From IMG/VR virus record IMGVR_UViG_3300047510_001118, positions 62,001 to 126,000 of that record: DNA of 64,000 nucleotides. One strand, 5' to 3'. Numbering within the stretch: position 1 is the first letter of the stretch; every line of letters starts with the position of its first letter. The translations under genes and the position numbers were made by a program. This document shows, one piece after another, positions 1 through 64,000 of the stretch. The notes beneath the pieces are model-generated. The model did no database searches. It was not told the origin of the DNA and was given only the letters and a program-made list of their open reading frames with translations.

Positions 1-1227
1 CATTATTTGATAGCGTCCTGCAGCACTGGAACCTGCTCTACGAGCATGTGCTAACTGATAAGATGCTAACTCTTCCATAGTCATATTTAAAATAGCCGGA
101 TCACGTTTGCCACCAAACATTATATCATATTGGCCGCCACTTTCTGGACCAGCAACAAAATTAAGCACTTGTCCAACTTTGCCTTTTGTAACAGCATCAA
201 GTTGTAAAGGTTTGCTGACATCTACCTTGCTTTGAGCTGGTCTAACTTCAGCCTGCGAACTCTTTTTCAATGTAGCCAATAGTTCTGGTTTGGCTTTAAG
301 CATGGCATTCATCTTATCAACTGTTGCTTTGTCAGCATCACCAGTGGCCGGCAATCCATTCTTTTCTTGGAATGTTCTAATAGCAGCCGTTGTTTCTTTT
401 CCTTGTAAGCCGTCAACACCAAATTTTGGTAATGGAACACCTAATGCTATCAATGCCTTCTGTACGTCAGCAGTTTGTGGGCTTCTTAAACTTGGTGGAA
501 CTTCAACTACAAAGGATTGTTTATTAGGATCTTGTTCTTTATCACCTAACCCAACTTTGTTTAATACTTTATTACCAAATCTATCAAGAGAAGATTTTGG
601 TTCTTTTGGTTCTTCTTTTGAACTTGATCCTGGTTCATTACTTCCAAAAGCAGTTGGTTTGGCTGAACTAACTACCTGTGATGCTACAACCTTATATGTA
701 GACATACCAGCATGTACACCATCAGTTAGTGGTTTGCCGTTGATGTCAATAATCGGTATACCGCCAAGAGCACTTCTAATTGCAGCACGTACCTCTTCTT
801 GAAACTCACCACCATAGAACTTGGCTTCTTTACTACCTCGTCCTGGACCGTTAGGGAATAATAAGAAAAGTACTTTTGAAGGTTGCTGTGCGTTAATTCT
901 ATCTACCACACTGGAAACATCAGATGCGATTGATTGAGCAGTGCGGGATGGTTTTCCCGGAACCATGGCGTTAGCAGTATCGTTGGCTCCTAACGCTACT
1001 AATACCACAGAACCTTTGGGTATTTTTGGAATATTGGCCAACATCTGTTGTGTTCTTGGTGCTGGACCTTTGCTGGCCGCTGAAGGCACTCCTAAATTAA
1101 GCCATTTTACGCCTTTCATTACACCGCCCATTACGCCTACTGCATGTGCGTGGCTGTCACCGATAGCAACATAGACTGGTTCGGGTTCTGATTCAAAAAT
1201 TTGGGTTATAAATTCACGTGCTCTCAT
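1..1227 (-). CDS. SGNH/GDSL hydrolase + PG-binding + lysozyme-like (lambda/T4-type muramidase or transglycosylase) fusion; 3' end runs off the window
   Basis: Not in the ORF track; translated by hand from ATG at 1227 and open to base 1. Contains SGNH blocks (AIGDSHA, LGANDT, TDGVHA), a PG_binding_1-like segment (VQKALIALG..GVDGLQGKETTAAIRTFQEKNGLPATG) and a lysozyme-like start (ESGGQYDIMFGG...SSAAGRYQIM). TAAATA late motif upstream at 1235-1240. Confidence 0.8.
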   Translation of the reverse strand, partial: MRAREFITQIFESEPEPVYVAIGDSHAHAVGVMGGVMKGVKWLNLGVPSAASKGPAPRTQQMLANIPKIPKGSVVLVALGANDTANAMVPGKPSRTAQSIASDVSSVVDRINAQQPSKVLFLLFPNGPGRGSKEAKFYGGEFQEEVRAAIRSALGGIPIIDINGKPLTDGVHAGMSTYKVVASQVVSSAKPTAFGSNEPGSSSKEEPKEPKSSLDRFGNKVLNKVGLGDKEQDPNKQSFVVEVPPSLRSPQTADVQKALIALGVPLPKFGVDGLQGKETTAAIRTFQEKNGLPATGDADKATVDKMNAMLKAKPELLATLKKSSQAEVRPAQSKVDVSKPLQLDAVTKGKVGQVLNFVAGPESGGQYDIMFGGKRDPAILNMTMEELASYQLAHARRAGSSAAGRYQIM

Positions 1228-1272
1228 AGTACAGTATTTAGTATTTTTTATCTTTGACTAATAAATATTTTT

Positions 1273-1704
1273 GTGAAGGACATCTACGTTCGTACTTTTT
1301 ACACGCTGATCAAAGAGCGTGAACAGGAAACGGGATTTACTATGCCCGAACCAGTAGAACACTACTGTGTATTTTTGTTGGCAGAACGGGTTGAAAAAAC
1401 AGAGTTAATACCAGATCCTAGTTTTGCTGAAAAATATCTACAACTATACAGTGCCAAAGATCATACTGAAATAAAACATTTTGCTGACGACTGTTTATTT
1501 TTTACCAGTATACTTCCAGACTATGGAAAAAGACGCGGGTTAAACATGGACTACTACGCTACGTTAGGCATTAGCAGTTATTATGCTTATGGAGATCTAG
1601 TTAATGAATCGCTGTATACACACCTAGGAAATTACTTTTACCATCTACAAAAGTTTTTAGAATCAACGATCAAAAACAGACCGCTAATTAGTTTTGTTCT
1701 CTAA
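1273..1704 (+). CDS. hypothetical protein
   Basis: 143-aa ORF with GTG start just after TAAATA (1262-1267). Confidence 0.65.
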   Translation: MKDIYVRTFYTLIKEREQETGFTMPEPVEHYCVFLLAERVEKTELIPDPSFAEKYLQLYSAKDHTEIKHFADDCLFFTSILPDYGKRRGLNMDYYATLGISSYYAYGDLVNESLYTHLGNYFYHLQKFLESTIKNRPLISFVL

Positions 1705-2842
1705 CTTTTTCTACAGTAAAATCATCTCTGGTTAACGAAGGGTGACGTTCAATTACTCTATTAATAATATCTTCTTTGCTCTCGCCTTCAATTCTAGCCT
1801 GTTTACCATTTCTAGTCAGTGTAACAACATAGGTGCCAGGGCCTTGATCTTGGTCAACTTCTTCGTCATCTTTCTTTTCTTCTTCGCCGGAAGCAAAACT
1901 TAGAGGAAATCTCTGTTTTAGATCTTCAATTGCTGTGCCAACATCGTAGCCACCTGGAACTATTTCTTTGCTGGCGTCTTTGATTTCAGCAGCCTTAGAT
2001 TTAATGGCCGCTACAATTTTCTTCATTAGACCCGGAAACAATTCAGCAAACTTTTCGTCTCTGCGTACAGTTTGATTACCATTGTTGATTTGATTAGTTG
2101 GAGCATGAATCTGCCATTTACCATTAACATCTTCGTAGTTGTCTTTATCTACTACACTGATCACAGGACCGTCTTTAGCATAGCGATCAAACCATGTTGC
2201 TCCTGAACTAGAGCCTGTACAGAAACTTGCTTTGAATCCAGCACTGTTGTTAAATGTATAACAACTACCGTAGTTCATTGGCACAACAACTAGATACCGT
2301 TCATCGTCAATAAGTTCTACTTCTTTACGCTCACGCTTATGACGCTCAATAGTTTCCTGATCTTTAATTTTTTCTAATTCGTTGCGATATTCACGACTTT
2401 GAATTATGCTCTGTAGTTGACGCAGATTTTTAAATCTATTAAAATCTTGATGTTCTGGTTTTAATTTACCGCGAATACTCAGAGCCTTCCAAGCACCTAG
2501 AGCATCGCCGCCTTCACCGTTGATATCTTCGTAGTCTAGTATGCCATTCATATAAAGACGTGTCAGCCAATCATCAAACTTGCCGTCTGCTGATATATCA
2601 CCGTAGTCCGTTGATCGTAGACTGTTATCTAATAATTCACTCCAAAGATTAAGAAGTTTTTGATTGTTTTCTTCCTGTTTAGCAGGATCTGATTCACTGC
2701 GAAACACAGATGAACCTAGTGCCGCTACTTTATTTTTAGGCAGAGTAGCATCATGACGCATGGCAATACCAATCATCTTAATGGTCTTAGGATCTTTAAT
2801 TTTAGCCGCTACGTTGGCTTCTAATAAATGTATGACTTTCAT
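1688..2842 (-). CDS. hypothetical, probable virion/internal head protein
   Basis: 384-aa ORF, N-terminus MKVIHLLEA, coupled to upstream gene. Confidence 0.7.
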   Translation of the reverse strand: MKVIHLLEANVAAKIKDPKTIKMIGIAMRHDATLPKNKVAALGSSVFRSESDPAKQEENNQKLLNLWSELLDNSLRSTDYGDISADGKFDDWLTRLYMNGILDYEDINGEGGDALGAWKALSIRGKLKPEHQDFNRFKNLRQLQSIIQSREYRNELEKIKDQETIERHKRERKEVELIDDERYLVVVPMNYGSCYTFNNSAGFKASFCTGSSSGATWFDRYAKDGPVISVVDKDNYEDVNGKWQIHAPTNQINNGNQTVRRDEKFAELFPGLMKKIVAAIKSKAAEIKDASKEIVPGGYDVGTAIEDLKQRFPLSFASGEEEKKDDEEVDQDQGPGTYVVTLTRNGKQARIEGESKEDIINRVIERHPSLTRDDFTVEKVREQN

Positions 2843-3723
2843 CCTGATATCAATGTCCTTTTAAAGAATCCTAAAACGGTTCCAAGTTTCTTTTGGTCGC
2901 CATTAGATATATCTTGAAGTAGTTTAGTGACTCCTTCTGATCGTTCTGGTTGATAATTTCCGCTATAGGCTCTTCTTATTTCACCGGTTTCGTTTGGATA
3001 ATGATAACTAGCAGCCATCATGATTGCGGTATTAACTGAAGATCGTACTGAGTCAGGACCATTTGAGTCTATGTTTCCAGATTCAAGACCTTCTATAGAA
3101 TTTTGTAATTTTTCAACTCTTTCTATTTTCTTTTTGGCTTTATCAAAGGCATCGTTCTTAATCATATTAGCCACGTGACCTTTGATATCTGCTATGGCAG
3201 CAGTTAACGCTCTTACCCATAAAGGTTTAAACTTTTTAACCAAGGTTTCCACATTCATTGGTTGAGGACCAACACCTTGTTGTCTATCTTTACGCTGACG
3301 TTGCTTGTCTGTTACTGCGGTTGTATTTCTAGAAGAAAAGAATTTTACAGGTTTGCCTACTTCTGATTTGATAAAATCTAAAATTGTGCCGCCGCGGCCG
3401 TCGGAAACTGATCGTGTTTCCCCGCCATCACTGACTACTGCTGTGTATGAACCTGTTGTTCCGCCTGTGGCTTTGATCGCGGCAGTACCATTTGAACAGC
3501 GCATGATTACCCAAGCACCTCTGTAACTGTCTTTTAAGTCACTCCAGGAAATCTTAGGTATTTCTTGATACTCTAAATTATGAGCTAACGACATACCTTG
3601 ATGTAGTTTTTTAATAACCTGCTGACCACCTGGATGATCTGTTATTAAATTCATAGATGTGCTGGCTTCTGTGATAGATTCACAGAGATGAGCAAATGCT
3701 TTGTAGGCTTGAGCTGTTAACAT
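2839..3723 (-). CDS. hypothetical, probable virion/internal head protein
   Basis: 294-aa ORF, N-terminal LCESITEAS, 4-nt overlap with next gene. Confidence 0.7.
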   Translation of the reverse strand: MLTAQAYKAFAHLCESITEASTSMNLITDHPGGQQVIKKLHQGMSLAHNLEYQEIPKISWSDLKDSYRGAWVIMRCSNGTAAIKATGGTTGSYTAVVSDGGETRSVSDGRGGTILDFIKSEVGKPVKFFSSRNTTAVTDKQRQRKDRQQGVGPQPMNVETLVKKFKPLWVRALTAAIADIKGHVANMIKNDAFDKAKKKIERVEKLQNSIEGLESGNIDSNGPDSVRSSVNTAIMMAASYHYPNETGEIRRAYSGNYQPERSEGVTKLLQDISNGDQKKLGTVLGFFKRTLISG

Positions 3724-4158
3724 TTAATTACACCAACTTTGTTTTGCGTCACCATAGTATTCTCTAGCAAAGCCGTTGGCAATGAGTTGACTACGTAGAC
3801 TTTGTCCGTTTAGAATGATGTCGCCTAGAACACGCCCACCAAACTTATCCCATCCATAAAGGACCACTTGTCGTTTTTGACTGGCTTGAACGAGATTTTT
3901 AGTAAAAACTGATGCGGCTTCTCCTCGTTGTTTTTCACTATCGCATTGTCCACGAAAGCCTTTTTCGGGTGTGTCAACTCCGTAGATACGTACAGCAAGT
4001 TCTGGTTTAAGAGGCTGTGGGAGAAAGGGAGCGGCAATTACAATAGTATCGCCATCGCTTACTCTTAGTATTTGTGCGTCATACATAACGCCCTGCGGTG
4101 TTTTTTGTGCCAGTGCTAGTGTAGGAATTGCCAACAATAATAGTAGTAGTTTTTTCAT
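3724..4158 (-). CDS. thermonuclease (SNase-like) with signal peptide
   Basis: RVSDGDT, VRIYGVDTPE, DKFGGRVLG motifs; hydrophobic N-terminus. Confidence 0.9.
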   Translation of the reverse strand: MKKLLLLLLAIPTLALAQKTPQGVMYDAQILRVSDGDTIVIAAPFLPQPLKPELAVRIYGVDTPEKGFRGQCDSEKQRGEAASVFTKNLVQASQKRQVVLYGWDKFGGRVLGDIILNGQSLRSQLIANGFAREYYGDAKQSWCN

Positions 4159-4190
4159 CAGTGAACCTTTGGATTAATATGAATATTTAT

Positions 4191-4814
4191 CTATACAGAT
4201 TTTTCTGTGTATTCTGCTTTGGTCCACCCTATTAAACTGCTGGCTTTCCAATGATTTTGTTCAAATCCCTGTAAGGTCTGCCATAGACTGCGAGTATTCC
4301 ATATATATTTGGCCGCATCCTGCCAATCTGTGTGCCGTACTGTGTAGTCAAAATTTATCATTCGATCTTTAAAATGATCGTAATCATAGTTGTCGTACTC
4401 AACATGTAGAACTTCAAATACTGTTCCATCTTCTGAGACAGCATCTAGGGCAAAATCAAACCCCCATTTTGCTTTTGTGCGTATAAGGTAATCAGCAGTT
4501 GGTATAGATTGTTTGAGTTTTTTTAATTGATCTAGTGCTTCGCCGTTATAAGAGCAACGACATAAAAACATACTGTGATCAAGTATTAAATTCAGATTAT
4601 CGTGTTCTAATTCAAACCAAGGCTCTTGCCAACACGTATGATTTAACAGTGGATATTGAATAGGATGACCCATAGCAGAATAAAACTTCTGTTCTGCTCG
4701 ATTTAATTCAAATCCATCTTTGTCGTAGTATTGAAAATCGTTAGATTCAATATCAAGTACTGGTTTTAAACAAAGCGGATTTGACATCAATGTAACATTG
4801 TGTCTACGAAACAT
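4191..4814 (-). CDS. hypothetical protein
   Basis: 207-aa ORF within the operon. Confidence 0.7.
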   Translation of the reverse strand: MFRRHNVTLMSNPLCLKPVLDIESNDFQYYDKDGFELNRAEQKFYSAMGHPIQYPLLNHTCWQEPWFELEHDNLNLILDHSMFLCRCSYNGEALDQLKKLKQSIPTADYLIRTKAKWGFDFALDAVSEDGTVFEVLHVEYDNYDYDHFKDRMINFDYTVRHTDWQDAAKYIWNTRSLWQTLQGFEQNHWKASSLIGWTKAEYTEKSV

Positions 4815-4820
4815 TTGTTA

Positions 4821-4943
4821 TTACACTTGATCAAGGTTGTCGTGCTCGCAGAGATCACAAGCACATTCAGTACAGTGGTCACAGGTATCATCTAAACAAC
4901 TGTGTCCACAGTGAGCCGTATGTTTACAACTGTTACATATCAT
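4821..4943 (-). CDS. 40-aa Cys/His-rich metallothionein-like peptide
   Basis: Hand translation MICNSCKHTAHCGHSCLDDTCDHCTECACDLCEHDNLDQV (9 Cys, 5 His); fills the gap exactly between neighbouring genes. Confidence 0.65.
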   Translation of the reverse strand: MICNSCKHTAHCGHSCLDDTCDHCTECACDLCEHDNLDQV

Positions 4944-4944
4944 T

Positions 4945-5370
4945 TCATTCTGTTCTGTCTTTGTCATCTATCGCTCCTCCAGTGACCCATGCTGTACAAC
5001 TACGTGTGCCAGCGCATTTAAAATGTAAAAAGTTACAGTAACCTAAATCTGCCTTGTGTATTGTAGCCATAGCATCTGCTGATTTCTCGTCACCCTTAAT
5101 ACCATCTTCAATACAAGACCACATCTTATCTGAAACATCAAAGGCCGCACAGTTACCGCAACGCATTGTCTTAGCAGTCTTTTCGTCTATGTCCCAACGC
5201 TTGGCCGCATCCTTCCAGTAGTTACCTGACTCTTCAGGATTCGCAGGTCCATAATGATATTCGTCTATGGCTTTCTGACGATTTTTTAAGTTGACATCTA
5301 TGTCGTAGGTAGCAATGGGACAGCCTTTATTGGCTGCTTCTACTATGTTGATATATTTTCTGTAGATCAT
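4945..5370 (-). CDS. conserved phage Cys-containing hypothetical protein
   Basis: 141 aa, CGNC and C..H..C..TRSC motifs; N-terminus INIVEAA. Confidence 0.75.
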   Translation of the reverse strand: MIYRKYINIVEAANKGCPIATYDIDVNLKNRQKAIDEYHYGPANPEESGNYWKDAAKRWDIDEKTAKTMRCGNCAAFDVSDKMWSCIEDGIKGDEKSADAMATIHKADLGYCNFLHFKCAGTRSCTAWVTGGAIDDKDRTE

Positions 5371-6680
5371 AATTCATCCCATCCTATAGCCCAGCATTGT
5401 TGAGTTGAGTTAGTAGTTGTAGTTACAGCAATAAGAAACTCGTAATTTACACCTGTGAATGTGTTACGTTCTAACTGAAACTTGAAAGGAAATCCAGCCA
5501 GTGATGGTGCTATACTAGCCTGATTAGTGGCTATAACATACCCTTCATCAATCAGCCTACCGTTAGTATAACTAGTGGGTGTTAGGTTGTATTCTACTGA
5601 AGATGTTGTGCCGGTGTCTTGCCATTCACCACCAGTGGTGATAGCCTGCTGTATAATAAAGTATTGATAATTGGCTCCAGTTAATGGAGCAAAACTAAAA
5701 TTAGTAGGCACTACTATGGCGTTGTTTCTTCCTGCTTTGAGTCTTATACTGATCATAGGAACAGGAGTATTGACCTGTGCTTGGTTAGTAGTTCTCGGTG
5801 CGGTTATGTTATGGCCAATAACTCTAGGGCGACCTATGAGTTCATAGCCGCCTTCTGATATCACAGATTGGCAGATAAATTTTAGCGTGTCGCTGACTCC
5901 GGTGGCGCTGGTATTTTCTATCTCATAGCGAATAGGCAGTCGTGCTGTGCCCATATAGGTTGTGGTTATGCCAGCGTTGTTAGCATGATCCCATCTATGG
6001 CAGGGTATAAACTGTCCGTTGATTACAAATCCCATAGTCACTGATCCTACACCTAACCATTCTAAGTTGATATAAAGTATCTGCGATGTGGCTAGATTTA
6101 ATACGATCTTATCTGCGTCTGTGCCATCTAGTTTACTAATATTCCAATCTGCTTTGGCAATGCGAGTTGTATCTAAACTACCACTAGAACTGCTTCTTCG
6201 CACAAAGTAAACATCTGTTCCATCCTGTTCTAGATAGAAACCGTTGTCATTGTCAAAATATCCCACACGCTGTCTCAGTCCCACTCGGGCCTGTGCCATA
6301 CAGAATGTTTCTAATATCAACAAACTCTTGCCTGGTTGGTAGGCAAATGCCCTTGTACTTTCTCTGTAGACCTTACTGCCAGCGGTGCCATCTACGGTCA
6401 TTGCTAGGGCACTAGAATTTGTATTGTGTAAGGTACTGCCTCCGCTGGCAGTGAAGTTCACAAATCCATCTAAGTTGTCGTAGTACTTGCTGGAGTTGTC
6501 AAAAAGTGTAAAAGGCTCACTAGTACGAAATCGTCCAAACGCATCTACCGCCGTAGGACCTAATGTAGTTCTAATTATAGGGCGACCAAGTACATCGTAC
6601 TGCATGGCCATAGTTAAGTCATTGGTGTTTGGTTCGTAACTATGAAAGTAGTTGGTTGAGTTAGGATTTAAATTAGCCAT
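5367..6680 (-). CDS. virion structural protein (T4-like/cyanophage type)
   Basis: 437 aa, beta-rich, DAFGRFRTSEPFTLFD motif typical of such structural proteins. Confidence 0.6.
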   Translation of the reverse strand: MANLNPNSTNYFHSYEPNTNDLTMAMQYDVLGRPIIRTTLGPTAVDAFGRFRTSEPFTLFDNSSKYYDNLDGFVNFTASGGSTLHNTNSSALAMTVDGTAGSKVYRESTRAFAYQPGKSLLILETFCMAQARVGLRQRVGYFDNDNGFYLEQDGTDVYFVRRSSSSGSLDTTRIAKADWNISKLDGTDADKIVLNLATSQILYINLEWLGVGSVTMGFVINGQFIPCHRWDHANNAGITTTYMGTARLPIRYEIENTSATGVSDTLKFICQSVISEGGYELIGRPRVIGHNITAPRTTNQAQVNTPVPMISIRLKAGRNNAIVVPTNFSFAPLTGANYQYFIIQQAITTGGEWQDTGTTSSVEYNLTPTSYTNGRLIDEGYVIATNQASIAPSLAGFPFKFQLERNTFTGVNYEFLIAVTTTTNSTQQCWAIGWDEL

Positions 6681-6681
6681 A

Positions 6682-7134
6682 TCAAATCCAAGGCCTTCCT
6701 TGTACTAATCCGCTTGTGTTGACGTTATCGTCTGCGCCCGAAACATTACCGTTGTAAGTATCAGGCAACTGTGTTATATCGTAGGTATCTCTAGTATTAC
6801 CATCGCGTGTGCGTTTCTTCGCAGATATTTCAAGTTTTACAACTTGACGCTGTTGTTTGGTTAATCCTTCGTCTAGGGGGCGGGCAATGAATACGTCGCC
6901 CGGAACTAAAGTAATTCCTAAATCTGTTTCGATATCATCAAAAAAATCTGTTGGATAGTCTACACTGTTAAATCTACCGTCTCTTGCTAGGCTTAGATAA
7001 TAGTAACTCGAAGGTAAATCCTCTGCTAGGCGGATCACTTCGATATAGGCGTTAAACGTTGCAGTTTCCGTTCCTATGTTTAAAGTAGTCGGAGTTCTTA
7101 ATAACCCGTAGTATGTTGTATCAAAACTTGGCAT
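6682..7134 (-). CDS. hypothetical virion-associated protein
   Basis: 150-aa ORF after late motif TAAATA (7154-7159, minus strand). Confidence 0.6.
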   Translation of the reverse strand: MPSFDTTYYGLLRTPTTLNIGTETATFNAYIEVIRLAEDLPSSYYYLSLARDGRFNSVDYPTDFFDDIETDLGITLVPGDVFIARPLDEGLTKQQRQVVKLEISAKKRTRDGNTRDTYDITQLPDTYNGNVSGADDNVNTSGLVQGRPWI

Positions 7135-7175
7135 TTATTTTTCCTCGATACGATATTTATCGTTAAATATTGCTT

Positions 7176-7784
7176 ATGAAACCTTTGTTGATGATACATG
7201 AAGTTCGAGAATGGATGTTTGATCTTCCATTAAATGACTACATCCTAACCTTTGATGACGGACTTTACAGCCAGTATTATTACAACGATCGTTTCAAACA
7301 ATTAACTACACAGAGAATATACTACATCAGTTCGGGTATTGTTAGCAGTGGTAAACAAAACTTAGATTTTCCAACCTGTGTAGATGCTCACATAAAAGCT
7401 CGCCAGGGCAACACAGAAGACTACATGACTGTTGCCCAGATCAAAGAACTGATGAAAGACCCAAACGTAATCATTGGCGCACACAGTCACAGTCATATTC
7501 GCTTGGATAACTTTACTAGTCTAGCAGAAAAGGTTAGATATATCAATGAAGATACAGAGCAGATGATACAGTGGTTTGAAACAAACTTAGGATTTAAACC
7601 CACACACTTCTGTTTCCCTTACAACGAAGATCCACACGGACTGTACAAAGGACTAGTTAAAAAATTTGGGATTACGAACTGCGTTGGATACGGTCGAACA
7701 CCAATCGAAACGCTTCGGCATAATGTAAGCCAACTTGATAGCCTCGATATTTTGCCAGCGTGGTCATTGCCTCGATACTCCTAG
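7176..7784 (+). CDS. polysaccharide deacetylase (NodB/CE4 family)
   Basis: LTFDDG, HSHSH, FCFPY motifs; ATG 7176 preferred over the 7170 TTG. Confidence 0.85.
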   Translation: MKPLLMIHEVREWMFDLPLNDYILTFDDGLYSQYYYNDRFKQLTTQRIYYISSGIVSSGKQNLDFPTCVDAHIKARQGNTEDYMTVAQIKELMKDPNVIIGAHSHSHIRLDNFTSLAEKVRYINEDTEQMIQWFETNLGFKPTHFCFPYNEDPHGLYKGLVKKFGITNCVGYGRTPIETLRHNVSQLDSLDILPAWSLPRYS

Positions 7785-8331
7785 CGTCCGGAAACTCGTA
7801 AGTTTCTGTTTGATACCTTGACAGCGCCTGTTTCTTAACTTCAATATAATCACTGATGTCTATATAGGTAGTAGGTTGAAACGCAGGTGTTAGTTGATTA
7901 AATGTCCAATCTGTGCTAGACGGTACTTCAAAGAAATAAAGTCGATTAACAGTGCTATCCGGTTTAGGACGACTGGCTATCATAACAGCGTCTGCTAATA
8001 CTCTGTGGTCGTGATTGATATCTGATATGTTATGTGTGTAAACTACTTCAGGTTTATGTTGAGCAAATAACTGTGTGAGTAAATGAGCAGTATCATTGAG
8101 CTCTAGACTTAGATCTTTGTTATTCCAAATTTTCCATTCTATTCCTAGATGCTCGCAGTTGGCTTTGAGAGCAAACACTCTGTCAGCGGCCACTTGTTCA
8201 AAGCCCGGACGTTCTCCGTTACACAAACAGAACAGTGTGACCTTATGTCCTTCTGCTACCATTCTAGCCATAGTACCATACGGACCATATGCTTCATCGT
8301 CAGGGTGTGCTAGGACGAACAATATGTTCAC
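7672..8331 (-). CDS. PIG-L/LmbE family N-acetylsugar deacetylase
   Basis: LAHPDDE and DINHDH motifs. Confidence 0.9.
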   Translation of the reverse strand: MNILFVLAHPDDEAYGPYGTMARMVAEGHKVTLFCLCNGERPGFEQVAADRVFALKANCEHLGIEWKIWNNKDLSLELNDTAHLLTQLFAQHKPEVVYTHNISDINHDHRVLADAVMIASRPKPDSTVNRLYFFEVPSSTDWTFNQLTPAFQPTTYIDISDYIEVKKQALSRYQTETYEFPDARSIEAMTTLAKYRGYQVGLHYAEAFRLVFDRIQRSS

Positions 8332-9200
8332 AGCATGTCCCTGATGATGTCGTCTACACTGTGTCTTGCTACAAATCCTGTCATGTACTTTACTTTGGTT
8401 AGGTCAGGTACTCTGCTGATAATGTCACTGTGCGGTGTAGGTATGTACTGTATCTTAGAACTGGATCCAGACAATTCAATTACACGTTCTGCTAGACGTT
8501 TGATAGTAATAACACTGTCACTGCCTATGTTAAAAATTTCACCATTAATATTTTCTATCTTGAGCATAGTATCTATAGCATCTTCGATATGGCAGAAACT
8601 TCTAACCTGGTTGCCGTCACCGTAGACTGTGAGGTCTTTACCAGACTTAGCCGCATCAACAAATCGTGGCAGTACCATGCCGTGGTCTCCTATCTGTCCT
8701 GGGCCCGTGACATTAAAGAATCTAATTATAGTGTAAGGGAATGTACCTGCGGAGATCATAAACTCTGTTGCTAGTTTAGCAGCCGCATATCCCCAACGCA
8801 GGTCAGTGGGCGGACCTATGTGTAGAGTACTGTCTTCGCTAAATGGACCATCACCATAGACTTCCGATGTGGAACTAAAGATTACTTTCTTTTGATACCT
8901 TTCAAACAAAGGTATCAAACGAGACATTAGTTCTATGTTATTATGTAATGTTGTTGTTGGATTGTTGACGATGTTAGCAACGCCTACAGAGCCTGCTAGG
9001 TAATATACTACATCAGCATCTAACAGCAGTTCATCTAATGGAGCATATCTAATATCTGTTTTAATAAATTTAACAGGGAATGTCGGAGCCTTTGAAGTTA
9101 TCAGTGAATCTACTATTGTAACATCGTGTCCGTCTTTAATTAATCGCTGTGCTAAGTGGGCGCCAATAAATCCAGCGCCACCTAATAGTAGATACTTCAT
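8328..9200 (-). CDS. NAD-dependent nucleotide-sugar epimerase/dehydratase
   Basis: GGAGFIG, SSTSEVYG, YAAAK, RFFNVTGP. Confidence 0.92.
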   Translation of the reverse strand: MKYLLLGGAGFIGAHLAQRLIKDGHDVTIVDSLITSKAPTFPVKFIKTDIRYAPLDELLLDADVVYYLAGSVGVANIVNNPTTTLHNNIELMSRLIPLFERYQKKVIFSSTSEVYGDGPFSEDSTLHIGPPTDLRWGYAAAKLATEFMISAGTFPYTIIRFFNVTGPGQIGDHGMVLPRFVDAAKSGKDLTVYGDGNQVRSFCHIEDAIDTMLKIENINGEIFNIGSDSVITIKRLAERVIELSGSSSKIQYIPTPHSDIISRVPDLTKVKYMTGFVARHSVDDIIRDML

Positions 9201-9985
9201 AGATTAACGATTTCTACCGACCTCTGGAACTCGCCTTCCATAGCAGTAAGTTTTGTAACGAATTCAGTCTGTTCTGCGGTCAATGGGGCAAAGGGAAAGA
9301 AATAAGCCTTTGTCGCGTCGTACTTCTCTGATTCGCTAGGGACCATTATGACACCAAATTTAGCAGTAGGATTCTCGTCAAATATCATTAAATCAACACA
9401 ACTGATTTGATCGTTCTTGATAAACAGCCGGTCATTTAAGTTACTTAATAATGGATTTACATCTCCGTTAAAAGTATTTTTAATCTTATCTAATGTTGTC
9501 TTATCAAGGCTATCTATAGTAATTTTTACTCCTGGATCGTCAAACTGAAGAAACTGCGGAGTTTCAATTAGAAATTTAGGAAATCCTCCAGGAGGATTTT
9601 GAATTAAAGATTTTATAGCATCGACACTATCAGCACCAGCAATGGCATTTTTTGATGTTAAGACAGACTTTAAAAAATTATCAACTTCAACTTGATCAGA
9701 GTTTTGAACATCGGCGGCTCGATTTTGAGCATCTTCTGTGTAAAATTGTTCTAGGAAATTTTTGTAATAGTACATTTTACCTTCGTGTAAACAGTAAAGG
9801 TCCCACACTCCCCAAACCATTTCGGGGTCAACAAAGGTATCAAATTCTGCTTCAAGAGCAAAGATTGTATTTGTTCTGCGGCAGCCTTTTTGAGACTCTG
9901 TATCGTATTCACAAAGTCTGTAAGGATTGTCTTTTGAATTTTCTACCTGTGTTGCTGGGATAGAAATTTGTTCATGTTCTGTCAT
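9197..9985 (-). CDS. hypothetical protein
   Basis: 262-aa ORF coupled within the operon. Confidence 0.7.
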   Translation of the reverse strand: MTEHEQISIPATQVENSKDNPYRLCEYDTESQKGCRRTNTIFALEAEFDTFVDPEMVWGVWDLYCLHEGKMYYYKNFLEQFYTEDAQNRAADVQNSDQVEVDNFLKSVLTSKNAIAGADSVDAIKSLIQNPPGGFPKFLIETPQFLQFDDPGVKITIDSLDKTTLDKIKNTFNGDVNPLLSNLNDRLFIKNDQISCVDLMIFDENPTAKFGVIMVPSESEKYDATKAYFFPFAPLTAEQTEFVTKLTAMEGEFQRSVEIVNL

Positions 9986-9994
9986 GGTTGTTCC

Positions 9995-10639
9995 TCAATA
10001 TTCTATAATATTAGCATCTAATACAGGATAGTCAATACCCAAATGATCAGCAATGGGCTCCATATTTGTGCCTTTTTTAACGTATAGTGTATTTACCCTA
10101 TTATCTTCGTTGTAAAGGTAGATAAAGAAAGGCTTAGAATCCTTGGGTTCAAAGTGCTTAAAATCAATTAATTTAATTTGATCTCCGTTTCTAGCCAAAT
10201 TGTATGTCATACTGTTATAGAACGGAGTAAGTGCCAACTGCTCGTGCTGAGCGTTCAAATACTGAAACTCTTGCGCTGAGATTGATTCCACAGGGTCACC
10301 TTCCCAATACTCATAGACTAGGAAACTGTCGTTGCTTTCTAATAGTTTTGGTAACAGTGTTCCTTGATAGGATTCAAGAAATGTATAGATATCTGGAGGA
10401 CTAGTTTGTTTTGTTAGATAGCAGTAATAGGGATCAACTTCTTTGGTATATGTATCAGCATTAGTATAGACAAAGTTCAAAGCACGTTTGTGAATGTACT
10501 TTTTATTGTTGTGTTCAAAAAAATAAAAATATATCTTACGTGTAAAAGGAGTATGATCTAAGCCGTAGATTCTTTTAAAATCGTCACGGGCTTCTTTGAT
10601 AAAACGAACTTTGCTGTTAGTAAGATATGTATTGGTCAT
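9995..10639 (-). CDS. hypothetical, possible kinase-like fold
   Basis: LPKLL...LVYEY..G and IKLIDF segments; the catalytic HxD is not evident. Confidence 0.45.
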   Translation of the reverse strand: MTNTYLTNSKVRFIKEARDDFKRIYGLDHTPFTRKIYFYFFEHNNKKYIHKRALNFVYTNADTYTKEVDPYYCYLTKQTSPPDIYTFLESYQGTLLPKLLESNDSFLVYEYWEGDPVESISAQEFQYLNAQHEQLALTPFYNSMTYNLARNGDQIKLIDFKHFEPKDSKPFFIYLYNEDNRVNTLYVKKGTNMEPIADHLGIDYPVLDANIIEY

Positions 10640-11690
10640 CGCGTACTAAATCCAAAGTTGAACAGTGGATGCCGCCGGCAAAGATTTCTCCGTGCTCTAA
10701 TTTAACAGGAATAACTGTGAAGCCATTCTTGTCTAGTATATCAGAAACTCCTACGGCACGTTCTGTAACTAACACAGTATTTTCGTCAACGCTTAGTACA
10801 TTAACGTCCATACCACGACTGCTGGCCAGTCTAATATCGATGTCAGTCATACCACGCACATCAATGTTTGCTGTTAGGTCTTTAGGATATAGATAAGTCC
10901 AGTTGCGAAACTTACTAGGCAATAAATCTTTAATGTTTGGATATAAAGGATTAACTAAGAATACTCCTGGACGTAAACAAATCAAACAACCGTCAATATG
11001 ATTGTCTGCTACATGTAACACATGGAAGTCTGTATCCGGATAAAAGCTCTTGATCCACTCATAGCCCAAGTATTGATTGTAACTGTTGATATTGACTATA
11101 CAGTCTTTACCCATGCGTAGGAACTGTGCGCCATCTACGGCCATTACATAGTTACTGGGAATATTTGTATAGTCACGACTATCTCCCCAGTGTCCTAGAT
11201 CGATAGTGTCTTCTGTTAACTCAGTGTGCGGAGCCTTAATCCATTGCCCGCCACGTCCTCGGTCCCAGGCACGACTATACACATCATGTAACAAAGTATT
11301 CTCATAATAACGATTGCGTACAAACGTAGGAGTTTCAATTAACTTGTTACCATATACCAGTGTTAGGTCTCTAACATTACTTGCTGAACTTAGTTCGCTA
11401 CGAAAACTAGGAGTAGTAAACGGAACAATCTTATCTAACACATCGGGTCTGTGTACTGTTACTCCTAGACCTTCTAGAGTCTTTGCCAATCCATCTAACT
11501 GTTCATTACGCTGGTCAATCAACTCCATGCTGACTGTATAGTTTTCAAATGGTGCTTCGTAGATGCGTTCGTCTAAGGCTTCTCTATAAAACTGTTTGAA
11601 TGTAATGTCGCTGATACGCTTGGCTAGTTTTAATTCTCTGCCAACTACAACTTCTTTTAACCGACCAAAACTTGTGTGTGAGTTAATCAC
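10617..11690 (-). CDS. amidinotransferase (StrB1/glycine amidinotransferase family)
   Basis: NSHTSFGRLKEVVVG, HIDG, GGIHCSTLDLVR. Confidence 0.9.
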   Translation of the reverse strand: MINSHTSFGRLKEVVVGRELKLAKRISDITFKQFYREALDERIYEAPFENYTVSMELIDQRNEQLDGLAKTLEGLGVTVHRPDVLDKIVPFTTPSFRSELSSASNVRDLTLVYGNKLIETPTFVRNRYYENTLLHDVYSRAWDRGRGGQWIKAPHTELTEDTIDLGHWGDSRDYTNIPSNYVMAVDGAQFLRMGKDCIVNINSYNQYLGYEWIKSFYPDTDFHVLHVADNHIDGCLICLRPGVFLVNPLYPNIKDLLPSKFRNWTYLYPKDLTANIDVRGMTDIDIRLASSRGMDVNVLSVDENTVLVTERAVGVSDILDKNGFTVIPVKLEHGEIFAGGIHCSTLDLVRDDQYISY

Positions 11691-12531
11691 TTAACTTCCT
11701 CATTCTATTAAAGTATTCTACTTTCTCTCTAACCTTATCGTACACAGGATCGTGTATAAGATGTTCGTGCCAAAAGTATACTGTTCTAAGTTCATCATCT
11801 GTGAACTCCTTTACTGGAGTATACCACTCGCCTATCTGATACTTTTGTATTGGCTGTACTGGCCACAGTTTGTTGTTATAGATCTTGTCCATAACGTATT
11901 CTTCTAAGTAGTAGTCTCCGCTGACCGCACGAACCTTCTCCCACTCGGGATCATGGTTAGTCATAGTATCTGTTAGCACATCAAAGAAGAACTTGTAGAA
12001 ACCACTGTCACGTCTGCTAATGGTAAAGCCCGTGTCAAACGGATTGCTCCATCCTTCTTTAACTGTGCGCTGTTGTGCTGTACAGTAGTCATCGTACTGT
12101 CCGCAGATTAATGTTTCACTGTTAACCAACTGTTCAGGCAAGGGCTTGATCAAATTCATGTCTAGGTCTATTTTGATTAAGACATCCTCTGTAAGTCTCT
12201 GCTCTAACAACATACCCACTAACGGAACATTTAAGAAACCGCTGATAAATGTTTCTGTGATAGGCTGATACTCTTCTATGTAAGTTACATTTAATTCTTT
12301 AAATTGTTCTTTTGTTTTGTCAGTTACAACGTTGTGCGTGGGACAAAAGGTATAGATAGCACAGTCTTTTAACCATCCCGCATTCTTACGCCAGTTTTCA
12401 AAGCACAGTGTGGCTTCGCTTTCAAACAAACGTCTAGTGCCAACAATGCCTTTCTGTTCGTTAAGGTTGTTAGCATCTCCTTCGATGGCTGTGATCAAGG
12501 CATACTTCATAGAGCATAGTCCTTCAAACAC
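11683..12531 (-). CDS. putative GT-A-type glycosyltransferase
   Basis: KIDLDM DxD-like motif after a hydrophobic strand; sugar-pathway context. Confidence 0.4.
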   Translation of the reverse strand: MFEGLCSMKYALITAIEGDANNLNEQKGIVGTRRLFESEATLCFENWRKNAGWLKDCAIYTFCPTHNVVTDKTKEQFKELNVTYIEEYQPITETFISGFLNVPLVGMLLEQRLTEDVLIKIDLDMNLIKPLPEQLVNSETLICGQYDDYCTAQQRTVKEGWSNPFDTGFTISRRDSGFYKFFFDVLTDTMTNHDPEWEKVRAVSGDYYLEEYVMDKIYNNKLWPVQPIQKYQIGEWYTPVKEFTDDELRTVYFWHEHLIHDPVYDKVREKVEYFNRMRKLSD

Positions 12532-13142
12532 GCAAACTTTGAAATGTCTGGATAGTCTTTGTGTGATCCGTTAGTGTAATGTTCGCTGAGTTGATTAAGC
12601 AACAGTGTGCCACGTGCGGCTTCGTCTGGACTCATGTACATATGATAGCCCATAATGATGCCTGTGTCTTCTGCTGTGGGTATACTACTGTCTCTGCCAT
12701 CATGTCGCATACGTTTTAACTTTTCATACATCTCTTTGTCATCTAATAGTATGGCTCCGCCTTTGCCTATGTTTAATCTTTTCTTTTGCTGAAAACTTAG
12801 ACACTGTACCTGTCCTGGTACATACATATTCTTTTCAAAGCCCACAGCATAGTCATAGACATTAGTATGTCCAATGCGATAGTGCTCACTCCATTGAATG
12901 TTTTCTAACCAAACATTGTAGCCGTAGTTGATTAAAGTCATCGGAACGCTGAGATAAGTCTGCTTGGGTAACGTTACCTTATGTCTTTTATGTCCGTAGT
13001 ATTCCATTGCTAATAAGATAGCATTGGTACAACGATCTACGGCTACAGCATAGGGAGCGCCTGTGTACTCACAGAGTCGTTGCTCAAATAGTTCTACAAA
13101 ATCGTTGTTGTTGTGATAATTTCGTTCAATGTCTTTAGACAT
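12507..13142 (-). CDS. short DegT/DnrJ/EryC1/StrS PLP aminotransferase
   Basis: FEQRLCEYTGAPYAVAVDRCT and LSFQQKKRLNIGKGGAI; only 211 aa. Confidence 0.85.
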   Translation of the reverse strand: MSKDIERNYHNNNDFVELFEQRLCEYTGAPYAVAVDRCTNAILLAMEYYGHKRHKVTLPKQTYLSVPMTLINYGYNVWLENIQWSEHYRIGHTNVYDYAVGFEKNMYVPGQVQCLSFQQKKRLNIGKGGAILLDDKEMYEKLKRMRHDGRDSSIPTAEDTGIIMGYHMYMSPDEAARGTLLLNQLSEHYTNGSHKDYPDISKFACLKDYAL

Positions 13143-14083
13143 ATCTTATCCTTCTTTAGTTCATCAAGCAAAGTAACTATGTTAGTTATCATAGATACTG
13201 GGCGCCACTCAACTTTCTTAATCAAAGCATTGCCAGTATCCAGTAGTTGTTCGTAATCGTAGACTAATTCTTCTTGTAGTTTTTCTCCAGGTCTACGGCC
13301 AATTATAAGTTGCGGATAGTTCTTGGGTACTAAGTCCATTATAGATTGTTCTTCGCCCATGTCTAAGATATAAGTTGCTTTGGCAAACTCTAAGTGAACA
13401 ACATTAATGATCAACGACACAGCATCCTGTACTGAAATAAAATAACGTTTCATTTCAGGATCTGTAATAGTAATAGGCAAGTTGTTTGCTACCTGCCATT
13501 CTAAGGTTTCAACAAAGGAACCCGACGATTTATAAACATTGCCAAATCTTACTATCTTTATTTCTGCGTCAGAAGTTCTAGCATATTGTTGTACAATACG
13601 TTCACACCATAGTTTAGTATATCCCATGTTGTTAGTAGGATTAACTGCTTTGTCGCTGGATATGTGTATCATGGACTTGACTTGGTCAGCATGATCACAT
13701 AAGTTAATAACAGATAGAATATTATTCTTAACAACTGAATAAAAGTTATTTTCGTCTTCTAGTGTGTCTACATGTTTGTAAGCCGCGGCATTAAAAACGT
13801 AATCTATTTGATACTTGTTGAATATTAAATCTACTAGTTTCTTATCGCTAACATCTCCGACTATACAATGTACGTTCTTAGTGCCAATGCCGCGTTGTAG
13901 TTTATAGATAGCGTACTCGCTGATGTCAACTGCTATGATAGTTTTTGCCTGTATCTGATTTACCAGTTCACTGCCAATAGTTCCACCGGCGCCTGTCACT
14001 AGCACAGTGCTGTCCTTAAAACTTACAGGCTGATGTATTGGCAGTTTATTCTTCATTTTAATAGAAATTCCATTACTAGACAC
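13094..14083 (-). CDS. CapD/PglF-like UDP-GlcNAc 4,6-dehydratase
   Basis: VTGAGGTIGSEL, AAAYKHV, ISSDKAVNP, MGYTK, RFGNV, GRRPGEKL; real start probably MKNKL. Confidence 0.9.
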   Translation of the reverse strand: MSSNGISIKMKNKLPIHQPVSFKDSTVLVTGAGGTIGSELVNQIQAKTIIAVDISEYAIYKLQRGIGTKNVHCIVGDVSDKKLVDLIFNKYQIDYVFNAAAYKHVDTLEDENNFYSVVKNNILSVINLCDHADQVKSMIHISSDKAVNPTNNMGYTKLWCERIVQQYARTSDAEIKIVRFGNVYKSSGSFVETLEWQVANNLPITITDPEMKRYFISVQDAVSLIINVVHLEFAKATYILDMGEEQSIMDLVPKNYPQLIIGRRPGEKLQEELVYDYEQLLDTGNALIKKVEWRPVSMITNIVTLLDELKKDKICLKTLNEIITTTTIL

Positions 14084-14709
14084 AATCGATGGTCGTCACT
14101 CTTGTGTTCTCCAACTGCGTGTGGAAGGTCAACTTTATGTATAACTAGATCTCCGGTTTTAACTGACACAGGAAATATTTCTTCCTTAGGTATGGATCGA
14201 GGATCTATACCCATCTCACAATATCTTCTAGTATTTTTTAAAATTAGTAAATCAGCACTGTTATCCGGTGCTTGTAGATAAAAGATTGCTACGACTTTTT
14301 TAGGTGAATTAGGATCGCTGTCATCGTCGTGCGTATGACAATTACCAAAGGATCCGTTATACATTACATTCATCCAGTTGATAGTTAACTGCGGTTTAGA
14401 TGTCAAATCTAAATCAAAGTGCTCTGCTACGGACTGTACTTTTTCTGATATCCATTCTAACAACATTTCTGAATTTTGAAAATCAAAAAAAGACCTTGCT
14501 GGAGTTTCAAAACTACTCCATACTAATGTTTCTCCGCTGACGCTATTTTTGTCTAGGTTACATGACTGATTATCTCTTATATTTGAATCTTTAAGTTCTT
14601 TTAAGGCAGAATCAATCCAGACTGGTTGTATATGTTTTCCGTCGTCGGCCAAGTTAAACTTGTAAATGTCATAGCCAAATGCTGATATTTTCTCTTTAAA
14701 ATTGTTCAT
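14053..14709 (-). CDS. putative 2OG-Fe(II) oxygenase
   Basis: HTHD...H...R pattern (CHTHD, LPHAV, HRL). Confidence 0.7.
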   Translation of the reverse strand: MNNFKEKISAFGYDIYKFNLADDGKHIQPVWIDSALKELKDSNIRDNQSCNLDKNSVSGETLVWSSFETPARSFFDFQNSEMLLEWISEKVQSVAEHFDLDLTSKPQLTINWMNVMYNGSFGNCHTHDDDSDPNSPKKVVAIFYLQAPDNSADLLILKNTRRYCEMGIDPRSIPKEEIFPVSVKTGDLVIHKVDLPHAVGEHKSDDHRLCLVMEFLLK

Positions 14710-16217
14710 TTGAAACTGTATCCTAGTTTATTATTTTTATAGTTTTCTAAAAATATAGGAAAATTTCTATAGTAAGGACCTAAAGACTTAGCACTTCCCC
14801 TTATTTTTTCTTTTAATGAAATAATTTTTCCATTATCATCTGGTAATATATTTGAAAGATAAAAAGGATCTAACCTTGACAAATCGTGCTGTCCTACTTT
14901 CCAAATATCGAAAAACTCTTTTACCCATTTATGAACTTGAATAACATTTAAATGATCATTTTCCCATGCTATGCTTCCAAAACTGCTGTGCTTAATCATA
15001 TCTTTAAATGCGGCTTTTACTTTTTCATCATCTGTTATATTCATCTCTCTGTAGCCATATTTTTTATAATCTAGTGATAACTCTGATGGCCTAAACTCAT
15101 CTGCTATTCGTTGTATCTCTAATGTATTAGCCATAGCCACTTGATCTGTCCAGTTTTTTCTAAACCAGTCACTTGTTTCATTTAAAGATTCAATAGTCTC
15201 ATACGGCAATCCACCGATCATTGCGATTATAGCACGATATAATCCATTGGATTTTTCTGTAAAGTATTTTTTAACTTCTATTAGTCCTTCTTTTACTTTA
15301 TCCGGATGCATGCCTTTGCCAATGACTTTTCCGCTTGCGTGGTTAAATGTTTCAACACCGTAAAAGTGTCCTAGAAACCCCATACGGATTAAATGATCCC
15401 AATCTTGTCTACGACTAATCAATAAGTCTGCTCTTATATAACCTGTAAAATATGGTTTGAATGGCAATGTTTCAACAACGTCAGCAAATTTAATAATTTT
15501 TTCTGTATGATCATTAAACGTTTCATCTGATACAATATAATTTTCAATTCCAAACTCGTCGTAATTTCTTAATAATTGATTTTTTACACTATCAGCATCT
15601 CTAGTATGATCCTCTTTAACTCCTAAGATAGGATAGTTACAGTACAAACATTTAAATTTACATCCCCTAGTAAACTCAATCATACCCCACTCGCCTGGTT
15701 GAATAAAATCTCGTTTTTCGTAAAAGATTGTTGCGTCTTTAAAAGGATAAGCCGGATACATATGAAGCGCATTAATAATTTTTGTATTGCCTTTAGATCT
15801 AACTACGTCAAATTTGGGTTTTTCGCCGTTACTAAACAAATATTTTAGAAGGGCATCTAAAGCATATTCTCCATACCCGGCAATATGATAATCAAAGTGT
15901 TTCATATCGGGTAGCATAGTTTGACCGCCGGACATTAACACAATATTGGGATATTTTTCTTTAATCCAAACACATAAATCTCGTATCTTATTTTCCGCAT
16001 CGGCATTGTTAAACAAAAAACTAAAACCAAAAAATTTCATGTTTTCGTCAACTCTGCTATCTACTAATTCTTTTAGTTCTTCTAATTCCCAGTAATCAAC
16101 AAAGTCTATAACTTCAACATCCCAGTCTTGTTTTCTAAGGTGAGTAGCGATTCTGTGAGCGCCAGAACTTCTATACATTGTATAATTGTTAACGGTAAAA
16201 AATAAACTTTTGTTCAT
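14706..16217 (-). CDS. B12-binding-domain radical SAM enzyme (class B-like)
   Basis: N-terminal Rossmann-like domain with GYGEY; EFTRGCKFKCLYC; DETFN; GVETF. Confidence 0.85.
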   Translation of the reverse strand: MNKSLFFTVNNYTMYRSSGAHRIATHLRKQDWDVEVIDFVDYWELEELKELVDSRVDENMKFFGFSFLFNNADAENKIRDLCVWIKEKYPNIVLMSGGQTMLPDMKHFDYHIAGYGEYALDALLKYLFSNGEKPKFDVVRSKGNTKIINALHMYPAYPFKDATIFYEKRDFIQPGEWGMIEFTRGCKFKCLYCNYPILGVKEDHTRDADSVKNQLLRNYDEFGIENYIVSDETFNDHTEKIIKFADVVETLPFKPYFTGYIRADLLISRRQDWDHLIRMGFLGHFYGVETFNHASGKVIGKGMHPDKVKEGLIEVKKYFTEKSNGLYRAIIAMIGGLPYETIESLNETSDWFRKNWTDQVAMANTLEIQRIADEFRPSELSLDYKKYGYREMNITDDEKVKAAFKDMIKHSSFGSIAWENDHLNVIQVHKWVKEFFDIWKVGQHDLSRLDPFYLSNILPDDNGKIISLKEKIRGSAKSLGPYYRNFPIFLENYKNNKLGYSFK

Positions 16218-17125
16218 ATAATGTATCTTAAGTCTTTCTTATCACATAGCTCTATTACAGCACGATCACAATACTTACAGACTTCGTACTGCATACTTAG
16301 AATCTTTTCGTAGTCGCCATCCCATTCTTTGCCTTTGCTGGCTTCTAAGAAGAGATAACAGGGATATACTTTGCCGTTTATGTCTACCTGCTGACTCTTG
16401 TTTTCCCAACTCATACAGTAAGCCTTACCTTTGACAGGACTAGCATATTTGGCCCTAGCAAACTTATCCATGTACATGTAATCATCGATCTTTTTAGGAT
16501 TAGGACGCAGTTTAATTAAGTTTGTTTTGTCCACATAGTTGGCTTCATCTTTCTGTAAGAAAGTCTCAGTCCAATACACATGACTAAACTCACTAACCAT
16601 TTCTTTAAATTTAGGACTGTCAAAGTCCTCCGAGTTGTAGTAGAACCTGATACACTGGGCATAGTCATTTTTACTAGGTCCACGGAAAGCGCGAGCATTT
16701 TCTAATATCCTTTTTAAATTTGTTCCTGTACGATAAATTTCGTGTAGTTCTTGTGTGCTACCGCAGATACTAAAATATACTTTGTCGTTGGCATTCATCA
16801 GTGTGGCTAGCTCTGCCCACCATTCTGGCTTGTGCGTATCTCCGTTAGTACAGATTTCAATCTTTAATCCTCGATCCTTCATGTACTTGACTAAAGGAAA
16901 GAAATATTTGTACATGGTAGGTTCTGATATAGTACCAACAAGACGTATCCATTCTAAATCAGGGAAGGTTTCTAACTGTGCTATAACTTCATCCAAGGGT
17001 CTAACTTTATCTTCGGGATAGTGTTCTTTAAATGCTGTGTAGTTACGATAACACAGGCCGCACTTGGCATTACAGTATGTTGTAAGTTCTAACTCTAGGT
17101 CAATGACCTTAGGCATCTTCAGCAT
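16214..17125 (-). CDS. radical SAM protein (paralogue A1)
   Basis: CNAKCGLC, SEPT, TNG; C-terminal Cys cluster. Confidence 0.9.
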   Translation of the reverse strand: MLKMPKVIDLELELTTYCNAKCGLCYRNYTAFKEHYPEDKVRPLDEVIAQLETFPDLEWIRLVGTISEPTMYKYFFPLVKYMKDRGLKIEICTNGDTHKPEWWAELATLMNANDKVYFSICGSTQELHEIYRTGTNLKRILENARAFRGPSKNDYAQCIRFYYNSEDFDSPKFKEMVSEFSHVYWTETFLQKDEANYVDKTNLIKLRPNPKKIDDYMYMDKFARAKYASPVKGKAYCMSWENKSQQVDINGKVYPCYLFLEASKGKEWDGDYEKILSMQYEVCKYCDRAVIELCDKKDLRYII

Positions 17126-18048
17126 ACAAAGTCCAATCCCATTTTATCAATAAAGGTACGTGTGCGCTTCTCACATAGGAAACAATCTGGAAACTTAAAG
17201 GATAGGATATCACCGTAGTCCATGTCATCCTTGTCTGCTGGAAAGTAGTCTTGCTCGTTCTCAGCGTGAGTATAGCAGGCACTGACCTGTCCCCATTGAT
17301 TGATATAAATCTTTTTAGATTGCATACTACGACATTGTATGGTATATTGTTTTCCATCATTAGGCTCTGGGCGATTCTTAAACAACAACTTGATAGTTTG
17401 CTCCCGGGTCTTAACTGGACGAATGCCTAGTTCCACTTCTTTATTGTAGACGTTTACTCTACGCACACCTTCTGTTTCAACTTTCATTACACGACTAAAT
17501 TGATCAAAGATTGCTTTCATCGCAGGGCTTTCTCTATCCTCAGCATTGTACTCAAATCGTATATGTTGTATCCAATCGTTCTTGCGACCATTTTTACGAA
17601 AAGCAGCCGCATTATCTAATATTTGTTGTAGGTCACTGCCCACACGATACTTGGCATGTATTTCCTGTGTACTTCCGCAAACAGTAAAACAACACATACA
17701 CTTTTCAGGTACGATACTGCCTAACTGTTCCCACCATTCAGTATCGCGTGTATTGCCGTTGGTAAAGATTTCATAATAGATGTCACGACTGTTTAGGTAT
17801 TCAATAAACTTAATAAAGTCTTTGTACATTGTAGGTTCACTGACTACACCCGCAACAAAGAAACGTTTAAGTCCCGTGTATTGATCTAATTGTTTAATAA
17901 TAGTATCAATGTCACGTACATTCTTTTCTACTAGATGATTTGCGTGTTGATAGTTACGAGTACATAGTGGGCAGGAAAGGTTACAGACTCCTGTTAAGTC
18001 CATTTCCATTTCTTCCACTTCACTCTTTTTCATCGTAACCTGCGTCAT
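17119..18048 (-). CDS. radical SAM protein (paralogue A2)
   Basis: CNLSCPLC, SEPT, TNG; C-terminal Cys cluster. Confidence 0.9.
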   Translation of the reverse strand: MTQVTMKKSEVEEMEMDLTGVCNLSCPLCTRNYQHANHLVEKNVRDIDTIIKQLDQYTGLKRFFVAGVVSEPTMYKDFIKFIEYLNSRDIYYEIFTNGNTRDTEWWEQLGSIVPEKCMCCFTVCGSTQEIHAKYRVGSDLQQILDNAAAFRKNGRKNDWIQHIRFEYNAEDRESPAMKAIFDQFSRVMKVETEGVRRVNVYNKEVELGIRPVKTREQTIKLLFKNRPEPNDGKQYTIQCRSMQSKKIYINQWGQVSACYTHAENEQDYFPADKDDMDYGDILSFKFPDCFLCEKRTRTFIDKMGLDFVC

Positions 18049-18962
18049 CCCATTCGCTCCATACCATTACTTTCTAACATTGTCTTAGTCATGCTTTCGC
18101 ATTCGTAGCAGTAACGATTATTAAATTCAAATATATCGCTGTAGTCGTTGTGATCAAACGTCCTATTGTCATATATTCTATGTAGGAAGCAAGGATGCTC
18201 TCCTCCAAAATTATCAACAAACAAAAATTTTAATTCAAAACTCTTACATTTCATTGAACACTTAGTTCCGCTGTCATATCGTTTAAGGACAGCATTACGA
18301 ATTACATTGTATTTTTCACCCAACTTGCCGGCCATCTTTATATCGTTGTTAGGATCTTTAATTATATTAAACCGTTCTTGATAAGGAGCAGACTCGCAGA
18401 CATACAAATGATTAAATTCTTTAATAATCTTTTTCATGTCATCTGATTCTAGATTATCTTTGTTGTATTCAAAACGGATCAACTGTATCCAGTCGCTGGT
18501 ACATCCCGATTTACGAAATGCTTCAGCATGTCTTAACACTTGTTCTAAACTAGAATTGACACGATATTTTTCGTGTAACTCTTGTGTTGTGCCACAGACT
18601 GTAAACAGCACACGGTCTCTATCTTTAACTAGAGTTCCTAGTTCTTCCCACCACTCTTCTTTGTGTGTGTTAGCATTAGTGTATAGATCAAAACAAATGT
18701 TTCTAGAATTGAGGTATTTTATTAACTCTAAGAATTCTTTGTACATTGTAGGTTCACTGACTGCTCCACTTAGACAAGTGTATTTTAAATTTGGAAAACT
18801 ATCTAGGTGAGCAATCCATTCCTCTAAAGGACGGATGTGCTTGACATTAAGATGTTTAGCATTTTCATAACTTCTAGAACAAAGTGGGCAATCAAGATTA
18901 CAAGTACCCGTAAGCTCAAGTTCCAATTCTAGTATTTCTTCGCGTTTTAATCCAATAGTCAT
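18045..18962 (-). CDS. radical SAM protein (paralogue A3)
   Basis: CNLDCPLC, SEPT; C-terminal Cys cluster. Confidence 0.9.
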   Translation of the reverse strand: MTIGLKREEILELELELTGTCNLDCPLCSRSYENAKHLNVKHIRPLEEWIAHLDSFPNLKYTCLSGAVSEPTMYKEFLELIKYLNSRNICFDLYTNANTHKEEWWEELGTLVKDRDRVLFTVCGTTQELHEKYRVNSSLEQVLRHAEAFRKSGCTSDWIQLIRFEYNKDNLESDDMKKIIKEFNHLYVCESAPYQERFNIIKDPNNDIKMAGKLGEKYNVIRNAVLKRYDSGTKCSMKCKSFELKFLFVDNFGGEHPCFLHRIYDNRTFDHNDYSDIFEFNNRYCYECESMTKTMLESNGMERMG

Positions 18963-19582
18963 AGGTATATTATACTGTCAAAGTCTTTCTCTTTAAACAC
19001 TCTCATTTTTGATTCTTCGCTCATTCTGTTATGGTGTTTGGCCAGCATGGCGTGTTTTAATTTGGTAGATAGTATTACTCCATTAATACCTTCTGGATTA
19101 GTAGCCGCAACAAGATGGAACTGTATCTGTGGGTATTTATTGAGGAACGCTTCTAGATTTTTAAAATTGTTATCTGTTACTATTAATAGATACTGTAAAT
19201 TTAATTCTGAATCAATTATTATATCGTCCTCCGGATCTAAGTTCTCGCTACAGTGATATAGGACAGTATCAAAACGAGGCAACAGATCACGATAGCGTTT
19301 GATAAACAGTCCGTTAGTGTTGATGCTAGGACGGCAACCTTTCTTCTCTAGTTCGTCTAGGATGTATTCAATGTCTTTGCGTTTCATACTACCCACTTCA
19401 CCGCCACTGAGTGTTACATTATATCCAGGAATAACTTTATCTAACTTGGCTTTTACTTCATCCATGGTCAGTGTAGGACGATTGTGTGTATCAACACAGC
19501 AATAGTCACAGTGCCAGTTACATACCCATGTAACAACTAATTCAATTTCTCGTTCTTGTGCGTGAATTGCCATTAGTGCCAC
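18959..19582 (-). CDS. short radical SAM protein (paralogue B1)
   Basis: CNWHCDYC, SGGE, NTNG. Confidence 0.88.
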   Translation of the reverse strand: MALMAIHAQEREIELVVTWVCNWHCDYCCVDTHNRPTLTMDEVKAKLDKVIPGYNVTLSGGEVGSMKRKDIEYILDELEKKGCRPSINTNGLFIKRYRDLLPRFDTVLYHCSENLDPEDDIIIDSELNLQYLLIVTDNNFKNLEAFLNKYPQIQFHLVAATNPEGINGVILSTKLKHAMLAKHHNRMSEESKMRVFKEKDFDSIIYL

Positions 19583-20151
19583 CTTGCCACAACTGTGATG
19601 AATTCTTGTAATGATCCTGGATGTACTTTATCTCCGTGTTCATTAAAGAAGTCCATCATTAAGTTTAAGTTAATCTTCTTTTGACTACGCACATCTGGTA
19701 ACAACAGAAACTTAATGTGCGGATAACGTCTAATCATTTCATGTATGCTTCCATCTAAGAAGTTTGTGTTTGTAACTACAAGTCCGTAGGCTACATGATC
19801 TAACTGTAAGTCCGGAAACTCTATGTCGTCGGGCAAGTATTCAACACAATGATAATGTATCTTACCAAACTCGTGTACCAACGGCATATGACGTTTAAAG
19901 AACAGTCCGTTGGTTAATAAATCAATTACACAGTCTTTATTTTTCAAGATGCCAATTATTTCTTCTAACTGTTCACGCTTTAACAGTCCAGGTTCACCAC
20001 CACCAAAGGTAACTTCTGTGCCTGGTTCGATGGCATGTACTCTACGCAGAACTTCTTCGTAAGGCAACTCTGGACGATTGTGTGTGTCTGCTACACAATA
20101 GTCACAGTGCCAATTACACTTATAAGTTAAAGGAAGTTCTATTTCTTTCAT
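19573..20151 (-). CDS. short radical SAM protein (paralogue B2)
   Basis: CNWHCDYC, GGGEP, LTNG. Confidence 0.88.
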   Translation of the reverse strand: MKEIELPLTYKCNWHCDYCVADTHNRPELPYEEVLRRVHAIEPGTEVTFGGGEPGLLKREQLEEIIGILKNKDCVIDLLTNGLFFKRHMPLVHEFGKIHYHCVEYLPDDIEFPDLQLDHVAYGLVVTNTNFLDGSIHEMIRRYPHIKFLLLPDVRSQKKINLNLMMDFFNEHGDKVHPGSLQEFITVVARWH

Positions 20152-20816
20152 CTCAGTGCTTTTAATTTCCGTATATCATTTACTTCTCTACAGGTCGTAA
20201 TCAAATGTATGTAACTGTTTGGATCAATACGATCTTTAAATTCTTGATACACTTTAAATCCGTTTGTTCTACTAAGTCCTTTGCCAATAACGTTATCTGC
20301 GCCAAATACTAAAAATTTAATATCTGGATACTTGTTGATATAGTATTCTAATCTATTCATAGTATCATCGGTGATTACTAATTGGAAGTCTATCCTAGAC
20401 TGTTCAACATAATTTGGAATCCATATTTCATCGTCATCCAGGTGCTCACTACAGTGATATAAAAAACTATCAGGTATATGGCAAAGGTTACGATGCTTTT
20501 TAAAAAATGTACCATTGGTGTTTACATTTATGAAACAGCCCTTGTCTTTCAATGTAGTCAGTAGCCAAAGCATTACTTCTTTGTTTAATGTTCCGGGCTC
20601 ACCGCCTGTAATGGCCACATCTGCTCCCTGAGGTATCTTATCTACTTTCTCTTTTAATTGCTCAATCGTTATATCTTTTCTATTATGTGTATCTTCACTA
20701 CAGTAATCGCAGAACCAATTACATTTGTAAGTCACATAGAGAGTATAGGAATTGGCTCCGTCTAGGCCTCCTTGAAAGAACTCGTAGTTTTCGTGTAGAT
20801 TATTCCCAGCAATCAT
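20148..20816 (-). CDS. short radical SAM protein (paralogue B3)
   Basis: CNWFCDYC, TGGEP, NTNG; start placed at MIAG (20816) to avoid a long overlap with the SDR gene. Confidence 0.85.
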   Translation of the reverse strand: MIAGNNLHENYEFFQGGLDGANSYTLYVTYKCNWFCDYCSEDTHNRKDITIEQLKEKVDKIPQGADVAITGGEPGTLNKEVMLWLLTTLKDKGCFINVNTNGTFFKKHRNLCHIPDSFLYHCSEHLDDDEIWIPNYVEQSRIDFQLVITDDTMNRLEYYINKYPDIKFLVFGADNVIGKGLSRTNGFKVYQEFKDRIDPNSYIHLITTCREVNDIRKLKALR

Positions 20817-21432
20817 ATACTCTTCCGTTCTGTGTATCGCCAAATATGTGTTCGTAAACTGTGTTAAATTGTCTGTGATACTTTTCTTTGTCTTCATAGT
20901 CAAACATAGGACTCACTGAACTAACATTTACACCTTTGTCGTTATGTTCAGCCAAGGCTAACATTAACTGATGTTGATAGGCTTTGCCGCCATAATATCC
21001 TAACTTGTCTAAACCAAAACTACGTTCTCTATCGTAAATTACATCAGTGGTCATGAACACAATTTTAGATTGACTGTTCATTTTCTTTAATGCTTCTATG
21101 GATAACGTGTGTGGTATAATTGTCTGTACATAAAATCCCTGTATGTATAACTTTTCTTTTATTATTCCTTTGCTGGTAAAAGAGTCAGGTTCATTGGGAT
21201 ATCCTTTATAAGCAGAGTTGTATAATAAAATATCAATTGTATCTAAGTCCTCTGTTACGGTATTAAATTTAACAACCGCATCTTCCGCAGTTAAGAATGT
21301 TAAAGTCGCATCAGTATCGTTGCCAGTCCTATGAGATAGTACACGAACAGCATGTCCGTTGGACTTTGCTTGGCGAACAAAGTCGTTACCAAATTGTCCA
21401 AACCTACTGCCGCCGACTACAACAATATTCAT
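20800..21432 (-). CDS. SDR-like NAD(P)-dependent oxidoreductase
   Basis: VVVGGSRFGQFG, YYGGK. Confidence 0.7.
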   Translation of the reverse strand: MNIVVVGGSRFGQFGNDFVRQAKSNGHAVRVLSHRTGNDTDATLTFLTAEDAVVKFNTVTEDLDTIDILLYNSAYKGYPNEPDSFTSKGIIKEKLYIQGFYVQTIIPHTLSIEALKKMNSQSKIVFMTTDVIYDRERSFGLDKLGYYGGKAYQHQLMLALAEHNDKGVNVSSVSPMFDYEDKEKYHRQFNTVYEHIFGDTQNGRVYDCWE

Positions 21433-22454
21433 TTGTAGTATCCTTGTCTATAGAAGTTTACCTGATCAATCTTTTCGCCAGGTTCGGGTCTCAGTGTTAC
21501 ATTCTTAATCTGTTTCTCTACACCGTCACAGATATAGTAATGCTTACAGTTTAAACAGTCTTTGGTTTTATAATAAGTTCTATTGCGTTTGAATGCCGCC
21601 GCATCATACAGAGCCTTGTGTGGGTCCGCACGATACACCTGTGGATCTATGTCACCATTGTACACAGCAATATTCCAATCGTAGATGTCATAGATATGTT
21701 GATAGTAATTACAGACATACTGCTCATAGCCCTTCATAAAACAATAGGGCGTGTATCGAACATTGATCTTCTCTACAATATCTTTAAGTAAGTCTATGGC
21801 CTGATGTACATAGGGAGTAACTTCAGCATAGTCTATGGTTTCCTGTGCGCCAGCATCGTCCCAATAGTTCAGTGTTAGGAAGTTTACTTCAAATGGTTTG
21901 AGTTCTTTGACTAGCTCAACAAACTTAGTAGGCAAGCTCTTATAATTCTTATGTGTGACTGTACAGTTAACTCTAACCAACACTCCTAGTTCGTGTGCGT
22001 TTTTAATTGCCTGTACAATGTTCTCAAAGCCTTTGCGATGTCCTACTAGGATGTTGTGGCTTTCTTTATCATAGCCGTGTACTGAGAACAGTATTTCTTC
22101 TAAGCCGTGCTCTTTGCTTTTACGTAAGAACTCTTTGTCGGCAAACTTGTAGCCGTTGCTCAGTGTGCTGACCTTTAGTCCTTTACTCTTACAGTAGTCC
22201 AGTATGTCAAACCATTGCTTGTGTATACTACTTTCTCCGCCACTGAGATCTGCTTCTTTGATGCCGCAGGCTACAAGATAGTCTATTCGTTGTCGTATGG
22301 CATCGAACTCAGTTACATCATTTAACTGTGTTTTGTAATAGCAGAATTCGCAACGATAGTTACAGTGAGTGCCAGTGTCTAACTTGGCACGTTCACAGAT
22401 TGGTTCGTCACGGTCTATCTGTAACTTGTTGCTGAGTTCGTTGTAAAGTCTCAC
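21429..22454 (-). CDS. radical SAM protein with C-terminal Cys cluster
   Basis: CNYRCEFC, SGGE, SNG; CLNCKHYYICDG. Confidence 0.9.
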   Translation of the reverse strand: MRLYNELSNKLQIDRDEPICERAKLDTGTHCNYRCEFCYYKTQLNDVTEFDAIRQRIDYLVACGIKEADLSGGESSIHKQWFDILDYCKSKGLKVSTLSNGYKFADKEFLRKSKEHGLEEILFSVHGYDKESHNILVGHRKGFENIVQAIKNAHELGVLVRVNCTVTHKNYKSLPTKFVELVKELKPFEVNFLTLNYWDDAGAQETIDYAEVTPYVHQAIDLLKDIVEKINVRYTPYCFMKGYEQYVCNYYQHIYDIYDWNIAVYNGDIDPQVYRADPHKALYDAAAFKRNRTYYKTKDCLNCKHYYICDGVEKQIKNVTLRPEPGEKIDQVNFYRQGYYK

Positions 22455-23271
22455 GTTCTATCTCTTGGTATTGTTGATCAACTGGCACAGGATTGATCAT
22501 ATATTTCTTTTTACTTTCGGCCATTAGTTTAAAACTGCTGATGCTTTCCTTGTAACAGGTTCTACTAAAACTACTACAGTGTTTGACACAGATGCTTTGA
22601 CTGTCAAAAAACTTGTAGCGTATTGGATCTGTCAGTGCGTCTTTTAATGATGTATTGTGTAAGTTAGCAAAGGCTACCCTATCGTTAGGTGGTGTGTTGT
22701 CTTTGACAAACTTACAGAATACTACATCGCCATTGGCCATAATCTTAGGCATACTATGGAAGTGGCATTTGAGTTTAGGATCAAACTCTTCTGTTATCTT
22801 TGTGCCTGTGTAGTTAAACTCGTAACCATAATCTCTACGCTCTAGTTTATATTGTATGCCGTTAGCATCTAATTCTTCTAAACGTTTATGTACAATATCA
22901 AATAGATTCTTATCCATTGCTGTTAGTTCTTTGAAACGAGCAGGAGTATCTCCGTAGTAACTGACACAGAGTTTAATATTGTTCATAGGAACTTCTGCCA
23001 ACTTACGTACATTAACTGCGGTAACATTAGTAAACACAATGGTATACTTCATATGTTCGTTGAGGAACGCTAACATTTCATAGATGTCAGGATGTAAGAA
23101 TGGCTCTCCCTTTGCGGGGATAAGATCTATTTCAGTAATGCCCATTTCCTTTGCTTCAAGTATTATTCGTTTGAACAAGTCCAACGGCATATACTTTGGT
23201 TCAGTAATGTCTTTGGCTTTACAAAAATAACACTTGAAGTTACAGTACTCTAGGATCTCTACAACAATCAT
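22408..23271 (-). CDS. radical SAM protein with twitch/SPASM-like C-terminus
   Basis: CNFKCYFC, KGEPFLHP; C...GDVVFC...C. Confidence 0.88.
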   Translation of the reverse strand: MIVVEILEYCNFKCYFCKAKDITEPKYMPLDLFKRIILEAKEMGITEIDLIPAKGEPFLHPDIYEMLAFLNEHMKYTIVFTNVTAVNVRKLAEVPMNNIKLCVSYYGDTPARFKELTAMDKNLFDIVHKRLEELDANGIQYKLERRDYGYEFNYTGTKITEEFDPKLKCHFHSMPKIMANGDVVFCKFVKDNTPPNDRVAFANLHNTSLKDALTDPIRYKFFDSQSICVKHCSSFSRTCYKESISSFKLMAESKKKYMINPVPVDQQYQEIERETLQRTQQQVTDRP

Positions 23272-24164
23272 ATTATACCTTTAAGTATGTTCACAAGGTC
23301 GTCACTGGGTCTTAGACACAGACTATCAAAGTCGTTTTCTATATCCCAGTTGCGCCAGTACAATCCGCGATCCTCGTCCCAATAATCGATATTGTGGAAA
23401 ATTACGGATTTACCGTAATATTTACATTCTGCTATGAACCTGGGACTACAATCCCATTTACGCTTAACTGGAGTATAGACGTAAGTGCCAAACTGTTCAA
23501 ACAAGTCGTTCACAGGAGGAATTACAAAAGTAAATCCATTTATAGATTTAGGCATATTCTCTTTGTTTGTTATAACTAGGATGTCATTGCCGTACTGCGT
23601 TAGTTCTTCATAGGAGTCTAACTGTCTACAGTTCTTAGTAGCATAGACCAACACTGAATCCTTACTAGGACCCAGTGTTTTTAATCTATCAAATAGAATC
23701 TTCTTTTTATAATTGACACCGTTTTTCTTTACAAGTTCGTAGACGCGATTGTCTTGTAAGATCCATACATTATCTTTGTCGTTGTCTTTGATTTCTTTAT
23801 TGCCGCAGGCAAAGTAAAAGATGTTATCAAATAACAGTGTCACCGGCCGCATATTAACTATGCCGCCGTCTGTGAATATTATGTTGCGTCCCTTGACCAA
23901 TGTAGGTCTATTGGCAAACACTGTGTTAGATTTGATATCCTCTATCTCTTCGTCTGTGAAATTGTATTTGCCACGGATACTGGATTCAAACGTTGGCCAG
24001 TCAATGTCTTCGCAGAGCAGTACTCCAACTTTGAAATCATTTCTTAGAGTAAAGTAATAATCTATAACTTCATAGGTGTGTCCACAGATGCCATGATTGT
24101 TATTGCTCCAAGAGTAACTAAGCCAAAGATCATAGGAGTCGTCTAACTGTGTTATCTTAGACAT
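23268..24164 (-). CDS. hypothetical, possible GT-B-like glycosyltransferase
   Basis: C-terminal SPRFIAECKYYGK resembles the GT-B donor-binding E..G motif. Confidence 0.4.
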   Translation of the reverse strand: MSKITQLDDSYDLWLSYSWSNNNHGICGHTYEVIDYYFTLRNDFKVGVLLCEDIDWPTFESSIRGKYNFTDEEIEDIKSNTVFANRPTLVKGRNIIFTDGGIVNMRPVTLLFDNIFYFACGNKEIKDNDKDNVWILQDNRVYELVKKNGVNYKKKILFDRLKTLGPSKDSVLVYATKNCRQLDSYEELTQYGNDILVITNKENMPKSINGFTFVIPPVNDLFEQFGTYVYTPVKRKWDCSPRFIAECKYYGKSVIFHNIDYWDEDRGLYWRNWDIENDFDSLCLRPSDDLVNILKGII

Positions 24165-24940
24165 GCTCGCACCATAGGACAGTTTTCTGTGAGAGTATAG
24201 TTACCTAGTCCGTTGACAACTATATCGTTGTAGCGTAATTGTATCGAGTCAGTGTTGAGATTGTAGGGTTCTTCTACAGTCACAGTCTTACCATAAAAGA
24301 ATCCTTCTGGTATGATCCTGTTGTTGGTATCTCTGACTACATGGATGTAATGAACAGCATCAATTTGATCAAATAGATCTCCAATGCCTGTATGTTGTTT
24401 TTTTAATAAGATAGGACGATTGAATTGTGTCTTTAATCTTTCATATTCATAGCGTATGTACTTTGGATCAAGACAACTGACAAATACGCCAGATTGACTC
24501 TTACAGGGTCTGAATATTTCAAAGTTTAATTTTAAGATACATTCTACATCGTAGCGTTGATATGGATACAATCCATAGTAGGTAACTGTGCGATTATTCT
24601 TATAACGAAACATCTCGTGTGTGTCATTGCTGAAACAATGTATTTCGTTGGTTAAGAATTCTTTACAGTCATAGAAAGTGTTTACATCGAGGATGAGTGT
24701 ACGATCAAGATTGAGTTTATATAACTCAACTAAGGTAACTGGAATTATGTTGTCAACTACAGTGTCGTATTTTGCCGTAAGGATTTCAACGACTAGTTCT
24801 AGATCCTTTGCGTCTATACCAACAATATAAAACTTTGCGTCAACATACTTTCTTAGAAATTTAAAGTATTCGAAACAGTAAAACAATGTTCCGTTGATCT
24901 TATTGTGTGGTTTAAACTTGTATACAACACCATAGTTCAT
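24152..24940 (-). CDS. hypothetical, paralogue of 23268-24164
   Basis: GTLFYCFEYF and NNRIIPEGFFYGK align with the neighbour's GHTYEVIDYY and SPRFIAECKYYGK. Confidence 0.45.
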   Translation of the reverse strand: MNYGVVYKFKPHNKINGTLFYCFEYFKFLRKYVDAKFYIVGIDAKDLELVVEILTAKYDTVVDNIIPVTLVELYKLNLDRTLILDVNTFYDCKEFLTNEIHCFSNDTHEMFRYKNNRTVTYYGLYPYQRYDVECILKLNFEIFRPCKSQSGVFVSCLDPKYIRYEYERLKTQFNRPILLKKQHTGIGDLFDQIDAVHYIHVVRDTNNRIIPEGFFYGKTVTVEEPYNLNTDSIQLRYNDIVVNGLGNYTLTENCPMVRACLR

Positions 24941-24942
24941 TA

Positions 24943-25560
24943 TCAGAAGTTTGCGTAGAATCGCTCTAAGAATCGCTCTTCTATGGCTTTGATTTCTTCA
25001 ACTGTGGTAGCCGCACGTATTTCATTTCTAAATGCCGTGAACTTACGTTCTAAGTGTGCCACTGCTTCAATTTCGTCTTTGTAGTTGAGATAATCTTCTA
25101 ACTTGGCGATTAGTTTTTCGTCGCCAGTTTCTAAAATTTCTAGATACTTTTCTTCACGATTTTCATTAGTGATAAAATATCCGTTGGCGGCCATGTCGTT
25201 GTTTAATACAATAAATCCGTACATGGCAAAGCCGCTGATCTTAGATAGTTCTGGAGTTACCAGCATACGTATTTTGACTACAGACGCATCTCTGGCTTCT
25301 TGAATTGGATCTGTTTCTTTTAGATCAATGACATCAAACTCTCCAGGTAATACTTCTCCTGTCTGTAGAGTCTTGTGGATGTGTACTCGCTTGCCTTCCA
25401 TCAGTGCCTGTTTGATCAACTGATGGCTCATGTAAGAAAGACGCAGAATCTTTTCGTCTTTGTCTGCTTGATTATCTAGTGTGTTTTGAGTTACGTTTGT
25501 TACAAACCAATGTGTGCCACGGTCTTGTACTGTGGCTAAATCATATATGATGCTACTCAT
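24943..25560 (-). CDS. hypothetical protein adjacent to the Cys-rich S74 protein
   Basis: 205-aa ORF with a helical C-terminus. Confidence 0.65.
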   Translation of the reverse strand: MSSIIYDLATVQDRGTHWFVTNVTQNTLDNQADKDEKILRLSYMSHQLIKQALMEGKRVHIHKTLQTGEVLPGEFDVIDLKETDPIQEARDASVVKIRMLVTPELSKISGFAMYGFIVLNNDMAANGYFITNENREEKYLEILETGDEKLIAKLEDYLNYKDEIEAVAHLERKFTAFRNEIRAATTVEEIKAIEERFLERFYANF

Positions 25561-25561
25561 C

Positions 25562-26350
25562 TTATTCCTTTACTGTTGTTGGTTCGCTCCAAAGTTCTCC
25601 GTTGTTAGGTAGTCTGTCGTAGTGTACTCTAAAGAACCCTTGCTCATCGATTTCAACAGCATGAGAGTATTCGCTTTGTAATATCTCTCCAGCCATAACA
25701 CCGATATACTTTGTTTCAGGATCCCATGTATAAGTGTAACTGTAGATATTAATTCCTTCACGTGTGCCAAGGAATTTGATGTTTTGTTTTAGACGCTCGT
25801 CACTGTAGTTACAGCCGCAGTCTCTGTGGCAGTTACATACAGCATTACAGGTACAGTCTGAGTTACAAATACAATCTTGACGCATGATGTTGTATTTGTC
25901 ACGTAGAGCAATCCAGTGACTGTCGTCAATTAGTGCGCCTGAGCTATAACTATTGGCAGGAGTCGTAGCATCTGCCGGGTTAGTATACACAGCCGCGGTG
26001 CTACCTACAGGCTCAGTAACGTTATTTGTCTGTTGAACCATTAATTCTAAATCGTTAATCTGTGCGGCGGAAATAACAGTGCTAGTGCCGAACGCACTAG
26101 TTTGGCGATTAGCAACACCGCTGAAATGATTAACTGTTCCGCTGTTAGTTGTATGTGTTTTATAGCGGTCTAATTCTGCATTTATTTTACTACGTAAATC
26201 TTCGATATCAGCCGCAGTAACACGACCTGTGGTTACAGCAAATTCTGTACTAGATGACAATGGTCTGTTTGTAGAGCAGGCTCCACGATGATTTGAACAG
26301 GTTGTTGTTCCTGAACTATTTAAATTACAAAATGTTCCGCTACAAGCCAT
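25562..26350 (-). CDS. Cys-rich fibre-like protein with C-terminal S74 intramolecular chaperone/autoprotease
   Basis: (CxCxxx)4 at 25802-25873 immediately followed by YSDERLKQNI...GVMAGE...VHY. Confidence 0.8.
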   Translation of the reverse strand: MACSGTFCNLNSSGTTTCSNHRGACSTNRPLSSSTEFAVTTGRVTAADIEDLRSKINAELDRYKTHTTNSGTVNHFSGVANRQTSAFGTSTVISAAQINDLELMVQQTNNVTEPVGSTAAVYTNPADATTPANSYSSGALIDDSHWIALRDKYNIMRQDCICNSDCTCNAVCNCHRDCGCNYSDERLKQNIKFLGTREGINIYSYTYTWDPETKYIGVMAGEILQSEYSHAVEIDEQGFFRVHYDRLPNNGELWSEPTTVKE

Positions 26351-26351
26351 T

Positions 26352-27524
26352 TTAATATATTTCCTCTTGTTTGATTTCCTCGGGCTTTTTGGCTAGTTCT
26401 TTGTCTAGATAAGCCTGAACTGTGCGATCGATTTCCCCAAATGCTTTGTAGAAACCGCACATGTTATTTACCCAACGATCAGTCCAACGATCAAAGTAAT
26501 CTTCTTTCTTGCTGTTATCTAAGCTCGAAACAGGGCAAATCATACAGGTTGTGGCCACACAGCCCTTACAGATATCGCTGACTTCACGTGCTTTTGGCTG
26601 ATAAGTTGTGGCCATTTTAATAACTTTATCGATAAAATCAGCATCATCGATATTGCCGCCCGATGCCATTTGCTCTTTATTTGGACTATATAACGAACCG
26701 TGGCAAGCGTAACTGTTACCATCTACGTTGATAGCATGCATTGATGCTCCGCTTTGGCAATGACTCTTAGCATCCCCACCGTCAAACCAAGTACACAAAT
26801 GATGTCCGTATTTTTTAACAAACGCAATCTCTTCCTTGGCAATCATCAACATCTCTTTGCGGAAGTCTGCTACCATATCCGGCATTTTATCTATAGGAAG
26901 ATCTGTTACGTAGTCAATCGTAGGTGCGTACTCAACGCGGCAGTTAGGGCCAATGTCTTTGAATCTCTCATACAATGTTTTATAATCTTGCCAAGCATTG
27001 TAGATACCTCTCATTGTTGATAGGGGAACTGTGGCCTTTAGGCTTAGGTTAACACCCTTGCGAGCAAAGTATTCAAAGTTCTCAATAACCTGTGCTGATG
27101 TAGGTTTACCGCTGTGTGTTAATCGGAACTTGTCGTTGATGTTCTTACCATCGTAACTAAACTGAATGTTTAGTTTTTTAATATTGATATTATCTAATAC
27201 ATGTTCTAAACGTTTACGATTGTAACCGTTGGTATAGATATGGAATCCAATGTTTTCAATGTGTTGGAATTCCTTCATAATATCAATAATTAGATCTCCA
27301 TTAAGGGTTGGCTCACCGCCCCAAAAGTCGATCATCAGTTCATCATAGTTCTCTTTGAACCAAGCACTTTCGTAGAACTCTCTGATACGTACTTTTAAAA
27401 TATCTACTTTATCGTCGAGTCGGCGTGTATCTGTCTTTACACCTTCGAAGCAATATGAGCAACCTAGATTACACAGTGCTGTGGTTGTAACTTCTAGTGT
27501 AAATGATCCTTTTGATACTTTCAT
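26352..27524 (-). CDS. radical SAM/SPASM maturase
   Basis: CNLGCSYC, FWGGEP, YTNG; SPASM-like CQSG...GNSYACH...CKGC...CMIC...C. Confidence 0.92.
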   Translation of the reverse strand: MKVSKGSFTLEVTTTALCNLGCSYCFEGVKTDTRRLDDKVDILKVRIREFYESAWFKENYDELMIDFWGGEPTLNGDLIIDIMKEFQHIENIGFHIYTNGYNRKRLEHVLDNINIKKLNIQFSYDGKNINDKFRLTHSGKPTSAQVIENFEYFARKGVNLSLKATVPLSTMRGIYNAWQDYKTLYERFKDIGPNCRVEYAPTIDYVTDLPIDKMPDMVADFRKEMLMIAKEEIAFVKKYGHHLCTWFDGGDAKSHCQSGASMHAINVDGNSYACHGSLYSPNKEQMASGGNIDDADFIDKVIKMATTYQPKAREVSDICKGCVATTCMICPVSSLDNSKKEDYFDRWTDRWVNNMCGFYKAFGEIDRTVQAYLDKELAKKPEEIKQEEIY

Positions 27525-27751
27525 TTGATATCCTCAATGTTTAATATTTCGTCTAAGACTGACATCATTGTTTCCTCGCTGACCTTTTCTGGTTCTTCTT
27601 GGATGATGCCTAGCATATCTTCAGCAAGTTTGGCTAGATATTCTGCTTCCTCTTGAAACAGTTCTTCGTTGGACAAATGCTTGCTGGCTTCTAATAAGTG
27701 GAAGCTCGCATTGTATAGTGCCCTATTCATTTTCTTAATACTCGTAGCCAT
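27521..27751 (-). CDS. small acidic helical protein between two SPASM enzymes
   Basis: 76 aa, overlaps both neighbours. Confidence 0.65.
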   Translation of the reverse strand: MATSIKKMNRALYNASFHLLEASKHLSNEELFQEEAEYLAKLAEDMLGIIQEEPEKVSEETMMSVLDEILNIEDIK

Positions 27752-28760
27752 CTTCGTATTCCTTTTCCATTTCTTCTTTAACGACTTGTTTAAAATCTGG
27801 GTTATTTTTTAGGGCCGCTGTCATGCGTTTAACTTCTCTATACGTATATTTATAGATATCGCAGAGCTCGACTATAGGACCTTGGTTTTTAATCTGCTCA
27901 AATAAACAGCCCTTTTTACAGTAATTCTTAACTTCACAGGTCTGACAAACGGGCATTTGGGCATATTTGGGTATAGCCGCTATCATGTCCGGACTGTCTT
28001 TAAAACGTGTACAGGGCACAACTTTGTTTTCGCTGAACATAAACATATTTGTACCAGCACCGCAGTTATCCGTAGTAACACCTTTGCTGTGATAATCCAA
28101 AAAGTGTCTTAGATAGAACAGCACAAAGTAAGGCATGCCCTGTTCTGGATTGGCAATATACCAGTCAAACATCTCAGTAATGCCTACTTTGAGTTTATCA
28201 ACGCTGTCCTGATCCCAAGTACCTACGTCACGTACCAGTGTAAGTTCTGGGTTAAATCCAAAGTGCTCTTTGATCCATAGATGATTTTCCAATAAGTTAT
28301 AACAGCCTTTGGTTATCATGCTGTGGCAACTGACTTCGGGTAACTTCTTAAACAGTTCTCGCTTTTCAAAGAAACGTTGTTTAGTTCCTTTGCCGTTTAA
28401 CTGTAGTCTATTCTTATCCTGCCATAGTCCATCAAAACTGATAGAAACTTCTATGTTGTTTCTAACTAGGAAGTCTACAGTTTCTTCTGTAAGCAGTAAT
28501 CCATTTGTAGGCATGAATAGTTTGATGTTGCCATCATCACGCACACCTTCTAGTATCTCTTCTATCAAATCTATCTGTAGCAAGGGCTCGCCACCAAAGA
28601 AGTCTATCTTAATTGTTTCATCTGGATATTGCTCACGCATCTTACGGAACTCAGCCAAATACAACACAGGGTCAATACGATTCTTAGACCACTTGTCTAC
28701 TCCGCAATATGAGCAGTTAAGATTACATTTTTCGGATAGAACAACTAATAATGTCTTCAC
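27735..28760 (-). CDS. radical SAM/SPASM maturase
   Basis: CNLNCSYC, FFGGEP, PTNG; CGAG...VVPC...CQTC...CKKGC...C. Confidence 0.92.
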   Translation of the reverse strand: MKTLLVVLSEKCNLNCSYCGVDKWSKNRIDPVLYLAEFRKMREQYPDETIKIDFFGGEPLLQIDLIEEILEGVRDDGNIKLFMPTNGLLLTEETVDFLVRNNIEVSISFDGLWQDKNRLQLNGKGTKQRFFEKRELFKKLPEVSCHSMITKGCYNLLENHLWIKEHFGFNPELTLVRDVGTWDQDSVDKLKVGITEMFDWYIANPEQGMPYFVLFYLRHFLDYHSKGVTTDNCGAGTNMFMFSENKVVPCTRFKDSPDMIAAIPKYAQMPVCQTCEVKNYCKKGCLFEQIKNQGPIVELCDIYKYTYREVKRMTAALKNNPDFKQVVKEEMEKEYEDGYEY

Positions 28761-29494
28761 TGTCTATATACCTTGTTTAACAACAGCACAACATCTAGCA
28801 AAGGTACATCAAACTCTTTGGCCAATACTTCTGTGTCTTTGGGTAGGCATGGGCCTCCGAACCCTCGCTCTCCATCTGGTCCCGGCACTTCAAAATGATG
28901 TGTGCCCATCCATGGATGATTGCGTAGGATACCTGTAACCATTGGCCAGTCTGCGCCTACTTGATTTGCCACATCATACATCTGATTCATAAATGTAAGT
29001 TTGGTAGCATAAAAACTGTTCATACAGTATTTGGCCATACAGGCATTTTCCACTGTGGTCAACACTACTCTGTCTAAATTAACTGTGCTCAGTGTTTCAT
29101 ATATATTTAATAGACGCTGTGCTTTATCCGAGTCTCCACCTATGATCACCATAGGAGGATTTACAAAGTCTTCGTTGGCTGTGGCTCTACTTAAAAACTC
29201 AGGATTAAACAACACGTCATAATCTTTGATATACTTTGGCAGTATCGTACTCTTAACTACTGTGATGCCTTGATAGCCTGTGGCTTTGATTTGATCCAGC
29301 ACAGAGGTCAGTGTGGAATAATTACTGTCATCTGTAGGTGTAGGTACACAGACAAATATAGCCAGGGGCTCTTGTCTACAGATTGCTTCAACAGTTACAG
29401 TATTATATTTTGGGTCTGAGTAAACAGCAGTGGTTTTAGAAAAGCCAAACTTTACTGCCTTGCCCACCATGCCTAGGCCAATTATTCCAATCAT
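28757..29494 (-). CDS. UDP-glucose/GDP-mannose dehydrogenase family (short)
   Basis: [29 protein letters not shown]. Confidence 0.92.
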
Positions 29495-29500
29495 CTTATT

Positions 29501-29528
29501 ATTATACTTTCTTATTTGTAATTGTCAA
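29501..29528 (-). promoter_or_regulatory. sigma70 promoter for the biosynthetic island (probably leaderless)
   Basis: TTGACA-16-TATAAT on the minus strand; ATG 7 nt after the -10 box; a late TAAATA also lies at 29551-29556. Confidence 0.7.
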
Positions 29529-29574
29529 CTCTTTTAACATATTTGTGGAATATTTATTGGTTAAATACTATACT

Positions 29575-30777
29575 ATGATTAACAAAGATCCCTTCAAAAA
29601 ACTAATCCAAGACATGAAAGACAACGGCAAATACCGTGTCTTCAACGACATTGTACGCGAAAACGGCAAGTTCCCACAGGCAATATGGTACGGCCCGTAC
29701 AATATTAAAAACATCATCAATTGGTGTTCAAACGACTATCTAGGCATGGGACAGCATAAAGTTGTTCTTGATGCCATGCACACCGCTCTTGACCATACAG
29801 GATCGGGATCAGGCGGTACTCGTAACATTGGCGGTACCAGTCACTATCACGTTGCTCTAGAGCGTGAACTAGCCAGTCTACATAATAAGACAGGCGCACT
29901 GTTATTCAGCAGTGCCTATGTGGCTAACGAATGGACTTTAATTGCCCTATCGAAGATCATAGACAATATAGAATTCATATCAGATGCCAATAATCATAAC
30001 AGTCTTATTATTGGTATGAGTCACAGTCGTGCGCCCAAACAGGTATTCAAACACAACGACCTAGCAGACTTAGAAAACAAATTAGCCAACAGTAAACTCA
30101 GTGGACGCACTCCTTGTATTGTATTCGAAAGTGTTTACAGTATGGACGGAGATGTGGGATTGATTGAGGAAATCTGTGATCTAGCAGATAGATATCATGC
30201 CATTACATATATTGATGAAGTACACGCTGTGGGACTATATGGTGACGAAGGCGCAGGTAAATTAGAAGAGTTGGGCTTACAGGATCGTGTTGACATAGTT
30301 AACGGTACACTTGGTAAAGCATTTGGTACACAAGGTGGGTACATTGCCGCAGACAAAACAGTGGTAGATGCTATTCGTAGTGTGGCTGCTGGCTTTATCT
30401 TTACAACGAGTATGAGTCCAGTTACCTGTGCTGGAGCCTTGGCCGCAGTAAAATATCTACGTGAACATCAAGACGTTCGCGATCAACATCAACGACAGGC
30501 TCGTAAACTCAAAGAAGAATTAAAGAAAGCAGACTTGCCAGTAATGGACTGTTCAACTACACACATTGTTCCTGTGCTTGTTGGTGATGCTAAACGTTGT
30601 AAGGCAATGAGTGATAAACTGTTAGAACAGTTTAATATCTATGTACAGCCTATTAACTATCCAACTGTAGATGTGGGAACGGAGCGGTTACGTTTCGCAC
30701 CTACTCCGTTTCATGATGATGGAATGATTGAGGATCTAGTTAATGCGTTGAAAGTTGTGTTTAAAGAAAATTATTAA
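29575..30777 (+). CDS. hemA: 5-aminolevulinate synthase
   Basis: [53 protein letters not shown]; ATG 29575 follows TAAATA (29562-29567). Confidence 0.93.
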
Positions 30778-31231
30778 ACCAACCAATCTTGCGACCTTCG
30801 GCGATTCTCTTGTCGTGTTCTTCAACTGAACTAGGATAACGCCAAGCCCACACAGCAACCAATGCCATAAAGATTGCTGTACTAATAATACCAATTGGTT
30901 TAACTCCGCCAGTATACATCAGCACCAAACTCAACGACATCATGCCTAGCATGAAGTATTTCATCTTTAATGGGAACACACGCTTTTGGTTCCAGTTGGT
31001 TAGGAACGGACCAAACAGTTTATGATTGTATAGCCAAGCATGCATCTTAGGACTGCCTTTGGCAAAACAGTATGCGGCAAATACAACAAATGGACTGTAG
31101 GGGATGCCTGGTGTGACAACCCCTACATACGCCATTCCTAGGCTACAGAATCCTAGTATTTTCCAAAAGAATTTTTTCATATAATTATTTAATATAGTCA
31201 AGCCAACTAGGATGACGAACTTGAAAATCAA
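30761..31231 (-). CDS. YbaN/DUF454 membrane protein
   Basis: [35 protein letters not shown]; start probably MKKFF. Confidence 0.85.
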
Positions 31232-31697
31232 GTTGTTTCCGTTTATTGACTAACTCCCAATAGTCTGGCTTCTGAGGTTTAGTCAACGGTTTGATTTTTT
31301 TGTTGTTACCTTTGCTGGCATTACATGGACCGCAGGCAGTAACAGTATTATCAAATGTAGTCTTACCACCGTGGCTGACTGGCAGTACATGATCTAAAGT
31401 ACATTCGCGTTTCTCTAACTTATCACTACAGTATTGACAGGTATATTTGTCACGTAGGAACACGTTGCCTTTAGAAAATCTAACAGTCATCTTTGGCTTC
31501 ATATACTCAGTCAGCATCATCACTGCCGGAACTGGGGTTTCCCATCTAGCCGATCTAACGATCCAACCGTCGTGCCACTCCAGTACTCGTGCTTTGTCGA
31601 GTACCATATATTTGATAGCATCCTGCCAGGTCAATGTGCTCAAAGGCAACCATGACGCTGGTTGGGCATCACTGTTAAGCAAAAGAGTGTCAGCCAT
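31185..31697 (-). CDS. HNH endonuclease
   Basis: RDKYTCQYC...TLDHVLPVSHGG...ACGPCN. Confidence 0.92.
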   Translation of the reverse strand: MADTLLLNSDAQPASWLPLSTLTWQDAIKYMVLDKARVLEWHDGWIVRSARWETPVPAVMMLTEYMKPKMTVRFSKGNVFLRDKYTCQYCSDKLEKRECTLDHVLPVSHGGKTTFDNTVTACGPCNASKGNNKKIKPLTKPQKPDYWELVNKRKQLDFQVRHPSWLDYIK

Positions 31698-31768
31698 TTT
31701 GATTCTGCGTTTAAGTTATTTATAATGTTAGTATTTTATGGCCAAGTAACAGCCATTGTCAACCGTTT

Positions 31769-32326
31769 TTAGATAGAAAAGTAACTGCTGACCATGTCTT
31801 TGGCGGCAAGATCTATACTTCGTTTCCAAATACGTTCACCGTCCTTGCCGAATAAGATTGATTCGTTAGTCGGAGCAGTTACCCAGGAATTCTTTTTGTT
31901 CCATGGAGGACTACCTTTGAGTTCACCTTCTAACTGCATTGGTGCCCATACTGTCATGCCAAGAAATAGTTTCCATTTCTTTGGAGCATCACCTTCGGTT
32001 AATCTTTCAATCATATCTCGATCAGAACTGATCATTATGTTTCCAGATATGTGCATGGTGTTCTTTGAAGACCAGTCGTCTGTGTGTAGCATTATAAGAC
32101 TGGATGGATTTACTGGCCCGCCTACGTAGAGAGGTTCGGCGCCATCATAGTGGTGTCCGTGATGTGTGGCCAGTTCAGACACATAACGTTCGCTGGGTTT
32201 ATTCAGCATTAGTCCTACTATACTGGCTGGGGATTTTTCGTAGATATAGATTACTGCGTGTTCCCAGTAATCGTCCTTCTGTGCGGGTGGCGCAACGAGA
32301 AGCGTACCAATCATTGTTAACTCCAA
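31769..32326 (-). CDS. YqgE/AlgH (DUF179) family protein
   Basis: LLVAPP, GLMLNKP, YVGGPV, W...QLEGE...W. Confidence 0.88.
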   Translation of the reverse strand: MELTMIGTLLVAPPAQKDDYWEHAVIYIYEKSPASIVGLMLNKPSERYVSELATHHGHHYDGAEPLYVGGPVNPSSLIMLHTDDWSSKNTMHISGNIMISSDRDMIERLTEGDAPKKWKLFLGMTVWAPMQLEGELKGSPPWNKKNSWVTAPTNESILFGKDGERIWKRSIDLAAKDMVSSYFSI

Positions 32327-32562
32327 TCAGGCAATGGCCCGCCGTAGCGTTTTCCTTTGATCTTTTTGCCGCCCACCGTTTTGCGAGTCTTGCCGACCAA
32401 ATGACTTTTCTTTCCGTCTCGAGCTCTTAGTCCTTGGCTTTTACAACTAGCCAAATTAGAAGCGCCAAGTTCGGAATCGGACTTTTGACTCGCACAGAGT
32501 TTTCTGGAAGCCTTTTCGTCCAACGCTGTTTCAATGTTTTCGATTATTTCAATTACTCGCAT
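32317..32562 (-). CDS. small late protein
   Basis: 81 aa, TAAATA at 32571-32576, N-terminal ALDEKA. Confidence 0.65.
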   Translation of the reverse strand: MRVIEIIENIETALDEKASRKLCASQKSDSELGASNLASCKSQGLRARDGKKSHLVGKTRKTVGGKKIKGKRYGGPLPDWS

Positions 32563-32563
32563 A

Positions 32564-32779
32564 TTATCTATATTTATCTGCTGGGTTAAGCCAGTCCTCT
32601 GCGTAGGTTGGAGCCAATTTAAACGTAAGTGCTTTCCTTGGTCCTTTTGTTGTGTTTATTGTTACTTCTCCACTCTTTTCATGATACTCAATTTTAGTAA
32701 TTGTAGCATGTTCGTCATTTGGGCCCACTACAATTTCTTGACCTACTACCAAATTAATGGCAAGATTACGCAGGGTCAT
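32564..32779 (-). CDS. hypothetical protein
   Basis: 71-aa ORF. Confidence 0.6.
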   Translation of the reverse strand: MTLRNLAINLVVGQEIVVGPNDEHATITKIEYHEKSGEVTINTTKGPRKALTFKLAPTYAEDWLNPADKYR

Positions 32780-32827
32780 GATTATCTCCTTTTGGACACA
32801 AACTTATTTATTGGGTTTGGGTTTTAG

Positions 32828-32856
32828 TTGACAAATTCTGTGAATGGTCATATAAT
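32828..32856 (+). promoter_or_regulatory. sigma70 promoter
   Basis: TTGACA-17-TATAAT. Confidence 0.85.
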
Positions 32857-32888
32857 AATAACATCATAAACACACAGACACTAGATCA

Positions 32889-33083
32889 ATGCGCCCAATT
32901 TTGGTATTATTAACTGCTGTTATTTTAACTGGTTGTGCTTCTACAGAATGGATGACTGTGGATAACTGTAGTTATGGTTATCGACCAGAGGATCCAAAAA
33001 TTCGCTGTGGTGAAAAATGGGATCAAGTACATCGACATCCGTTTGATGCTCAAATTCGTAGAGCTCGAGGAGAACAATGGTGA
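32889..33083 (+). CDS. small lipoprotein-like protein
   Basis: LTGC lipobox after a hydrophobic stretch. Confidence 0.6.
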   Translation: MRPILVLLTAVILTGCASTEWMTVDNCSYGYRPEDPKIRCGEKWDQVHRHPFDAQIRRARGEQW

Positions 33084-33424
33084 AGCTCAAAGTCTACAAT
33101 ACAATGTATGAACGCAGGACTTCATACTTCTTTGAAATACCTGAATTCAATTACTATGAAGGCGATGAAGTTAAAGTCAAATGGGTAAAACCTGAAGAGA
33201 TTGCTCTGAGTACAGGACTCAAAGACTTTTCATTTCGTGTCATACAAAGAAAATACATTAGAGAAATAGATGGTAAGCCTTATTCATTTGAAGTCAAGGA
33301 TAAGAAAGAAGAAGTTCGATTGGTACAGGGCAGTAATGGCAAGGTATACGAAGTAACCAGTCATAGTTGTACTTGTCCGGGGTTCACGTTTAGAGGTTCA
33401 TGTAAACATATAGGAGTTAAATGA
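33077..33424 (+). CDS. SWIM zinc-finger protein
   Basis: CTCPGF..RGSCKH. Confidence 0.8.
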   Translation: MVKLKVYNTMYERRTSYFFEIPEFNYYEGDEVKVKWVKPEEIALSTGLKDFSFRVIQRKYIREIDGKPYSFEVKDKKEEVRLVQGSNGKVYEVTSHSCTCPGFTFRGSCKHIGVK

Positions 33425-33666
33425 TGACTGAAGTTTTATTTGCGTTAATGCTAGTGTCTAAGACACCAAATTTTCCTGACCAACAAGTGGCTGTGTTTGC
33501 CAGTCGATCCGAATGTGTTAAAGAAGCACAGGCCATCATACAACAAGGACCTAGTGCCTATTGTGTTCCTGTTAACCAACAACCCAGTCCTGAAGAAGCA
33601 ATTAAAAGAATGACTGCTTTAATGAAAACTATGATGAAGGAAATGGAAAATGGGAACCGTAATTGA
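33421..33666 (+). CDS. hypothetical protein
   Basis: coupled ORF with GGAG RBS. Confidence 0.6.
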   Translation: MMTEVLFALMLVSKTPNFPDQQVAVFASRSECVKEAQAIIQQGPSAYCVPVNQQPSPEEAIKRMTALMKTMMKEMENGNRN

Positions 33667-34006
33667 TTTTGAAAAGGAACGCGATCTCCGATATATGGGG
33701 ATGGAGATTCCTGAACATACCAAAGACAGTCTAGATCGTTATTTCGTTAATGGATTACGTCCAGGAGGCTTCTGTGAAGCCATGCTGGCACAGGATTACG
33801 ATCGAGCTCTTACTATAGCAGACACAGCCAATCGACAGATGTTTTGGGCTATTGCTACTTGGATTAGAGAAAATGCTCCGTTGGGCAGTGCTGGCAATTA
33901 CTCTATTATCGATGACTGGATTAAAGATAAAAACTCAGTTCGTTCAACCTTTGCTCGTCGAGCAGAAAAAGATTACACATGGCGAAGTCTAAAAAACGTG
34001 GACTAG
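33650..34006 (+). CDS. hypothetical protein
   Basis: 118-aa coupled ORF. Confidence 0.65.
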   Translation: MGTVIDFEKERDLRYMGMEIPEHTKDSLDRYFVNGLRPGGFCEAMLAQDYDRALTIADTANRQMFWAIATWIRENAPLGSAGNYSIIDDWIKDKNSVRSTFARRAEKDYTWRSLKNVD

Positions 34007-34317
34007 GTTATTATCTAGCATATTTTGATAGCCTAGGATTTGAAACTATAATTGATCTCAGTGCCTACGAAAAGGATCTTACCTGGGCGGCACTTAAAGG
34101 TGAACAACCAAAAATGAAATTGCCTGTAGGAATGTTAATCATGCGAGCCAAAGCCAATCCACAACGATTTCCAGAGATTTGGACATTTCAATCAGAGGTT
34201 GACATAAAGACATTAAGACAGTATAGTATTGACTCGCCGCAGGGCCTGGCTGACTTGATACGTGAGCACGGATCTAAGGTATTTGTGACTCTTAGAGAAA
34301 AGGAAGTAATTCAATGA
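33979..34317 (+). CDS. hypothetical protein
   Basis: 112-aa coupled ORF. Confidence 0.65.
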   Translation: MAKSKKRGLGYYLAYFDSLGFETIIDLSAYEKDLTWAALKGEQPKMKLPVGMLIMRAKANPQRFPEIWTFQSEVDIKTLRQYSIDSPQGLADLIREHGSKVFVTLREKEVIQ

Positions 34318-34934
34318 TCACACTAAAAGAATATATGGAGTTGGTGAACTACAGAATCACCGAAGGTAGTAACTACTGCTGGGACTGCTATGGCAATGAT
34401 GCTTATAGATTGGACAGTTGGAATCAAGATCAAAATGGACACACTGTCAGCATTGTGTTTGATACTAGAACTCAAACAGTCTACGAAGCAAGTGCCTATG
34501 ACTACAGTCGTAATCGTGCTTACAGATTGATCAATCCAGAATTCAAACATTATCATGACCAAGAAGCAGAAGTGCGGGGCATAGATGCCAATGAAGCATG
34601 GGATGATGTCAAATATATTGATTTGGATGTGGACGATGACTTTATCCAAAAAGCATTGGCCATTGTTGCTGGTGAAGATTATGATGATCGTGTAAAAGTT
34701 CCTATTGAACTTACAGATGAAGAACTACTGGAATACATGAAACTGGCACATGAGCGTGATATTACTTTCAATCAATTAGTTGAAGAAGCACTACGACATG
34801 CCATTGACGATTTACAACGTGATCCTGAAGGCATGAAAGCAAGAGCCGAACAATGGAAGTCTGTTCATGTGTCTAACACAGACAATCCTATAGATTTTCC
34901 TGTACCAAAAAAGAAAAGAAAAGGTAAGAAATGA
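34314..34934 (+). CDS. hypothetical protein
   Basis: 206-aa coupled ORF. Confidence 0.7.
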   Translation: MITLKEYMELVNYRITEGSNYCWDCYGNDAYRLDSWNQDQNGHTVSIVFDTRTQTVYEASAYDYSRNRAYRLINPEFKHYHDQEAEVRGIDANEAWDDVKYIDLDVDDDFIQKALAIVAGEDYDDRVKVPIELTDEELLEYMKLAHERDITFNQLVEEALRHAIDDLQRDPEGMKARAEQWKSVHVSNTDNPIDFPVPKKKRKGKK

Positions 34935-35149
34935 TTACTAAACTATTAAAACCGCAACCAAATTTTTCTTATCCATTAATGCGAGATCCTAAGCGTAATC
35001 CCAAATGTTATGAAATGACCGACGAAGAACGTAAAGAAGCAACTCAACGAGTAGAAAAAATCTTGGCTAATAAAAAGTCAGAACCTTATTTTGTCAATGA
35101 GTCCGGTCTTAAAATTAGTGCTGTTACCGGAGAATTAGTTAATGACTAA
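34931..35149 (+). CDS. hypothetical protein
   Basis: 72-aa coupled ORF. Confidence 0.6.
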   Translation: MITKLLKPQPNFSYPLMRDPKRNPKCYEMTDEERKEATQRVEKILANKKSEPYFVNESGLKISAVTGELVND

Positions 35150-35264
35150 GATTAGAATAGCCCTTGCTCGTTGGATATTGGGTAAACATTGTCCTTGCTA
35201 CAAAATGGGCTATCATAATCTCTGTGACTATAGAAAACACAGAATCGGAAACAAAAATATTTAA
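35142..35264 (+). CDS. 40-aa small protein
   Basis: hand-translated, fills the gap: MTKIRIALARWILGKHCPCYK... Confidence 0.5.
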   Translation: MTKIRIALARWILGKHCPCYKMGYHNLCDYRKHRIGNKNI

Positions 35265-35290
35265 TTATCTCAAAAAGAAAGGGCACTAAT

Positions 35291-35551
35291 TTGTCAATAA
35301 ACGAAAACGAAGCATTTGAATATAACAATGAAGAAGAAGCCGAAATGGCTCAACTTCATAGTATCCATTTACATTTGAACGCAATTGGTAAAGTTCAAGA
35401 ACAGTTAGCCAAACAGCGTAGTCAACCTAGTTTAGAAGAGTGCGAAGACTGCGGAGAAGAAATTCCCAAAGCACGGCAAGAAGCACAGCCAGGTGTAACT
35501 CGCTGTATCTACTGCCAAGAAAAATTTGAACGTAAACAACGAGGCCTATGA
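35291..35551 (+). CDS. TraR/DksA C4-type zinc-finger protein
   Basis: CEDCGEEIPKARQEAQPGVTRCIYCQ. Confidence 0.9.
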   Translation: MSINENEAFEYNNEEEAEMAQLHSIHLHLNAIGKVQEQLAKQRSQPSLEECEDCGEEIPKARQEAQPGVTRCIYCQEKFERKQRGL

Positions 35552-36030
35552 AAAAACAAACCATATTCTACAAAAAAGCAGGACGTAGATATGTTCCCGT
35601 GTCAGAATATGACAGCGAGTATTGTGATAGTTACCCCAAAGGCAGTCATCTTGTAGTATCAAAACCTGGATCGACTATGCGTATGTTTAATATTGATCCT
35701 GCCCTGGCTCCTATGGTTGCCGCAGGAACTTACGCCTTAGATGAAATCAGCGATAAAATTAGACAGGCCACAGAACTGCGCCCAGTTAATAGAGAAATGA
35801 CTGAAGAAGATAATCGTCGTTGGAAAGAGTTTATTAAGACCATGCCCGACGACATGCGGTTCATGATGACACACGGGTCAGCACGTGATGCTGCCGAAGC
35901 CGGTGTCAAAGCCATGACCAAAGAAGTAGAAAAACTTATGTCCAACCCGGCAGTGCGTAAAGCCTATGAAAGGTTTATGTTTGTCTGCCAACTTACTAAA
36001 GAAAGTGAGCGTAGTAAAAATGAGCAGTGA
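35548..36030 (+). CDS. hypothetical protein
   Basis: 160-aa coupled ORF. Confidence 0.7.
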   Translation: MKKQTIFYKKAGRRYVPVSEYDSEYCDSYPKGSHLVVSKPGSTMRMFNIDPALAPMVAAGTYALDEISDKIRQATELRPVNREMTEEDNRRWKEFIKTMPDDMRFMMTHGSARDAAEAGVKAMTKEVEKLMSNPAVRKAYERFMFVCQLTKESERSKNEQ

Positions 36031-36316
36031 ATTATTATGTAAAGATTGTAAACATAGTTTTAGAACCATCTCTAGTATTATAACACACGGCTTTAACAGT
36101 GAGTATGCTTACCAGTGCCGAAAAAGTTTTAAAGAAACGCATATTGAACCTAATCCTGTTGTAGGATCTAAAAAGGTACTAGCCAAATACGATTCCTGCG
36201 GTGTTACCCGAATTGGTCGTCCAGACAGAGATGATCGATGTGGTGAATTAGGTAAGTGGTGGGAACCCAAGAGCAAAAAGTTTTTGTTCCTACAGATTAA
36301 ACACAGTGAACAATGA
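36020..36316 (+). CDS. Cys-containing hypothetical protein
   Basis: CKDC...C...C...C; start placed at MSSELLC. Confidence 0.6.
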   Translation: MSSELLCKDCKHSFRTISSIITHGFNSEYAYQCRKSFKETHIEPNPVVGSKKVLAKYDSCGVTRIGRPDRDDRCGELGKWWEPKSKKFLFLQIKHSEQ

Positions 36317-36585
36317 GTCGTAAAAGACAGATCGCCGAAATGGTTGCCGAGGATATGGCCAAGGATATGTCCGCGGCCATTGACTTTGAAGTCCTAGCAG
36401 GTATGTTAGTGGAACTTGGTTGGATCAGAGTTGACCTTATCTATACTCCTCCCGAACGTGCCTGGTATAAGATAAAAGATTGGGTTGATCAAAACTGTCA
36501 AGGGCATCATGAAGAACACATGGGAACATGGGTGTTTGAAAAGCAACAAGATGCCAATTGGTTTGTGCTAAGGTGGGGAAACTAA
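36313..36585 (+). CDS. small protein, WFxL(R/K)W family
   Basis: ends DANWFVLRWG. Confidence 0.65.
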   Translation: MSRKRQIAEMVAEDMAKDMSAAIDFEVLAGMLVELGWIRVDLIYTPPERAWYKIKDWVDQNCQGHHEEHMGTWVFEKQQDANWFVLRWGN

Positions 36586-36881
36586 TGTCCTTGAAATTAG
36601 AATTTGACATTGACAAAGGTTACACAAACATTGTAACAAGGCAGGTATTGATACTCGAAGACTATCTCTGTCAACCAGTTATATCCTGGTGCCATGAAAG
36701 GATTGGACCAATGCTGTGGCCCAAAGACGTCAATGAAATACTTAGAGGCGACGGTTGGGAGATATCAGCAGACTGGAACACATGGATATACGATCATGAT
36801 AAAAAGCCTAGGACCAGTGTTATAATTCACAAAGACATAGACCCGCAACTGATTACAGAATTTTGGATGAGGTTTCAATAA
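36585..36881 (+). CDS. small protein, WFxL(R/K)W family
   Basis: SWCHERIG...EFWMRF; start placed at MSLKL. Confidence 0.55.
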   Translation: MSLKLEFDIDKGYTNIVTRQVLILEDYLCQPVISWCHERIGPMLWPKDVNEILRGDGWEISADWNTWIYDHDKKPRTSVIIHKDIDPQLITEFWMRFQ

Positions 36882-37195
36882 TGCCACGTAAAAAGAAAAC
36901 AGTCAACACACAGACAGTGAATACAGCAGTCACTAATCCCAGTGCTATTTTTAACAACATCACACTGCCCGCTCCATCAGGCGAAGATAAAAAAGGTCCT
37001 AAGATTGAAACCTGTGAAGTTGGTATGTTTAGACTTCCCGGAGTGAAACTGGATTTAGAACAGTTCACAGAAGACCAAATTAATGAAATGCGTAGTTGGG
37101 CCAAAGACAATGGCGCATACACTGATCCCGGCAATGGACTTTTCAGTTGGAAGGATCCTGCTAAACGTGATTGGTTTATACTCAAATGGAGTTAA
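36881..37195 (+). CDS. small protein, WFxL(R/K)W family
   Basis: ends KRDWFILKWS. Confidence 0.65.
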   Translation: MPRKKKTVNTQTVNTAVTNPSAIFNNITLPAPSGEDKKGPKIETCEVGMFRLPGVKLDLEQFTEDQINEMRSWAKDNGAYTDPGNGLFSWKDPAKRDWFILKWS

Positions 37196-37439
37196 TGTTG
37201 TGGGCACATCTAAAGAAGAACGTGATAGATACTTTAATTCTATTCGCAGAATGCGGCGTGAATATATCGAAGAGCACAAAGGTATCTATGATCTAACTGC
37301 TAGGCCCACGGTACATCATTGGGCAGAAAAGAAATACGGATTTGCCATGGCACTGGATGGCACTGGTAATTACACAGCCGATTATACTGTAACCAATCCA
37401 AAGAAGTTTATGTTGTTTCAAATAAAGTATTGGAAATGA
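37185..37439 (+). CDS. small protein, WFxL(R/K)W family (start uncertain)
   Basis: HWAEKKYG...FMLFQIKYW. Confidence 0.5.
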   Translation, partial: NGVNVVGTSKEERDRYFNSIRRMRREYIEEHKGIYDLTARPTVHHWAEKKYGFAMALDGTGNYTADYTVTNPKKFMLFQIKYWK

Positions 37440-37445
37440 AATAAT

Positions 37446-37486
37446 TTGACAAAAACAACACAGTGACAGTATAATGCTATTAAATA
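37446..37486 (+). promoter_or_regulatory. tandem sigma70 + late-type promoter
   Basis: TTGACA-18-TATAAT followed by TAAATA at 37481. Confidence 0.7.
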
Positions 37487-37505
37487 CACACACAGGAGTG
37501 AGATT

Positions 37506-37940
37506 ATGGACATACTAGGATTTTTGATTCAAGTGGCTTTATTTTATGCTGTTTTTAAATTAGGTCAGTGGAGTATCCTAGTACCTATGAAATTAACACT
37601 TGCGAAATTGGCAAAAGAAAAAGGTATTGATCTTGAAAAGGTATTAGAAGAACTAAGATCTGAACAAGAAGATGAAGTAACAGAAGTAAGTAAGCAAGAA
37701 GAATTTCTAGATATTGAACGAGTAGACGGAGTTTATTTTGCCTATGGCGATCAGGGCAGATTCCTAGCACAGGGCGCAGACTTCCGATCTATGTTTGAAA
37801 ACGTCAAACAGCGATTTCCTGGAAAGAGTTTTCGTGTCAATAACTACAATGCTAATCTCACAGAAGAAGAAGCAGGTCGTTTAGTCAAGGCTGTTTTTGA
37901 AACTTTTGGAGGAAATAATGACGCAGGTAGAACAAGGTAG
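37506..37940 (+). CDS. membrane-anchored hypothetical protein
   Basis: AGGAG RBS, N-terminal TM segment. Confidence 0.7.
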   Translation: MDILGFLIQVALFYAVFKLGQWSILVPMKLTLAKLAKEKGIDLEKVLEELRSEQEDEVTEVSKQEEFLDIERVDGVYFAYGDQGRFLAQGADFRSMFENVKQRFPGKSFRVNNYNANLTEEEAGRLVKAVFETFGGNNDAGRTR

Positions 37941-38121
37941 TCGTTGGTACGGCAACACTAGAGATTTTTATCACGTGCTCAGCGTGGTCGAAATAAACGG
38001 ACAGACTTGGGTACACTATCGTAGAGAAAATCCCTCTTCTGAAACACACAATGTAGAATTCAGTTGTTACTTAGAAAGTTTTCTTAGTAGGTTCTCTAGA
38101 TATGAAAACACCAGTCGTTAA
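37918..38121 (+). CDS. hypothetical protein
   Basis: GGAGG RBS before MTQVEQG. Confidence 0.6.
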   Translation: MTQVEQGSRWYGNTRDFYHVLSVVEINGQTWVHYRRENPSSETHNVEFSCYLESFLSRFSRYENTSR

Positions 38122-38278
38122 GAATTTTAGAACCTGGGCACAGGAAATATGGTTCCAAAACTGTGAGGAACACGACTTATACTATCTGCCCAGATATACA
38201 CAACAAGAGTATTTTCATCAGTATAAATGGTGGCTTCGAGCTCGTTATCAACAGCTCAAACGCCAAGGGCTAGTATGA
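38102..38278 (+). CDS. 58-aa hypothetical protein
   Basis: hand-translated gap-filling ORF with ATGA coupling. Confidence 0.55.
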   Translation: MKTPVVKNFRTWAQEIWFQNCEEHDLYYLPRYTQQEYFHQYKWWLRARYQQLKRQGLV

Positions 38279-38622
38279 CACTATCAGAATTAGAAACATT
38301 GGCCGGACGACCCAGAGGCGGCAATCAGATCACTGAGTGGCAGTGCTGGGGCGATGATCCCTGTTATTACATCGACTGGGGCACAGAAGACAGTCACCTA
38401 ATGAGTGTGGTAGCCCTGGAAAACGAAACAGTGGTCTGCGTTGAACTGTTTGCGGCCAATGGTGCGTTTCGTTGGATTGAATCAGAATTCCGCAATGACT
38501 TTATGACAGAATGTCTAAACAAAAAGATAGATCCAGAGGACTCAGGTTGGGGACTTTGGCAAGATATTCAAGACCCGCAACAGATCCTAGTACTGTTAGC
38601 ACATATCACAGGTGAACTATGA
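38275..38622 (+). CDS. hypothetical protein
   Basis: start placed at MTLSE. Confidence 0.6.
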   Translation: MTLSELETLAGRPRGGNQITEWQCWGDDPCYYIDWGTEDSHLMSVVALENETVVCVELFAANGAFRWIESEFRNDFMTECLNKKIDPEDSGWGLWQDIQDPQQILVLLAHITGEL

Positions 38623-38933
38623 CACTGCCAGATGAACGTTATCGTGCTGTTTTGTGGGCTGGTAGATTCCTACAGAGCCTCTGCTACAGCAGTGAAACAC
38701 CACGTGTGCCCTTAAAGATTCGACAAGAAGCACGTAGCATACTTAGGCACTTTCCCAGCCAATGGGACATGGATCGTGCCAGCACAGCCGCACCAGATGT
38801 ATTCCAACAACAGATGGAAGCCGTTAGTCGCTTGTTCGCCCAATACGAGTTAAATAAACTAAAGGAGAACACAAATGGCACAGATTTGGACAGTGATGGC
38901 ATTCAGTCCGTCAAAAAATCAACTACAGCGTGA
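38619..38933 (+). CDS. conserved phage hypothetical protein
   Basis: MTLPDERYRAV...LRHFP. Confidence 0.7.
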   Translation: MTLPDERYRAVLWAGRFLQSLCYSSETPRVPLKIRQEARSILRHFPSQWDMDRASTAAPDVFQQQMEAVSRLFAQYELNKLKENTNGTDLDSDGIQSVKKSTTA

Positions 38934-39087
38934 GTTTGACGAAGACAGCCTCAAAGGGCGTCATACCCAGGATCGCAAGTTGGCTCAGCAAAAAGCAGAG
39001 AGTTTCGCACAGCGCCTGAATCAACGTCAGTTCCTACGCACACAGGACTGGCAACCTAAAGTCGAATTAATCGAAACACTGATTTAA
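38875..39087 (+). CDS. hypothetical protein
   Basis: AAGGAG RBS. Confidence 0.6.
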   Translation: MAQIWTVMAFSPSKNQLQREFDEDSLKGRHTQDRKLAQQKAESFAQRLNQRQFLRTQDWQPKVELIETLI

Positions 39088-39089
39088 GG

Positions 39090-39118
39090 TTGACAGCCCA
39101 GGTCTAGTATTGTATAAT
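39090..39118 (+). promoter_or_regulatory. sigma70 promoter (leaderless start at 39125)
   Basis: TTGACA-17-TATAAT, ATG 7 nt later. Confidence 0.8.
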
Positions 39119-39124
39119 ACTAGC

Positions 39125-39808
39125 ATGAGTAAACAATTTCACCAAGCCCTCAAGACTATACTTGACATGCCCTACTATAAGAACGACCAAGCTCGTTCTG
39201 GGGCCACAGACGCAGGACACGAACAGGCCGTGGCCGACAGAGTTGAATCCGCAGGATTCACAGCAGTGTCCAAAGCACAACACCCAAAACTGACCAAAAG
39301 CCTACTGCGTCGATGGGCAGAGGGTGGCAGCGATCAAGACCTACGTCGAGCCACAGAAGGCATGCCTCCGGGTTCATTTATTGTACAGCCCGCAGGATCA
39401 CAGGGCTTTCCAGATATCCTAGTTCGAGACTTCAACGACAGATTCATAGCCCTTGAATGTAAAAGCGGTAAAAATGGACAGTGTCCCATGTGGAATGACA
39501 ACACTCCCAAACCCATGGCTATCTATGTGCTGAGTTCGGGCGTACAGAACAGCACCACAGTGTTCATGGGTCGTGATGTGATCACAGCAGAAGAACAGAG
39601 CCTAATGGATGAGCTACAGACCAAACTCACAGCCATAGTCAAAGAGTATGCTGTGAAGTTAACCAAAGTAGATCGTTTTAACAGGGGTTGGATACAAAAG
39701 GCACGTAAACAACATTTTCAAGGCGGGGGCTCGGAAAAGACTAATTACTTTACACACAGCCAACGATCAATCTGCGAAAAGAATGCCCTAGACTATGCCC
39801 AACAGTAA
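39125..39808 (+). CDS. putative PD-(D/E)xK restriction endonuclease
   Basis: GFPDILV...ALECKS; directly upstream of and overlapping an MTase. Confidence 0.65.
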   Translation: MSKQFHQALKTILDMPYYKNDQARSGATDAGHEQAVADRVESAGFTAVSKAQHPKLTKSLLRRWAEGGSDQDLRRATEGMPPGSFIVQPAGSQGFPDILVRDFNDRFIALECKSGKNGQCPMWNDNTPKPMAIYVLSSGVQNSTTVFMGRDVITAEEQSLMDELQTKLTAIVKEYAVKLTKVDRFNRGWIQKARKQHFQGGGSEKTNYFTHSQRSICEKNALDYAQQ

Positions 39809-40748
39809 ACCATTAAAGCCAGTTAACCTACACCTAAACTCTGTGACCCTCACAGACATTGAAAATCATAAGAACATCACTACCAAAGAACTGCGCAGGG
39901 ATTTGGATAACCTGAATCGCTTTGACGCCCGAGCCAATGCCAACAACTTTGCGGGCAATCCATTCCTTTATCACTATCAGTTTAAGAATCTGCTGAAATG
40001 CCGCAGACAGGATGGCAAGACCATCTATGACATACACAGTGACCCCCAGGCCTGGGCTAAACTGATTGCGGATACCAAAGTACGCAATCGCGGGGGTCGT
40101 ACTGCCGCAGGCAACGTGTTTGAGTGCTTTCGTATCAACTTGGGCAGTATCGTAATGTTCAAGGCCACCACTGCCAAATACCTGTATAAAAAGTATCGTG
40201 CTAAGAGTGTGTTAGACCCTACTGCGGGTTGGGGTGGACGTATGTTGGGTGCTTGGAGCCTGGGCATTGACTACACAGGCATTGACACCAACGTGGAAAT
40301 GAAGCCAGCATACGCAGACATGATGGCATTCTTAAAAGCAGAAACGGGCTTTGACAATGCCCTGTTTGAAGTAGACAACGGGTCTAAGTTAAACATGATT
40401 TGGCGTAGTTGCCTAGACGTAGACTTCAGCGAGCTTGACTACGACTTTGTATTAACCAGCCCACCCTATGTTAATCTAGAGCTCTACGAGCACATGACAC
40501 CCTGGCAACGGGATGAAGACTTTTACACAAACTTCTTTATACCCTTACACACCAAATGTGTCACACACATTAGGCCAGGCGGGCATGTGGCATTTAACAT
40601 TAGCCCAAAGATGTACGCAGATGCTGTCAAGCACGGACTTAGACCCTGTGATGAAGAAGAGGATCTAAAACAGCAGATGGGCCAAAAGGTGGCTGCTCTA
40701 AAAAAGGGTAAAAAGTCGCAGGACAAGATCTACGTTTGGCAGTGCTAG
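39795..40748 (+). CDS. amino (N4-C/N6-A) DNA methyltransferase
   Basis: motif I VLDPTAGWGGR, motif IV DFVLTSPPY. Confidence 0.88.
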   Translation: MPNSKPLKPVNLHLNSVTLTDIENHKNITTKELRRDLDNLNRFDARANANNFAGNPFLYHYQFKNLLKCRRQDGKTIYDIHSDPQAWAKLIADTKVRNRGGRTAAGNVFECFRINLGSIVMFKATTAKYLYKKYRAKSVLDPTAGWGGRMLGAWSLGIDYTGIDTNVEMKPAYADMMAFLKAETGFDNALFEVDNGSKLNMIWRSCLDVDFSELDYDFVLTSPPYVNLELYEHMTPWQRDEDFYTNFFIPLHTKCVTHIRPGGHVAFNISPKMYADAVKHGLRPCDEEEDLKQQMGQKVAALKKGKKSQDKIYVWQC

Positions 40749-40750
40749 TG

Positions 40751-40924
40751 TCACTGTAGTTCAATCCAAGTGGCCATGCGATCATCACACTCTACCAGTG
40801 TAACATAGTGATCAGTGAGATCGTCATACATGATGTGTATGATGCGAAAGTAGCCCTGGAACCGGAGATCCTGTACACGATTCAATTGGCTGAGGTTAAG
40901 GTCAAAGGTCCTGATTCTAGTCAT
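40751..40924 (-). CDS. 57-aa hypothetical protein
   Basis: hand-translated ORF with TAAATA (40932-40937) upstream. Confidence 0.45.
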   Translation of the reverse strand: MTRIRTFDLNLSQLNRVQDLRFQGYFRIIHIMYDDLTDHYVTLVECDDRMATWIELQ

Positions 40925-40952
40925 GGTCAAATATTTATGGATAACTACTGAT

Positions 40953-41243
40953 ATGAACTTATTACGTGCAACCCGTGACTTCTGGGTGAGAAGTTATACT
41001 AGTGATCGCAGGGCATTTTACTATGAAACCATAGCCGCAGTATGCCTATTCACATCAACTACCTATTTGGCAGTCACTGCCAATCAACCCTTGATGTACT
41101 ACATATATCCCATAAACTTCCTGGGTGCGATCTTTAGTATCTTGAGTTTCCTACGCAGAGGCGCAGGCTGGCCCTTGGTCATGACCATATATTTCGCACA
41201 CCTACACGTATTTGGCTTTGGACGCAGTCTAGGCTTTTGGTAG
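40953..41243 (+). CDS. small multi-TM membrane protein
   Basis: three hydrophobic segments. Confidence 0.65.
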   Translation: MNLLRATRDFWVRSYTSDRRAFYYETIAAVCLFTSTTYLAVTANQPLMYYIYPINFLGAIFSILSFLRRGAGWPLVMTIYFAHLHVFGFGRSLGFW

Positions 41244-41244
41244 A

Positions 41245-41436
41245 CTAGGCCACGTGGTCTTTACGGGGCACAGGTGTCATCTCTGGGTCTATCATCAGGG
41301 CCCAAAATACCCGATCTTCCCGTATGTAGAACTCTGCGTATGGCTCCACGGCGCAGGCATGTACCCACTCTGCGCACTGCCATAACTGCTCCTGAACACC
41401 CTCGGGTGCCGAAGTTCTATAACAACGTATGTACAT
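41245..41436 (-). CDS. hypothetical protein
   Basis: AGGAGCGAA RBS (41439-41447) before ATG 41436. Confidence 0.65.
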   Translation of the reverse strand: MYIRCYRTSAPEGVQEQLWQCAEWVHACAVEPYAEFYIREDRVFWALMIDPEMTPVPRKDHVA

Positions 41437-41496
41437 AATTCGCTCCTCGCTCACTGTTATTTACACAGAGCTTTAAATACTTCAAGGAGCGGGATT

Positions 41497-41709
41497 ATGA
41501 CCAAACAACAGCAGAGAACTCAGCGAATCATAGCACAGATGCGGATTCTAGCAGAAACACGCTACAGAGATCGAAATCTACAGCAGTTATATATGGTGGG
41601 ATTTCTAGCAGAACACCTGAGCAGGGCCATGGGTCAAGACAGCAAGGTCTACACAGACTTTTGGGATAATATTCAAGAGCTGGGACTTACAGAACCCGGC
41701 CCCAACTGA
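41497..41709 (+). CDS. hypothetical protein
   Basis: TAAATA at 41474, AAGGAG RBS. Confidence 0.6.
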   Translation: MTKQQQRTQRIIAQMRILAETRYRDRNLQQLYMVGFLAEHLSRAMGQDSKVYTDFWDNIQELGLTEPGPN

Positions 41710-41896
41710 TTCTAGCCCATATACGATCATAAAGATAGTAGGATGTCATCCAAACAGCATTGATGATCAAGGTGGGCACTAGAGCGGATTCCAAGCTCTG
41801 CCCTGTGACCAATAACATAATATAGGTAGTGATCAAAACCCATATTCTGTATATGACAGTTTTAACTAGACTGCGAGTAGGTGTTTCGTAGAGCAT
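41687..41896 (-). CDS. DUF2061-like membrane protein
   Basis: ETPTRSLVKTVIYR...YYLYDRIWARISWG. Confidence 0.75.
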   Translation of the reverse strand: MLYETPTRSLVKTVIYRIWVLITTYIMLLVTGQSLESALVPTLIINAVWMTSYYLYDRIWARISWGRVL

Positions 41897-41949
41897 AAAT
41901 TCCCGTTCAAGAGTCCCCTAAGCCCTAGAAGGGCCAGCGCAAAAATTTT

Positions 41950-42135
41950 TTAGTGTATGTACTCTATATAATAAGCAACAGCAGACAATAACAAAGTCAC
42001 ATATATCCAACCAAACTGTGATAAATGACCCAACTCTTCTGGCTCCGGTACTGGATAATAGCAGTCATAGTCCGGGTCATAGCGATACCGTCGGCCACTG
42101 CGTACTATGTATTCGTTGTATAGATCGTTGTTCAT
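41950..42135 (-). CDS. hypothetical protein with C-terminal TM
   Basis: 61-aa ORF. Confidence 0.5.
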   Translation of the reverse strand: MNNDLYNEYIVRSGRRYRYDPDYDCYYPVPEPEELGHLSQFGWIYVTLLLSAVAYYIEYIH

Positions 42136-42525
42136 ATTAGACTAGATCACTGGCCAGTTCGCGAGCTAGATCCTGACTGGGATCTCTTGACAAATACAAA
42201 ACAGCAAATACTGACCAAAACAACCCAAATGCTAGATAACCTATCATATAGTTTACTCCTTTGTAGTATATATGCGATGCCATTTTGGCTAGCACAGAGT
42301 CTGAATAGCCGCGAAGCGGCAGCGCCGCGGTTTTTTTGGCCTCCTAACTTCAACAGTGTATACACTATATTCTACTGTACTCACACTGTACGCTACTGTA
42401 CGCTACTGTATACGCAGCCTAAACGCACTGGCCCCGCTGCACCCACCTAGACCCATTGGTGTAATCTACCTGAGTGAACTGCCAAACTCCATTGACCCCG
42501 CTGCACTGATCTAGTATAATAAGGG

Positions 42526-42825
42526 ATGGACTCTAGACTTAGACAGTTTCTCTTGGGAATTTTGGCTATGTGCACAGTTGTGACCCTATGGCTGTGGGTC
42601 TCTGCCATAGAGATTGAAGAAGAGTTGATGGAACCTGAGTGGACAGTGCCGGAACGGTTCCTTAAGCCCGAAATCGCTGGCCCTAACTCAGTAGAAGATG
42701 ACGTAGACACTACAAAGATCTTAGAGCCCGAACCCCAGCATGGGTGGATAGTGCCTCCAGAACCCCTACGCAAGGCTGCGGGTAAGGTTAAACGGAAGAT
42801 CAAAAAGACTGTGAAAAAAGGGTGA
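42526..42825 (+). CDS. membrane-anchored hypothetical protein
   Basis: TTGACC-17-TATAAT at 42492-42520, ATG 6 nt later; N-terminal TM. Confidence 0.65.
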   Translation: MDSRLRQFLLGILAMCTVVTLWLWVSAIEIEEELMEPEWTVPERFLKPEIAGPNSVEDDVDTTKILEPEPQHGWIVPPEPLRKAAGKVKRKIKKTVKKG

Positions 42826-42847
42826 GAGTATTTGAACTATGCCTATC

Positions 42848-43416
42848 ATCGGTACGGACCGGTCAAGAAAAATATTGCTCATATCCTAGGTTTACCAGTA
42901 GCGACCGGTTGGGAAAACAGTGGCCGGTAGTGACCGCCGGTGTCTACCACCGTGAACCGGTATAGACCGAAACAGTGTTTTCACCATAAAAATCCCCTAG
43001 ATCGATGATAAATTACCATTCGGTCGCGACCGGTTCAAGGGTCTTTTAACCCTAGACACGGTAGGGTCACAGAGGATCTAAGTTAGTGTACGCTAACTCT
43101 AGATGCGAATAGTTCTTATCTACAGCGAAAAAACCGTTGTTCAAAAGCCACATCGGTCTCGACCGGCGGGTTAGTTAGTGCTTACTTAGAGAGAAAGTTA
43201 GTTGGCGCTTACATTTCTAGAAATGACAGGCACCCTCCACGTCCACCCCCGGACTGCCCGATCGAACGCATGTAGGACTAAGGTGTTATTATTATCGCTC
43301 TCTTAGTGTTTGCAGTATACTGTCACTCAGAGATTCTGTCAACCGGTAGTGACCGAATAGTTGAGTAGACTCTAGGGCTTTTCGGTAGTGACCGGTTGAC
43401 ATCGGTAGCGACCGGT
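42848..43416. repeat. non-coding hub of ACCGGT-N4-ACCGGT-like operator repeats
   Basis: copies at 42848, 42894, 42923, 42956, 43019, 43152, 43342, 43381, 43401; no credible ORF. Confidence 0.8.
43314..43342 (-). promoter_or_regulatory. leftward sigma70 promoter into the non-coding hub
   Basis: TTGACA-17-TATACT on the minus strand, with no start codon after its RBS-like AAGAGAGCGA. Confidence 0.7.
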
Positions 43417-43456
43417 GTTATACTATAGACTAGTTAATTAATTCAGGAGCGAACTG

Positions 43457-44158
43457 ATGAAACTGTTAAGTACTGCCAACCCAAAGATCCAGAAGGGTAC
43501 GAAACTGGGTTACTTGAGCTTTATCCTACACCTTGCGCCCGCAGATCTCAGTGGTCGTGAGACTTGCCCCAAGCGCACTCAAGGCTGCACCAGTGCATGT
43601 CTTAATACAGCGGGTCGTGGGGGTATGTTTAAACGGGGTGAAACGACTAACATGATCCAACAAGCTCGCATTCGTAAGACAAGGATGTTCTTTGAAGCTC
43701 GCGACGAATTCATGGCTCAACTAGAGAAAGACATTCGTTTAGGTATTAAGCAGGCCTCTAAGTTGGGATTGACACCCGTATTCCGTTTAAATGGTACCAG
43801 CGATCTTGCCTGGGAGAAGTACGGGATCATTGACAAGTTCCCAGGTGTACAGTTCTATGACTATACTAAGGTTTTGGGTCGCAAGGTCAGCCACTTAAAG
43901 AACTATCACTTGACGTTTTCAGCGGCAGATGGCAACGACAGAGATGTCCAAAAGGCCGTAGATCAAGGCATGAATGTGGCTGTGGTGTTCGATCGTTTGC
44001 CCGAAACTTACATGGGCAGGCGTGTGGAAGACGCTGATCAGCACGATCTGCGCTTCTTAGACCCTAAGGGTACAGTGGCAGGACTCAAAGCCAAGGGCCG
44101 TGCTAAGAAGGACACCACCGGATTTGTTCGTAAGACTATTATCTTGGAGGTTGCATAA
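43457..44158 (+). CDS. GP88-like phage protein
   Basis: CPKRTQGCTSACLNTAGRG, FRLNGTSD, FYDYTK, DLRFLDP. Confidence 0.75.
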   Translation: MKLLSTANPKIQKGTKLGYLSFILHLAPADLSGRETCPKRTQGCTSACLNTAGRGGMFKRGETTNMIQQARIRKTRMFFEARDEFMAQLEKDIRLGIKQASKLGLTPVFRLNGTSDLAWEKYGIIDKFPGVQFYDYTKVLGRKVSHLKNYHLTFSAADGNDRDVQKAVDQGMNVAVVFDRLPETYMGRRVEDADQHDLRFLDPKGTVAGLKAKGRAKKDTTGFVRKTIILEVA

Positions 44159-44346
44159 TGGCTCAATATGATCCGCAGGACGATCTACTGTTAGAGGACT
44201 TGGAGTATCGTAAGCAGATGGCCGTGGCCACCCTAAACGATGCCATCAATCAGATCTATAACATAGAGGGCGATCGCTGGCAAATGGCCTATGATACCCT
44301 GGAAGCCGTCATGGGTAATCTCAAGATAGAGGTTGACAACCGGTAG
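44158..44346 (+). CDS. hypothetical early protein
   Basis: GGAGG RBS; ends EVDNR. Confidence 0.6.
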   Translation: MAQYDPQDDLLLEDLEYRKQMAVATLNDAINQIYNIEGDRWQMAYDTLEAVMGNLKIEVDNR

Positions 44347-44391
44347 GGACCGGTGCTATACTATAGGCTAGATAGTTAAAAAGGAGCGAAG

Positions 44392-44655
44392 ATGTTTACA
44401 GTTGAAATCTACAAGAAGGATGCCCGTACTAAAGTGGGTGAGCGCATGGTCCACAAGGCAGATCATAATACCGATAACCTCTCAATGCTAGAGCACTCTG
44501 TGAAGAATACTTGGCGTGCATCACAGGGCTATCGCTACGAGATCCACGAGACCTATGTAACCCGACGGAACTTGATGGGCGGTGCGGAGTTCAAAGAACG
44601 CTATGACACGCCCTACTATTGCTCACCCAGTTCTGAATCTTATTGGAGTATGTGA
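44392..44655 (+). CDS. hypothetical early protein
   Basis: AAGGAGCGAA RBS; ends SPSSESYWSM. Confidence 0.75.
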   Translation: MFTVEIYKKDARTKVGERMVHKADHNTDNLSMLEHSVKNTWRASQGYRYEIHETYVTRRNLMGGAEFKERYDTPYYCSPSSESYWSM

Positions 44656-44656
44656 T

Positions 44657-44854
44657 ATGGCTACTGTAGACGGCGTAAGAGTACAGGTAGGGGACTGGGT
44701 CTCGTTTAAGAGCGACATAGAACAGTCGGGCAAGATCCAAGCAGTACTGTCGGGCAATAGGTTAGTGCTCACTAACCCTAACGGATTCCAGGGTGACTAC
44801 ATTGGTGGCTCGGAGACTACGATAGAACGTGCAGAGGACTGTTGGATCGAATAG
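44657..44854 (+). CDS. hypothetical early protein
   Basis: GGAG RBS before MATVDG. Confidence 0.6.
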   Translation: MATVDGVRVQVGDWVSFKSDIEQSGKIQAVLSGNRLVLTNPNGFQGDYIGGSETTIERAEDCWIE

Positions 44855-44916
44855 TGGTTGACAACCGGTACTGACCGGTTGTATACTGCAGTTATAGTAA
44901 ACAAAAAGGAGCGAAG

Positions 44917-45180
44917 ATGAATATCAGTACACTGCAAGCATTGGTAGAACAAGAGAATCGTTGGGGTAAATTGTTTGGGCGTCGTGAGCTCAGCCTGCTC
45001 CGCGCAGAAGATCGTCAGAAGATCGCTGGGATCATTGACAGCAGACTCAGCCCTGAGAACTTGACCTGCGATGGCGAGTTAAGCCGTGCAGAAGTGAACA
45101 GTCGCTATCGTCAATTGACCCGTGCGGCAGAAGAGTTGTTGAGCATTGACTCTAGTGTGACCTTTTACGAATTTAACTAA
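44917..45180 (+). CDS. hypothetical early protein
   Basis: AAGGAGCGAA RBS; LSPENLTCDGE. Confidence 0.75.
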   Translation: MNISTLQALVEQENRWGKLFGRRELSLLRAEDRQKIAGIIDSRLSPENLTCDGELSRAEVNSRYRQLTRAAEELLSIDSSVTFYEFN

Positions 45181-45190
45181 GGAGATTGAT

Positions 45191-45328
45191 ATGAACACCT
45201 ATCGTATTCAAGTGCGACTCAGTAACGGTATGGTCACTGAGACCGCTGTACAGGCTATTAGCCCTGCGATCGCCCGTGCCATGGTTGAGAGTCAGTATGG
45301 CGCAGGTTCCTTTTTGGGCTACCTTTAA
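45191..45328 (+). CDS. 45-aa early protein
   Basis: hand-translated, AAGGAG RBS. Confidence 0.6.
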   Translation: MNTYRIQVRLSNGMVTETAVQAISPAIARAMVESQYGAGSFLGYL

Positions 45329-45364
45329 TTGACAACCGGTCATGACCGGTAGTAAAGTATAACT

Positions 45365-45655
45365 ATGAAAGCAGTCAAACACACCGACGGAATACGCAGG
45401 ATCACCATGAAGATGGAGGTTGCTGTGGATGTTCGCCACTTGACCCTGTATGCACTGGACATGGTCAAAGGCGAGCAGTTCCCGGTGGACGTGATTTGTT
45501 CTGCTAACAAAAGGGAGATCTTTGCCCTAGCTCGAGCCAATATTCAGTCATTTGGTAAGGACACAGCAATTCAGAACGTGCCGCTGAGTCTAAACCCTGT
45601 AGAGATACAGCGAGCAATGGATCACGTTCGTAGTGTTTTTCCGGAGATTGATTAA
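45365..45655 (+). CDS. hypothetical early protein (leaderless)
   Basis: ATG 7 nt after the -10 box. Confidence 0.6.
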   Translation: MKAVKHTDGIRRITMKMEVAVDVRHLTLYALDMVKGEQFPVDVICSANKREIFALARANIQSFGKDTAIQNVPLSLNPVEIQRAMDHVRSVFPEID

Positions 45656-45960
45656 TGAATTCGATGCTTAGTTTGTATGGTAGACCTGTGGTCATGTTCG
45701 ATGTTAAGAACAAAGAACATCGTAGGATGGCACACCGGTTCTTGGTGGAACGTTCATGGGGTGGGTGCCCGGTGAGATTCGCCCTGCCCATTGGTGAGGG
45801 CAATGTCTACTCTATGGTCATGCGACTGTTGACCCAGTACTATTCTGCCAAAGAGTTTGGCCCTATTCCACAAGAGGACAGCGATCGTTGGCGTGAAGAT
45901 CTTGTGGCAAATACGCCACAGGTTGAATGGCGTAGAGCAACAGAGGTTGACAACCGGTAG
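45655..45960 (+). CDS. hypothetical early protein
   Basis: WGGCPVRF; ends EVDNR. Confidence 0.65.
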   Translation: MNSMLSLYGRPVVMFDVKNKEHRRMAHRFLVERSWGGCPVRFALPIGEGNVYSMVMRLLTQYYSAKEFGPIPQEDSDRWREDLVANTPQVEWRRATEVDNR

Positions 45961-46092
45961 GGACCGGTGCTATACTAATGATACTGTGAAAGTTAAGGGT
46001 GGTTCTGGCAGTCCTAGGTAAAACCTTAATTCAGAGTCAAATCAAGTGCGTGCCAACTCTGAGCCCAACTATTTTTGAAAAGGAGCGAACCT

Positions 46093-46290
46093 ATGTATGA
46101 CATCGTAAAGAACCCAATCCCCCGTAGCGGTCTATTCACTACGCCTACCCTGGAAGAGATCCAACGTCACATCAGCGGTCTACCCAGCGGTGAGCAGGCA
46201 GTGGCCAGCATGGTGTTCATGTTCACGCTGAACGCCTGTAACAAACTCGTAGAAGACGAGATCCTCTCTAAAGATGTATTCGCACAGTAA
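46093..46290 (+). CDS. hypothetical early protein
   Basis: AAGGAGCGAA RBS before MYDIV. Confidence 0.7.
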   Translation: MYDIVKNPIPRSGLFTTPTLEEIQRHISGLPSGEQAVASMVFMFTLNACNKLVEDEILSKDVFAQ

Positions 46291-46300
46291 GGAGCAGACT

Positions 46301-46576
46301 ATGAAGTCAGTACAAGAGATCAACTCAGCAATCATCCAAGGTACCTTTACCAATGACGAGCTCACTAGCATGATTGACGCTGTGAAGTTTGCACGTAGCC
46401 GTCTAAGTAACCAAATCAAATTCCAGGTGCGCAATGGTAGCACAGTGACATTCACTAGCAAACACGGTATGACTTATAGGGGCACTGTGGAGAAGGTGGC
46501 TATCAAATACGCCACAGTCAACACCCAAGTAGGTCGTTACAAGGTTCCTATGAACATGTTAGAGGTTGTTGCGTAA
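46301..46576 (+). CDS. hypothetical early protein (SH3-like C-terminus)
   Basis: AAGGAG RBS. Confidence 0.7.
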   Translation: MKSVQEINSAIIQGTFTNDELTSMIDAVKFARSRLSNQIKFQVRNGSTVTFTSKHGMTYRGTVEKVAIKYATVNTQVGRYKVPMNMLEVVA

Positions 46577-46656
46577 ACGCAACACACCGGTAACTACCGG
46601 TTGACAAGATAGCGGACCGGTAGTATACTATAGGCTAAGTTAACAAGGAGCGAACT

Positions 46657-46926
46657 ATGTTAAACATCAGCAAAATCGTCAAAGTCTACAACGGACGCAT
46701 AGGTTGTATGTGCGGCTGTAACGGAAAATATTCCTATACCGAAGACGGTGCCAGGAACTATGGCCCGGGCTACGACGTCACAGACAGCATCAATGAGCGT
46801 AGTGTGCGCATCATTGCTAAGAAGATCCTCAGCAATCCGAATGTAGAGTTTGAAAACAATTATGCGTTCGTAGAGGATCGCGTTCGTAACAAAATGCAAA
46901 TGGTGGTTTTTAAGGAGCAGGCATGA
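46657..46926 (+). CDS. hypothetical early protein
   Basis: AAGGAGCGAA RBS; GCMCGCNG. Confidence 0.75.
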   Translation: MLNISKIVKVYNGRIGCMCGCNGKYSYTEDGARNYGPGYDVTDSINERSVRIIAKKILSNPNVEFENNYAFVEDRVRNKMQMVVFKEQA

Positions 46927-47273
46927 TTAAATTTAATTGCGTATTAGAGACAGCCGGAAACGGCTACTGGTCGGACGTTGCTAAGTCTGTGAACGTCACT
47001 AAGATCAGCGTACCCTATGTCAACGAAGACGAGGACTTTGGTGAGCTCTGCGTTTACTTTGACAAGCAATGGGACACCCGCAAGGACGGGTTGATCTATA
47101 CGGACAGCCAGTTCCTTACAATGCTGAAAGACCGGCTCACAGAGTGTGGCTTTGATGCCACAGATGTAGACTACTCAGAGCAGGGCATGCAGGGCAACGA
47201 CTACGTGAGCTTAGACGTAGGCGAAAAGTTCCTAAAAAGTTGGTTCAATGTGGTTGACAAAGTTCTGGATTGA
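46923..47273 (+). CDS. hypothetical early protein
   Basis: coupled ORF; YSEQGMQG. Confidence 0.75.
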   Translation: MIKFNCVLETAGNGYWSDVAKSVNVTKISVPYVNEDEDFGELCVYFDKQWDTRKDGLIYTDSQFLTMLKDRLTECGFDATDVDYSEQGMQGNDYVSLDVGEKFLKSWFNVVDKVLD

Positions 47274-47315
47274 GCTTATACTATTAAAACAGTAACAAAT
47301 TAAGGAGCGAAACTT

Positions 47316-47795
47316 ATGGCAACTCGAAGCAGAATTGGCGTCATGCACGGAGATGTGGTCAAACACGTTTACTGTCACTGGGACGGTTATTTGAGCAATA
47401 ATGGTCAAATCCTACAAGAACACTACGATTCAACAAAGGCCAACAACTTGGTCGCGCTGGGTGACATTAGCAGTCTGCGCCCCGACATTGGTGAGAAGCA
47501 CGACTTTAGCCGTTTGGACAGCCCCCTGTCTGAAGACGAGTACGAAAAGCTCTACGGCAACATGACCACGTTCTACGGACGTGATCGCGGCGAAGAGAAC
47601 ACAGGTTGGAAGGTCAGCCACTCGTTTGAGGACTTCTTGGATCACGCTGCCGGATGCGGTGCTGAATGGTACTACATTCTCAGAGACGGTGTTTGGTATT
47701 GTGGCAACTTGTACAGCAGTGATTCACGCCACTACAAGAACTTGGTAGTACTGCGTGACAGCATTGAGTTGGAGTTGGCAGAGGAGGCAGCATGA
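47316..47795 (+). CDS. conserved phage early protein
   Basis: MATRSRIG...VYCHWDGY. Confidence 0.8.
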   Translation: MATRSRIGVMHGDVVKHVYCHWDGYLSNNGQILQEHYDSTKANNLVALGDISSLRPDIGEKHDFSRLDSPLSEDEYEKLYGNMTTFYGRDRGEENTGWKVSHSFEDFLDHAAGCGAEWYYILRDGVWYCGNLYSSDSRHYKNLVVLRDSIELELAEEAA

Positions 47796-48004
47796 AAGTT
47801 ATCGTAGAGACTGTGCTGACCCAAGAGCTTGAGGTTCCTGACAACTGGGATAGGTACGATGTGTTTGACTTCCTAGCAGAGAATCAATCCTTCCGTACAG
47901 CGTTCCAGGGTGTGAGCAACACGGACCAAACAGCCCGCATCATTGACGTGGGTGTGGTAACTGAAACAGTAACCGAAATGGGCGAGGAGGCCTTTGATGA
48001 GTAA
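47792..48004 (+). CDS. hypothetical early protein
   Basis: GGAGG RBS. Confidence 0.65.
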   Translation: MKVIVETVLTQELEVPDNWDRYDVFDFLAENQSFRTAFQGVSNTDQTARIIDVGVVTETVTEMGEEAFDE

Positions 48005-48179
48005 AATGGCAGAATTGGATATGTATGCTTACGATATTGAGCAACTGTATATCGATGGCTTGACTGAAAAGAACATTGCCAAGACCCTGGACATCCCCGT
48101 AGAGTACGTCTACGCTTGGATGGAGATGAATGGTGTGTGCGACGAAGAGTTCAGCCCTAACGCAACTATTAACTCCTAA
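47994..48179 (+). CDS. small HTH-like protein
   Basis: DGLTEKNIAKTLDIPVEYV. Confidence 0.55.
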   Translation: MMSKMAELDMYAYDIEQLYIDGLTEKNIAKTLDIPVEYVYAWMEMNGVCDEEFSPNATINS

Positions 48180-48190
48180 GGCCCCGCTAT

Positions 48191-48418
48191 ATGCAGATCA
48201 CAATTCAGAACCTTAGCCCTGTTGAAATCGAAATTGCGGATGCGCTTTGGGCCTGCGAGGATTTGAATGAGGTCAGAGACTACGTTCTCAGACTGCCAAA
48301 ATCATTGAGAGATCGGGCTCATGCTCTTTATCATACAATGATCTACGAAGTTATTGATCAGGAAATGGATGTTAACGATCTAGAAATGGCGAATCAAGTC
48401 ATTGACAAATATCGTTAA
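48191..48418 (+). CDS. hypothetical early protein
   Basis: 75-aa ORF. Confidence 0.6.
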   Translation: MQITIQNLSPVEIEIADALWACEDLNEVRDYVLRLPKSLRDRAHALYHTMIYEVIDQEMDVNDLEMANQVIDKYR

Positions 48419-48476
48419 TCTGCTATAATAATAAGACGATGCGGAACAGCATCTCTTTAACTACAGAGGAATTAAA

Positions 48477-48752
48477 ATGAAATACACTTTTTCTAAAGAA
48501 AGCAAGACTTTTAAAGTTTTCAACGCTCTTTATCAGGGCGAGCGTTTGACACAGAGCCAAGCCGTTAAACGTTTCGGCGTTAAGAATTTGGCTGCTGAAG
48601 CAAGCCGTATCCGTCAAAACGGTTACGCTGTCTACGCAAAGAGCCGTACTGCTGGTAATGGTGTTACCGTTACTGAGTACGAAATGGGTAATCCAAGTCG
48701 TGAGATCGTTGCTTTAGGTTACAAAGCCAAAGCAATGGGCATCACTATCTAA
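48477..48752 (+). CDS. winged-HTH DNA-binding protein
   Basis: LTQSQAVKRFGVKNLAAEASRIRQNGYAV followed by a beta-hairpin wing; own promoter; strong codon bias. Confidence 0.7.
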   Translation: MKYTFSKESKTFKVFNALYQGERLTQSQAVKRFGVKNLAAEASRIRQNGYAVYAKSRTAGNGVTVTEYEMGNPSREIVALGYKAKAMGITI

Positions 48753-48758
48753 GAATAA

Positions 48759-48895
48759 ACTCGCCGCGATGGCGATGTGAAGTCCTAGGATTCGCTCCCC
48801 TAGGCAACGGCTGAACCGATTCGCTCCCGGGTAGGCCACCGGAAGGGTACTGTAAAAGGTACCCTTCCACCTTATGTGGGTATTCAAAATACCAG
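48759..48895. ncRNA. structured intergenic RNA carrying two hairpins with identical ATTCGCTCC loops
   Basis: hairpins at 48762-48776, 48784-48804, 48809-48837 and 48841-48868 (10-bp perfect stem). Confidence 0.6.
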
Positions 48896-48954
48896 TTGAC
48901 AGTTTGGAGGATCGGCGCTATACTATGCACATAGTAAGAAGTTAGGAGCGAAAG

Positions 48955-49239
48955 ATGGAAAAAGGAACTTGCCCAGTCTGTAATGGATCAACCCGTGTGC
49001 CCGCTGGGGATAACAAATATAAATCAGTTATCGCTGGCTACGACCAGGCTACTGATACTTTTGGTTGTACCAACTGCGGGGGTCAGTATATGTACGGTCG
49101 CCCAACAGGTGAAGTTCGCTTGAACAAGGCGGGAGAGCCCTGCACTCACAAATATTCTTCTAAGACAGTGGGACGGTGCTTGACGGAATACACCTGCGAG
49201 CATTGTGGGGATCGATTCCAGATTGACAGCGGTGACTGA
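48955..49239 (+). CDS. zinc-ribbon early protein
   Basis: CPVC, CTNC, CEHC; AGGAGCGAA RBS. Confidence 0.75.
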   Translation: MEKGTCPVCNGSTRVPAGDNKYKSVIAGYDQATDTFGCTNCGGQYMYGRPTGEVRLNKAGEPCTHKYSSKTVGRCLTEYTCEHCGDRFQIDSGD

Positions 49240-49281
49240 TTGTGCTATACTATAGGTATAGTGAATGATAAGGAGCGAAAA

Positions 49282-49533
49282 ATGTTGACACTAGATAAAA
49301 TCCGTAAAATTGAATTCCGTGGCGAAGAGTTTGAACAGTTCCACGGCAGTCCGTTTGATCGCGGTGCAGCAGATAGTTATTACGGGAGACCTCAGGACCC
49401 GCATTGGTTTCCTGAAGGCACTTACAAGGGACGCCGCATTGACAGCCCTGACATGACTATGAAAGAACTTCGTGCTTACTTCGCAGGCTACGAATACAAC
49501 GAACAGCATGGCGACAAGAAGGACTGGGGTTAA
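49282..49533 (+). CDS. conserved phage early protein
   Basis: HGSPFDRGAADSYYGR; AAGGAGCGAA RBS. Confidence 0.75.
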   Translation: MLTLDKIRKIEFRGEEFEQFHGSPFDRGAADSYYGRPQDPHWFPEGTYKGRRIDSPDMTMKELRAYFAGYEYNEQHGDKKDWG

Positions 49534-49625
49534 TGGCTGACCTTGTAACCTATGTCCTACTTCGCATCATCCAGGTGGCGATACTGGTGTTTGCGATAGC
49601 AGTTTTTATCAACGGTTTTTTCTAA
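49533..49625 (+). CDS. 30-aa hydrophobic peptide
   Basis: hand-translated, coupled ORF. Confidence 0.45.
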   Translation: MADLVTYVLLRIIQVAILVFAIAVFINGFF

Positions 49626-49634
49626 GGAGCGAAT

Positions 49635-50258
49635 ATGCCTAATTGGTGCAATAACAGAGTGGTGATCAGCCACGAAGACTCAAGCAAGATGGAAGCCTTG
49701 GTAGAGGCTATCAAAGATGGTAAGTTCTGTAATCATGTGATTCCTGTGCCCGAAAGTCTACATATCGTAGCAGGCTCTGTAGGTGACCCTGATGAGCAGA
49801 AGAAGCTCGAAGAGGACACAGCCCGTAACCTAGAAGTCCACGGCTATGGCAACTGGTATGACTTCTGTGTGAATCGCTGGGGAACCAAGTGGGATGTAGA
49901 CCCTTACGATCCTACAGATGTTAAGGTTGAGAACAACACCATTGAGTTTGGTTTTGATTCAGCCTGGGCACCACCCGTGGGAGTCTACGATGAACTAGTG
50001 AATCAGGGCTTCGAAGTAGAGGCAACTTACTACGAGCCAGGCATGGCCTTTGTGGGTCGTTGGCATAATGGCTATGATGACTGCGTTGAGTTCGGCGGTG
50101 AGACCTCTGCGACTGTGCGTGATGTCATCGGAGAAGAGCTAGATGATGAGTATGGTATCTCAGAGACCATGGCTGAATACGAAGAGATGGACAAGGACGA
50201 AACTACCCAGTGGTATGAAGAGGGTGTGGAATCCAAAGGTTTAGAGCCACACAAATAA
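49635..50258 (+). CDS. YubB/DUF1281-like ferredoxin-domain protein
   Basis: MPNWCNN, WYDFC...WGTKWD, FDSAWAPP, YYEPG. Confidence 0.8.
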   Translation: MPNWCNNRVVISHEDSSKMEALVEAIKDGKFCNHVIPVPESLHIVAGSVGDPDEQKKLEEDTARNLEVHGYGNWYDFCVNRWGTKWDVDPYDPTDVKVENNTIEFGFDSAWAPPVGVYDELVNQGFEVEATYYEPGMAFVGRWHNGYDDCVEFGGETSATVRDVIGEELDDEYGISETMAEYEEMDKDETTQWYEEGVESKGLEPHK

Positions 50259-50412
50259 CAGCCACTAGGCCCTGCAACACGCCTGGGCACTTCGCTGGTG
50301 TGGCTTTTTTACAACAGGAATACCCTACTTAACCGTAGGGTTTTTCTGCTTTTTGGTTGACGGTTTGGGTGGCCCCTGCTATACTATAGAAACTGTAACA
50401 AAGGAGCGAGCA

Positions 50413-50565
50413 ATGCTGACACTGAAAGACGCTAAGAAACTGTGTGGGATGGATCCGCGCACTACGGCACGTTGGTATGCGCAGGGCTACTATATGAAGG
50501 CTGACGGACGCTGGTACATTACTGTAGGCGGTGTAGAGTATGTGAAATACTACACCGGAAACTAG
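50413..50565 (+). CDS. small early protein
   Basis: AAGGAGCGAG RBS before MLTLKD. Confidence 0.65.
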   Translation: MLTLKDAKKLCGMDPRTTARWYAQGYYMKADGRWYITVGGVEYVKYYTGN

Positions 50566-50610
50566 GGTTTTTGGTTGACAACCGGTAGTGACCGGTGCTA
50601 TAATATGAAC

Positions 50611-50829
50611 ATGAACTTAGAAACTATCGCCAAACACACAGCCCTGTTCTTTACCCTAGTAGGGGCCCTATTCACAGCACTAGCCTGGGATCCCATGAAC
50701 ATCCTGTTCTTGAACTTGGGCAGTCTGCTGTATCTCTTTTGGGCCTACAGGGTTAGGGATTGGAATCTCGTAGCAGTCAATGCAGGACTGTTGACAATCT
50801 ATGTGATTGGCGCTATAATTAGACTATGA
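50611..50829 (+). CDS. small multi-TM protein (PnuC-like segment)
   Basis: three hydrophobic helices; leaderless start. Confidence 0.55.
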   Translation: MNLETIAKHTALFFTLVGALFTALAWDPMNILFLNLGSLLYLFWAYRVRDWNLVAVNAGLLTIYVIGAIIRL

Positions 50830-50972
50830 TGAAACTTCAAGTAAAGATTCCCCAAAAGACTCGTGCACATCGTGTGCTTTGGGACAGAGACTTGCCTTTT
50901 CGTCCAAAAACGGAACAGAGCAAGACACAGTATCGCCGCAAGGCTAAACATCCTAACAAGGAGATTGCATAA
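50826..50972 (+). CDS. 48-aa basic protein
   Basis: hand-translated; RAHRVLWDRDLPFRPK...YRRKAKH. Confidence 0.6.
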   Translation: MMKLQVKIPQKTRAHRVLWDRDLPFRPKTEQSKTQYRRKAKHPNKEIA

Positions 50973-51154
50973 TGAAAGAAGGCTTCATGTTTGTCACTGG
51001 ACTCTTGCTGACGCTGGGCGGAGTGGGTGGAATTGAGAACTCTATGACGGACAGCGAACTGCTCTCATCGCTTGCTGTTGCTGTTGTGGGCTTGGGAATC
51101 TTTGGTTGTTCTGCTCTGATGATTCAGCAGAAAGAATTGGACAACCAAATCTAA
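50972..51154 (+). CDS. two-TM small protein
   Basis: AAGGAG RBS. Confidence 0.65.
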   Translation: MKEGFMFVTGLLLTLGGVGGIENSMTDSELLSSLAVAVVGLGIFGCSALMIQQKELDNQI

Positions 51155-51249
51155 AATATTGGTTGACACCCAATCCAAACGGTGTTACAATATGGATACA
51201 GTGAAAGGTTCACTGTTAACTTTAGGCAACTATAGAAAGGCAACTTAAA

Positions 51250-51618
51250 ATGGCAACTAGTAAACTGTACAACGTGGTAGGTATCTCTACCCTCAATGGC
51301 GACGCCAAAGTTCGCTTCGCAAATGATGTGATGCGCATCAAAGTGTTGGCTAAGAATGGTCACACTGACATCAATCTTGTAGAGCTTCCCTCTGCGATGT
51401 TGAAAACTGATGCAGCTCGCTTCTTGAGCAATCTCCCTGAGTTCCAAACTGCTGTGGCCAAGGCTGCTGTAGCAGAGTACCTTGACAAGAACGATCGTGC
51501 TCCTAAGGCACGTGTCGAAGTCAAGACTGCGGTGAAGAAAGCCGTTGAGACCAAGCCCGCAAAGGCCAAGGCTCCACGTGTGACTACTCCTGCTGAGGAC
51601 GAAGACGCACCCTTCTAA
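51250..51618 (+). CDS. hypothetical early protein with Ala/Lys-rich tail
   Basis: own promoter at 51163. Confidence 0.7.
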   Translation: MATSKLYNVVGISTLNGDAKVRFANDVMRIKVLAKNGHTDINLVELPSAMLKTDAARFLSNLPEFQTAVAKAAVAEYLDKNDRAPKARVEVKTAVKKAVETKPAKAKAPRVTTPAEDEDAPF

Positions 51619-51689
51619 GGTAGGGATCAAAAGCGGTTGACAACAGCCGCTTTTGGTGCTATACTTTAACAAATAGTAAGGAGCGTGAG

Positions 51690-51824
51690 ATGGAACTTAT
51701 TCTAGCATTCGTAGCAGGACTCATCGTAATGGATCTTCTCTGGGCTTGGCGCATGGGCATTCCCCAAATGCTTTGGGCTCGTTGGAAGTATCGTAAATCT
51801 CTCAAAGATCAGGAGCAATCATGA
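51690..51824 (+). CDS. 44-aa membrane peptide
   Basis: AAGGAGCGTG RBS. Confidence 0.55.
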   Translation: MELILAFVAGLIVMDLLWAWRMGIPQMLWARWKYRKSLKDQEQS

Positions 51825-51949
51825 CCAGTCATATCATAGCATTCATCGCAGGTGTCGTAGTGGCCACAGTAGGTTTCACAGGCGTGGCTCAGATCGCAGA
51901 CTCAGGCATCCAGAAGGTTCAGGCAATATCAAAAGAAGCGGCTAAGTAA
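51821..51949 (+). CDS. 42-aa membrane peptide
   Basis: AGGAG RBS, ATGA coupling. Confidence 0.55.
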   Translation: MTSHIIAFIAGVVVATVGFTGVAQIADSGIQKVQAISKEAAK

Positions 51950-51956
51950 TCAACCT

Positions 51957-52034
51957 GGGCCTCTAGCTCATGTTGGTTAGAGCAGTGGACTCATAATCCA
52001 TTGGTGCGGAGTTCGACTCTCCGGGGGCCCACCA
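51957..52034 (+). tRNA. tRNA CAT anticodon, probably Ile2 (lysidine, reads AUA)
   Basis: cloverleaf with GTGGA-CTCATAA-TCCAT arm, GTTCG T-loop, encoded CCA; resembles ileX rather than Met tRNAs. Confidence 0.9.
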
Positions 52035-52038
52035 GATC

Positions 52039-52123
52039 GCGACTGTGGTGAAATCGGTAGACACAAGAGACTTAAAATCTCTCGCTGCAAGGCGTGCCAG
52101 TTCGATTCTGGCCAGTCGCACCA
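52039..52123 (+). tRNA. tRNA-Leu(TAA)
   Basis: AGAGA-CTTAAAA-TCTCT arm, long variable arm, CCA. Confidence 0.93.
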
Positions 52124-52129
52124 AACAAT

Positions 52130-52206
52130 CTGCCCGTAGCTCAACCGGATAGAGCAACGGCCTTCTAAGCCGTAGGTTGGGGGTTCGATTCCCTCCGGGC
52201 AGGCCA
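52130..52206 (+). tRNA. tRNA-Arg(TCT)
   Basis: ACGGC-CTTCTAA-GCCGT arm, CTGCCCG/CGGGCAG acceptor stem, CCA. Confidence 0.93.
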
Positions 52207-52291
52207 GTGTTGCGAAAAAACAACACATTTTTTGGTTGACAATTTGGCTGACCCCTGCTATACTATTGATACTGTGATAACGAAGGAGCGA

Positions 52292-52633
52292 ATGATGATA
52301 CTAGTAATCGACACACAATACATGGAAAACTACGGTGCCCACGATTGGGACGGCAAGGGCGAGTGCCCCCAGTACTGGAAGATGAAGGGCGGCAGTTCCT
52401 ACAAGATCACCGGCATTCCTTCCGGTGTAGACTTCCAGGCAGTCATCGAACAGGTGACCCCAGAGATCGAGCGTAGCAACGACTACTGCCGTGAATACAT
52501 CATCGGCACCCACAGTGAAGCAGATGACTACCTCTCTGAGTTTGAGAAGAGCCAACTGGACTACGAGGGTGAGATCCAGTTTCCGGAACCCACAATCCAG
52601 TACGGGTCTTTGGTTGACAAAGTCGCGGCTTGA
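52292..52633 (+). CDS. conserved phage early protein
   Basis: TQYMENYGAHDWDGKGECPQYWKMKGG. Confidence 0.75.
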   Translation: MMILVIDTQYMENYGAHDWDGKGECPQYWKMKGGSSYKITGIPSGVDFQAVIEQVTPEIERSNDYCREYIIGTHSEADDYLSEFEKSQLDYEGEIQFPEPTIQYGSLVDKVAA

Positions 52634-52671
52634 TCGTATACTATTAAAACTGTAACTAAGGAGCGAACCAA

Positions 52672-53004
52672 ATGACAGACATCAAAACTATCGTAGATCA
52701 AGCAGTGGCCCTGGCTCAGGACGCTAGCCAGCAGTACTTCCAAAACACACTGAAAGGCCAGGATCAATTCGCCTGCGGCTTTGCCTGGGTTGATGTATAC
52801 GTAGAGCGTACCAATTCAAAAGAAGCCAAAGAGCTAATCGCTGCAGGCTTTAAGAAAGACTACAAGCCCAAGTGCTTGAGCATGTGGAACCCAGGCGGTA
52901 TCAACGTACAGAACATTGACACCAAAGAAGCGGGTGCTGATGCTATGGCTCGTTATCTACAGGCCCAGGGCTTCAAAGCCTACGCAGGCAGTCGATTAGA
53001 CTAA
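52672..53004 (+). CDS. conserved phage early protein
   Basis: ACGFAWV...QNIDTKEAGA. Confidence 0.75.
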   Translation: MTDIKTIVDQAVALAQDASQQYFQNTLKGQDQFACGFAWVDVYVERTNSKEAKELIAAGFKKDYKPKCLSMWNPGGINVQNIDTKEAGADAMARYLQAQGFKAYAGSRLD

Positions 53005-53064
53005 GTATTGACAGCCCCCAGGGGGCTGTAGTATAATTACATTTTTAACAGAGAAAGAGCGAAC

Positions 53065-53916
53065 ATGACTAATTTGGCAACTAAACCCGCAGGCTATCGT
53101 GTACTGAGTCTTGAGCAAGAAAGTCCTGCTCAAACACGTGAAACAGACGCAGAGATCATTGAACGCTTGCGTGAGCGTTTTGACATCCTTGATGACATGA
53201 CTCGTGCTGTAAAGAAAGGCGCTGTACGTGCAATGATCGTCAGTGGTGCTCCAGGCGTAGGTAAGAGCTTTGGTGTTGAGAAAGTTCTGGGCAAGCATGA
53301 TCTAATGGCCAATATCGCCAACGATGAAAAGCTCAAGAAGTACGAGATCGTCAAGGGTGCGATGTCAGCAATTGGCTTGTACTCAAAGCTCTATGAGTTC
53401 TCAGCAGAGAAGAACATCCTAGTGTTCGACGACTGTGACTCAGTACTGTTAGATGATCTTAGCCTTAACATTCTAAAGGCTGCTCTAGATACAAGTAAGA
53501 AGCGTACCATCCATTGGAACACTGACAGCAGACTGTTACGCAGTGAAGGTGTGCCCAATTCGTTTGAGTTCAAGGGTGGTGCTATCTTTATTACCAATAT
53601 CAACTTTCAGAACATCAAGAGCAAGAAGTTACAGGATCACTTGGCAGCTCTGGAAAGCCGTTGCCACTACATTGATCTAACCATACACACAGAGCGTGAG
53701 AAGATGTTGCGCATCAAACAGATCGTAGGCGATGGCATGCTCAACGAGTATGAGTTCTCAGAAGAGCAGACAGCAGAGCTTATTGGGTTTATTGACCTTA
53801 ACAAGAAGCGTCTACGCGAGCTGAGCCTGCGTACAGTACTAAAGACTGCAGACCTTATGCGCAGTTTCCCTGGGGACAAATGGCAGCGTGTAGCACAGAT
53901 CAGCCTAATGAAGTAA
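53065..53916 (+). CDS. P-loop AAA-like ATPase
   Basis: Walker A GAPGVGKS, Walker B LVFDDCD, FITN. Confidence 0.85.
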   Translation: MTNLATKPAGYRVLSLEQESPAQTRETDAEIIERLRERFDILDDMTRAVKKGAVRAMIVSGAPGVGKSFGVEKVLGKHDLMANIANDEKLKKYEIVKGAMSAIGLYSKLYEFSAEKNILVFDDCDSVLLDDLSLNILKAALDTSKKRTIHWNTDSRLLRSEGVPNSFEFKGGAIFITNINFQNIKSKKLQDHLAALESRCHYIDLTIHTEREKMLRIKQIVGDGMLNEYEFSEEQTAELIGFIDLNKKRLRELSLRTVLKTADLMRSFPGDKWQRVAQISLMK

Positions 53917-53917
53917 C

Positions 53918-53934
53918 GCTAGTTCGCTCCTAGC
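53918..53934. other. hairpin displaying TTCGCTC(C), antisense to the early RBS
   Basis: GCTAG-TTCGCTC-CTAGC. Confidence 0.6.
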
Positions 53935-53937
53935 CTT

Positions 53938-53965
53938 AGAGGATCCTTCGGGGTCCTCTTTTTTT
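53938..53965 (+). terminator. intrinsic terminator ending the early array
   Basis: AGAGGATCC-TTCG-GGGTCCTCT followed by a T-run. Confidence 0.9.
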
Positions 53966-54176
53966 ATCAAAAATTTTTTCGTCGAGGAGGTTAGAAAAAA
54001 TCTTTTCGAAAAAAAATTCGGTGAGGGGTAGTAAAATAAAACTGTTGTAAAAAAACAACATAGTGGTAACAAATCACCAGGCCACCGAAAAAATACCCTA
54101 TACTTTAATTTTTTACGGTGCAGTTTTTTAAAACCAGAGTGGACCCATTCGGGCCAAGTTCCTCGCTATATACTGT

Positions 54177-54398
54177 ATGATCAGATTCCCCCAAGAAACT
54201 ATCCAAAAGATTGTTCAAACACTCGCAGCCATAACAGCCACAGGTTTTATTACCTTTACAGTAACGCACCTACATGCGCCATTGATATCCTGGCTGTTAT
54301 GGTTTACACATTGGATTGTTGCCATCCCCATAGCCTTAGGCACTGTGTTTTGGCTAGCACCCCTATACAGTCGGTGGCTTAAAAAACTGGTTGGATAA
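54177..54398 (+). CDS. two-TM small protein (DUF2798-like)
   Basis: hydrophobic 73-aa ORF. Confidence 0.55.
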   Translation: MIRFPQETIQKIVQTLAAITATGFITFTVTHLHAPLISWLLWFTHWIVAIPIALGTVFWLAPLYSRWLKKLVG

Positions 54399-54469
54399 GT
54401 ATATAAGTACTCCGCAAATTTTTTTTGCGGGCTATTTTTTAAAACCGGGCAGGACCCATTGGAGCAACT

Positions 54470-54748
54470 GTGGCAAAACGTAAATCTGCAACTGTAGACA
54501 TAGAAACAAACCTCCCCAACGACGACTTTTCAAAACTCACTGAAGACCAAACTCTGGATCTATTAGAACTAACGTTCACAGCACTGTGTCAACGCTTAGA
54601 GCAAGGTGGAGTAGACCCAGAACTGATCACTGGCACACTGTTTGGCATATTTGCTGATCGTATGGCTGAGCTAGGAGATCGTGAATCATTTGACTGTATG
54701 TTAGCCGAAGCCATCGAAACACCATGGCAGGACTATACTCTACACTAA
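54470..54748 (+). CDS. hypothetical protein
   Basis: GGAG RBS, GTG start. Confidence 0.65.
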   Translation: MAKRKSATVDIETNLPNDDFSKLTEDQTLDLLELTFTALCQRLEQGGVDPELITGTLFGIFADRMAELGDRESFDCMLAEAIETPWQDYTLH

Positions 54749-54869
54749 CGAGTTTCTGTACAGTCTTTTAATGATATTCACTATGTACTTTATGGTCATT
54801 TAGTCATATAATACTGATACATACTAATGCAATACCTAGTATGTTTTATCAACACAAAGGAGTATTATT

Positions 54870-54941
54870 ATGTGGACCAAACCAACTGCAACTGAAATGC
54901 GTTACGGTTTTGAAGTAACCATGTACATCATGAACAGATAA
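54870..54941 (+). CDS. pqqA: PQQ precursor peptide
   Basis: hand translation MWTKPTATEMRYGFEVTMYIMNR with the conserved E-x3-Y; AAGGAG RBS. Confidence 0.92.
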   Translation: MWTKPTATEMRYGFEVTMYIMNR

Positions 54942-54965
54942 TCTCTGTCACTGTGTATAAGGAAC

Positions 54966-54989
54966 AGCCCACATAATAGTGGGCTTTTT
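54966..54989 (+). terminator. intrinsic terminator after pqqA
   Basis: AGCCCAC-ATAATA-GTGGGCT-TTTT. Confidence 0.8.
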
Positions 54990-55042
54990 CTTGGCTAAAA
55001 ATTTGTTTTTGACCGCTACGCGGCTTCGCCGCTACGTGACTC

Positions 55043-56482
55043 TCAGACAGGATCACCTGTGCCAATATTACTGAGGAATTGGCGCAGTTTAGTTGAATCT
55101 GCCTGTGCCCGTATTTTGGGCAAGGGTGCGCCCTGTGTGGGATCAGTGACTTCTCCAGTTTCTGGATCTGTTGCCGTATTACTGGTGCGTTTGATCTGAT
55201 CTAATATAGCAGTACTCTTGGGTCTATAGTCTGTGTCGCCTTCTATGCCCGGATCTGTGATACGCAGTGTGTCAATGTCAAAGTCTAGATCAATCTTCAT
55301 GCCCACACCACTTGATGAGCGTGTCTTCATCAACTGTATCTGATACTTGCCACGCTCACGCATAGCACGGCTGGTAAAGATACCTATGACGTTGTCTGCT
55401 GTTTGAATTTTACTGAGTCCGCCTGAAATGTGGCTGTGATCAAACTCTACTTCTTCTACAGCCGCACGGTTTAACTGGCTGGCAGTGACAAACACACACT
55501 GTTTTTCCATGGCTAGATTTCTGAGTTCTTCACTGACAAACTTGTCCTTGACAAACAGATCTGCGGGGCTGATCTTTTTGTTTATGGGCATCATTAGATC
55601 TAGGTAGTCCACTAATAACACGTCTACTTTACGATCTGTTTTGATTTCATACTCTTTTAAGTAAGCACGTATGTCATTGGCGTTCTTGCCTGAAGCCATG
55701 TATTTGACTTGGAATGCGCCCGATTTCTTGCCAATCATCTTGACCTTCATTTCCACGCCGTCTAAATCTTTGAAAATGTCCTTGGTTGATATGCCCGTGG
55801 TCATTGAATCTACACGCATACTTACCAGTGCTTCACTGAGCTCAAAGGTCAAGTACATGACGTTCAAGCCCGCCAGGGCCCAATTAACGCCCAAGTTGGC
55901 CAAGAATAGACTTTTACCTGCGCCCGAACCGCCAGCAAAGATATTCAACTCTCCGCGATTCATTCCGCCAAATAGGCGTTTGTCCACAGTTTCCCAACCA
56001 GTCTTTACCTGTCCGTTTTTGTCTTTTAGGCCTAGTAGTCTGCCCTTGGGATCACGCCAGTAGTCTGTGCCCAGATCTTTTTGAAGTCCTATCTGTACGG
56101 CCTGTTTGATCATGTCTTCCACAGGACCATAGTTGCCTTCTTCCAGCATGTCTGCGGCTTTGAGTATGGCACGTTCTAGACCCTTGTGTCGGGTAAATGT
56201 TTCAAACTCTGTGAGCAGCCAATCATAGTGCTCGTCTTTGAGCTGTCCTGGATCTTTGAGTTCTGTTTTGGTTGCGGCCACCACCATGTCAAATGTGGGC
56301 AGAGCATTGTGTTCTGACACATAGTTGTTGATGAATTCCGCTGAGTCCTGTAGTCTGCGATCAAATAGAGTGTGATCAAAAATGCTTTGGCAGCGCACAA
56401 AAGTGGCGGCATCACTGAGCATCATTTCCAAATACAGTTTCTGTATGTCATGTCCGTAGTCTGTGTTTTGTCTTGTTGTCAT
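55043..56482 (-). CDS. replicative DnaB/gp41-like helicase
   Basis: GGSGAGKS, VDYLD, TASQLNR, LMKTR. Confidence 0.93.
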   Translation of the reverse strand: MTTRQNTDYGHDIQKLYLEMMLSDAATFVRCQSIFDHTLFDRRLQDSAEFINNYVSEHNALPTFDMVVAATKTELKDPGQLKDEHYDWLLTEFETFTRHKGLERAILKAADMLEEGNYGPVEDMIKQAVQIGLQKDLGTDYWRDPKGRLLGLKDKNGQVKTGWETVDKRLFGGMNRGELNIFAGGSGAGKSLFLANLGVNWALAGLNVMYLTFELSEALVSMRVDSMTTGISTKDIFKDLDGVEMKVKMIGKKSGAFQVKYMASGKNANDIRAYLKEYEIKTDRKVDVLLVDYLDLMMPINKKISPADLFVKDKFVSEELRNLAMEKQCVFVTASQLNRAAVEEVEFDHSHISGGLSKIQTADNVIGIFTSRAMRERGKYQIQLMKTRSSSGVGMKIDLDFDIDTLRITDPGIEGDTDYRPKSTAILDQIKRTSNTATDPETGEVTDPTQGAPLPKIRAQADSTKLRQFLSNIGTGDPV

Positions 56483-56490
56483 ATACTATA

Positions 56491-57483
56491 TTATATCTCC
56501 GAGAACCAACGTTTTGCCATTAATTTGACTTTTAATTCTGACTGCTCCCTGTGCTGATAGATCTGCTCCAAACACCAAATCTTACCATAGCGTTGAACAG
56601 CATCATGTGCGTCTTTGCAGCCTGGAAACTCAGGCAGGCTCACTGACCAACCCAATTCCAGTGCTCGTGACACTGTGCGACTGCCATCTGTGTCACGATC
56701 TGGAACCAGTATGATTTCACGATCCAATCTATTGATCAGCATGGCCTGTTTTTCCATGACGTCTGCGCCCAATATGGCCACACCGTCAATGCTGAGTGCG
56801 TCCATGGGTCCTTCAACCACTACCACAAACTGTCTGTCACCCTGCTGATCTAAATTGAACACATAGCCTGGCTTTTGATCTGAAATGTACTTGGGCTTGC
56901 CCTCTACGACCTTGCGGGCAGTATTGCCCACTATGTTGCCTTGATAACGGAATGGTATGATCACACGATCTTGATAGCCATTTAAGGGTGTCCAATAGAA
57001 GTCATCCATGGGGTCAAAGCCTCGACTGTACACATAGTCTATGACCTGATTGAACCACTCTGCCAAATCCGGGGGCAGTTGATCTAAACTGATCAACCAC
57101 TGCCTGATTGGCAAACTGCCCTGGGGCAATTCACGCTGTTCAAACGTGGGCAGAGTCACAGCGGCCAGGGCCTGCTCATCTGCTTCTATTTTCATGGCTT
57201 CAAGGCTGAGTTTGGTTATGGCATCGTCTGGTGCGCCCATCCACTGCAGCAGTTGACGCATCTTACGTGGCAAATGACGCCCTGCTACATAACTGGCTTT
57301 GTATCCACAGTTAAAGCAGTGATAACTACAGCCGTCACTGTTGCGTATAATACCGCCACGCTGACGTGTGTCTAGGGTAGTGCCGTTATGATGGCAGCAC
57401 ACAGCGTTGAACTTGGTCCAACCGCTGGGTGTCTGTTTCCGTTTTGCGGGAAGGTACGTATAGATCGCATCGACGATACTCAT
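56491..57483 (-). CDS. DNA primase (gp61-like)
   Basis: N-terminal CCHH...HCFNC Zn finger; TOPRIM VEGPMDAL, DRDTDG. Confidence 0.9.
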   Translation of the reverse strand: MSIVDAIYTYLPAKRKQTPSGWTKFNAVCCHHNGTTLDTRQRGGIIRNSDGCSYHCFNCGYKASYVAGRHLPRKMRQLLQWMGAPDDAITKLSLEAMKIEADEQALAAVTLPTFEQRELPQGSLPIRQWLISLDQLPPDLAEWFNQVIDYVYSRGFDPMDDFYWTPLNGYQDRVIIPFRYQGNIVGNTARKVVEGKPKYISDQKPGYVFNLDQQGDRQFVVVVEGPMDALSIDGVAILGADVMEKQAMLINRLDREIILVPDRDTDGSRTVSRALELGWSVSLPEFPGCKDAHDAVQRYGKIWCLEQIYQHREQSELKVKLMAKRWFSEI

Positions 57484-57492
57484 ACATACATT

Positions 57493-58557
57493 TTAGTTTC
57501 TTATTCGGATTTTGTCAATGGGATTGGGCGGTCTGCCTACGGGATCTGTGCCAATACTTTCATAGACATTGGAACCACTGGTGCCAGTGCCAGTCCAAGA
57601 AATTGTGTCTATGTTGCCCTGAGTGGTCACGCCGTTGATTAGGCCTGTGACTGTGACAGTGATGTCGTTGAGTCCATTTACACCACCTAGGAAACTGCCC
57701 AATATGGTCAATGTATCACCAACTAGATAGTTCTGCCCACGCAGTACAGGGGTTACTGCTGAGTAGACGCCCGCAGTTTTGGTCACTGCGAATCGTGCGC
57801 CTGAACCAGCACCTGAACCTCTATTTCTAAAGATACGGAAACGAACAAATCTCCAATCGCCTGTGAGCGTTTTGGTAGTGTCTACACCAGTGTCCCAAAC
57901 ACCAATATTTGTCCAAGTAACGCTGTTGGCTGTGCTCTTATCACGTGTGGCTTCAACAATAATGCCGCCTTCGTATGTGCCTTCGTAATCTACAGTTATG
58001 GTTCTAGTGGCGCCTATATCATCATTGATGCTGTTGCCAAACCGTCCAACTTCACTGACATATTCTTTGCGATCAAATTCATAGTTAAACACTGTAAGTT
58101 CTTCGATCACAGTGCCTGCGGCATTGAGTTCATTGTAGCCATTTAGTACTTCTACAGATCCAAACAATTCAAACTGTCCGTCAATATACAGTGGAGTAGT
58201 ATCGTCATCACCGTCAACTAATCTAACAGCCATCAACAGTTGTTGTGGATCTACGTCATCTAATGTTGCTGTGGGTATAACCATGGATAACTGTCCAGGT
58301 TGACTGACAATAGGTGTAGCAGTGACTTCAAACAGTTTTTTGTGTTCACTGTCAAAAAATAACACATCAGCAGTGTAGCCTACAACATTCTGCTTACGCT
58401 GTTCTGAATTGCGTACATCTATCTGTATGGCATTGTCCGTGCCTTTGTATAATTTTAATTTGCGCTGATACACTTTTCTAAACTCCGTGTTGAATCCTAC
58501 TCGATCTGTAGTAACTGTAATCCTATTTGGTACTAAATAAAACTGAATTTTTTGCAT
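57493..58557 (-). CDS. probable virion structural protein
   Basis: beta-rich, Gly/Thr-rich C-terminal segment; TAAATA at 58588-58593. Confidence 0.55.
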   Translation of the reverse strand: MQKIQFYLVPNRITVTTDRVGFNTEFRKVYQRKLKLYKGTDNAIQIDVRNSEQRKQNVVGYTADVLFFDSEHKKLFEVTATPIVSQPGQLSMVIPTATLDDVDPQQLLMAVRLVDGDDDTTPLYIDGQFELFGSVEVLNGYNELNAAGTVIEELTVFNYEFDRKEYVSEVGRFGNSINDDIGATRTITVDYEGTYEGGIIVEATRDKSTANSVTWTNIGVWDTGVDTTKTLTGDWRFVRFRIFRNRGSGAGSGARFAVTKTAGVYSAVTPVLRGQNYLVGDTLTILGSFLGGVNGLNDITVTVTGLINGVTTQGNIDTISWTGTGTSGSNVYESIGTDPVGRPPNPIDKIRIRN

Positions 58558-58592
58558 TGGGATAATTCACTCAATTTGTAGTTATTGTATTT

Positions 58593-58964
58593 ATGGTAAA
58601 ACTAACGGAAGAAATCAGAGAAAACTTTCCTTTTATTTCAGTGGTCCACTACGGGGGCTTGGAATACGTGGGAATCGTGATCAATCAAGATCAATATGTA
58701 ACCAGCCTTTATAATTATGAAGCTCTAAGGTCTGACCTTGAAAAACGCCAGTTTTTAGAGTTAGGCGAAGCGTGGTGGTGGGAAAGTAATCGCACTATTC
58801 CAATTAACATTTTCTTAAAAATAGAAATGGAACCCTACAAATACAGCATCATGACCATGAATACCAAAGATGTTAATGTGGTATTTGGTCCTACTATAAA
58901 CATTCACAATATTTCTATTAAACGTGTAAAACGCAAGGTCATACAGTTAATACGCAAACGTTAA
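58593..58964 (+). CDS. hypothetical protein
   Basis: 123-aa ORF. Confidence 0.7.
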   Translation: MVKLTEEIRENFPFISVVHYGGLEYVGIVINQDQYVTSLYNYEALRSDLEKRQFLELGEAWWWESNRTIPINIFLKIEMEPYKYSIMTMNTKDVNVVFGPTINIHNISIKRVKRKVIQLIRKR

Positions 58965-59539
58965 CTGTATCCGTAACTGAGACCTTCACAGATTAAATTC
59001 ATGTGTACTACCACAGCCATAGCGTAGCTCATCGCATGTGCTTTTTTAAAGTAGTATTCACCGTTCGCTGGTTTCGTCCAAATCTCCTGCCCAATCTCTG
59101 TCCAAGTCTTCCCAACTAGATGTCTCTTCGCCGGGCGGATCAAAGCGAGCAACATTGCCAACTCTTCTATACTGCGGGGTTTCATTTGTCTCAGCAACCC
59201 ACCGTGCCCATTTACGTGGAATAGTAAATCCGTGAACTCGTCCTGCTCTAGTAGATCCCATAGCGGTTCAGTCTCCATTAGTTCTGTGAGATGTTCTTCA
59301 TTGCGAACACCTGTATATATCCCTACATTTAAAAAGTCTATTTTAAAGTAGCCGCGCTGTTCAGCATCCTTGTAATCGATAGTTGATTGATTAGTTCTAT
59401 AATCTTTGGGAATAGGTGTAACATATATGCCTGTGTTATGAGGCTTTACTTCGCCGCGATCTTCTCGTACGGCCACAGTGTGTTCGAATAATTCTAAGGC
59501 TCGACTTCTATCAGCAAAGTCTATGTCAATGTCCGGCAT
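58961..59539 (-). CDS. minimal DnaE (Pol III alpha)-like catalytic core
   Basis: MPDIDIDF, HNTG, FKIDFL, FKKAHAMSY in 192 aa. Confidence 0.85.
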   Translation of the reverse strand: MPDIDIDFADRSRALELFEHTVAVREDRGEVKPHNTGIYVTPIPKDYRTNQSTIDYKDAEQRGYFKIDFLNVGIYTGVRNEEHLTELMETEPLWDLLEQDEFTDLLFHVNGHGGLLRQMKPRSIEELAMLLALIRPAKRHLVGKTWTEIGQEIWTKPANGEYYFKKAHAMSYAMAVVVHMNLICEGLSYGYS

Positions 59540-59706
59540 GTTTCAACCTTTTTCCAATCCTGAGATCCGTTAGTGTGATGTCCAATATAGCGTTCACCCG
59601 TTTCAAGATCTATTAACATCCATTTCTCTGGACACTTGGTTTTAACAACCAATGTCTTTGGTTCTGCCAATTCTTGAACTTCTTTTCCGTCTAACAGTTT
59701 TCTCAT
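59521..59706 (-). CDS. hypothetical protein
   Basis: 61-aa coupled ORF. Confidence 0.6.
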   Translation of the reverse strand: MRKLLDGKEVQELAEPKTLVVKTKCPEKWMLIDLETGERYIGHHTNGSQDWKKVETCRTLT

Positions 59707-60437
59707 AGTTTTCCTTCTTCAACAACACTACGAACCATTTCCATGTCAACTGGATAAATTCTAAATCGTTTAGACCAAAACTCTGGCTCTAACACAGCAA
59801 ATACAATGGCCAGTTGTTCGTCGTTGAATTTACTCAACAGTTGACGTCCTGACTCACAGTTTAACACTAACCAAGGACTGATTTTTCCGTCCTTAATATC
59901 ATAGACTGCTCTGTTAACACTGACGTATTTGAAATAATGATTCCATTGACTTTGATTATTATCTGCCCAGGCCATCATAGTTGATATAGATCGTTGTAGG
60001 GCCACATCAGCAGGTTCTTTCTTGATAAGGTCTAGAACATAGTCATAGTACAGTTCTTCTCTACACCAATGATCTAATTTAACTCCACTGGTTACTACAA
60101 AATCAATATATCGATCTGTATACAACGGATTAACGTTGCTTAGAAAACTGCCAAACTTGACAAAAGCATTGTAGTAAGGACTTTTGGCAAATTCTTCGTA
60201 GGTTTTTTGATTTTTTACTTTTTGCGTTAGTTGAAAAAATCTCACATAGGTCTGATAGCCTAATAAGACATGTTTCTCATCTTTGGCTAAATGTCTACGT
60301 TTCTGTTCGCACATGTGAACAGACAGAGTACTTTCTTTGGTGTACCCATTGTTACAGTACTGACAGACATATGGTTTTTCAACGGCAGTCAATTTTATCT
60401 TGATTCCTTTGTGTTTCTCGAAAACATCTAAATTCAT
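59703..60437 (-). CDS. protein with N-terminal C2H2-like zinc finger
   Basis: EKPYVCQYCNNGYTKESTLSVHMC. Confidence 0.65.
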   Translation of the reverse strand: MNLDVFEKHKGIKIKLTAVEKPYVCQYCNNGYTKESTLSVHMCEQKRRHLAKDEKHVLLGYQTYVRFFQLTQKVKNQKTYEEFAKSPYYNAFVKFGSFLSNVNPLYTDRYIDFVVTSGVKLDHWCREELYYDYVLDLIKKEPADVALQRSISTMMAWADNNQSQWNHYFKYVSVNRAVYDIKDGKISPWLVLNCESGRQLLSKFNDEQLAIVFAVLEPEFWSKRFRIYPVDMEMVRSVVEEGKL

Positions 60438-60901
60438 AATAATTTTTTAATTTCTTTGTCATCGTAACCTAGGTCTTTGGCTATTTCCTTAATTTCTTTT
60501 TCTGAAGTGATCTTTGCTAATAATTCTAATTCATCTGTTTTCATGTCAGGATAAACAGTTTCTAAAAACTTAAGAACTTTATTATTTTCACTTTTCTTTT
60601 TATAGCCAATCCATTCATGAAAGTAAATTTTCTTTTCTTCGTTGCCAGTCATACAGACTAGATACCATAATAGTTTAGGGTGCTTGCTGATATCAAAAAA
60701 GTTTTTATTATAGTATTCGTTGGTTTTAAACACAGCCAACTCTTGTGCGTCTCTATCGCTGGTTTTAATAGAACTGGCATATCGTAACAGAAGATAAAGA
60801 CTAATCTGTTTTCTTTGATCATCTGTGAAGTTATCCCAGAGATCTCTAGCACCCATATCAATGGCTGCGGTTTCGTCTTTGATAGTTAGTTTATCACTCA
60901 T
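60434..60901 (-). CDS. possible clamp-loader small subunit (gp62-like)
   Basis: size and NKNFFDISKHPKLLW segment; replication context. Confidence 0.4.
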   Translation of the reverse strand: MSDKLTIKDETAAIDMGARDLWDNFTDDQRKQISLYLLLRYASSIKTSDRDAQELAVFKTNEYYNKNFFDISKHPKLLWYLVCMTGNEEKKIYFHEWIGYKKKSENNKVLKFLETVYPDMKTDELELLAKITSEKEIKEIAKDLGYDDKEIKKLL

Positions 60902-61520
60902 CTTTAGGTCTCAATAATGCGTCAAAGGCCATAACAGTTCTAGTTCCTGTACCTGTCCACGGATATACAGTGTGCGGTATATGACTAGGGAATACTATTA
61001 TTGTGCCCGGATTTGGTGTGTATTTCCAAACATCGTTCATTACAAATTTAGTAATGTCTTTGGTCTGTGGCATTCTAAAAAGAATCTGTCCGTCCGATAC
61101 TTTTTTATTTTCATCAAAGTCTGGAGCAGTAATATACATGTTTCCACTGATATGTCCTCCAGGATGACTATGAAGTTCTTGATATTCGCCTTCGTGTTGT
61201 TGTATAGTCCAGATGCTGGTTATCAACGGTTTACATAATTTTAATTCTTCAGCACCACTTTGTGCTGTGACAAGGTCCATGTATCCTTGGCAGACATATT
61301 CCAAATACTTTACCAACCAACTGACGTCTATGTCTAATTGATTAGGATATACCTGTATTTGTTGTCCCCCACGCAGGCTGATGTTAGGATCACCGCCATC
61401 GTTTAATTCCGGGTGACTGTGAAACTCGTCAGCCAACTTATGAATTTTTACAAAGGTGGATGCTGGGATATCATCTAATGCTATAACAGTGGGTTGAAAG
61501 TATGCTACCTTAAATGCCAT
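60894..61520 (-). CDS. putative 2OG-Fe(II) oxygenase
   Basis: QELHSHPGGHISG...FPSHIPHTV...RTVMAF. Confidence 0.8.
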   Translation of the reverse strand: MAFKVAYFQPTVIALDDIPASTFVKIHKLADEFHSHPELNDGGDPNISLRGGQQIQVYPNQLDIDVSWLVKYLEYVCQGYMDLVTAQSGAEELKLCKPLITSIWTIQQHEGEYQELHSHPGGHISGNMYITAPDFDENKKVSDGQILFRMPQTKDITKFVMNDVWKYTPNPGTIIVFPSHIPHTVYPWTGTGTRTVMAFDALLRPKDE

Positions 61521-61795
61521 TATTTGTCCTTGATTGTCTGATATATTAGTATAGCACGGTCTAGGGCTTTTTGTAAAGTAGGATTGGTACGTGCTTCTCT
61601 CCGAATTTCACCCCACATCTTATCTTCCATTACGTGATCGTGTAACGGTCGTCCATCAACGGTTCTTGGATCATTTTTATCGTATTCCCAACCGATTGGT
61701 TTTCTTGTATCGGGGGCCGCACCAATCTCTCGAGCATAGACAGTGTTGCCGTCACGCTCGTATATGTAAGTTGCCCCAGGTGTTAGCGATCCCAT
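61520..61795 (-). CDS. hypothetical protein
   Basis: start placed at MGSLTPGATYIYER. Confidence 0.65.
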   Translation of the reverse strand: MGSLTPGATYIYERDGNTVYAREIGAAPDTRKPIGWEYDKNDPRTVDGRPLHDHVMEDKMWGEIRREARTNPTLQKALDRAILIYQTIKDK

Positions 61796-61796
61796 A

Positions 61797-62303
61797 TTAT
61801 AATAACTTGTAATGGTTGATAATTTCGCTCTGTCTACTAATGTCTTTAGTAAAAAACGCACACATAGGTTTTGGCCCATCAGTTAACGGTACGCTGAGCA
61901 ATTGATTATTTTTCATTTTAGGAAAGTACCATTTAACATCACTGTAAATGTTTACTATTTCAATCTGAGCATACTCGTGTTTAAATGCGCTCAATGGATT
62001 AAAAATAAATGCTTCAAATCCTCTGTCGTTTAAACTAGTCAAAGGTAGAACTTCTAACTCGTTTCCGCACTCACTGTCCCCTACTGCTATGCTCCAATCT
62101 ATAGGCATAGTTACTTCGTTGCCTCCAATGTTTAATACCATTGCTGGACTATTAAAACTTTCTAAAAAGATTAATGGAATAAAAAAGAAATCGGGATTAT
62201 TTGGATCGTTGTTATCTAGAACACTAAATCTAATATCTTCCTCAACTTCATCTGGCATTTTTGATAAATCAAATGTCTTGTTGTCTATTGTTAAAATTAA
62301 CAT
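61797..62303 (-). CDS. conserved hypothetical protein
   Basis: 168-aa coupled ORF. Confidence 0.7.
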   Translation of the reverse strand: MLILTIDNKTFDLSKMPDEVEEDIRFSVLDNNDPNNPDFFFIPLIFLESFNSPAMVLNIGGNEVTMPIDWSIAVGDSECGNELEVLPLTSLNDRGFEAFIFNPLSAFKHEYAQIEIVNIYSDVKWYFPKMKNNQLLSVPLTDGPKPMCAFFTKDISRQSEIINHYKLL

Positions 62304-62315
62304 CTTATCTCCGAG

Positions 62316-63776
62316 TTACAGCCAATTTATCTTTTCAAGAGTAAAAGGATACTTGGCTTCTTTGTAAAATTTTTTTCGCTCTGTTAAGTGTCGTTTCGCG
62401 TATTTGCACGTTGACGTGATGTCCCAGATTTGTACAAAGTCTTTATCTTCTGCCTTTCTAATCCCTCGCCCAATGCTTTGTATAACGCGGACAAAGCTCT
62501 TTCCGGGTTCAAGAAGAACCAGATTAAAAATCCTTGGAATATTAAGACCCACAGCGGCCACACCATAAGTCGCCACAATAACCTTGCTATCAGATTCTTT
62601 AACTTCATCATAATGTTCTTTTCTCTCTGTTAATTTAACTTCGCCGCTGATAAACACTGAATCTGGAATCGCTTCAACGATTTGTTTGCCTGCGTCTAGC
62701 CTATCTACTAATATTAATGTATTGCCTGCATCTTTTATTGAATTACATAATTTTGCGATATATCCTATACGTTCACTGTCTGTGACAAGATATTTTAATT
62801 CTTCTTGATAGGTTCTAAATTCTTTTACATCTAGCATCTGTACAATGTTAACATGACATTGTGCCAACACACCTCGCTCTTGTAGTTGATGTGCCGCTAT
62901 TCTATTAACCACTGGGCCAATTGTGGCTAGGATACTATGAAAATTAATTTCTTCTTTGGGTATAGTTCCTGTAAGTCCCCAACGTATAGGAGCATGAGCC
63001 ATGTTTTGACTCAGTAGTTTCTTTAACACATCTGCCTTGGCCTGGTGAACTTCGTCTATGATTACACAGACTACACCTTCTAAGAATTCCGCCAATGACA
63101 GTGTTTCAGAATCGTAACTTTTCTTATCTAGTATGTTTAAACTTTGCCAAGTACAGATAGTATGTGTACGATTTAATTCTTTTCTATCTCCAAAATATAC
63201 CCCAACATCTAACCCAACATTGCGATAGTCTTCTTCTGTTTGAACAACTAGGCTCTTATTTGGAACAATAACTAATGTTCGACCGTAAGGTTCACACAGT
63301 GCTGATAGAGTGGCTGTGATAATTGTTTTACCTGCGCCAGTGGCTAACTCTTGTAACCCTTGCGGGTTATCCATAAAGTTATTAATCGCATCTAGTTGAT
63401 AGTCACGTAATACAATAGGTTGCCCAGCCATAGGGTGACCTTTTGGCCATGTCTTACCTTGTTCAGCCCAATATTGATCTGTGATTTTAGCAAAATCAAA
63501 TTTGTGTGTTTGGCGTAGATCTTCAATTTCTTCAACGCTGACGTCGCACTCTTCTAATATAGGAAGAATAGTTTCTAAGTGATTTAGATAACCATTGCCT
63601 CCAAGACCAAAGAACGTAGTAGTACCATCCCATCGTCCTAATTTGTATTGTGGCATGTGACGAGCATATGGAAGCTCAAATTTTAATGCGTTAGAAATTT
63701 TCCTCCGTATTTCAACTGGAAGACCTTCTATTTTAATATTGACTTCGTCTCGAATAATTATTTTACAACTGTACAA
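62316..63776 (-). CDS. UvsW-like SF2 DNA helicase
   Basis: LRDYQ, ATGAGKT, IIDEVH, GLTGT, QSIGRGIR. Confidence 0.92.
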   Translation of the reverse strand: MYSCKIIIRDEVNIKIEGLPVEIRRKISNALKFELPYARHMPQYKLGRWDGTTTFFGLGGNGYLNHLETILPILEECDVSVEEIEDLRQTHKFDFAKITDQYWAEQGKTWPKGHPMAGQPIVLRDYQLDAINNFMDNPQGLQELATGAGKTIITATLSALCEPYGRTLVIVPNKSLVVQTEEDYRNVGLDVGVYFGDRKELNRTHTICTWQSLNILDKKSYDSETLSLAEFLEGVVCVIIDEVHQAKADVLKKLLSQNMAHAPIRWGLTGTIPKEEINFHSILATIGPVVNRIAAHQLQERGVLAQCHVNIVQMLDVKEFRTYQEELKYLVTDSERIGYIAKLCNSIKDAGNTLILVDRLDAGKQIVEAIPDSVFISGEVKLTERKEHYDEVKESDSKVIVATYGVAAVGLNIPRIFNLVLLEPGKSFVRVIQSIGRGIRKAEDKDFVQIWDITSTCKYAKRHLTERKKFYKEAKYPFTLEKINWL

Positions 63777-64000
63777 TTACTGAATTTCCTTTTCTAGTGT
63801 AATTAGAACGTAAGTTATTATTATAATAGTAAACTGTTAAAAAGTCACTGATATACGCAGATGTTTTTCCATATTCATATGTGGTCGCCACAACAGCAGT
63901 GTGTGGTTTCCAATCAGCATTTAACAAAGGTTTAGGAATACGATTTTTTGTGATAAAAACCACCTTAGTATCCGGACCAATGTAACTGTTCAATTTTTGA
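63763..64000 (-). CDS. partial hypothetical protein (5' end outside window)
   Basis: frame open at the right edge, overlapping the helicase start. Confidence 0.5.
   Translation of the reverse strand, partial: QKLNSYIGPDTKVVFITKNRIPKPLLNADWKPHTAVVATTYEYGKTSAYISDFLTVYYYNNNLRSNYTRKGNSVIVQL

What the first reader, a model, noticed from the sequence alone, without database searches (positions are those of the whole stretch)
43396..53065. Early genes built as promoter + AT-rich spacer + AAGGAGCGAA cassettes
Seen: 18 sigma70 promoters in ~9.7 kb. Eleven plus-strand genes share AGGAGCGAA (43445, 44382, 44907, 46081, 46646, 47303, 48944, 49271, 49625, 52284, 52659), with another on the minus strand at 41439-41447 and variants at 50401, 51678 and 53054. 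The CGAA extension does not pair with the standard anti-SD. Inference: the leader is a shared address for coordinated post-transcriptional control, comparable in concept to T4 RegB cleavage of GGAG or to CsrA binding; the promoter density may also sequester host RNAP.
Basis: partly seen in the sequence, partly recalled or inferred. Interest (0 to 1): 0.68.

Follow-up and report, generated by a model that had tools for sequence, protein, structure and literature searches.

The report
Phage early-gene tag with matching antisense RNA loops
The repeated promoter-plus-AGGAGCGAA leaders are real, and the same phage strand also encodes hairpin loops carrying the exact complement UUCGCUCC; leader word and loop word change together in related phages, so the CGAA extension most likely addresses early mRNAs to the phage's own antisense RNA.

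Summary
Observation confirmed. There are 18 near-consensus sigma-70 promoters at 43396-53037. AGGAGCGAA occurs 13 times in the window against 0.26 expected, and 11 copies lie 2-5 nt before start codons.

The window belongs to a 278-kb uncultured freshwater jumbo phage, a distant relative of PA5oct. The cassettes match the known PeSL class of T4-type phages.

New finding: the early strand carries the exact complement of the tag in hairpin loops. Two loops follow a winged-helix gene (48784-48837). One follows an AAA-ATPase gene (53918-53934), just before the terminator that closes the region.

In 19 distinct relatives anchored on the ATPase, 12 pair GGAGCG leaders with CGCUCC loops. The other 7 pair GAGGGC leaders with GCCCUC loops. 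None is mixed.

In 114 loci found through the loop module alone, tagged starts number 425 on the module's strand and 7 on the other. Predicted tag-loop duplexes are -14 to -19 kcal/mol, against about -8 with the canonical 16S tail.

Best reading: antisense occlusion of early Shine-Dalgarno sites, giving coordinated control of early translation. Expression of the RNA and the direction of the effect are untested.

No RegB, RegA, CsrA or Hfq homologue was found, though the RegB and RegA searches had no working control.

The parts
43396..43459 (+). Cassette 1: promoter 43396-43424, tag AGGAGCGAA 43445-43453, ATG 43457 (GP88-family protein, 233 aa)
44333..44394 (+). Cassette 2: promoter 44333-44362 with CGGT-N3-GACCG palindrome in the spacer, tag 44382-44390, ATG 44392
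44858..44919 (+). Cassette 3: promoter 44858-44887 (palindrome in spacer), tag 44907-44915, ATG 44917
45329..45367 (+). Cassette 4, untagged: promoter 45329-45358 (palindrome in spacer). ATG 45365 lies 7 nt after the -10 hexamer, so this is a candidate leaderless mRNA
45947..46095 (+). Cassette 5: promoter 45947-45976 (palindrome in spacer), leader of about 110 nt, tag 46081-46089, ATG 46093
46601..46659 (+). Cassette 6: promoter 46601-46629, tag 46646-46654, ATG 46657
47254..47318 (+). Cassette 7: promoter 47254-47282, tag 47303-47311, ATG 47316
48402..48752 (+). Untagged cassette: perfect 12/12 promoter 48402-48429, ordinary GAGGAA SD, and a winged-helix (HTH_39) gene 48477-48752. Its 3'UTR carries anti-tag loops 1 and 2
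   Evidence: an orthologue in distant contig G001 is also followed by an anti-tag hairpin plus terminator
48759..48778 (+). Hairpin 0 of the 3'UTR RNA. Its stem CGCC/GGCG is CGUC/GACG in relative L083, a compensatory change
48784..48804 (+). Anti-tag hairpin 1: stem CCUAGG/CCUAGG, 9-nt loop AUUCGCUCC (48790-48798), complementary to GGAGCGAAU
   Evidence: 100% identical in L083 while the flanks diverge
48809..48837 (+). Anti-tag hairpin 2: outer stem GGCU/GGCC, inner stem CCG/CGG, 9-nt loop AUUCGCUCC (48819-48827). The inner part is the CCG-AUUCGCUCC-CGG module found in 116 IMG/VR stretches
48841..48868 (+). 11-bp GC-rich hairpin closing the two-loop RNA. No U-run follows, so the 3' end of this RNA is uncertain
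48896..48957 (+). Cassette 9: promoter 48896-48924, tag 48944-48952, ATG 48955
49223..49284 (+). Cassette 10: promoter 49223-49251, tag 49271-49279, ATG 49282
49625..49637 (+). Tag 49625-49633 with no promoter of its own, ATG 49635 (207-aa ORF). It overlaps the stop of a small hydrophobic ORF
50357..50415 (+). Cassette 12: promoter 50357-50385, variant tag AGGAGCGAG 50402-50410, ATG 50413. Preceded by hairpin 50322-50341
50575..50613 (+). Untagged cassette: 12/12 promoter 50575-50604 (palindrome in spacer), ATG at 50605/50611. Candidate leaderless mRNA
50791..50828 (+). Untagged cassette: 12/12 promoter 50791-50819, ATG 50826 lies 7 nt after the -10. Candidate leaderless mRNA
51163..51252 (+). 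Untagged cassette: promoter 51163-51191, longer leader, ATG 51250 (122-aa ORF). Its orthologue in G001 is followed by an anti-tag hairpin
51637..51692 (+). Cassette 16: promoter 51637-51665, variant tag AGGAGCGUG 51679-51687, ATG 51690
52236..52297 (+). Cassette 17: promoter 52236-52264, tag 52284-52292, ATG 52292 or 52295. Preceded by hairpin 52207-52226
52614..52674 (+). Cassette 18: promoter 52614-52642, tag 52659-52667, ATG 52672
53008..53916 (+). Last cassette: 12/12 promoter 53008-53037, variant tag AAGAGCGAA 53055-53063 (no GGAG core), and AAA-ATPase gene 53065-53916 (phrog_1250)
   Evidence: The leader pairs at -14.2 kcal/mol with its own 3'UTR loop and at -2.9 with the anti-SD
53918..53934 (+). 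Anti-tag hairpin 3: stem GCUAG/CUAGC, loop UUCGCUC. The word UUCGCUCC spans 53923-53930. It starts 2 nt after the ATPase stop codon
   Evidence: This is the orthologous position of the anti-tag RNA in all 19 distinct ATPase-anchored relatives
53938..53966 (+). Intrinsic terminator closing the early region: 9-bp stem, 4-nt loop, then a U-run
41434..41447 (-). Tag AGGAGCGAA followed by UU and ATG of a small minus-strand gene (about 41245-41436)

Best explanation
The stretch is the early region of an uncultured freshwater jumbo phage, transcribed by host RNA polymerase. It is built from PeSL-type cassettes: a consensus sigma-70 promoter, a 5'UTR of about 20-27 nt rich in A and U, a Shine-Dalgarno (SD) site and an ATG.

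The first cistron after most promoters carries a private extended SD, (A)GGAGCGAA. Its 3' extension is not there for the ribosome. It makes the SD complementary over 8-11 nt to hairpin loops reading (A/G)UUCGCUCC. Those loops lie on the same strand, in the 3'UTRs of two early genes: the winged-helix gene (two loops) and the AAA-ATPase gene (one loop, just before the terminator that ends the region).

Shown by computation: the complementarity, the display of the word in loops, the reality of the module's hairpin through covarying stems, and the joint switch of leader word and loop word between phage clades.

Inferred: the 3'UTR or terminator fragments accumulate during infection and pair with tagged leaders. 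The predicted duplex (-14 to -19 kcal/mol, against about -8 with the 16S tail) competes with the 30S subunit for the SD. Translation of promoter-proximal early cistrons is then damped or shut off together, possibly with duplex-triggered decay. Untagged internal cistrons and the candidate leaderless cassettes would escape this control.
For: (1) Three plus-strand copies of the complement lie in the early region. All are intergenic and in hairpin loops.

(2) In every relative where the ATPase gene end is held (19 distinct sequences), the anti-word lies within about 200 nt after the ATPase stop, usually on top of the terminator.

(3) Twelve lineages pair GGAGCG leaders (2-13 per locus; none counted in the short L015 fragment) with CGCUCC loops (1-3). 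Seven pair GAGGGC leaders (1-7 in six of them; L024 scored none by the pattern) with GCCCUC loops (2-5). None is mixed, and the two types form clean clades on the ATPase tree.

(4) An unbiased screen of 80 further ATPase-anchored loci looked for the best complementary 6-mer pair between 3'UTR and leaders. Only these two word pairs score high (scores 6-18, about 26 loci); the rest is noise.

(5) The module CCG-AUUCGCUCC-CGG followed by a U-run occurs in 116 IMG/VR stretches. In 114 loci fetched by that module alone, GGAGCGA-N2-8-ATG occurs 425 times on the module's strand and 7 times on the other. After GGAG at SD positions, CGA follows in 383 of 1021 cases.

(6) The module's stem is real: 71 distinct sequences, 97.7% of cells paired, 10 of 13 pairs with double changes, covariation score 0.605 against 0.147 in shuffles (0 of 500 reach it).

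(7) In close relatives of the window the word persists in quite different stems: AGAGG/CCUCU, A-run/U-run, or single-stranded next to a hairpin.

(8) Several ATPase leaders keep GAGCGAA while lacking the GGAG core (window, L015, L017). Selection therefore acts on the extension itself.

(9) Duplex energies are. Predicted leaders are short and the tag is mostly unpaired.

(10) Only the 8-mer is shared between loop and leader contexts, so the loops are not inverted copies of a cassette.
Against: There are no expression data. Only DNA metagenomes hold the sequence, so neither the existence of a stable RNA species nor any effect on translation has been observed.

The A/B switch is a single event on the tree, so the co-variation, though it involves many sites, is phylogenetically one observation.

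The anti-tag RNA is driven by the same early promoters as its targets, and loops (1-5) are fewer than tagged leaders (12 or more). Shut-off therefore requires differential stability, which is assumed.

The window's two-loop RNA lacks a clear terminator.

A more distant clade (G001) has the module but heterogeneous leaders.

Loop invariance in the 116-stretch set is partly imposed by the exact-match search.
Confidence: 0.68

Rival explanations
1. Same tag-loop pairing, opposite or different outcome. The loops pair with tagged leaders in cis or in trans to stabilise or protect early mRNAs, for example by 5'-3' end pairing that blocks RNases, or to set their decay. They would not repress translation.
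For: All the complementarity and co-variation evidence applies equally. The ATPase mRNA carries both a tag variant and a loop, so pairing within one molecule is possible. Pairing between the 5' and 3' UTRs of one mRNA is known in bacteria (icaR, PMC3868564; hbs, PMC5737220).
Against: Pairing covers the SD itself, and in known cases this represses initiation. The leaders are short and predicted to be open, so nothing needs to be unfolded for activation.
Confidence: 0.15
2. Cassette homogenisation only. The CGAA extension is carried along because PeSL-type cassettes spread and are homogenised by recombination. It has no function of its own, and the complementary loops are coincidental.
For: The whole cassette of about 60 nt is repeated, not just the tag. 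PeSL elements are known recombination substrates (PMC2839356). Relative L083 has an extra ORF plus cassette exactly at a cassette junction.
Against: This does not explain the reverse complement in hairpin loops on the same strand, its fixed place after the ATPase gene in 19 relatives, the joint switch to GAGGGC/GCCCUC, or the 425-to-7 strand asymmetry around the loop module. It also does not explain leaders that keep GAGCGAA without GGAG.
Confidence: 0.06
3. A DNA-level site. A phage or host DNA-binding, modifying or nicking protein recognises GGAGCGAA/TTCGCTCC in duplex DNA in either orientation. A change in its specificity would change all sites together.
For: Co-variation of a word and its complement is also what an orientation-independent duplex DNA site would show.
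Against: Orientation is strictly partitioned. The sense word lies 2-8 nt before ATGs and the antisense word lies in loops of covarying RNA-type hairpins, often terminators. A duplex DNA site needs neither constraint.
Confidence: 0.05
4. A protein reads the tag: a RegB-like nuclease that cuts the GGAG of tagged leaders, or a CsrA- or RegA-like repressor.
For: T4 uses RegB and RegA for early mRNA shut-off (established knowledge). A host CsrA cannot be excluded because the host is unknown. Most early ORFs have no known family, so a novel RNA-binding protein could be hiding among them.
Against: No RegB, RegA, CsrA or Hfq family match in the genome (the RegB and RegA searches had no working control). 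A protein that binds the tag would not bind its complement, so this leaves the loops unexplained.
Confidence: 0.04
5. The host 16S tail complements GGAGCGAA, so the tag is simply a very strong SD for an unusual host.
For: The host is unknown, so its 16S 3' end could not be read.
Against: The 16S 3' tail is nearly universal (established knowledge) and pairs only with AGGAG. Related phages use a different extension (GAGGGCA). Both types occur in one metagenome, 3300008108: contig names, types. Each phage encodes the perfect complement itself.
Confidence: 0.02

Closest known systems
PeSL (promoter-early stem-loop) cassettes of T4-type phages (Arbiol et al. 2010, PMC2839356; Comeau et al. 2014, PMC4122927)
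   Same: Repeated composite elements: a near-consensus sigma-70 promoter, a stem-loop next to or inside the promoter (here a palindrome between -35 and -10, as in RB49), and an SD plus ATG at the 3' end. They flank small ORFan genes in a plastic early region. An indel at a cassette junction is seen against relative L083.
   Different: PeSL papers treat the SD as ordinary and the stem-loops as terminators or recombination sites. No private SD extension and no loop complementary to it is described there. The phage here is only a distant T4 relative.
c4 antisense RNA of phages P1 and P7
   Same: A phage RNA whose loop sequences pair with the ribosome binding region of a phage mRNA made from the same transcription unit. 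The pairing words differ between related phages and define specificity (review PMC12197685).
   Different: c4 controls one target (icd/ant) in a temperate phage's immunity circuit. Here a dozen or more early cistrons of a virulent-type jumbo phage share the target word, and the loops sit in 3'UTRs or terminators.
icaR 3'UTR anti-SD motif and the C-rich loops of RNAIII and RsaE in Staphylococcus aureus
   Same: A C-rich anti-SD-like word in a 3'UTR or hairpin loop pairs with the SD and blocks initiation (PMC3868564, PMC6158497).
   Different: Those words pair with the generic G-rich SD core. Here specificity comes from a 3' extension (CGAA or GC-A) that the ribosome does not use, which gives a private code.
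T4 RegB and RegA early-mRNA shut-off
   Same: Functional analogy: coordinated post-transcriptional silencing of early messages through their SD regions.
   Different: Those effectors are proteins (a nuclease and a repressor). No homologue was found here, and the candidate effector is an RNA.
CsrB/RsmZ multi-loop sponge RNAs
   Same: One RNA with several hairpins (up to five in type-B relatives) that all display the same short word in their loops.
   Different: CsrB loops mimic the SD (GGA) to titrate a protein. These loops carry the complement of the SD and would bind mRNAs directly. No CsrA gene is present in the phage.

Membership tests
PeSL-type regulatory cassettes | Near-consensus sigma-70 early promoter, repeated many times | tested here: met
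   18 plus-strand sites with at least 10 of 12 consensus positions in 9.7 kb
PeSL-type regulatory cassettes | Stem-loop next to or inside the promoter | tested here: met
   A CGGT-N3-GACCG palindrome lies in the spacer of promoters 44333, 44858, 45329, 45947 and 50575, and overlaps 43396. Hairpins lie directly upstream of or over promoters 50357, 51637 and 52236. Not every cassette has one
PeSL-type regulatory cassettes | SD and start codon at the 3' end; elements flank small ORFan genes | tested here: met
   most ORFs have no Pfam family
PeSL-type regulatory cassettes | Mediates recombinational shuffling or mini-circles | tested here: inconclusive
   One indel of an ORF plus cassette at a cassette junction against L083. 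No direct test was possible
Antisense RNA acting on a ribosome binding site (c4, RNAIII or icaR type) | Contiguous complementarity to the SD region of the targets | tested here: met
   8-11 nt of pairing, -14 to -19 kcal/mol
Antisense RNA acting on a ribosome binding site (c4, RNAIII or icaR type) | The complementary word is exposed in a hairpin loop of a structured RNA | tested here: met
   stems covary
Antisense RNA acting on a ribosome binding site (c4, RNAIII or icaR type) | Target and regulator words co-vary between relatives | tested here: met
   All 19 distinct loci fall into type A or type B with none mixed (two had no scored leader of either type), and an unbiased 6-mer screen agrees. 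This is a single switch event on the tree
Antisense RNA acting on a ribosome binding site (c4, RNAIII or icaR type) | The RNA is expressed and changes target translation or stability | not testable with these tools
   No RNA run holds the sequence
T4 RegB system | A RegB endoribonuclease gene in the phage | tested here: inconclusive
   No PF10715 match, but the control search rang nowhere and the record is 75% complete
Csr/Rsm system | A CsrA protein, and sponge loops carrying GGA | tested here: not met
   No CsrA in the genome, with a working control. The loops carry UUCGCUCC, not GGA. A host CsrA was not testable
Any Rfam family | A covariance-model match to the loop RNAs | tested here: not met
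   Only three tRNAs at E up to 1 in 40000-56000

The most novel reading that the evidence does not exclude
The tag and anti-tag pair is a private, evolvable translation code that also works between phages. Anti-tag RNA accumulating in an infected cell would silence the early genes of a superinfecting relative that uses the same tag, as c4 does in P1/P7 heteroimmunity. Switching to a new word pair (GGAGCGAA/UUCGCUCC to GAGGGC/GCCCUC) would escape that exclusion. This would explain why whole sets of leaders and loops switched together, and why both types occur in the same lake metagenome.
Probability: 0.15. Interest if true: 0.92.

Novelty: new variant of a known kind. Interest (0 to 1): 0.8.

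Why it matters
It would be a regulon-wide RNA switch in a virulent-type jumbo phage. A dozen or more early mRNAs would be addressed by one short private extension of the Shine-Dalgarno sequence, and read by loops built into 3'UTRs and terminators.

Early-to-middle shut-off would then be done with RNA, where T4 uses proteins.

The system is widespread: more than 100 environmental viral contigs carry the module.

Two natural word pairs that do not cross-pair by sequence offer a ready-made compensatory experiment. They are also candidate parts for orthogonal translation control.

It also suggests that the stem-loops of PeSL-type cassettes can carry sequence-specific regulatory information, not only termination.

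Tried and rejected
- **Near-identity search against cultured phages.** Only the tRNA genes matched.
- **PA5oct.** This closest cultured relative has the ATPase homologue gp126, followed 44 nt later by another gene and in a different gene order. It was not pursued.
- **RegB, RegA, CsrA and Hfq family searches of the whole record.** No match. The RegB and RegA controls were silent, so those two are weak negatives.
- **Rfam.** No family apart from tRNAs.
- **Scan for two copies of ATTCGCTCC 12-40 nt apart in IMG/VR.** Mostly chance hits, but it did yield the close relative L083.
- **MAFFT plus RNAalifold on ten terminal hairpins.** The stems were aligned out of register and the result was uninformative. 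It was replaced by a covariance-model alignment.
- **Search for a third leader/loop word pair.** Contig G001 has heterogeneous leaders (GGAACACA and others) but carries only the type-A module, and no loops complementary to the other words. The 80 ATPase-anchored loci gave no third pair.
- **Sequencing runs.** Only freshwater and lake DNA metagenomes hold the stretch. There are no RNA runs.
- **T-loop or tRNA-like reading of the loop (UUCG...).** Rejected, because type-B loops (GCCCUC) share nothing with it except complementarity to their own leaders.
- **Loops as inverted copies of a leader cassette.** Rejected, because only the 8-mer is shared.

Full report
**What the window is.** The window is bases 62001-126000 of a single 278,126-bp IMG/VR viral contig with 39.4% G+C, estimated 75% complete. 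Its DnaB helicase is about 50% identical to that of Pseudomonas jumbo phage PA5oct, and less to that of Agrobacterium phage Atu_ph07. Near-identical DNA occurs only in freshwater and lake metagenomes. The finding lies inside a 20-kb island of higher G+C (46-48%, window 38000-58000).

**The observation.** It is confirmed in every respect.
- AGGAGCGAA occurs 13 times in the window against 0.26 expected.
- Eleven of the 12 plus-strand copies in the whole genome lie at 43445-52667. Each ends 2-5 nt before a start codon.
- There are 18 plus-strand promoters with at least 10 of 12 consensus positions between 43396 and 53037.
- The tag belongs to promoter-proximal cistrons. GGAGCG lies in the 20 nt before 9 of 36 promoter-proximal genes, against 9 of 286 others. 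After GGAG at Shine-Dalgarno (SD) positions, CGA follows in 12 of 27 cases in the early region and 7 of 157 elsewhere.
- Internal cistrons use ordinary SDs such as GGAGG or AGGAGA.
- Predicted 5'UTRs are 18-27 nt long and largely open.

The plus strand also carries the exact complement of the tag, in hairpin loops.
- *After the winged-helix gene.* This gene (48477-48752) has its own perfect promoter and an untagged leader. Downstream of it lie a small hairpin, then CCUAGG-AUUCGCUCC-CCUAGG (48784-48804), then CCG-AUUCGCUCC-CGG inside an outer stem (48809-48837), then an 11-bp hairpin. The fold has a z-score of -3.0.
- *After the AAA-ATPase gene.* Two nucleotides after its stop codon (gene 53065-53916) lies GCUAG-UUCGCUC-CUAGC (53918-53934). 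A strong intrinsic terminator follows (53938-53966) and closes the early region.
- These are the only plus-strand copies of TTCGCTCC in the early region.

**Relatives.** Eighty loci fetched through DnaB and one fetched through a double-loop pattern (L083) show the same design. In every relative that holds the end of the ATPase gene (19 distinct sequences), the anti-word follows the stop codon. There are usually two hairpins, and the last one sits on top of the terminator.

Promoter cassettes are conserved throughout. In one clade, however, the leader word is GAGGGC(A) instead of GGAGCGAA. In exactly those phages the 3'UTR RNA carries two to five loops reading GCCCUC.

| Type | Lineages | Leaders per locus | Loops per locus | Words of the other type |
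|---|---|---|---|---|
| A | 12 | GGAGCG, 2-13 (0 in the short L015 fragment) | CGCUCC, 1-3 | none |
| B | 7 | GAGGGC, 1-7 (0 by the pattern in L024) | GCCCUC, 2-5 | one stray GGAGCG start, in L019 |

On an ATPase tree the two types are clean clades with 100/100 support. The switch is therefore one event, but it moved many leaders and several loops together.

An unbiased screen covered 80 more ATPase-anchored loci. For each locus it found the 6-mer pair that is most frequent both in the 3'UTR and, as its reverse complement, just before ATGs. It returns only these two word pairs with high scores, in about 26 loci. The other loci give noise.

**The loop module on its own.** The exact 15-mer CCGATTCGCTCCCGG followed within 4-22 nt by six T occurs in 116 IMG/VR stretches, with 75 distinct contexts.
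- In the 114 loci fetched in this way, with no reference to leaders, GGAGCGA-N2-8-ATG occurs 425 times on the module's strand and 7 times on the other. CGA follows GGAG in 383 of 1021 SD contexts.
- A covariance-model alignment of 71 distinct modules gives 97.7% paired cells. Ten of 13 pairs show double changes. The covariation score is 0.605 against 0.147 in shuffles, with 0 of 500 shuffles reaching it.
- The invariance of the apical three pairs and the loop in this set is partly imposed by the exact-match search. In the sets anchored on DnaB and the ATPase, which were not chosen by loop sequence, the word also persists while the stems differ completely.
- Between the window and L083, the two-loop core (48778-48848) is 100% identical while both flanks diverge. 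The upstream hairpin shows a compensatory CGCC/GGCG to CGUC/GACG change.

**Energetics and the role of the extension.**
- Tagged leaders pair with the loops at -14 to -19 kcal/mol, and with the canonical 16S tail at only -7 to -8.5.
- Untagged internal cistrons show the reverse: -3 to -10 with the loops and mostly -9 to -12 with the tail.
- The ATPase leader in the window (AAGAGCGAAC) has almost no SD (-2.9). It still pairs at -14.2 with the loop in its own 3'UTR.
- Relatives L015 and L017 likewise keep GAGCGAA without GGAG.
- Only the 8-mer is shared between loop and leader contexts, so the loops are not inverted cassette copies.

**Interpretation.** Two things are settled by computation. The tag has a conserved, loop-displayed complement on the same transcripts, and the two co-evolve.

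The mechanism is inferred. 3'UTR or terminator fragments bearing the loops would pair with tagged SDs and occlude them. That would give coordinated feedback or shut-off of promoter-proximal early cistrons. Untagged genes and three apparently leaderless cassettes would escape. In those three, the ATG lies at or about 7 nt after the -10 hexamer (45365, 50605/50611, 50826).

I put about 0.68 on pairing with repression, and about 0.15 on the same pairing with a stabilising or other outcome.

Weaknesses:
- There are no RNA data.
- The word switch is a single phylogenetic event.
- The regulator and its targets share promoters, so differential RNA stability has to be assumed.
- A more distant clade (G001) carries the module after the winged-helix orthologue and after the orthologue of the window gene 51250-51618, but its leaders are heterogeneous.

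**Comparison with what is known.** The cassettes fit the PeSL class of T4-type phages: a sigma-70 promoter, a stem-loop that in RB49 often lies between -35 and -10, and an SD plus ATG (PMC2839356, PMC4122927). That part is a new member of a known kind.

The pairing logic resembles three known cases:
- P1/P7 c4 RNA, where loops pair with the ribosome binding site and the words set specificity (PMC12197685).
- The icaR 3'UTR anti-SD motif (PMC3868564).
- The C-rich loops of RNAIII and RsaE.

I found no description of a private SD extension shared by a whole early regulon and read by 3'UTR or terminator loops. The literature searches and Rfam gave nothing. These searches cannot prove absence.

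No RegB, RegA, CsrA or Hfq homologue was found.

**Verdict.** I rate it a new variant of a known kind, with interest 0.8.

Noticed in passing
window 42850-43414, and promoter spacers at 44341, 44866, 45337, 45955, 50583: The palindromic word CGGT-N3-GACCG occurs at 13 distinct sites (16 matches against 0.08 expected). Eight sites form an array in a non-coding stretch of about 600 bp just upstream of the first early promoter. The others sit between -35 and -10 of early promoters. It could be an operator for a repressor (possibly the winged-helix protein), a set of iterons, or the PeSL stem-loop.
   Followed up: partly
window 45358-45367, 50604-50613, 50819-50828: Three consensus promoters have an ATG at or about 7 nt after the -10 hexamer and no SD, so these are candidate leaderless mRNAs. 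Similar cassettes recur in relatives (TATAAT/TATATT followed by 2-6 nt and ATG). They would escape tag-based control.
   Followed up: partly
window 51957-52206: Three tRNA genes (Met-CAT, Leu-TAA, Arg-TCT) lie inside the early region, between two cassettes.
   Followed up: no
window 38000-58000: An island of 46-48% G+C in a genome of 39%. It covers the early region and the adjacent DnaB, primase and helicase genes.
   Followed up: no
window 48924-48944 versus L083:2560-3100: Close relative L083 carries an extra small ORF with its own promoter and tagged leader. It is inserted exactly between the -10 region and the tag of the window's cassette. This is the kind of indel expected from PeSL-type shuffling.
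   Followed up: partly
window 1-30777: A long minus-strand block of genes of about 250-500 aa. It includes two radical-SAM proteins (one with a B12-binding domain) and, on the plus strand, a class I/II aminotransferase. It may be a modification or biosynthesis cluster.
   Followed up: no
G000:C1:31046-31071 (outside the window): Two GGAGCGAA words lie 10 nt apart upstream of a large minus-strand gene (28917-31043). Tagged starts also occur for genes at 32164-32835, 34047-34490 and 79119-80048, far from the early cluster.
   Followed up: no
L202 (G001:C1:1144-1400): In a more distant clade the ATPase gene is followed not by the anti-tag RNA but by a small cysteine-rich ORF that I read, from memory and without a test, as GcrA-like.
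   Followed up: no
IMG/VR metagenome 3300008108 (L024 versus L128, L213, L317): Type-B (GCCCUC) and type-A (UUCGCUCC) phages occur in the same metagenome (contig names; types).
   Followed up: no
window 49535-49624: A 29-codon hydrophobic ORF ends inside the tag of the next gene (TAA at 49622-49624, overlapping AGGAGCGAA at 49625). This suggests coupling, or occlusion of that tag by terminating ribosomes.
   Followed up: no

Follow-up and report, generated by a model that had tools for sequence, protein, structure and literature searches.

Introduction

Few small RNAs are known in phages, and most of these act on a single phage target (c4, sar, OOP) or on host genes. The c4 antisense RNA of phages P1 and P7, which is mentioned in PMC8546580, is reported (Citron and Schuster 1990) to be a structured RNA in which two loops pair with target sequences that include a ribosome-binding site (RBS), blocking translation; it is made from the same operon as protein genes, acts on one downstream target (icd/ant) in its own transcript, controls immunity in a temperate phage and is matured by RNase P. 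Among bacterial RNAs, the cuckoo/CcsR small RNAs of Alphaproteobacteria consist of tandem hairpins that each display the same C-rich anti-Shine-Dalgarno (SD) type motif, CCUCCUCCC, in the loop, and are cut from the 3' UTR of a small protein gene (PMC8034643). In phage T4, the translational repressor RegA and the endoribonuclease RegB shut down many early messages post-transcriptionally at their translation initiation regions, and early messages are marked by an extended SD signature, GGAGRAYARAA for RegB (PMC3014915). Enterobacterial small RNAs derived from 3' UTRs, such as CpxQ, SroC and DapZ, combine a seed region, usually single-stranded and presented by Hfq, with the terminator hairpin and U-tail of the parental message, and target host messages. 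Finally, in staphylococcal RNAIII and the Rsa small RNAs, which are host-encoded, C-rich hairpin loops with a short generic UCCC motif start pairing with the SD sequences of several messages.

Here, we analysed a 64,000-nt stretch (the window) of a 278-kb IMG/VR contig of an uncultured giant freshwater phage. An earlier note, made from the sequence alone, described two hairpins with identical loops after a winged helix-turn-helix (wHTH) gene, the loops being the reverse complement of the RBS of early genes, and proposed either a phage antisense RNA that shuts off a whole regulon of early genes or, if the region is transcribed leftward, a CsrB-like sponge. We find that what the note described is present in the sequence, whereas the interpretation offered there is supported only in part.

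Results

The hairpin loops are complementary to an over-represented RBS

The window encodes helicases, a primase and virion proteins. Positions 42-54 kb on the plus strand form an early region of many small genes, in which at least 17 near-consensus sigma-70-type promoters (TTGACA-N17/18-TATACT or TATAAT) drive short transcription units. The wHTH gene lies in its own unit, the limits of which (48402-48895) coincide with a perfect promoter and with the next promoter at 48896. To determine whether the sequence after the wHTH stop codon forms the described hairpins, we folded positions 48745-48900 of the plus strand with RNAfold. The predicted fold has an energy of -53.5 kcal/mol (z = -3.0 against shuffles) and contains exactly the two described hairpins as well as three further stems (Table 1). 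Both loops are fully open in the predicted ensemble, with an opening cost of 0.02 kcal/mol.

The 9-nt loop sequence ATTCGCTCC occurs 6 times in the window against 0.25 expected. Its 8-mer core is the exact complement of GGAGCGAA, which occurs 17 times against 0.89 expected. Twelve plus-strand copies of GGAGCGAA between 43446 and 52660 lie 1-4 nt before an ATG, and most of these have a TTGACA-N17/18-TATACT promoter about 55 nt upstream. The 9-mer GGAGCGAAT is perfect at the leaders of 49635, 52292/52295 and, on the minus strand, 41436, as stated in the note. By contrast, the two minus-strand copies inside the hairpins are not RBSs, also as stated there: no ATG, GTG or TTG follows the copy at 48798 within 12 nt, and only a TTG at +12 follows the copy at 48827.

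The RBS motif is not spread evenly over early genes. It marks the promoter-proximal cistron of 13 early transcription units, counting two one-mismatch forms, while downstream cistrons use ordinary, varied SD sequences. The leaders are short, AT-rich and largely unstructured, and opening the RBS costs 0.3-3.8 kcal/mol. Moreover, we identified a third hairpin with the same loop core, which starts 2 nt after the stop codon of the last early gene (53065-53916), encoding an AAA-ATPase-like protein of phrog_1250, and ends 3 nt before the strong intrinsic terminator that closes the early region. Using a covariance model, no further copies were found in the window beyond hairpins 1 and 2.

Table 1. 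Positions of the anti-RBS hairpins and associated features in the window.
Position	Strand	Feature	Observations
48402-48429	+	Promoter of the wHTH/anti-RBS transcription unit	TTGACA, 16 nt, TATAAT, with TG before the -10; 12 of 12, one of only four perfect matches in 41-56 kb
48438-48453	+	5' leader hairpin of the wHTH message	GATGC-GGAACA-GCATC, followed by the non-GAGCGA RBS AGAGGAA; a leader hairpin with an AAAGGAAAC or AGAGGAAA RBS is conserved in the 59 distinct wHTH leaders
48477-48752	+	wHTH protein gene, 91 aa	Pfam HTH_39, E = 8e-6, 26 bits against a 21.3-bit cut-off; phrog_4973
48761-48775	+	Small 3' UTR hairpin	TCGCC-GCGAT-GGCGA; the stem covaries in close relatives (CGTC/GACG, CGCC/GGCG)
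48784-48804	+	Anti-RBS hairpin 1	CCTAGG (48784-48789), loop ATTCGCTCC (48790-48798), CCTAGG (48799-48804)
48809-48837	+	Anti-RBS hairpin 2	GGCT-GAA-CCG (48809-48818), loop ATTCGCTCC (48819-48827), CGG-GTA-GGCC (48828-48837); contains the clade-wide 15-mer CCGATTCGCTCCCGG at 48816-48830
48841-48868	+	11-bp terminal stem-loop, probably a weak terminator or 3' protective hairpin	Followed by ACCUUAU rather than a U-run
48879-48893	+	Hairpin	In the RNAfold prediction
48896-48924	+	Promoter of the next early gene (48955-49239)	
48945-48952	+	Example target, GGAGCGAA RBS of the gene 48955-49239	Other GGAGCGAA leaders at 43446, 44383, 44908, 46082, 46647, 47304, 49272, 49626, 52285 and 52660; one-mismatch forms at 50403 and 53056
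51957-52206		Three tRNAs	
53918-53934	+	Third anti-RBS hairpin	GCTAG-TTCGCTC-CTAGC
53938-53966	+	Intrinsic terminator closing the early region	Hairpin at 53938-53959; 9-bp stem, then T7

The element is a conserved RNA motif found after three unrelated early genes

To determine whether the hairpins are conserved, we searched IMG/VR for relatives of the wHTH protein. Of 196 relatives, the 80 retrieved are 73-87% identical apart from the window's own contig, and in 47 of these 80 loci the gene is followed within 200 nt by the element. Usually, the element is one long hairpin with an invariant 17-nt tip, CCGAUUCGCUCCCGGGG, followed by a terminator hairpin and a U-run on the same strand, which is the layout of a 3' UTR-derived small RNA. 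The window's own subgroup has two or three shorter tandem hairpins instead. Among these close relatives, the double-hairpin block is far more conserved than synonymous sites in the gene. In the related locus L013, hairpin 1 has the compensated stem CCUUGG/CCAAGG with the same loop. The terminal stem has been completely rewritten in relatives while keeping its pairing, and is followed by ACCUUUUGG in L013. At the position homologous to the third hairpin, two other related loci, L002 and L020, read AAGG-TTCGCTC-CCTT and CTGG-TTCGCTC-CCGG, respectively.

The motif is not tied to the wHTH gene, a point on which the note's proposal has to be corrected. In an exact-match scan for the 15-mer, limited to 120 stretches, the element was found on the coding strand after a stop codon, and before or inside an intrinsic terminator, at no fewer than 40 distinct sites after the wHTH gene, 31 after the ATPase-like gene and 12 after a gene for a roughly 100-aa 'KKNP' protein, i.e. 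in the same orientation at 83 of 83 in-context sites. One contig can carry several copies. After the ATPase-like gene, the motif forms the tip of the terminator hairpin itself. In total, at least 80 related sequences carry the element.

Loss of loop conservation had been named in the note as grounds for rejecting its proposal; however, a 17-nt core is invariant in 27 aligned homologues, and UUCGCUC is present in every element copy examined. To determine whether the stems are maintained by compensatory changes, we first aligned the wHTH-type elements with MAFFT and applied RNAalifold, which recovered only the inner 3 bp because stem lengths vary. The terminator-type set gave a usable gapless alignment. 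In this set, the enclosing 9-bp stem differs in almost every sequence yet stays paired, all 9 pairs show compensatory changes, and the covariation was 0.54 against 0.17 in shuffles (0 of 500 reached it) and 0.13-0.37 when the pairing partner was slid. Of 80 distinct homologues, 60 fold with the CCG/9-nt loop/CGG hairpin, loop open, on top of a longer stem. Among relatives, the covariance model found one loop variant, CCGA-UUCGCUC-UCGG, which keeps UUCGCUC. This heptamer, the complement of GAGCGAA, is the only sequence shared by all hairpin variants. The note had also proposed co-variation of loop and RBS as a test; both partners are invariant in every relative found, leaving no variation to score. 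An attempt to reach distant relatives through the ATPase-like protein returned at least 8000 homologues in public data, and all 120 listed were at least 90% identical; no distant relatives were reached. Altogether, these observations support that the element is a new, widespread and well-structured phage RNA family.

Rfam scans of the whole window at the gathering threshold, and of the region and two relatives at E up to 10, returned nothing above threshold. A tRNA-like or T-arm-like reading was rejected: ARAGORN and the Rfam tRNA model identified only the three true tRNAs of the window, and in the 7-nt loop form UUCGCUC position 58 would be C rather than the A58 of a T-loop. Searches of the PDB sequences and NCBIfam added nothing on the wHTH, ATPase-like or KKNP proteins. 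blastn against cultured phages gave no match, and tblastn with the wHTH protein detected only Pelagibacter phage HTVC008M at 33% identity. The host is not known; a scan of 596 Gb of genome contigs with the 15-mer, in which about 1100 chance hits are expected, was uninformative and gave hits in scattered high-GC genomes without hairpin or leader context.

The element co-occurs with GGAGCG-type RBSs

To determine whether the element is linked to the RBS, we compared wHTH loci with and without it. The 47 loci with the element have 3-16 GGAGCG-type RBSs each on the same strand, while the 32 loci without it have 0-2. CGAA is by far the commonest 4-mer after GGAG in element loci (131 of 552) and is absent from the top list in the others. 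This association is local rather than genome-wide and is confounded by phylogeny: contig 3300017917_001336 has a wHTH gene without the element in a region lacking GGAGCG RBSs, yet carries the element after its ATPase-like gene in an RBS-rich region elsewhere. The wHTH tree needs about 5 changes of element presence, at least 2 of them forced; however, this 90-column tree is poorly resolved and the gene may move between genomic contexts. Thus, the association is real, but it is not a set of independent events.

Two of the three carrier messages do not use the target at their own RBS. GAGCGA was found in 0 of 32 wHTH leaders from element loci and in 0 of 11 KKNP leaders, and both messages have a conserved 5' stem-loop instead. 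By contrast, the ATPase-like message, for which the note's proposal has to be corrected, carries (G)GAGCGA in 70 of 80 leaders and the loop at its 3' end in 27 loci. To determine whether GAGCGAA is avoided at other sites, we counted it outside RBS positions; the 17 occurrences equal the median for permuted 7-mers, and this lack of depletion neither helps nor hurts the pairing model.

A further correction concerns the restriction to early genes. In other large viral contigs of similar GC content, a CsgF-like gene lies behind a T4-late-like TAAATA promoter, and its leader can read CCGGGAGCGAAUCGG or CGGGAGCGAACCG directly before the ATG. These leaders, with CCGGGAGCGAATCGG directly before an ATG, are complementary to 11-15 nt of the element and place the RBS in a hairpin loop, which suits loop-loop pairing; whether the same contigs carry the element was not established. 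The GAGCGA signature is, then, clade-wide and not strictly early.

Comparison with described systems

Compared to the cuckoo/CcsR RNAs, the closest analogue in architecture, the loop is AUUCGCUCC, matching a phage-specific extended RBS, rather than CCUCCUCCC; the neighbouring gene encodes an HTH_39 protein and not DUF1127; no Rfam family, ar14 included, reaches its threshold; and the element is phage-encoded and often embedded in the terminator loop. With regard to c4, there is no sequence or covariance-model similarity, and there are about 13 potential targets in separate early transcription units of a large, probably lytic phage, in which lysogeny genes were not looked for. RegA and RegB are proteins whereas the effector proposed here is an RNA, and no homology is implied. 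As in 3' UTR-derived enterobacterial small RNAs, the element lies on the coding strand directly after a stop codon, shares the parental message's terminator, and has a conserved accessible seed complementary to the 13 promoter-proximal (G)GAGCGA leaders of the window; however, the seed sits in a hairpin loop, is repeated and matches the phage's own RBS signature, and no information on chaperone dependence was obtained. There is no relation to RNAIII or the Rsa RNAs in sequence or context. Unlike a CsrB/RsmZ-type sponge with multiple GGA-containing loops, the plus strand shows UUCGCUCC. Finally, a GC-rich hairpin followed by a U-run, as expected of an intrinsic terminator, is present at the end of the early region and in the ATPase-type relatives, whereas the terminal stem-loop after the wHTH gene lacks the U-run.

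Discussion

The simplest account of these observations, to which we assign a probability of about 0.5, is a plus-strand regulatory RNA from the 3' UTR or terminator. In this view, the wHTH gene is transcribed together with a structured 3' UTR of about 120 nt, which, like the similar hairpin at the end of the early region, presents UUCGCUC(C), the Watson-Crick complement of the extended SD element (G)GAGCGAA on the first cistron of most early transcription units, in open loops. The hairpin-plus-terminator part would persist as a stable RNA, either as the 3' end of the message or as a processed fragment; being structured and ending in a terminator, it should outlive the early messages, and its loops would pair with the early RBSs, compete with 30S ribosomal subunits and progressively turn down translation of the early regulon as the RNA accumulates, as an RNA counterpart of T4 RegA and RegB. 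The 8-bp duplex is -12.4 kcal/mol compared to roughly -6 to -10 kcal/mol for pairing with the 16S rRNA tail; RNAduplex predictions of whole leaders against the whole UTR gave unrealistic long-range duplexes, and only the 8-mer duplex and opening energies were used. On the other hand, a 9-nt loop closed by 3 bp can form only about 6-7 bp without opening the stem. While the structure, strand, conservation, complementarity, co-occurrence with the RBS and exemption of two carrier genes rest on the analyses reported here, accumulation of the RNA, pairing in vivo and repression are inferences, for which there is no expression, processing or stability evidence, and neither transcriptome data nor a cultured relative exists. 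If the mechanism is right, this would be a virus-encoded RNA regulator that addresses a whole class of the virus's own messages through a private extension of the SD sequence, and it would explain why CGAA after GGAG is so strictly conserved in a very abundant group of environmental giant phages.

More tentatively, this very abundant clade may use an RNA in place of proteins such as RegA/RegB to time its early program, with multi-copy hairpins titrating the clade-specific extended RBS GGAGCGAA on about a dozen early transcription units at once and the messages that carry the hairpins escaping by using a different RBS. Because related phages share the same RBS signature, a stable RNA of this kind would also block early translation of a related phage that infects the same cell later, giving RNA-based superinfection exclusion. 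Even without the mechanism, the structured RNA family could be curated, and because its promoters match the sigma-70 consensus, the element can probably be tested in E. coli without the unknown host.

A serious rival, although we consider it unlikely, is that the hairpin binds a protein to control termination or message stability at the ends of early transcription units, in the way lambda boxB/N or RAT/LicT-type elements do, with the complementarity to the RBS being secondary or coincidental. The conserved block UAARY-CCG-AUUCGCUCC-CGG(GG) extends beyond the anti-RBS core and includes an inner stem that never covaries, which pairing with the RBS does not explain and which hints at a protein partner. 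Moreover, the element always sits at ends of transcription units and, in the ATPase-type sites, is the apical part of the terminator hairpin. However, this model does not explain an exact 7-9-nt complement of the most over-represented RBS, the restriction to neighbourhoods using that RBS, or why UUCGCUC is the only feature common to all variants while the closing stems differ (CCTAGG, GCTAG, AAGG, CCGA), and no candidate binding protein has been identified; nevertheless, a protein-binding role is not excluded. It is also unlikely that the loops act in cis, either by masking the RBS of the next gene on read-through transcripts, so that only promoter-initiated messages are translated, or by pairing 5' to 3' within one message to regulate or protect it. 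The GGAGCGAA RBS of the next gene, about 150 nt downstream of the wHTH site, together with the lack of a U-run, which makes read-through likely, and the ATPase-like message with both RBS and loop fit such models, whereas the wHTH and KKNP messages (0 of 43 leaders) do not, so that self-pairing is not general. In addition, the third hairpin and its homologues lie at the end of the early region with no downstream plus-strand GAGCGA gene, and tandem copies and strong terminators in relatives fit a released RNA better.

The leftward, CsrB-like alternative raised in the note, in which GGAGCGAA loops would bind an RBS-binding protein or 30S subunits, is not supported and appears very improbable. The minus strand also folds (-52.3 kcal/mol, z = -2.0), and reverse complements of hairpins are themselves hairpins; however, in the minimum-energy fold the GGAGCGAA copies are largely paired or not in clean loops. 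No minus-strand promoter of 10/12 or better reads into the region, and in all relatives the terminator and U-run follow on the plus strand and the element lies in one-directional early operons; all three carrier contexts place UUCGCUC on the coding strand in front of a same-strand terminator. Only slightly less improbable is a double-stranded DNA site, for example an operator for the wHTH protein or another regulator. This would explain the appearance of the motif in both orientations, as an RBS and inverted after genes; the 15-mer occurs in both orientations in related contigs, and a DNA-binding protein gene lies immediately upstream in many loci. However, long enclosing stems with compensatory changes and a following U-run are RNA features, the orientation after genes is strictly fixed, wHTH genes also occur without the motif, and the sequence is not palindromic beyond CCG/CGG. 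Moreover, a different and better operator candidate, ACCGGT-N4-ACCGGT, sits in the promoter spacers.

Promoter-associated and leader elements

In a subset of early promoters, the direct repeat ACCGGT-N4-ACCGGT lies in or next to the -35/-10 spacer. It occurs 10 times, allowing up to 1 mismatch, against 0.05 expected. The repeat looks like an operator and is a better candidate DNA target for a phage repressor, perhaps the wHTH protein, than the anti-RBS motif.

The wHTH message has a conserved 5' stem-loop of the GCUGA...UCAGC type right after the -10 as well as a conserved AAAGGAAAC or AGAGGAAA RBS, and both are present in loci with and without the anti-RBS element. The leaders of the messages for the KKNP protein have a similar 5' hairpin. 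This may be a 5' stabiliser or a separate regulatory element. In many relatives, including the loci L005, L006, L012, L014, L016, L025 and L034, a conserved CCGGCACTCC motif lies between the wHTH terminator and the next -35, 5-25 nt upstream of the next TTGACA. By contrast, the motif is absent from this position in the window, whose only copy, at 1085, is at chance level.

The leader of the minus-strand gene starting at 41436 carries tandem GAGCGA-GGAGCGAAU behind a GTAAATAA late-type promoter-like sequence. Thus, the RBS signature also occurs outside the sigma-70 early units.

Locations of the additional features, in the window or in related contigs (L numbers)
Location	Strand	Feature
42848-50596 (e.g. 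44339-44354, 44864-44879, 45335-45350, 45953-45968, 50581-50596)	+	Direct repeat ACCGGT-N4-ACCGGT
48438-48453, and homologous leaders in L002-L077		5' stem-loop of the wHTH message
51250-51618	+	Homologue of the KKNP protein
53065-53916	+	AAA-ATPase-like early protein
41436-41470	-	Leader with tandem GAGCGA-GGAGCGAAU
L106 4213-8480, and L318-L360		Heme-oxygenase-like, bilin-reductase-like, CsgF-like and CsgG-like genes

Proteins encoded in the window and in related contigs

The window encodes a homologue of the roughly 100-aa KKNP protein, which has a conserved N-terminal region and a KKNP motif near the C-terminus, and which carries the anti-RBS element in other contigs. Here, the gene is followed only by a terminator overlapping the next promoter, and searches of the protein against Pfam, PHROG and NCBIfam returned no match.

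Related large viral contigs encode heme-oxygenase-like and bilin-reductase-like genes. Moreover, they carry CsgF-like and CsgG-like (curli secretion) genes behind T4-late-like TAAATA promoters, which suggests a host with an outer membrane.

Finally, the AAA-ATPase-like early protein (phrog_1250, weak AAA_16 match) has at least 8000 homologues with E up to 1e-10 in public metagenomes, and some contigs reach 330-380 kb. We conclude that this phage clade is very abundant and that its genomes may exceed the 278-kb contig.

What the first reader, a model, noticed from the sequence alone, without database searches (positions are those of the whole stretch)
53918..53965. Third anti-RBS hairpin at the very end of the early array, just before the terminator
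Seen: GCTAG-TTCGCTC-CTAGC. The 11-mer AGTTCGCTCCT (53921-53931) is the exact reverse complement of the AGGAGCGAACT leaders at 43445 and 46646, and sits in the 3' UTR of the last (ATPase) gene. Inference: a 3'-UTR-derived sRNA or feedback element that accumulates with early transcription. Its independent stem sequence argues for selection on the loop.
Basis: partly seen in the sequence, partly recalled or inferred. Interest (0 to 1): 0.7.

Follow-up and report, generated by a model that had tools for sequence, protein, structure and literature searches.

The report
Anti-ribosome-site hairpin ending phage early genes
A small RNA hairpin after the last early gene of an uncultured freshwater jumbo phage shows a loop that matches, in antisense, the unusual ribosome-binding site of the phage's early genes; dozens of related phages keep the same loop, so it is probably a built-in regulator of early protein synthesis.

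Summary
The hairpin GCTAG-TTCGCTC-CTAGC lies at 53918-53934, two bases after the stop codon of ORF 53065-53916 and three bases before a strong intrinsic terminator (53938-53966). Its 11-mer is the exact reverse complement of the leaders at 43445 and 46646.

It is not chance. GGAGCGAA is an extended Shine-Dalgarno site specific to the early genes: 13 of the 23 GGAG-type sites in the early array carry it, against 3 of 72 elsewhere. The complementary loop (A)UUCGCUCC(C) recurs in sense orientation twice more (48790, 48819). It is invariant downstream of the orthologous gene in relatives down to about 64% protein identity, while the stems covary. An independent 15-mer scan found 88 more hairpin contexts, mostly next to or inside terminators. 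Of 82 hairpin contexts scored for neighbours, 65 lie on the same strand as GGAGCGAA genes, which are about three times denser upstream of the element. Rfam has no matching family, and no cultured phage carries the motif.

Best explanation (about 0.45): an anti-SD loop on the 3' ends of early transcripts pairs with early ribosome-binding sites and damps their translation. The sRNA and feedback parts are untested, because no RNA data exist.

It is a new variant of a known kind (icaR 3'UTR, UCCC-loop sRNAs).

The parts
53918..53934 (+). Anti-RBS hairpin: stem GCTAG/CTAGC, 7-nt loop UUCGCUC (53923-53929). The conserved 8-mer TTCGCTCC is 53923-53930.
   Evidence: -5.0 kcal/mol. The CM R1 hit in the own genome has E 7e-4 and ranks second. 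Orthologous hairpins with other stems occur in L007, L045, L013 and L101.
53921..53931 (-). 11-mer AGGAGCGAACT read on the minus strand: the exact copy of the leaders at 43445 and 46646.
   Evidence: No start codon follows it on the minus strand, so it is not a minus-strand RBS.
53938..53966 (+). Intrinsic terminator: 9-bp stem, C(UUCG)G tetraloop, T7 tail.
53065..53916 (+). Last early gene, NrdC.10-like putative ATPase (283 aa). Its own initiation region AGAGCGAAC (53052-53060) carries the 7-nt complement of the loop.
43446..52667 (+). Early array. It has 11 exact GGAGCGAA sites 1-4 nt before ATG (43446, 44383, 44908, 46082, 46647, 47304, 48945, 49272, 49626, 52285, 52660) plus near-variants, behind about 20 near-consensus TTGACA-17/18-TATACT promoters.
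48753..48880 (+). Tandem anti-RBS element in the 3' UTR of the wHTH gene 48477-48752. H1 48761-75; H2 48784-48804 (CCTAGG stem, loop AUUCGCUCC); H3 48809-48837 (inner CCG/CGG 48816-30, same loop); H4 48841-48868.
   Evidence: 27 pairs, 10 covarying, conserved in three other phage contigs with a 29-30 nt spacing of the two loops.

Best explanation
The hairpin is one copy of a conserved RNA element of this phage clade. It is a short stem that presents the loop (A)UUCGCUCC(C) at the 3' end of early transcripts, immediately before or inside the intrinsic terminator. The loop is an anti-Shine-Dalgarno sequence matched to the clade's own extended early ribosome-binding site GGAGCGAA. It pairs with that site, in trans as nuclease-resistant 3' terminal fragments that outlast the mRNA bodies and possibly also in cis on the same transcript. 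The pairing occludes the SD and spacer, and so lowers translation (and perhaps the stability) of the early mRNAs as early transcripts accumulate.

Shown: the structure, its conservation, the complementarity, the co-occurrence and co-orientation with GGAGCGAA genes, loop accessibility and duplex energy.

Inferred: that pairing happens in the cell, its sign (repression), and that 3' fragments accumulate.
For: 1. Complementarity goes beyond a generic SD. The early sites are GGAGCGAA in 13 of the 23 GGAG-type sites in the early array, against 3 of 72 elsewhere in the 278-kb genome. The loop complements all 8 nt. The window copy complements 11-12 nt of two leaders.
2. Conservation. The motif is invariant downstream of the orthologous gene in relatives from 94% down to about 64% identity, and always on the gene's strand. 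Of 193 occurrences, 138 are true RBSs and 55 are sense-strand non-RBS copies.
3. Stems covary. The covariation score is 0.448 against 0.167 for shuffles (0 of 500 as high), with compensatory changes in three pairs. G.U pairs make up 124 of 770 outer-stem pairs, which only fits the sense-strand RNA.
4. The motif is unpaired with P above 0.85 in most copies. Opening costs are 0-0.6 kcal/mol. The 8-bp duplex is -12.4 kcal/mol against -6.2 for AAGGAG with the 16S tail. The 15-mer scores -14 to -21 kcal/mol against 13 early initiation regions.
5. In the independent 15-mer scan, 88 of 110 contexts are hairpins. Of the 82 hairpin contexts scored for neighbours, 65 have same-strand GGAGCGAA genes. RBS density is 0.42/kb upstream against 0.15/kb downstream.
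6. Clades without the extended RBS (leaderless early genes) lack the loop.
7. In the own genome the three best CM hits are the three sense copies, all inside the early array.
8. Many RBS copies themselves sit in loops of 4-7 bp hairpins: 54 of 111 against 29 expected. This allows loop-loop kissing.
9. There is experimental precedent for 3' UTR and terminator-loop anti-SD motifs (PMC3868564, PMC4132741, PMC2790875).
Against: There are no expression, 3'-end or interaction data (none listed), and the phage is uncultured. Loop and RBS are both invariant, so no compensatory change between them could be found. Bases around the loop that RBS pairing does not need are also conserved: the CCG/CGG stem, the flanking A and C, and a 5' UAARU internal loop. 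This hints at an additional or different partner. Regulator and targets are made from the same early transcripts, so a timer needs differential stability, which is assumed. The window copy has a weak stem (-5 kcal/mol), and in a longer context it competes with pairing to the end of the coding region.
Confidence: 0.45

Rival explanations
1. The hairpin is a protein-binding (or other ligand-binding) site linked to termination, antitermination, 3'-end processing or mRNA stability. A phage or host protein reads the loop and the CCG/CGG stem. The complementarity to the RBS is secondary.
For: Conserved loop plus covarying stem is the classic signature of a protein-bound hairpin. Extra conserved positions (CCG/CGG, flanking A/C, 5' UAARU bulge) are not explained by RBS pairing. 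The element is constantly associated with terminators.
Against: It does not explain why the 8-9 nt loop is the exact complement of a clade-specific RBS extension. It also does not explain why loop and RBS type appear and disappear together. No candidate protein was identified; the early-array ORFs are almost all without family hits.
Confidence: 0.2
2. The same pairing occurs but with a positive or structural role. The 3'-5' contact protects the initiation region from a RegB-like or RNase E cleavage, or closes the mRNA into a loop. Terminating ribosomes, which melt a hairpin placed 2 nt after the stop codon, then gate the contact.
For: First copies lie 0-25 nt after the stop codon. In some relatives the stop codon is part of the stem. 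The ATPase's own initiation region keeps GAGCGA(A) in near relatives.
Against: Pairing covers the SD itself, which normally blocks 30S binding. Most copies sit in terminators far from the stop codon.
Confidence: 0.1
3. The hairpin is a tRNA T-arm mimic, recognised by tRNA enzymes (TruB, TrmA, RNase P/Z) as a processing or modification signal.
For: The window copy has a 5-bp stem, a 7-nt loop UUCGCUC and a closing G-C pair. It is one substitution from the T-loops UUCGAUC of this phage's own tRNAs.
Against: The position equivalent to A58 is C. Most family members have an A.C closing pair and a 9-nt loop. ARAGORN and Rfam report no tRNA or tRNA-like hit here. The consensus GUUCNANNC is cited from my own knowledge.
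Confidence: 0.05
4. It is a DNA-level site (a protein-binding site used in both orientations, or a hairpin promoter for a phage RNA polymerase driving antisense transcription).
For: The same 8-15-mer occurs in both orientations. A few contigs have the full 15-mer in RBS orientation.
Against: Orientation is strictly tied to role: before ATG, or in sense-strand hairpins at 3' ends. Stems contain 16% G.U pairs, which would be A.C mismatches on the other strand. The distance to ATG, not to the promoter, is constrained.
Confidence: 0.04
5. It is chance, or a neutral relic of an inverted RBS.
For: An 8-mer is expected about 4 times per strand in 278 kb. The window stem is short.
Against: The loop is conserved and the stems covary across dozens of diverged contigs.
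Confidence: 0.01

Closest known systems
icaR mRNA 3' UTR anti-SD motif (UCCCCUG) of Staphylococcus aureus (PMC3868564)
   Same: A pyrimidine-rich anti-SD motif in the 3' UTR of an mRNA, complementary to an SD. There it blocks initiation and creates an RNase III site.
   Different: icaR is one gene in a bacterium with a long 3' UTR, acting mainly on its own 5' UTR. Here a phage has a multi-copy loop in short hairpins at terminators, matched to an extended SD shared by a whole early-gene array, and conserved across many phages. Nothing has been tested experimentally.
UCCC-loop sRNAs of Firmicutes: RNAIII 3' hairpins, RsaE/Rsa family, LhrC (PMC2790875, PMC4132741)
   Same: C-rich motifs displayed in hairpin loops, including the terminator loop, often in two or three copies, which pair with the SD of several targets.
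   Different: Those are free-standing bacterial sRNA genes with generic SD complementarity. Here the element is a 3' UTR element of phage early operons with 8-9 nt complementarity to a phage-specific SD plus spacer. There is no sequence relation.
c4 antisense RNA of phages P1/P7 (Rfam C4 family; own knowledge)
   Same: A phage RNA made from the same operon as its target, whose loops pair with an RBS region to block translation.
   Different: c4 controls one antirepressor operon. It is a defined processed RNA of about 77 nt. No Rfam match was found here.
T4 RegA/RegB shut-off of early translation (own knowledge)
   Same: It acts on the SD region of early mRNAs as a class, and early genes are marked by a GGAG-type site.
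   Different: RegA and RegB are proteins. Here the candidate effector is an RNA loop.
Kissing-loop antisense control (ColE1 RNA I/RNA II, R1 CopA/CopT; own knowledge)
   Same: Complementary 7-9 nt loops on short stems. Here many RBS copies also sit in loops.
   Different: Those pairs are transcribed from opposite strands of one locus. Here the two partners are at separate loci.

Membership tests
Anti-SD regulatory RNA elements (icaR-type 3' UTR motif, UCCC-loop sRNAs) | Pyrimidine-rich motif complementary to an SD, exposed as single strand or in a loop | tested here: met
   The loop UUCGCUC(C) is unpaired in the MFE and the ensemble.
Anti-SD regulatory RNA elements (icaR-type 3' UTR motif, UCCC-loop sRNAs) | Complementary SD present in mRNAs of the same organism | tested here: met
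   There are 11 exact GGAGCGAA sites in the early array plus variants, and 11-12 nt matches at 43445 and 46646.
Anti-SD regulatory RNA elements (icaR-type 3' UTR motif, UCCC-loop sRNAs) | Located in a 3' UTR or at the terminator of a transcript | tested here: met
   It lies 2 nt after the stop codon and 3 nt before the terminator. Relatives carry it in or next to terminators.
Anti-SD regulatory RNA elements (icaR-type 3' UTR motif, UCCC-loop sRNAs) | Demonstrated pairing with repression of initiation or RNase III cleavage | not testable with these tools
   No RNA runs were listed.
Intrinsic terminator | GC-rich hairpin directly followed by a U tract | tested here: met
   This is met for 53938-53966. 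The anti-RBS hairpin 53918-34 itself has no U tract, so in this window it is a separate upstream hairpin. In many relatives the motif is the apex of the terminator.
tRNA T-arm / tRNA-like element | 5-bp stem closed by G53-C61, 7-nt loop UUCRANY with A58 | tested here: not met
   Stem and loop sizes fit in the window copy, but position 58 is C. In addition, 17 of 22 family members have an A.C closing pair. There is no tRNA or tRNA-like hit.
C4 antisense RNA and every other Rfam 15 family | Covariance-model match | tested here: not met
   cmscan at E up to 5 over 40000-58000 found only the three tRNAs and noise, and nothing at 48.8 kb or 53.9 kb.
Lambda-type nut/boxB antitermination site | Promoter-proximal boxA plus a hairpin with a GNRA-like pentaloop bound by N | tested here: not met
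   The element is 3'-terminal, the loop is 7-9 nt, and in relatives it is the terminator apex itself. No N-like protein was sought.

The most novel reading that the evidence does not exclude
A clade of uncultured freshwater jumbo phages runs a private SD/anti-SD code. Early genes are tagged by the extended site GGAGCGAA. Stable terminator fragments carrying one or two AUUCGCUCC loops act as an RNA-only timer that switches off the whole early class, an RNA counterpart of T4 RegA/RegB. The loop is frozen because it must match dozens of targets.
Probability: 0.3. Interest if true: 0.8.

Novelty: new variant of a known kind. Interest (0 to 1): 0.66.

Why it matters
Temporal control of phage early genes is known mainly through proteins (RegA, RegB, repressors, antiterminators). 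Phage-encoded trans-acting RNAs that regulate the phage's own gene classes are rare. Here a compact, easily testable pair (an 8-nt loop and an 8-nt extended SD) is conserved in well over a hundred metagenomic phage contigs and is absent from Rfam and from cultured phages. If the pairing is real, three things follow. It shows how a virus can mark a gene class at the translation level and shut it off with by-products of its own transcription. It gives an annotation rule for early-gene arrays in uncultured phages. It offers an orthogonal SD/anti-SD pair for synthetic biology.

Tried and rejected
- Minus-strand RBS: rejected. No start codon follows the motif on the minus strand in the window or in relatives.
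- Cis sequestration of a downstream RBS on read-through transcripts (T4 gene e/soc type): this fits the tandem copies at 48.8 kb, which lie before the RBS at 48945. It does not fit this copy, which is followed by a strong terminator and no GGAGCGAA gene.
- Compensatory loop/RBS evolution. One-mismatch and two-mismatch loop searches in all loci and a scan with a free 9-nt loop in conserved flanks found no variant loop in a hairpin context. Distant relatives are leaderless. The test is uninformative.
- RNA evidence: none was listed.
- Cultured relatives: megablast found none. The best protein identity is 46% (PA5oct group). The motif is absent from the phage collection at blastn sensitivity.
- Whole-fragment duplexfold against all start regions. 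Early genes score better (median -19.3 against -14.6, p 2e-7), but the method lets terminator bases pair, so I rely instead.
- A literature search for the motif strings returned only primers.
- The 15-mer scan includes about 15 chance hits in GC-rich coding DNA, as expected for the size of the collection.

Full report
**What is in the sequence.**
The window is bases 62001-126000 of a 278,126-bp IMG/VR phage record from freshwater metagenomes. After the TAA stop (53914-16) of ORF 53065-53916 comes one C. Then come GCTAG (53918-22), TTCGCTC (53923-29) and CTAGC (53930-34), then CTT. A 9-bp hairpin with a C(UUCG)G loop and seven T follows (53938-53966).
- The small hairpin folds at -5.0 kcal/mol.
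- The 50-nt unit folds at -19.8 kcal/mol (z -4.06).
- AGTTCGCTCCT (53921-31) is the exact reverse complement of AGGAGCGAACT at 43445 and 46646.
- With one mismatch allowed there are six sites, against 0.63 expected.
- The ORF is an NrdC.10-like protein (phrog_1250). Its best cultured relatives are the PA5oct group at 46% identity. The AAA_16 hit is below threshold.

**The motif it complements is a class-specific ribosome-binding site.**
From about 42.5 to 53.0 kb the + strand carries some 20 near-consensus TTGACA-17/18-TATACT promoters in front of small ORFs.
- Eleven of these genes have exactly GGAGCGAA 1-4 nt before ATG. Several more have one or two changes, including the ATPase itself (AGAGCGAAC).
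- Genome-wide, 16 of 95 GGAG-type sites are GGAGCGAA, and 13 of the 16 lie in this 20-kb array.
- In relatives the base before GGAG varies (A, T, C) while GGAGCGAA does not. So the conserved unit is the SD plus a fixed spacer, CGAA.

**The loop recurs and is conserved.**
In the own genome, sense-strand copies that are not an RBS of the other strand and that sit in hairpin loops are at 48790-98 (stem CCTAGG), 48819-27 (stem CCG/CGG) and 53923-30. A covariance model built from 22 distinct hairpins ranks these three first in the whole genome (E 5e-5, 7e-4, 3e-3). The remaining hits are the antisense of real RBSs.

The gene has 62 related loci in IMG/VR. In all lineages down to about 64% protein identity that use GGAGCGAA, TTCGCTCC lies downstream of the gene on its strand. 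Of 193 occurrences, 138 are RBSs and 55 are sense-strand non-RBS copies.

In the nearest relatives the orthologous hairpin has other stems: AAGG/CCTT, AGAGG/CCTCT, CUGG/CCGG and CUGG/CCAG. On the 22-sequence alignment three stem pairs show compensatory changes. The covariation score is 0.448, against 0.167 for shuffles (0 of 500 as high), and it also beats all slid controls.

**Architecture of the family.**
Folding of 28 instances puts the motif in a loop, with mean unpaired probability above 0.85 in most. Three layouts occur:
- a small hairpin immediately 5' of a terminator (this window, L007, L045, L101, and the L018-L043 group);
- the module CCG-AUUCGCUCC-CGG at the apex of a long terminator hairpin whose outer stem covaries, often with a 5' UAARU internal loop (L005, L009-L016);
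- two such loops in tandem.

The tandem element at 48753-48880 is a four-hairpin structure conserved in three other phage contigs. It has 27 pairs, 10 of them covarying, and the loop spacing is kept at 29-30 nt.

The 110 unique contexts divide as follows:
- 88 have an outer stem of at least 5 bp;
- 7 are RBSs of the other strand;
- 15 are mostly chance hits in GC-rich DNA.

Outer stems contain 16% G.U pairs, so the structure is selected on the sense RNA. Of the 82 hairpin contexts scored for neighbours, 65 have same-strand GGAGCGAA genes in the fetched flank and 14 have opposite-strand ones. These RBSs are about three times denser upstream than downstream. The element therefore typically closes arrays of GGAGCGAA genes, as in the window.

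Lineages without the extended RBS start their early genes 6-7 nt after a TATAAT box, that is, leaderless, and they lack the loop.

**Energetics.**
- The loop:RBS 8-mer duplex is -12.4 kcal/mol. AAGGAG with the canonical 16S tail gives -6.2.
- The cost of opening the loop is 0-0.6 kcal/mol. For this copy it is 0.01 for the 7-nt loop and 2.95 if the eighth base, which is in the stem, is included.
- The 15 nt around this loop pair with the 13 early initiation regions at -14 to -21 kcal/mol.
- The RBS motif itself lies in the loop of a 4-7 bp hairpin, with the start codon in the 3' arm, in 54 of 111 distinct instances against 29 expected from re-paired flanks. The stems vary (CATAG/CTATG, ATAAG/CTTAT, CATTG/CAATG). 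Loop-loop kissing is therefore possible. This enrichment is inflated by shared ancestry and is only suggestive.

**Interpretation.**
I see only two ways to explain an 8-9 nt loop that is the exact complement of a clade-specific RBS extension and that appears and disappears with it: RNA-RNA pairing, or one double-stranded DNA site used in both orientations. The DNA reading is disfavoured for three reasons:
- the strict link between orientation and position;
- the strand-specific G.U pairs;
- the constraint on distance to ATG rather than to the promoter.

I therefore favour an anti-SD element at the 3' end of early transcripts that occludes early initiation sites. It would act most plausibly as stable hairpin-terminator fragments in trans, and possibly also in cis (confidence about 0.45).

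The total invariance of the loop fits a regulator with dozens of targets. This includes a scan that left the 9 loop bases free, in which 10 of 26 hits were canonical hairpins and 16 were unrelated DNA.

Three points count against certainty:
- no RNA data exist;
- no loop/RBS covariation is available;
- conserved bases outside the complementary stretch (CCG/CGG, UAARU) suggest that a protein or another partner also reads the hairpin (rival at 0.2).

A T-arm mimic is unlikely. The window copy is one substitution from the phage's own T-loops, but the A58 position is C, most copies have an A.C closing pair, and no tRNA-like model matches.

**Comparison with known systems.**
Functionally the closest are the icaR 3' UTR anti-SD motif (PMC3868564), the UCCC-loop sRNAs whose terminator loops carry the seed (PMC2790875, PMC4132741) and, among phages, the P1/P7 c4 RNA (own knowledge). 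None is related in sequence. Rfam 15 has no match and no cultured phage carries the motif. I class it as a new variant of a known kind: an anti-SD RNA element that is phage-borne, multi-copy, terminator-associated and matched to an extended SD marking a temporal gene class.

The coordinates, the hairpin, the 11-mer identity, the 3' UTR position and the argument for selection on the loop are confirmed, and the comparative data strengthen them considerably. The sRNA and feedback mechanism remains an inference.

Noticed in passing
window 42848-46601 and 50581-50595: The operator-like 15-mer ACCGGTAGTGACCGG occurs 16 times with at most 3 mismatches, against 0.75 expected. It lies beside the -35 box or inside the spacer of the early promoters (for example 44339-53 within promoter 44333-62). 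It is also seen at promoters in relatives (L097, L099). It is a candidate repressor site; a wHTH gene lies at 48477-48752.
   Followed up: partly
window 48753-48880: A four-hairpin, roughly 130-nt conserved non-coding element carries two anti-RBS loops 29 nt apart, after the wHTH gene and before promoter 48896. It has 10 covarying pairs in four phages. It is the strongest sRNA candidate of the system.
   Followed up: yes
window 53960-54170: An AT-rich non-coding stretch after the terminator is conserved in the nearest relatives. It has T/A runs around TTTTCGAAAA, G-rich boxes (GAGGAGG, GAGGGG), two hairpins (CTGTTG..CAACAG, TGGTG..CACCA) and a conserved AAAATACCCTATA block. It could be a promoter region for another transcription class or an origin.
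   Followed up: partly
window early array, e.g. 46641-46662, 47300-47315; many loci: The RBS GGAGCGAA is often itself the loop of a short hairpin whose 3' arm contains the start codon: 54 of 111 instances against 29 expected.
   Followed up: partly
window 51957-52206: Three tRNA genes (Met-CAT, Leu-TAA, Arg-TCT) sit inside the early array, followed by a terminator-like hairpin at 52207-52226.
   Followed up: no
loci L046-L064 (distant relatives of the ATPase): Early genes there begin 6-7 nt after a TATAAT box, so they look leaderless. They have neither the extended RBS nor the anti-RBS loop.
   Followed up: partly
G000:C1:31046-31079 (outside the window); loci L127, L129, L130, L141, L150, L151: Some leaders carry two RBS-type motifs in tandem, or the full 15-mer CCGGGAGCGAATCGG in RBS orientation just before ATG. 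This is a hairpin that is the exact complement of the anti-RBS hairpin.
   Followed up: no
window 43457-44158: The first gene of the array belongs to Pfam GP88 (PF17338, E 1.6e-40). Almost all other early ORFs have no family.
   Followed up: no
motif GGAGCGAAC (early RBSs of the window, e.g. 43446, 46647, 52660): From memory, the same 9-mer occurs in 16S rRNA helix 24 of many Gram-positive bacteria (GGGGAGCGAACAGG). An 8-9-mer match to rRNA is not unlikely by chance, the host is unknown, and this was not checked.
   Followed up: no
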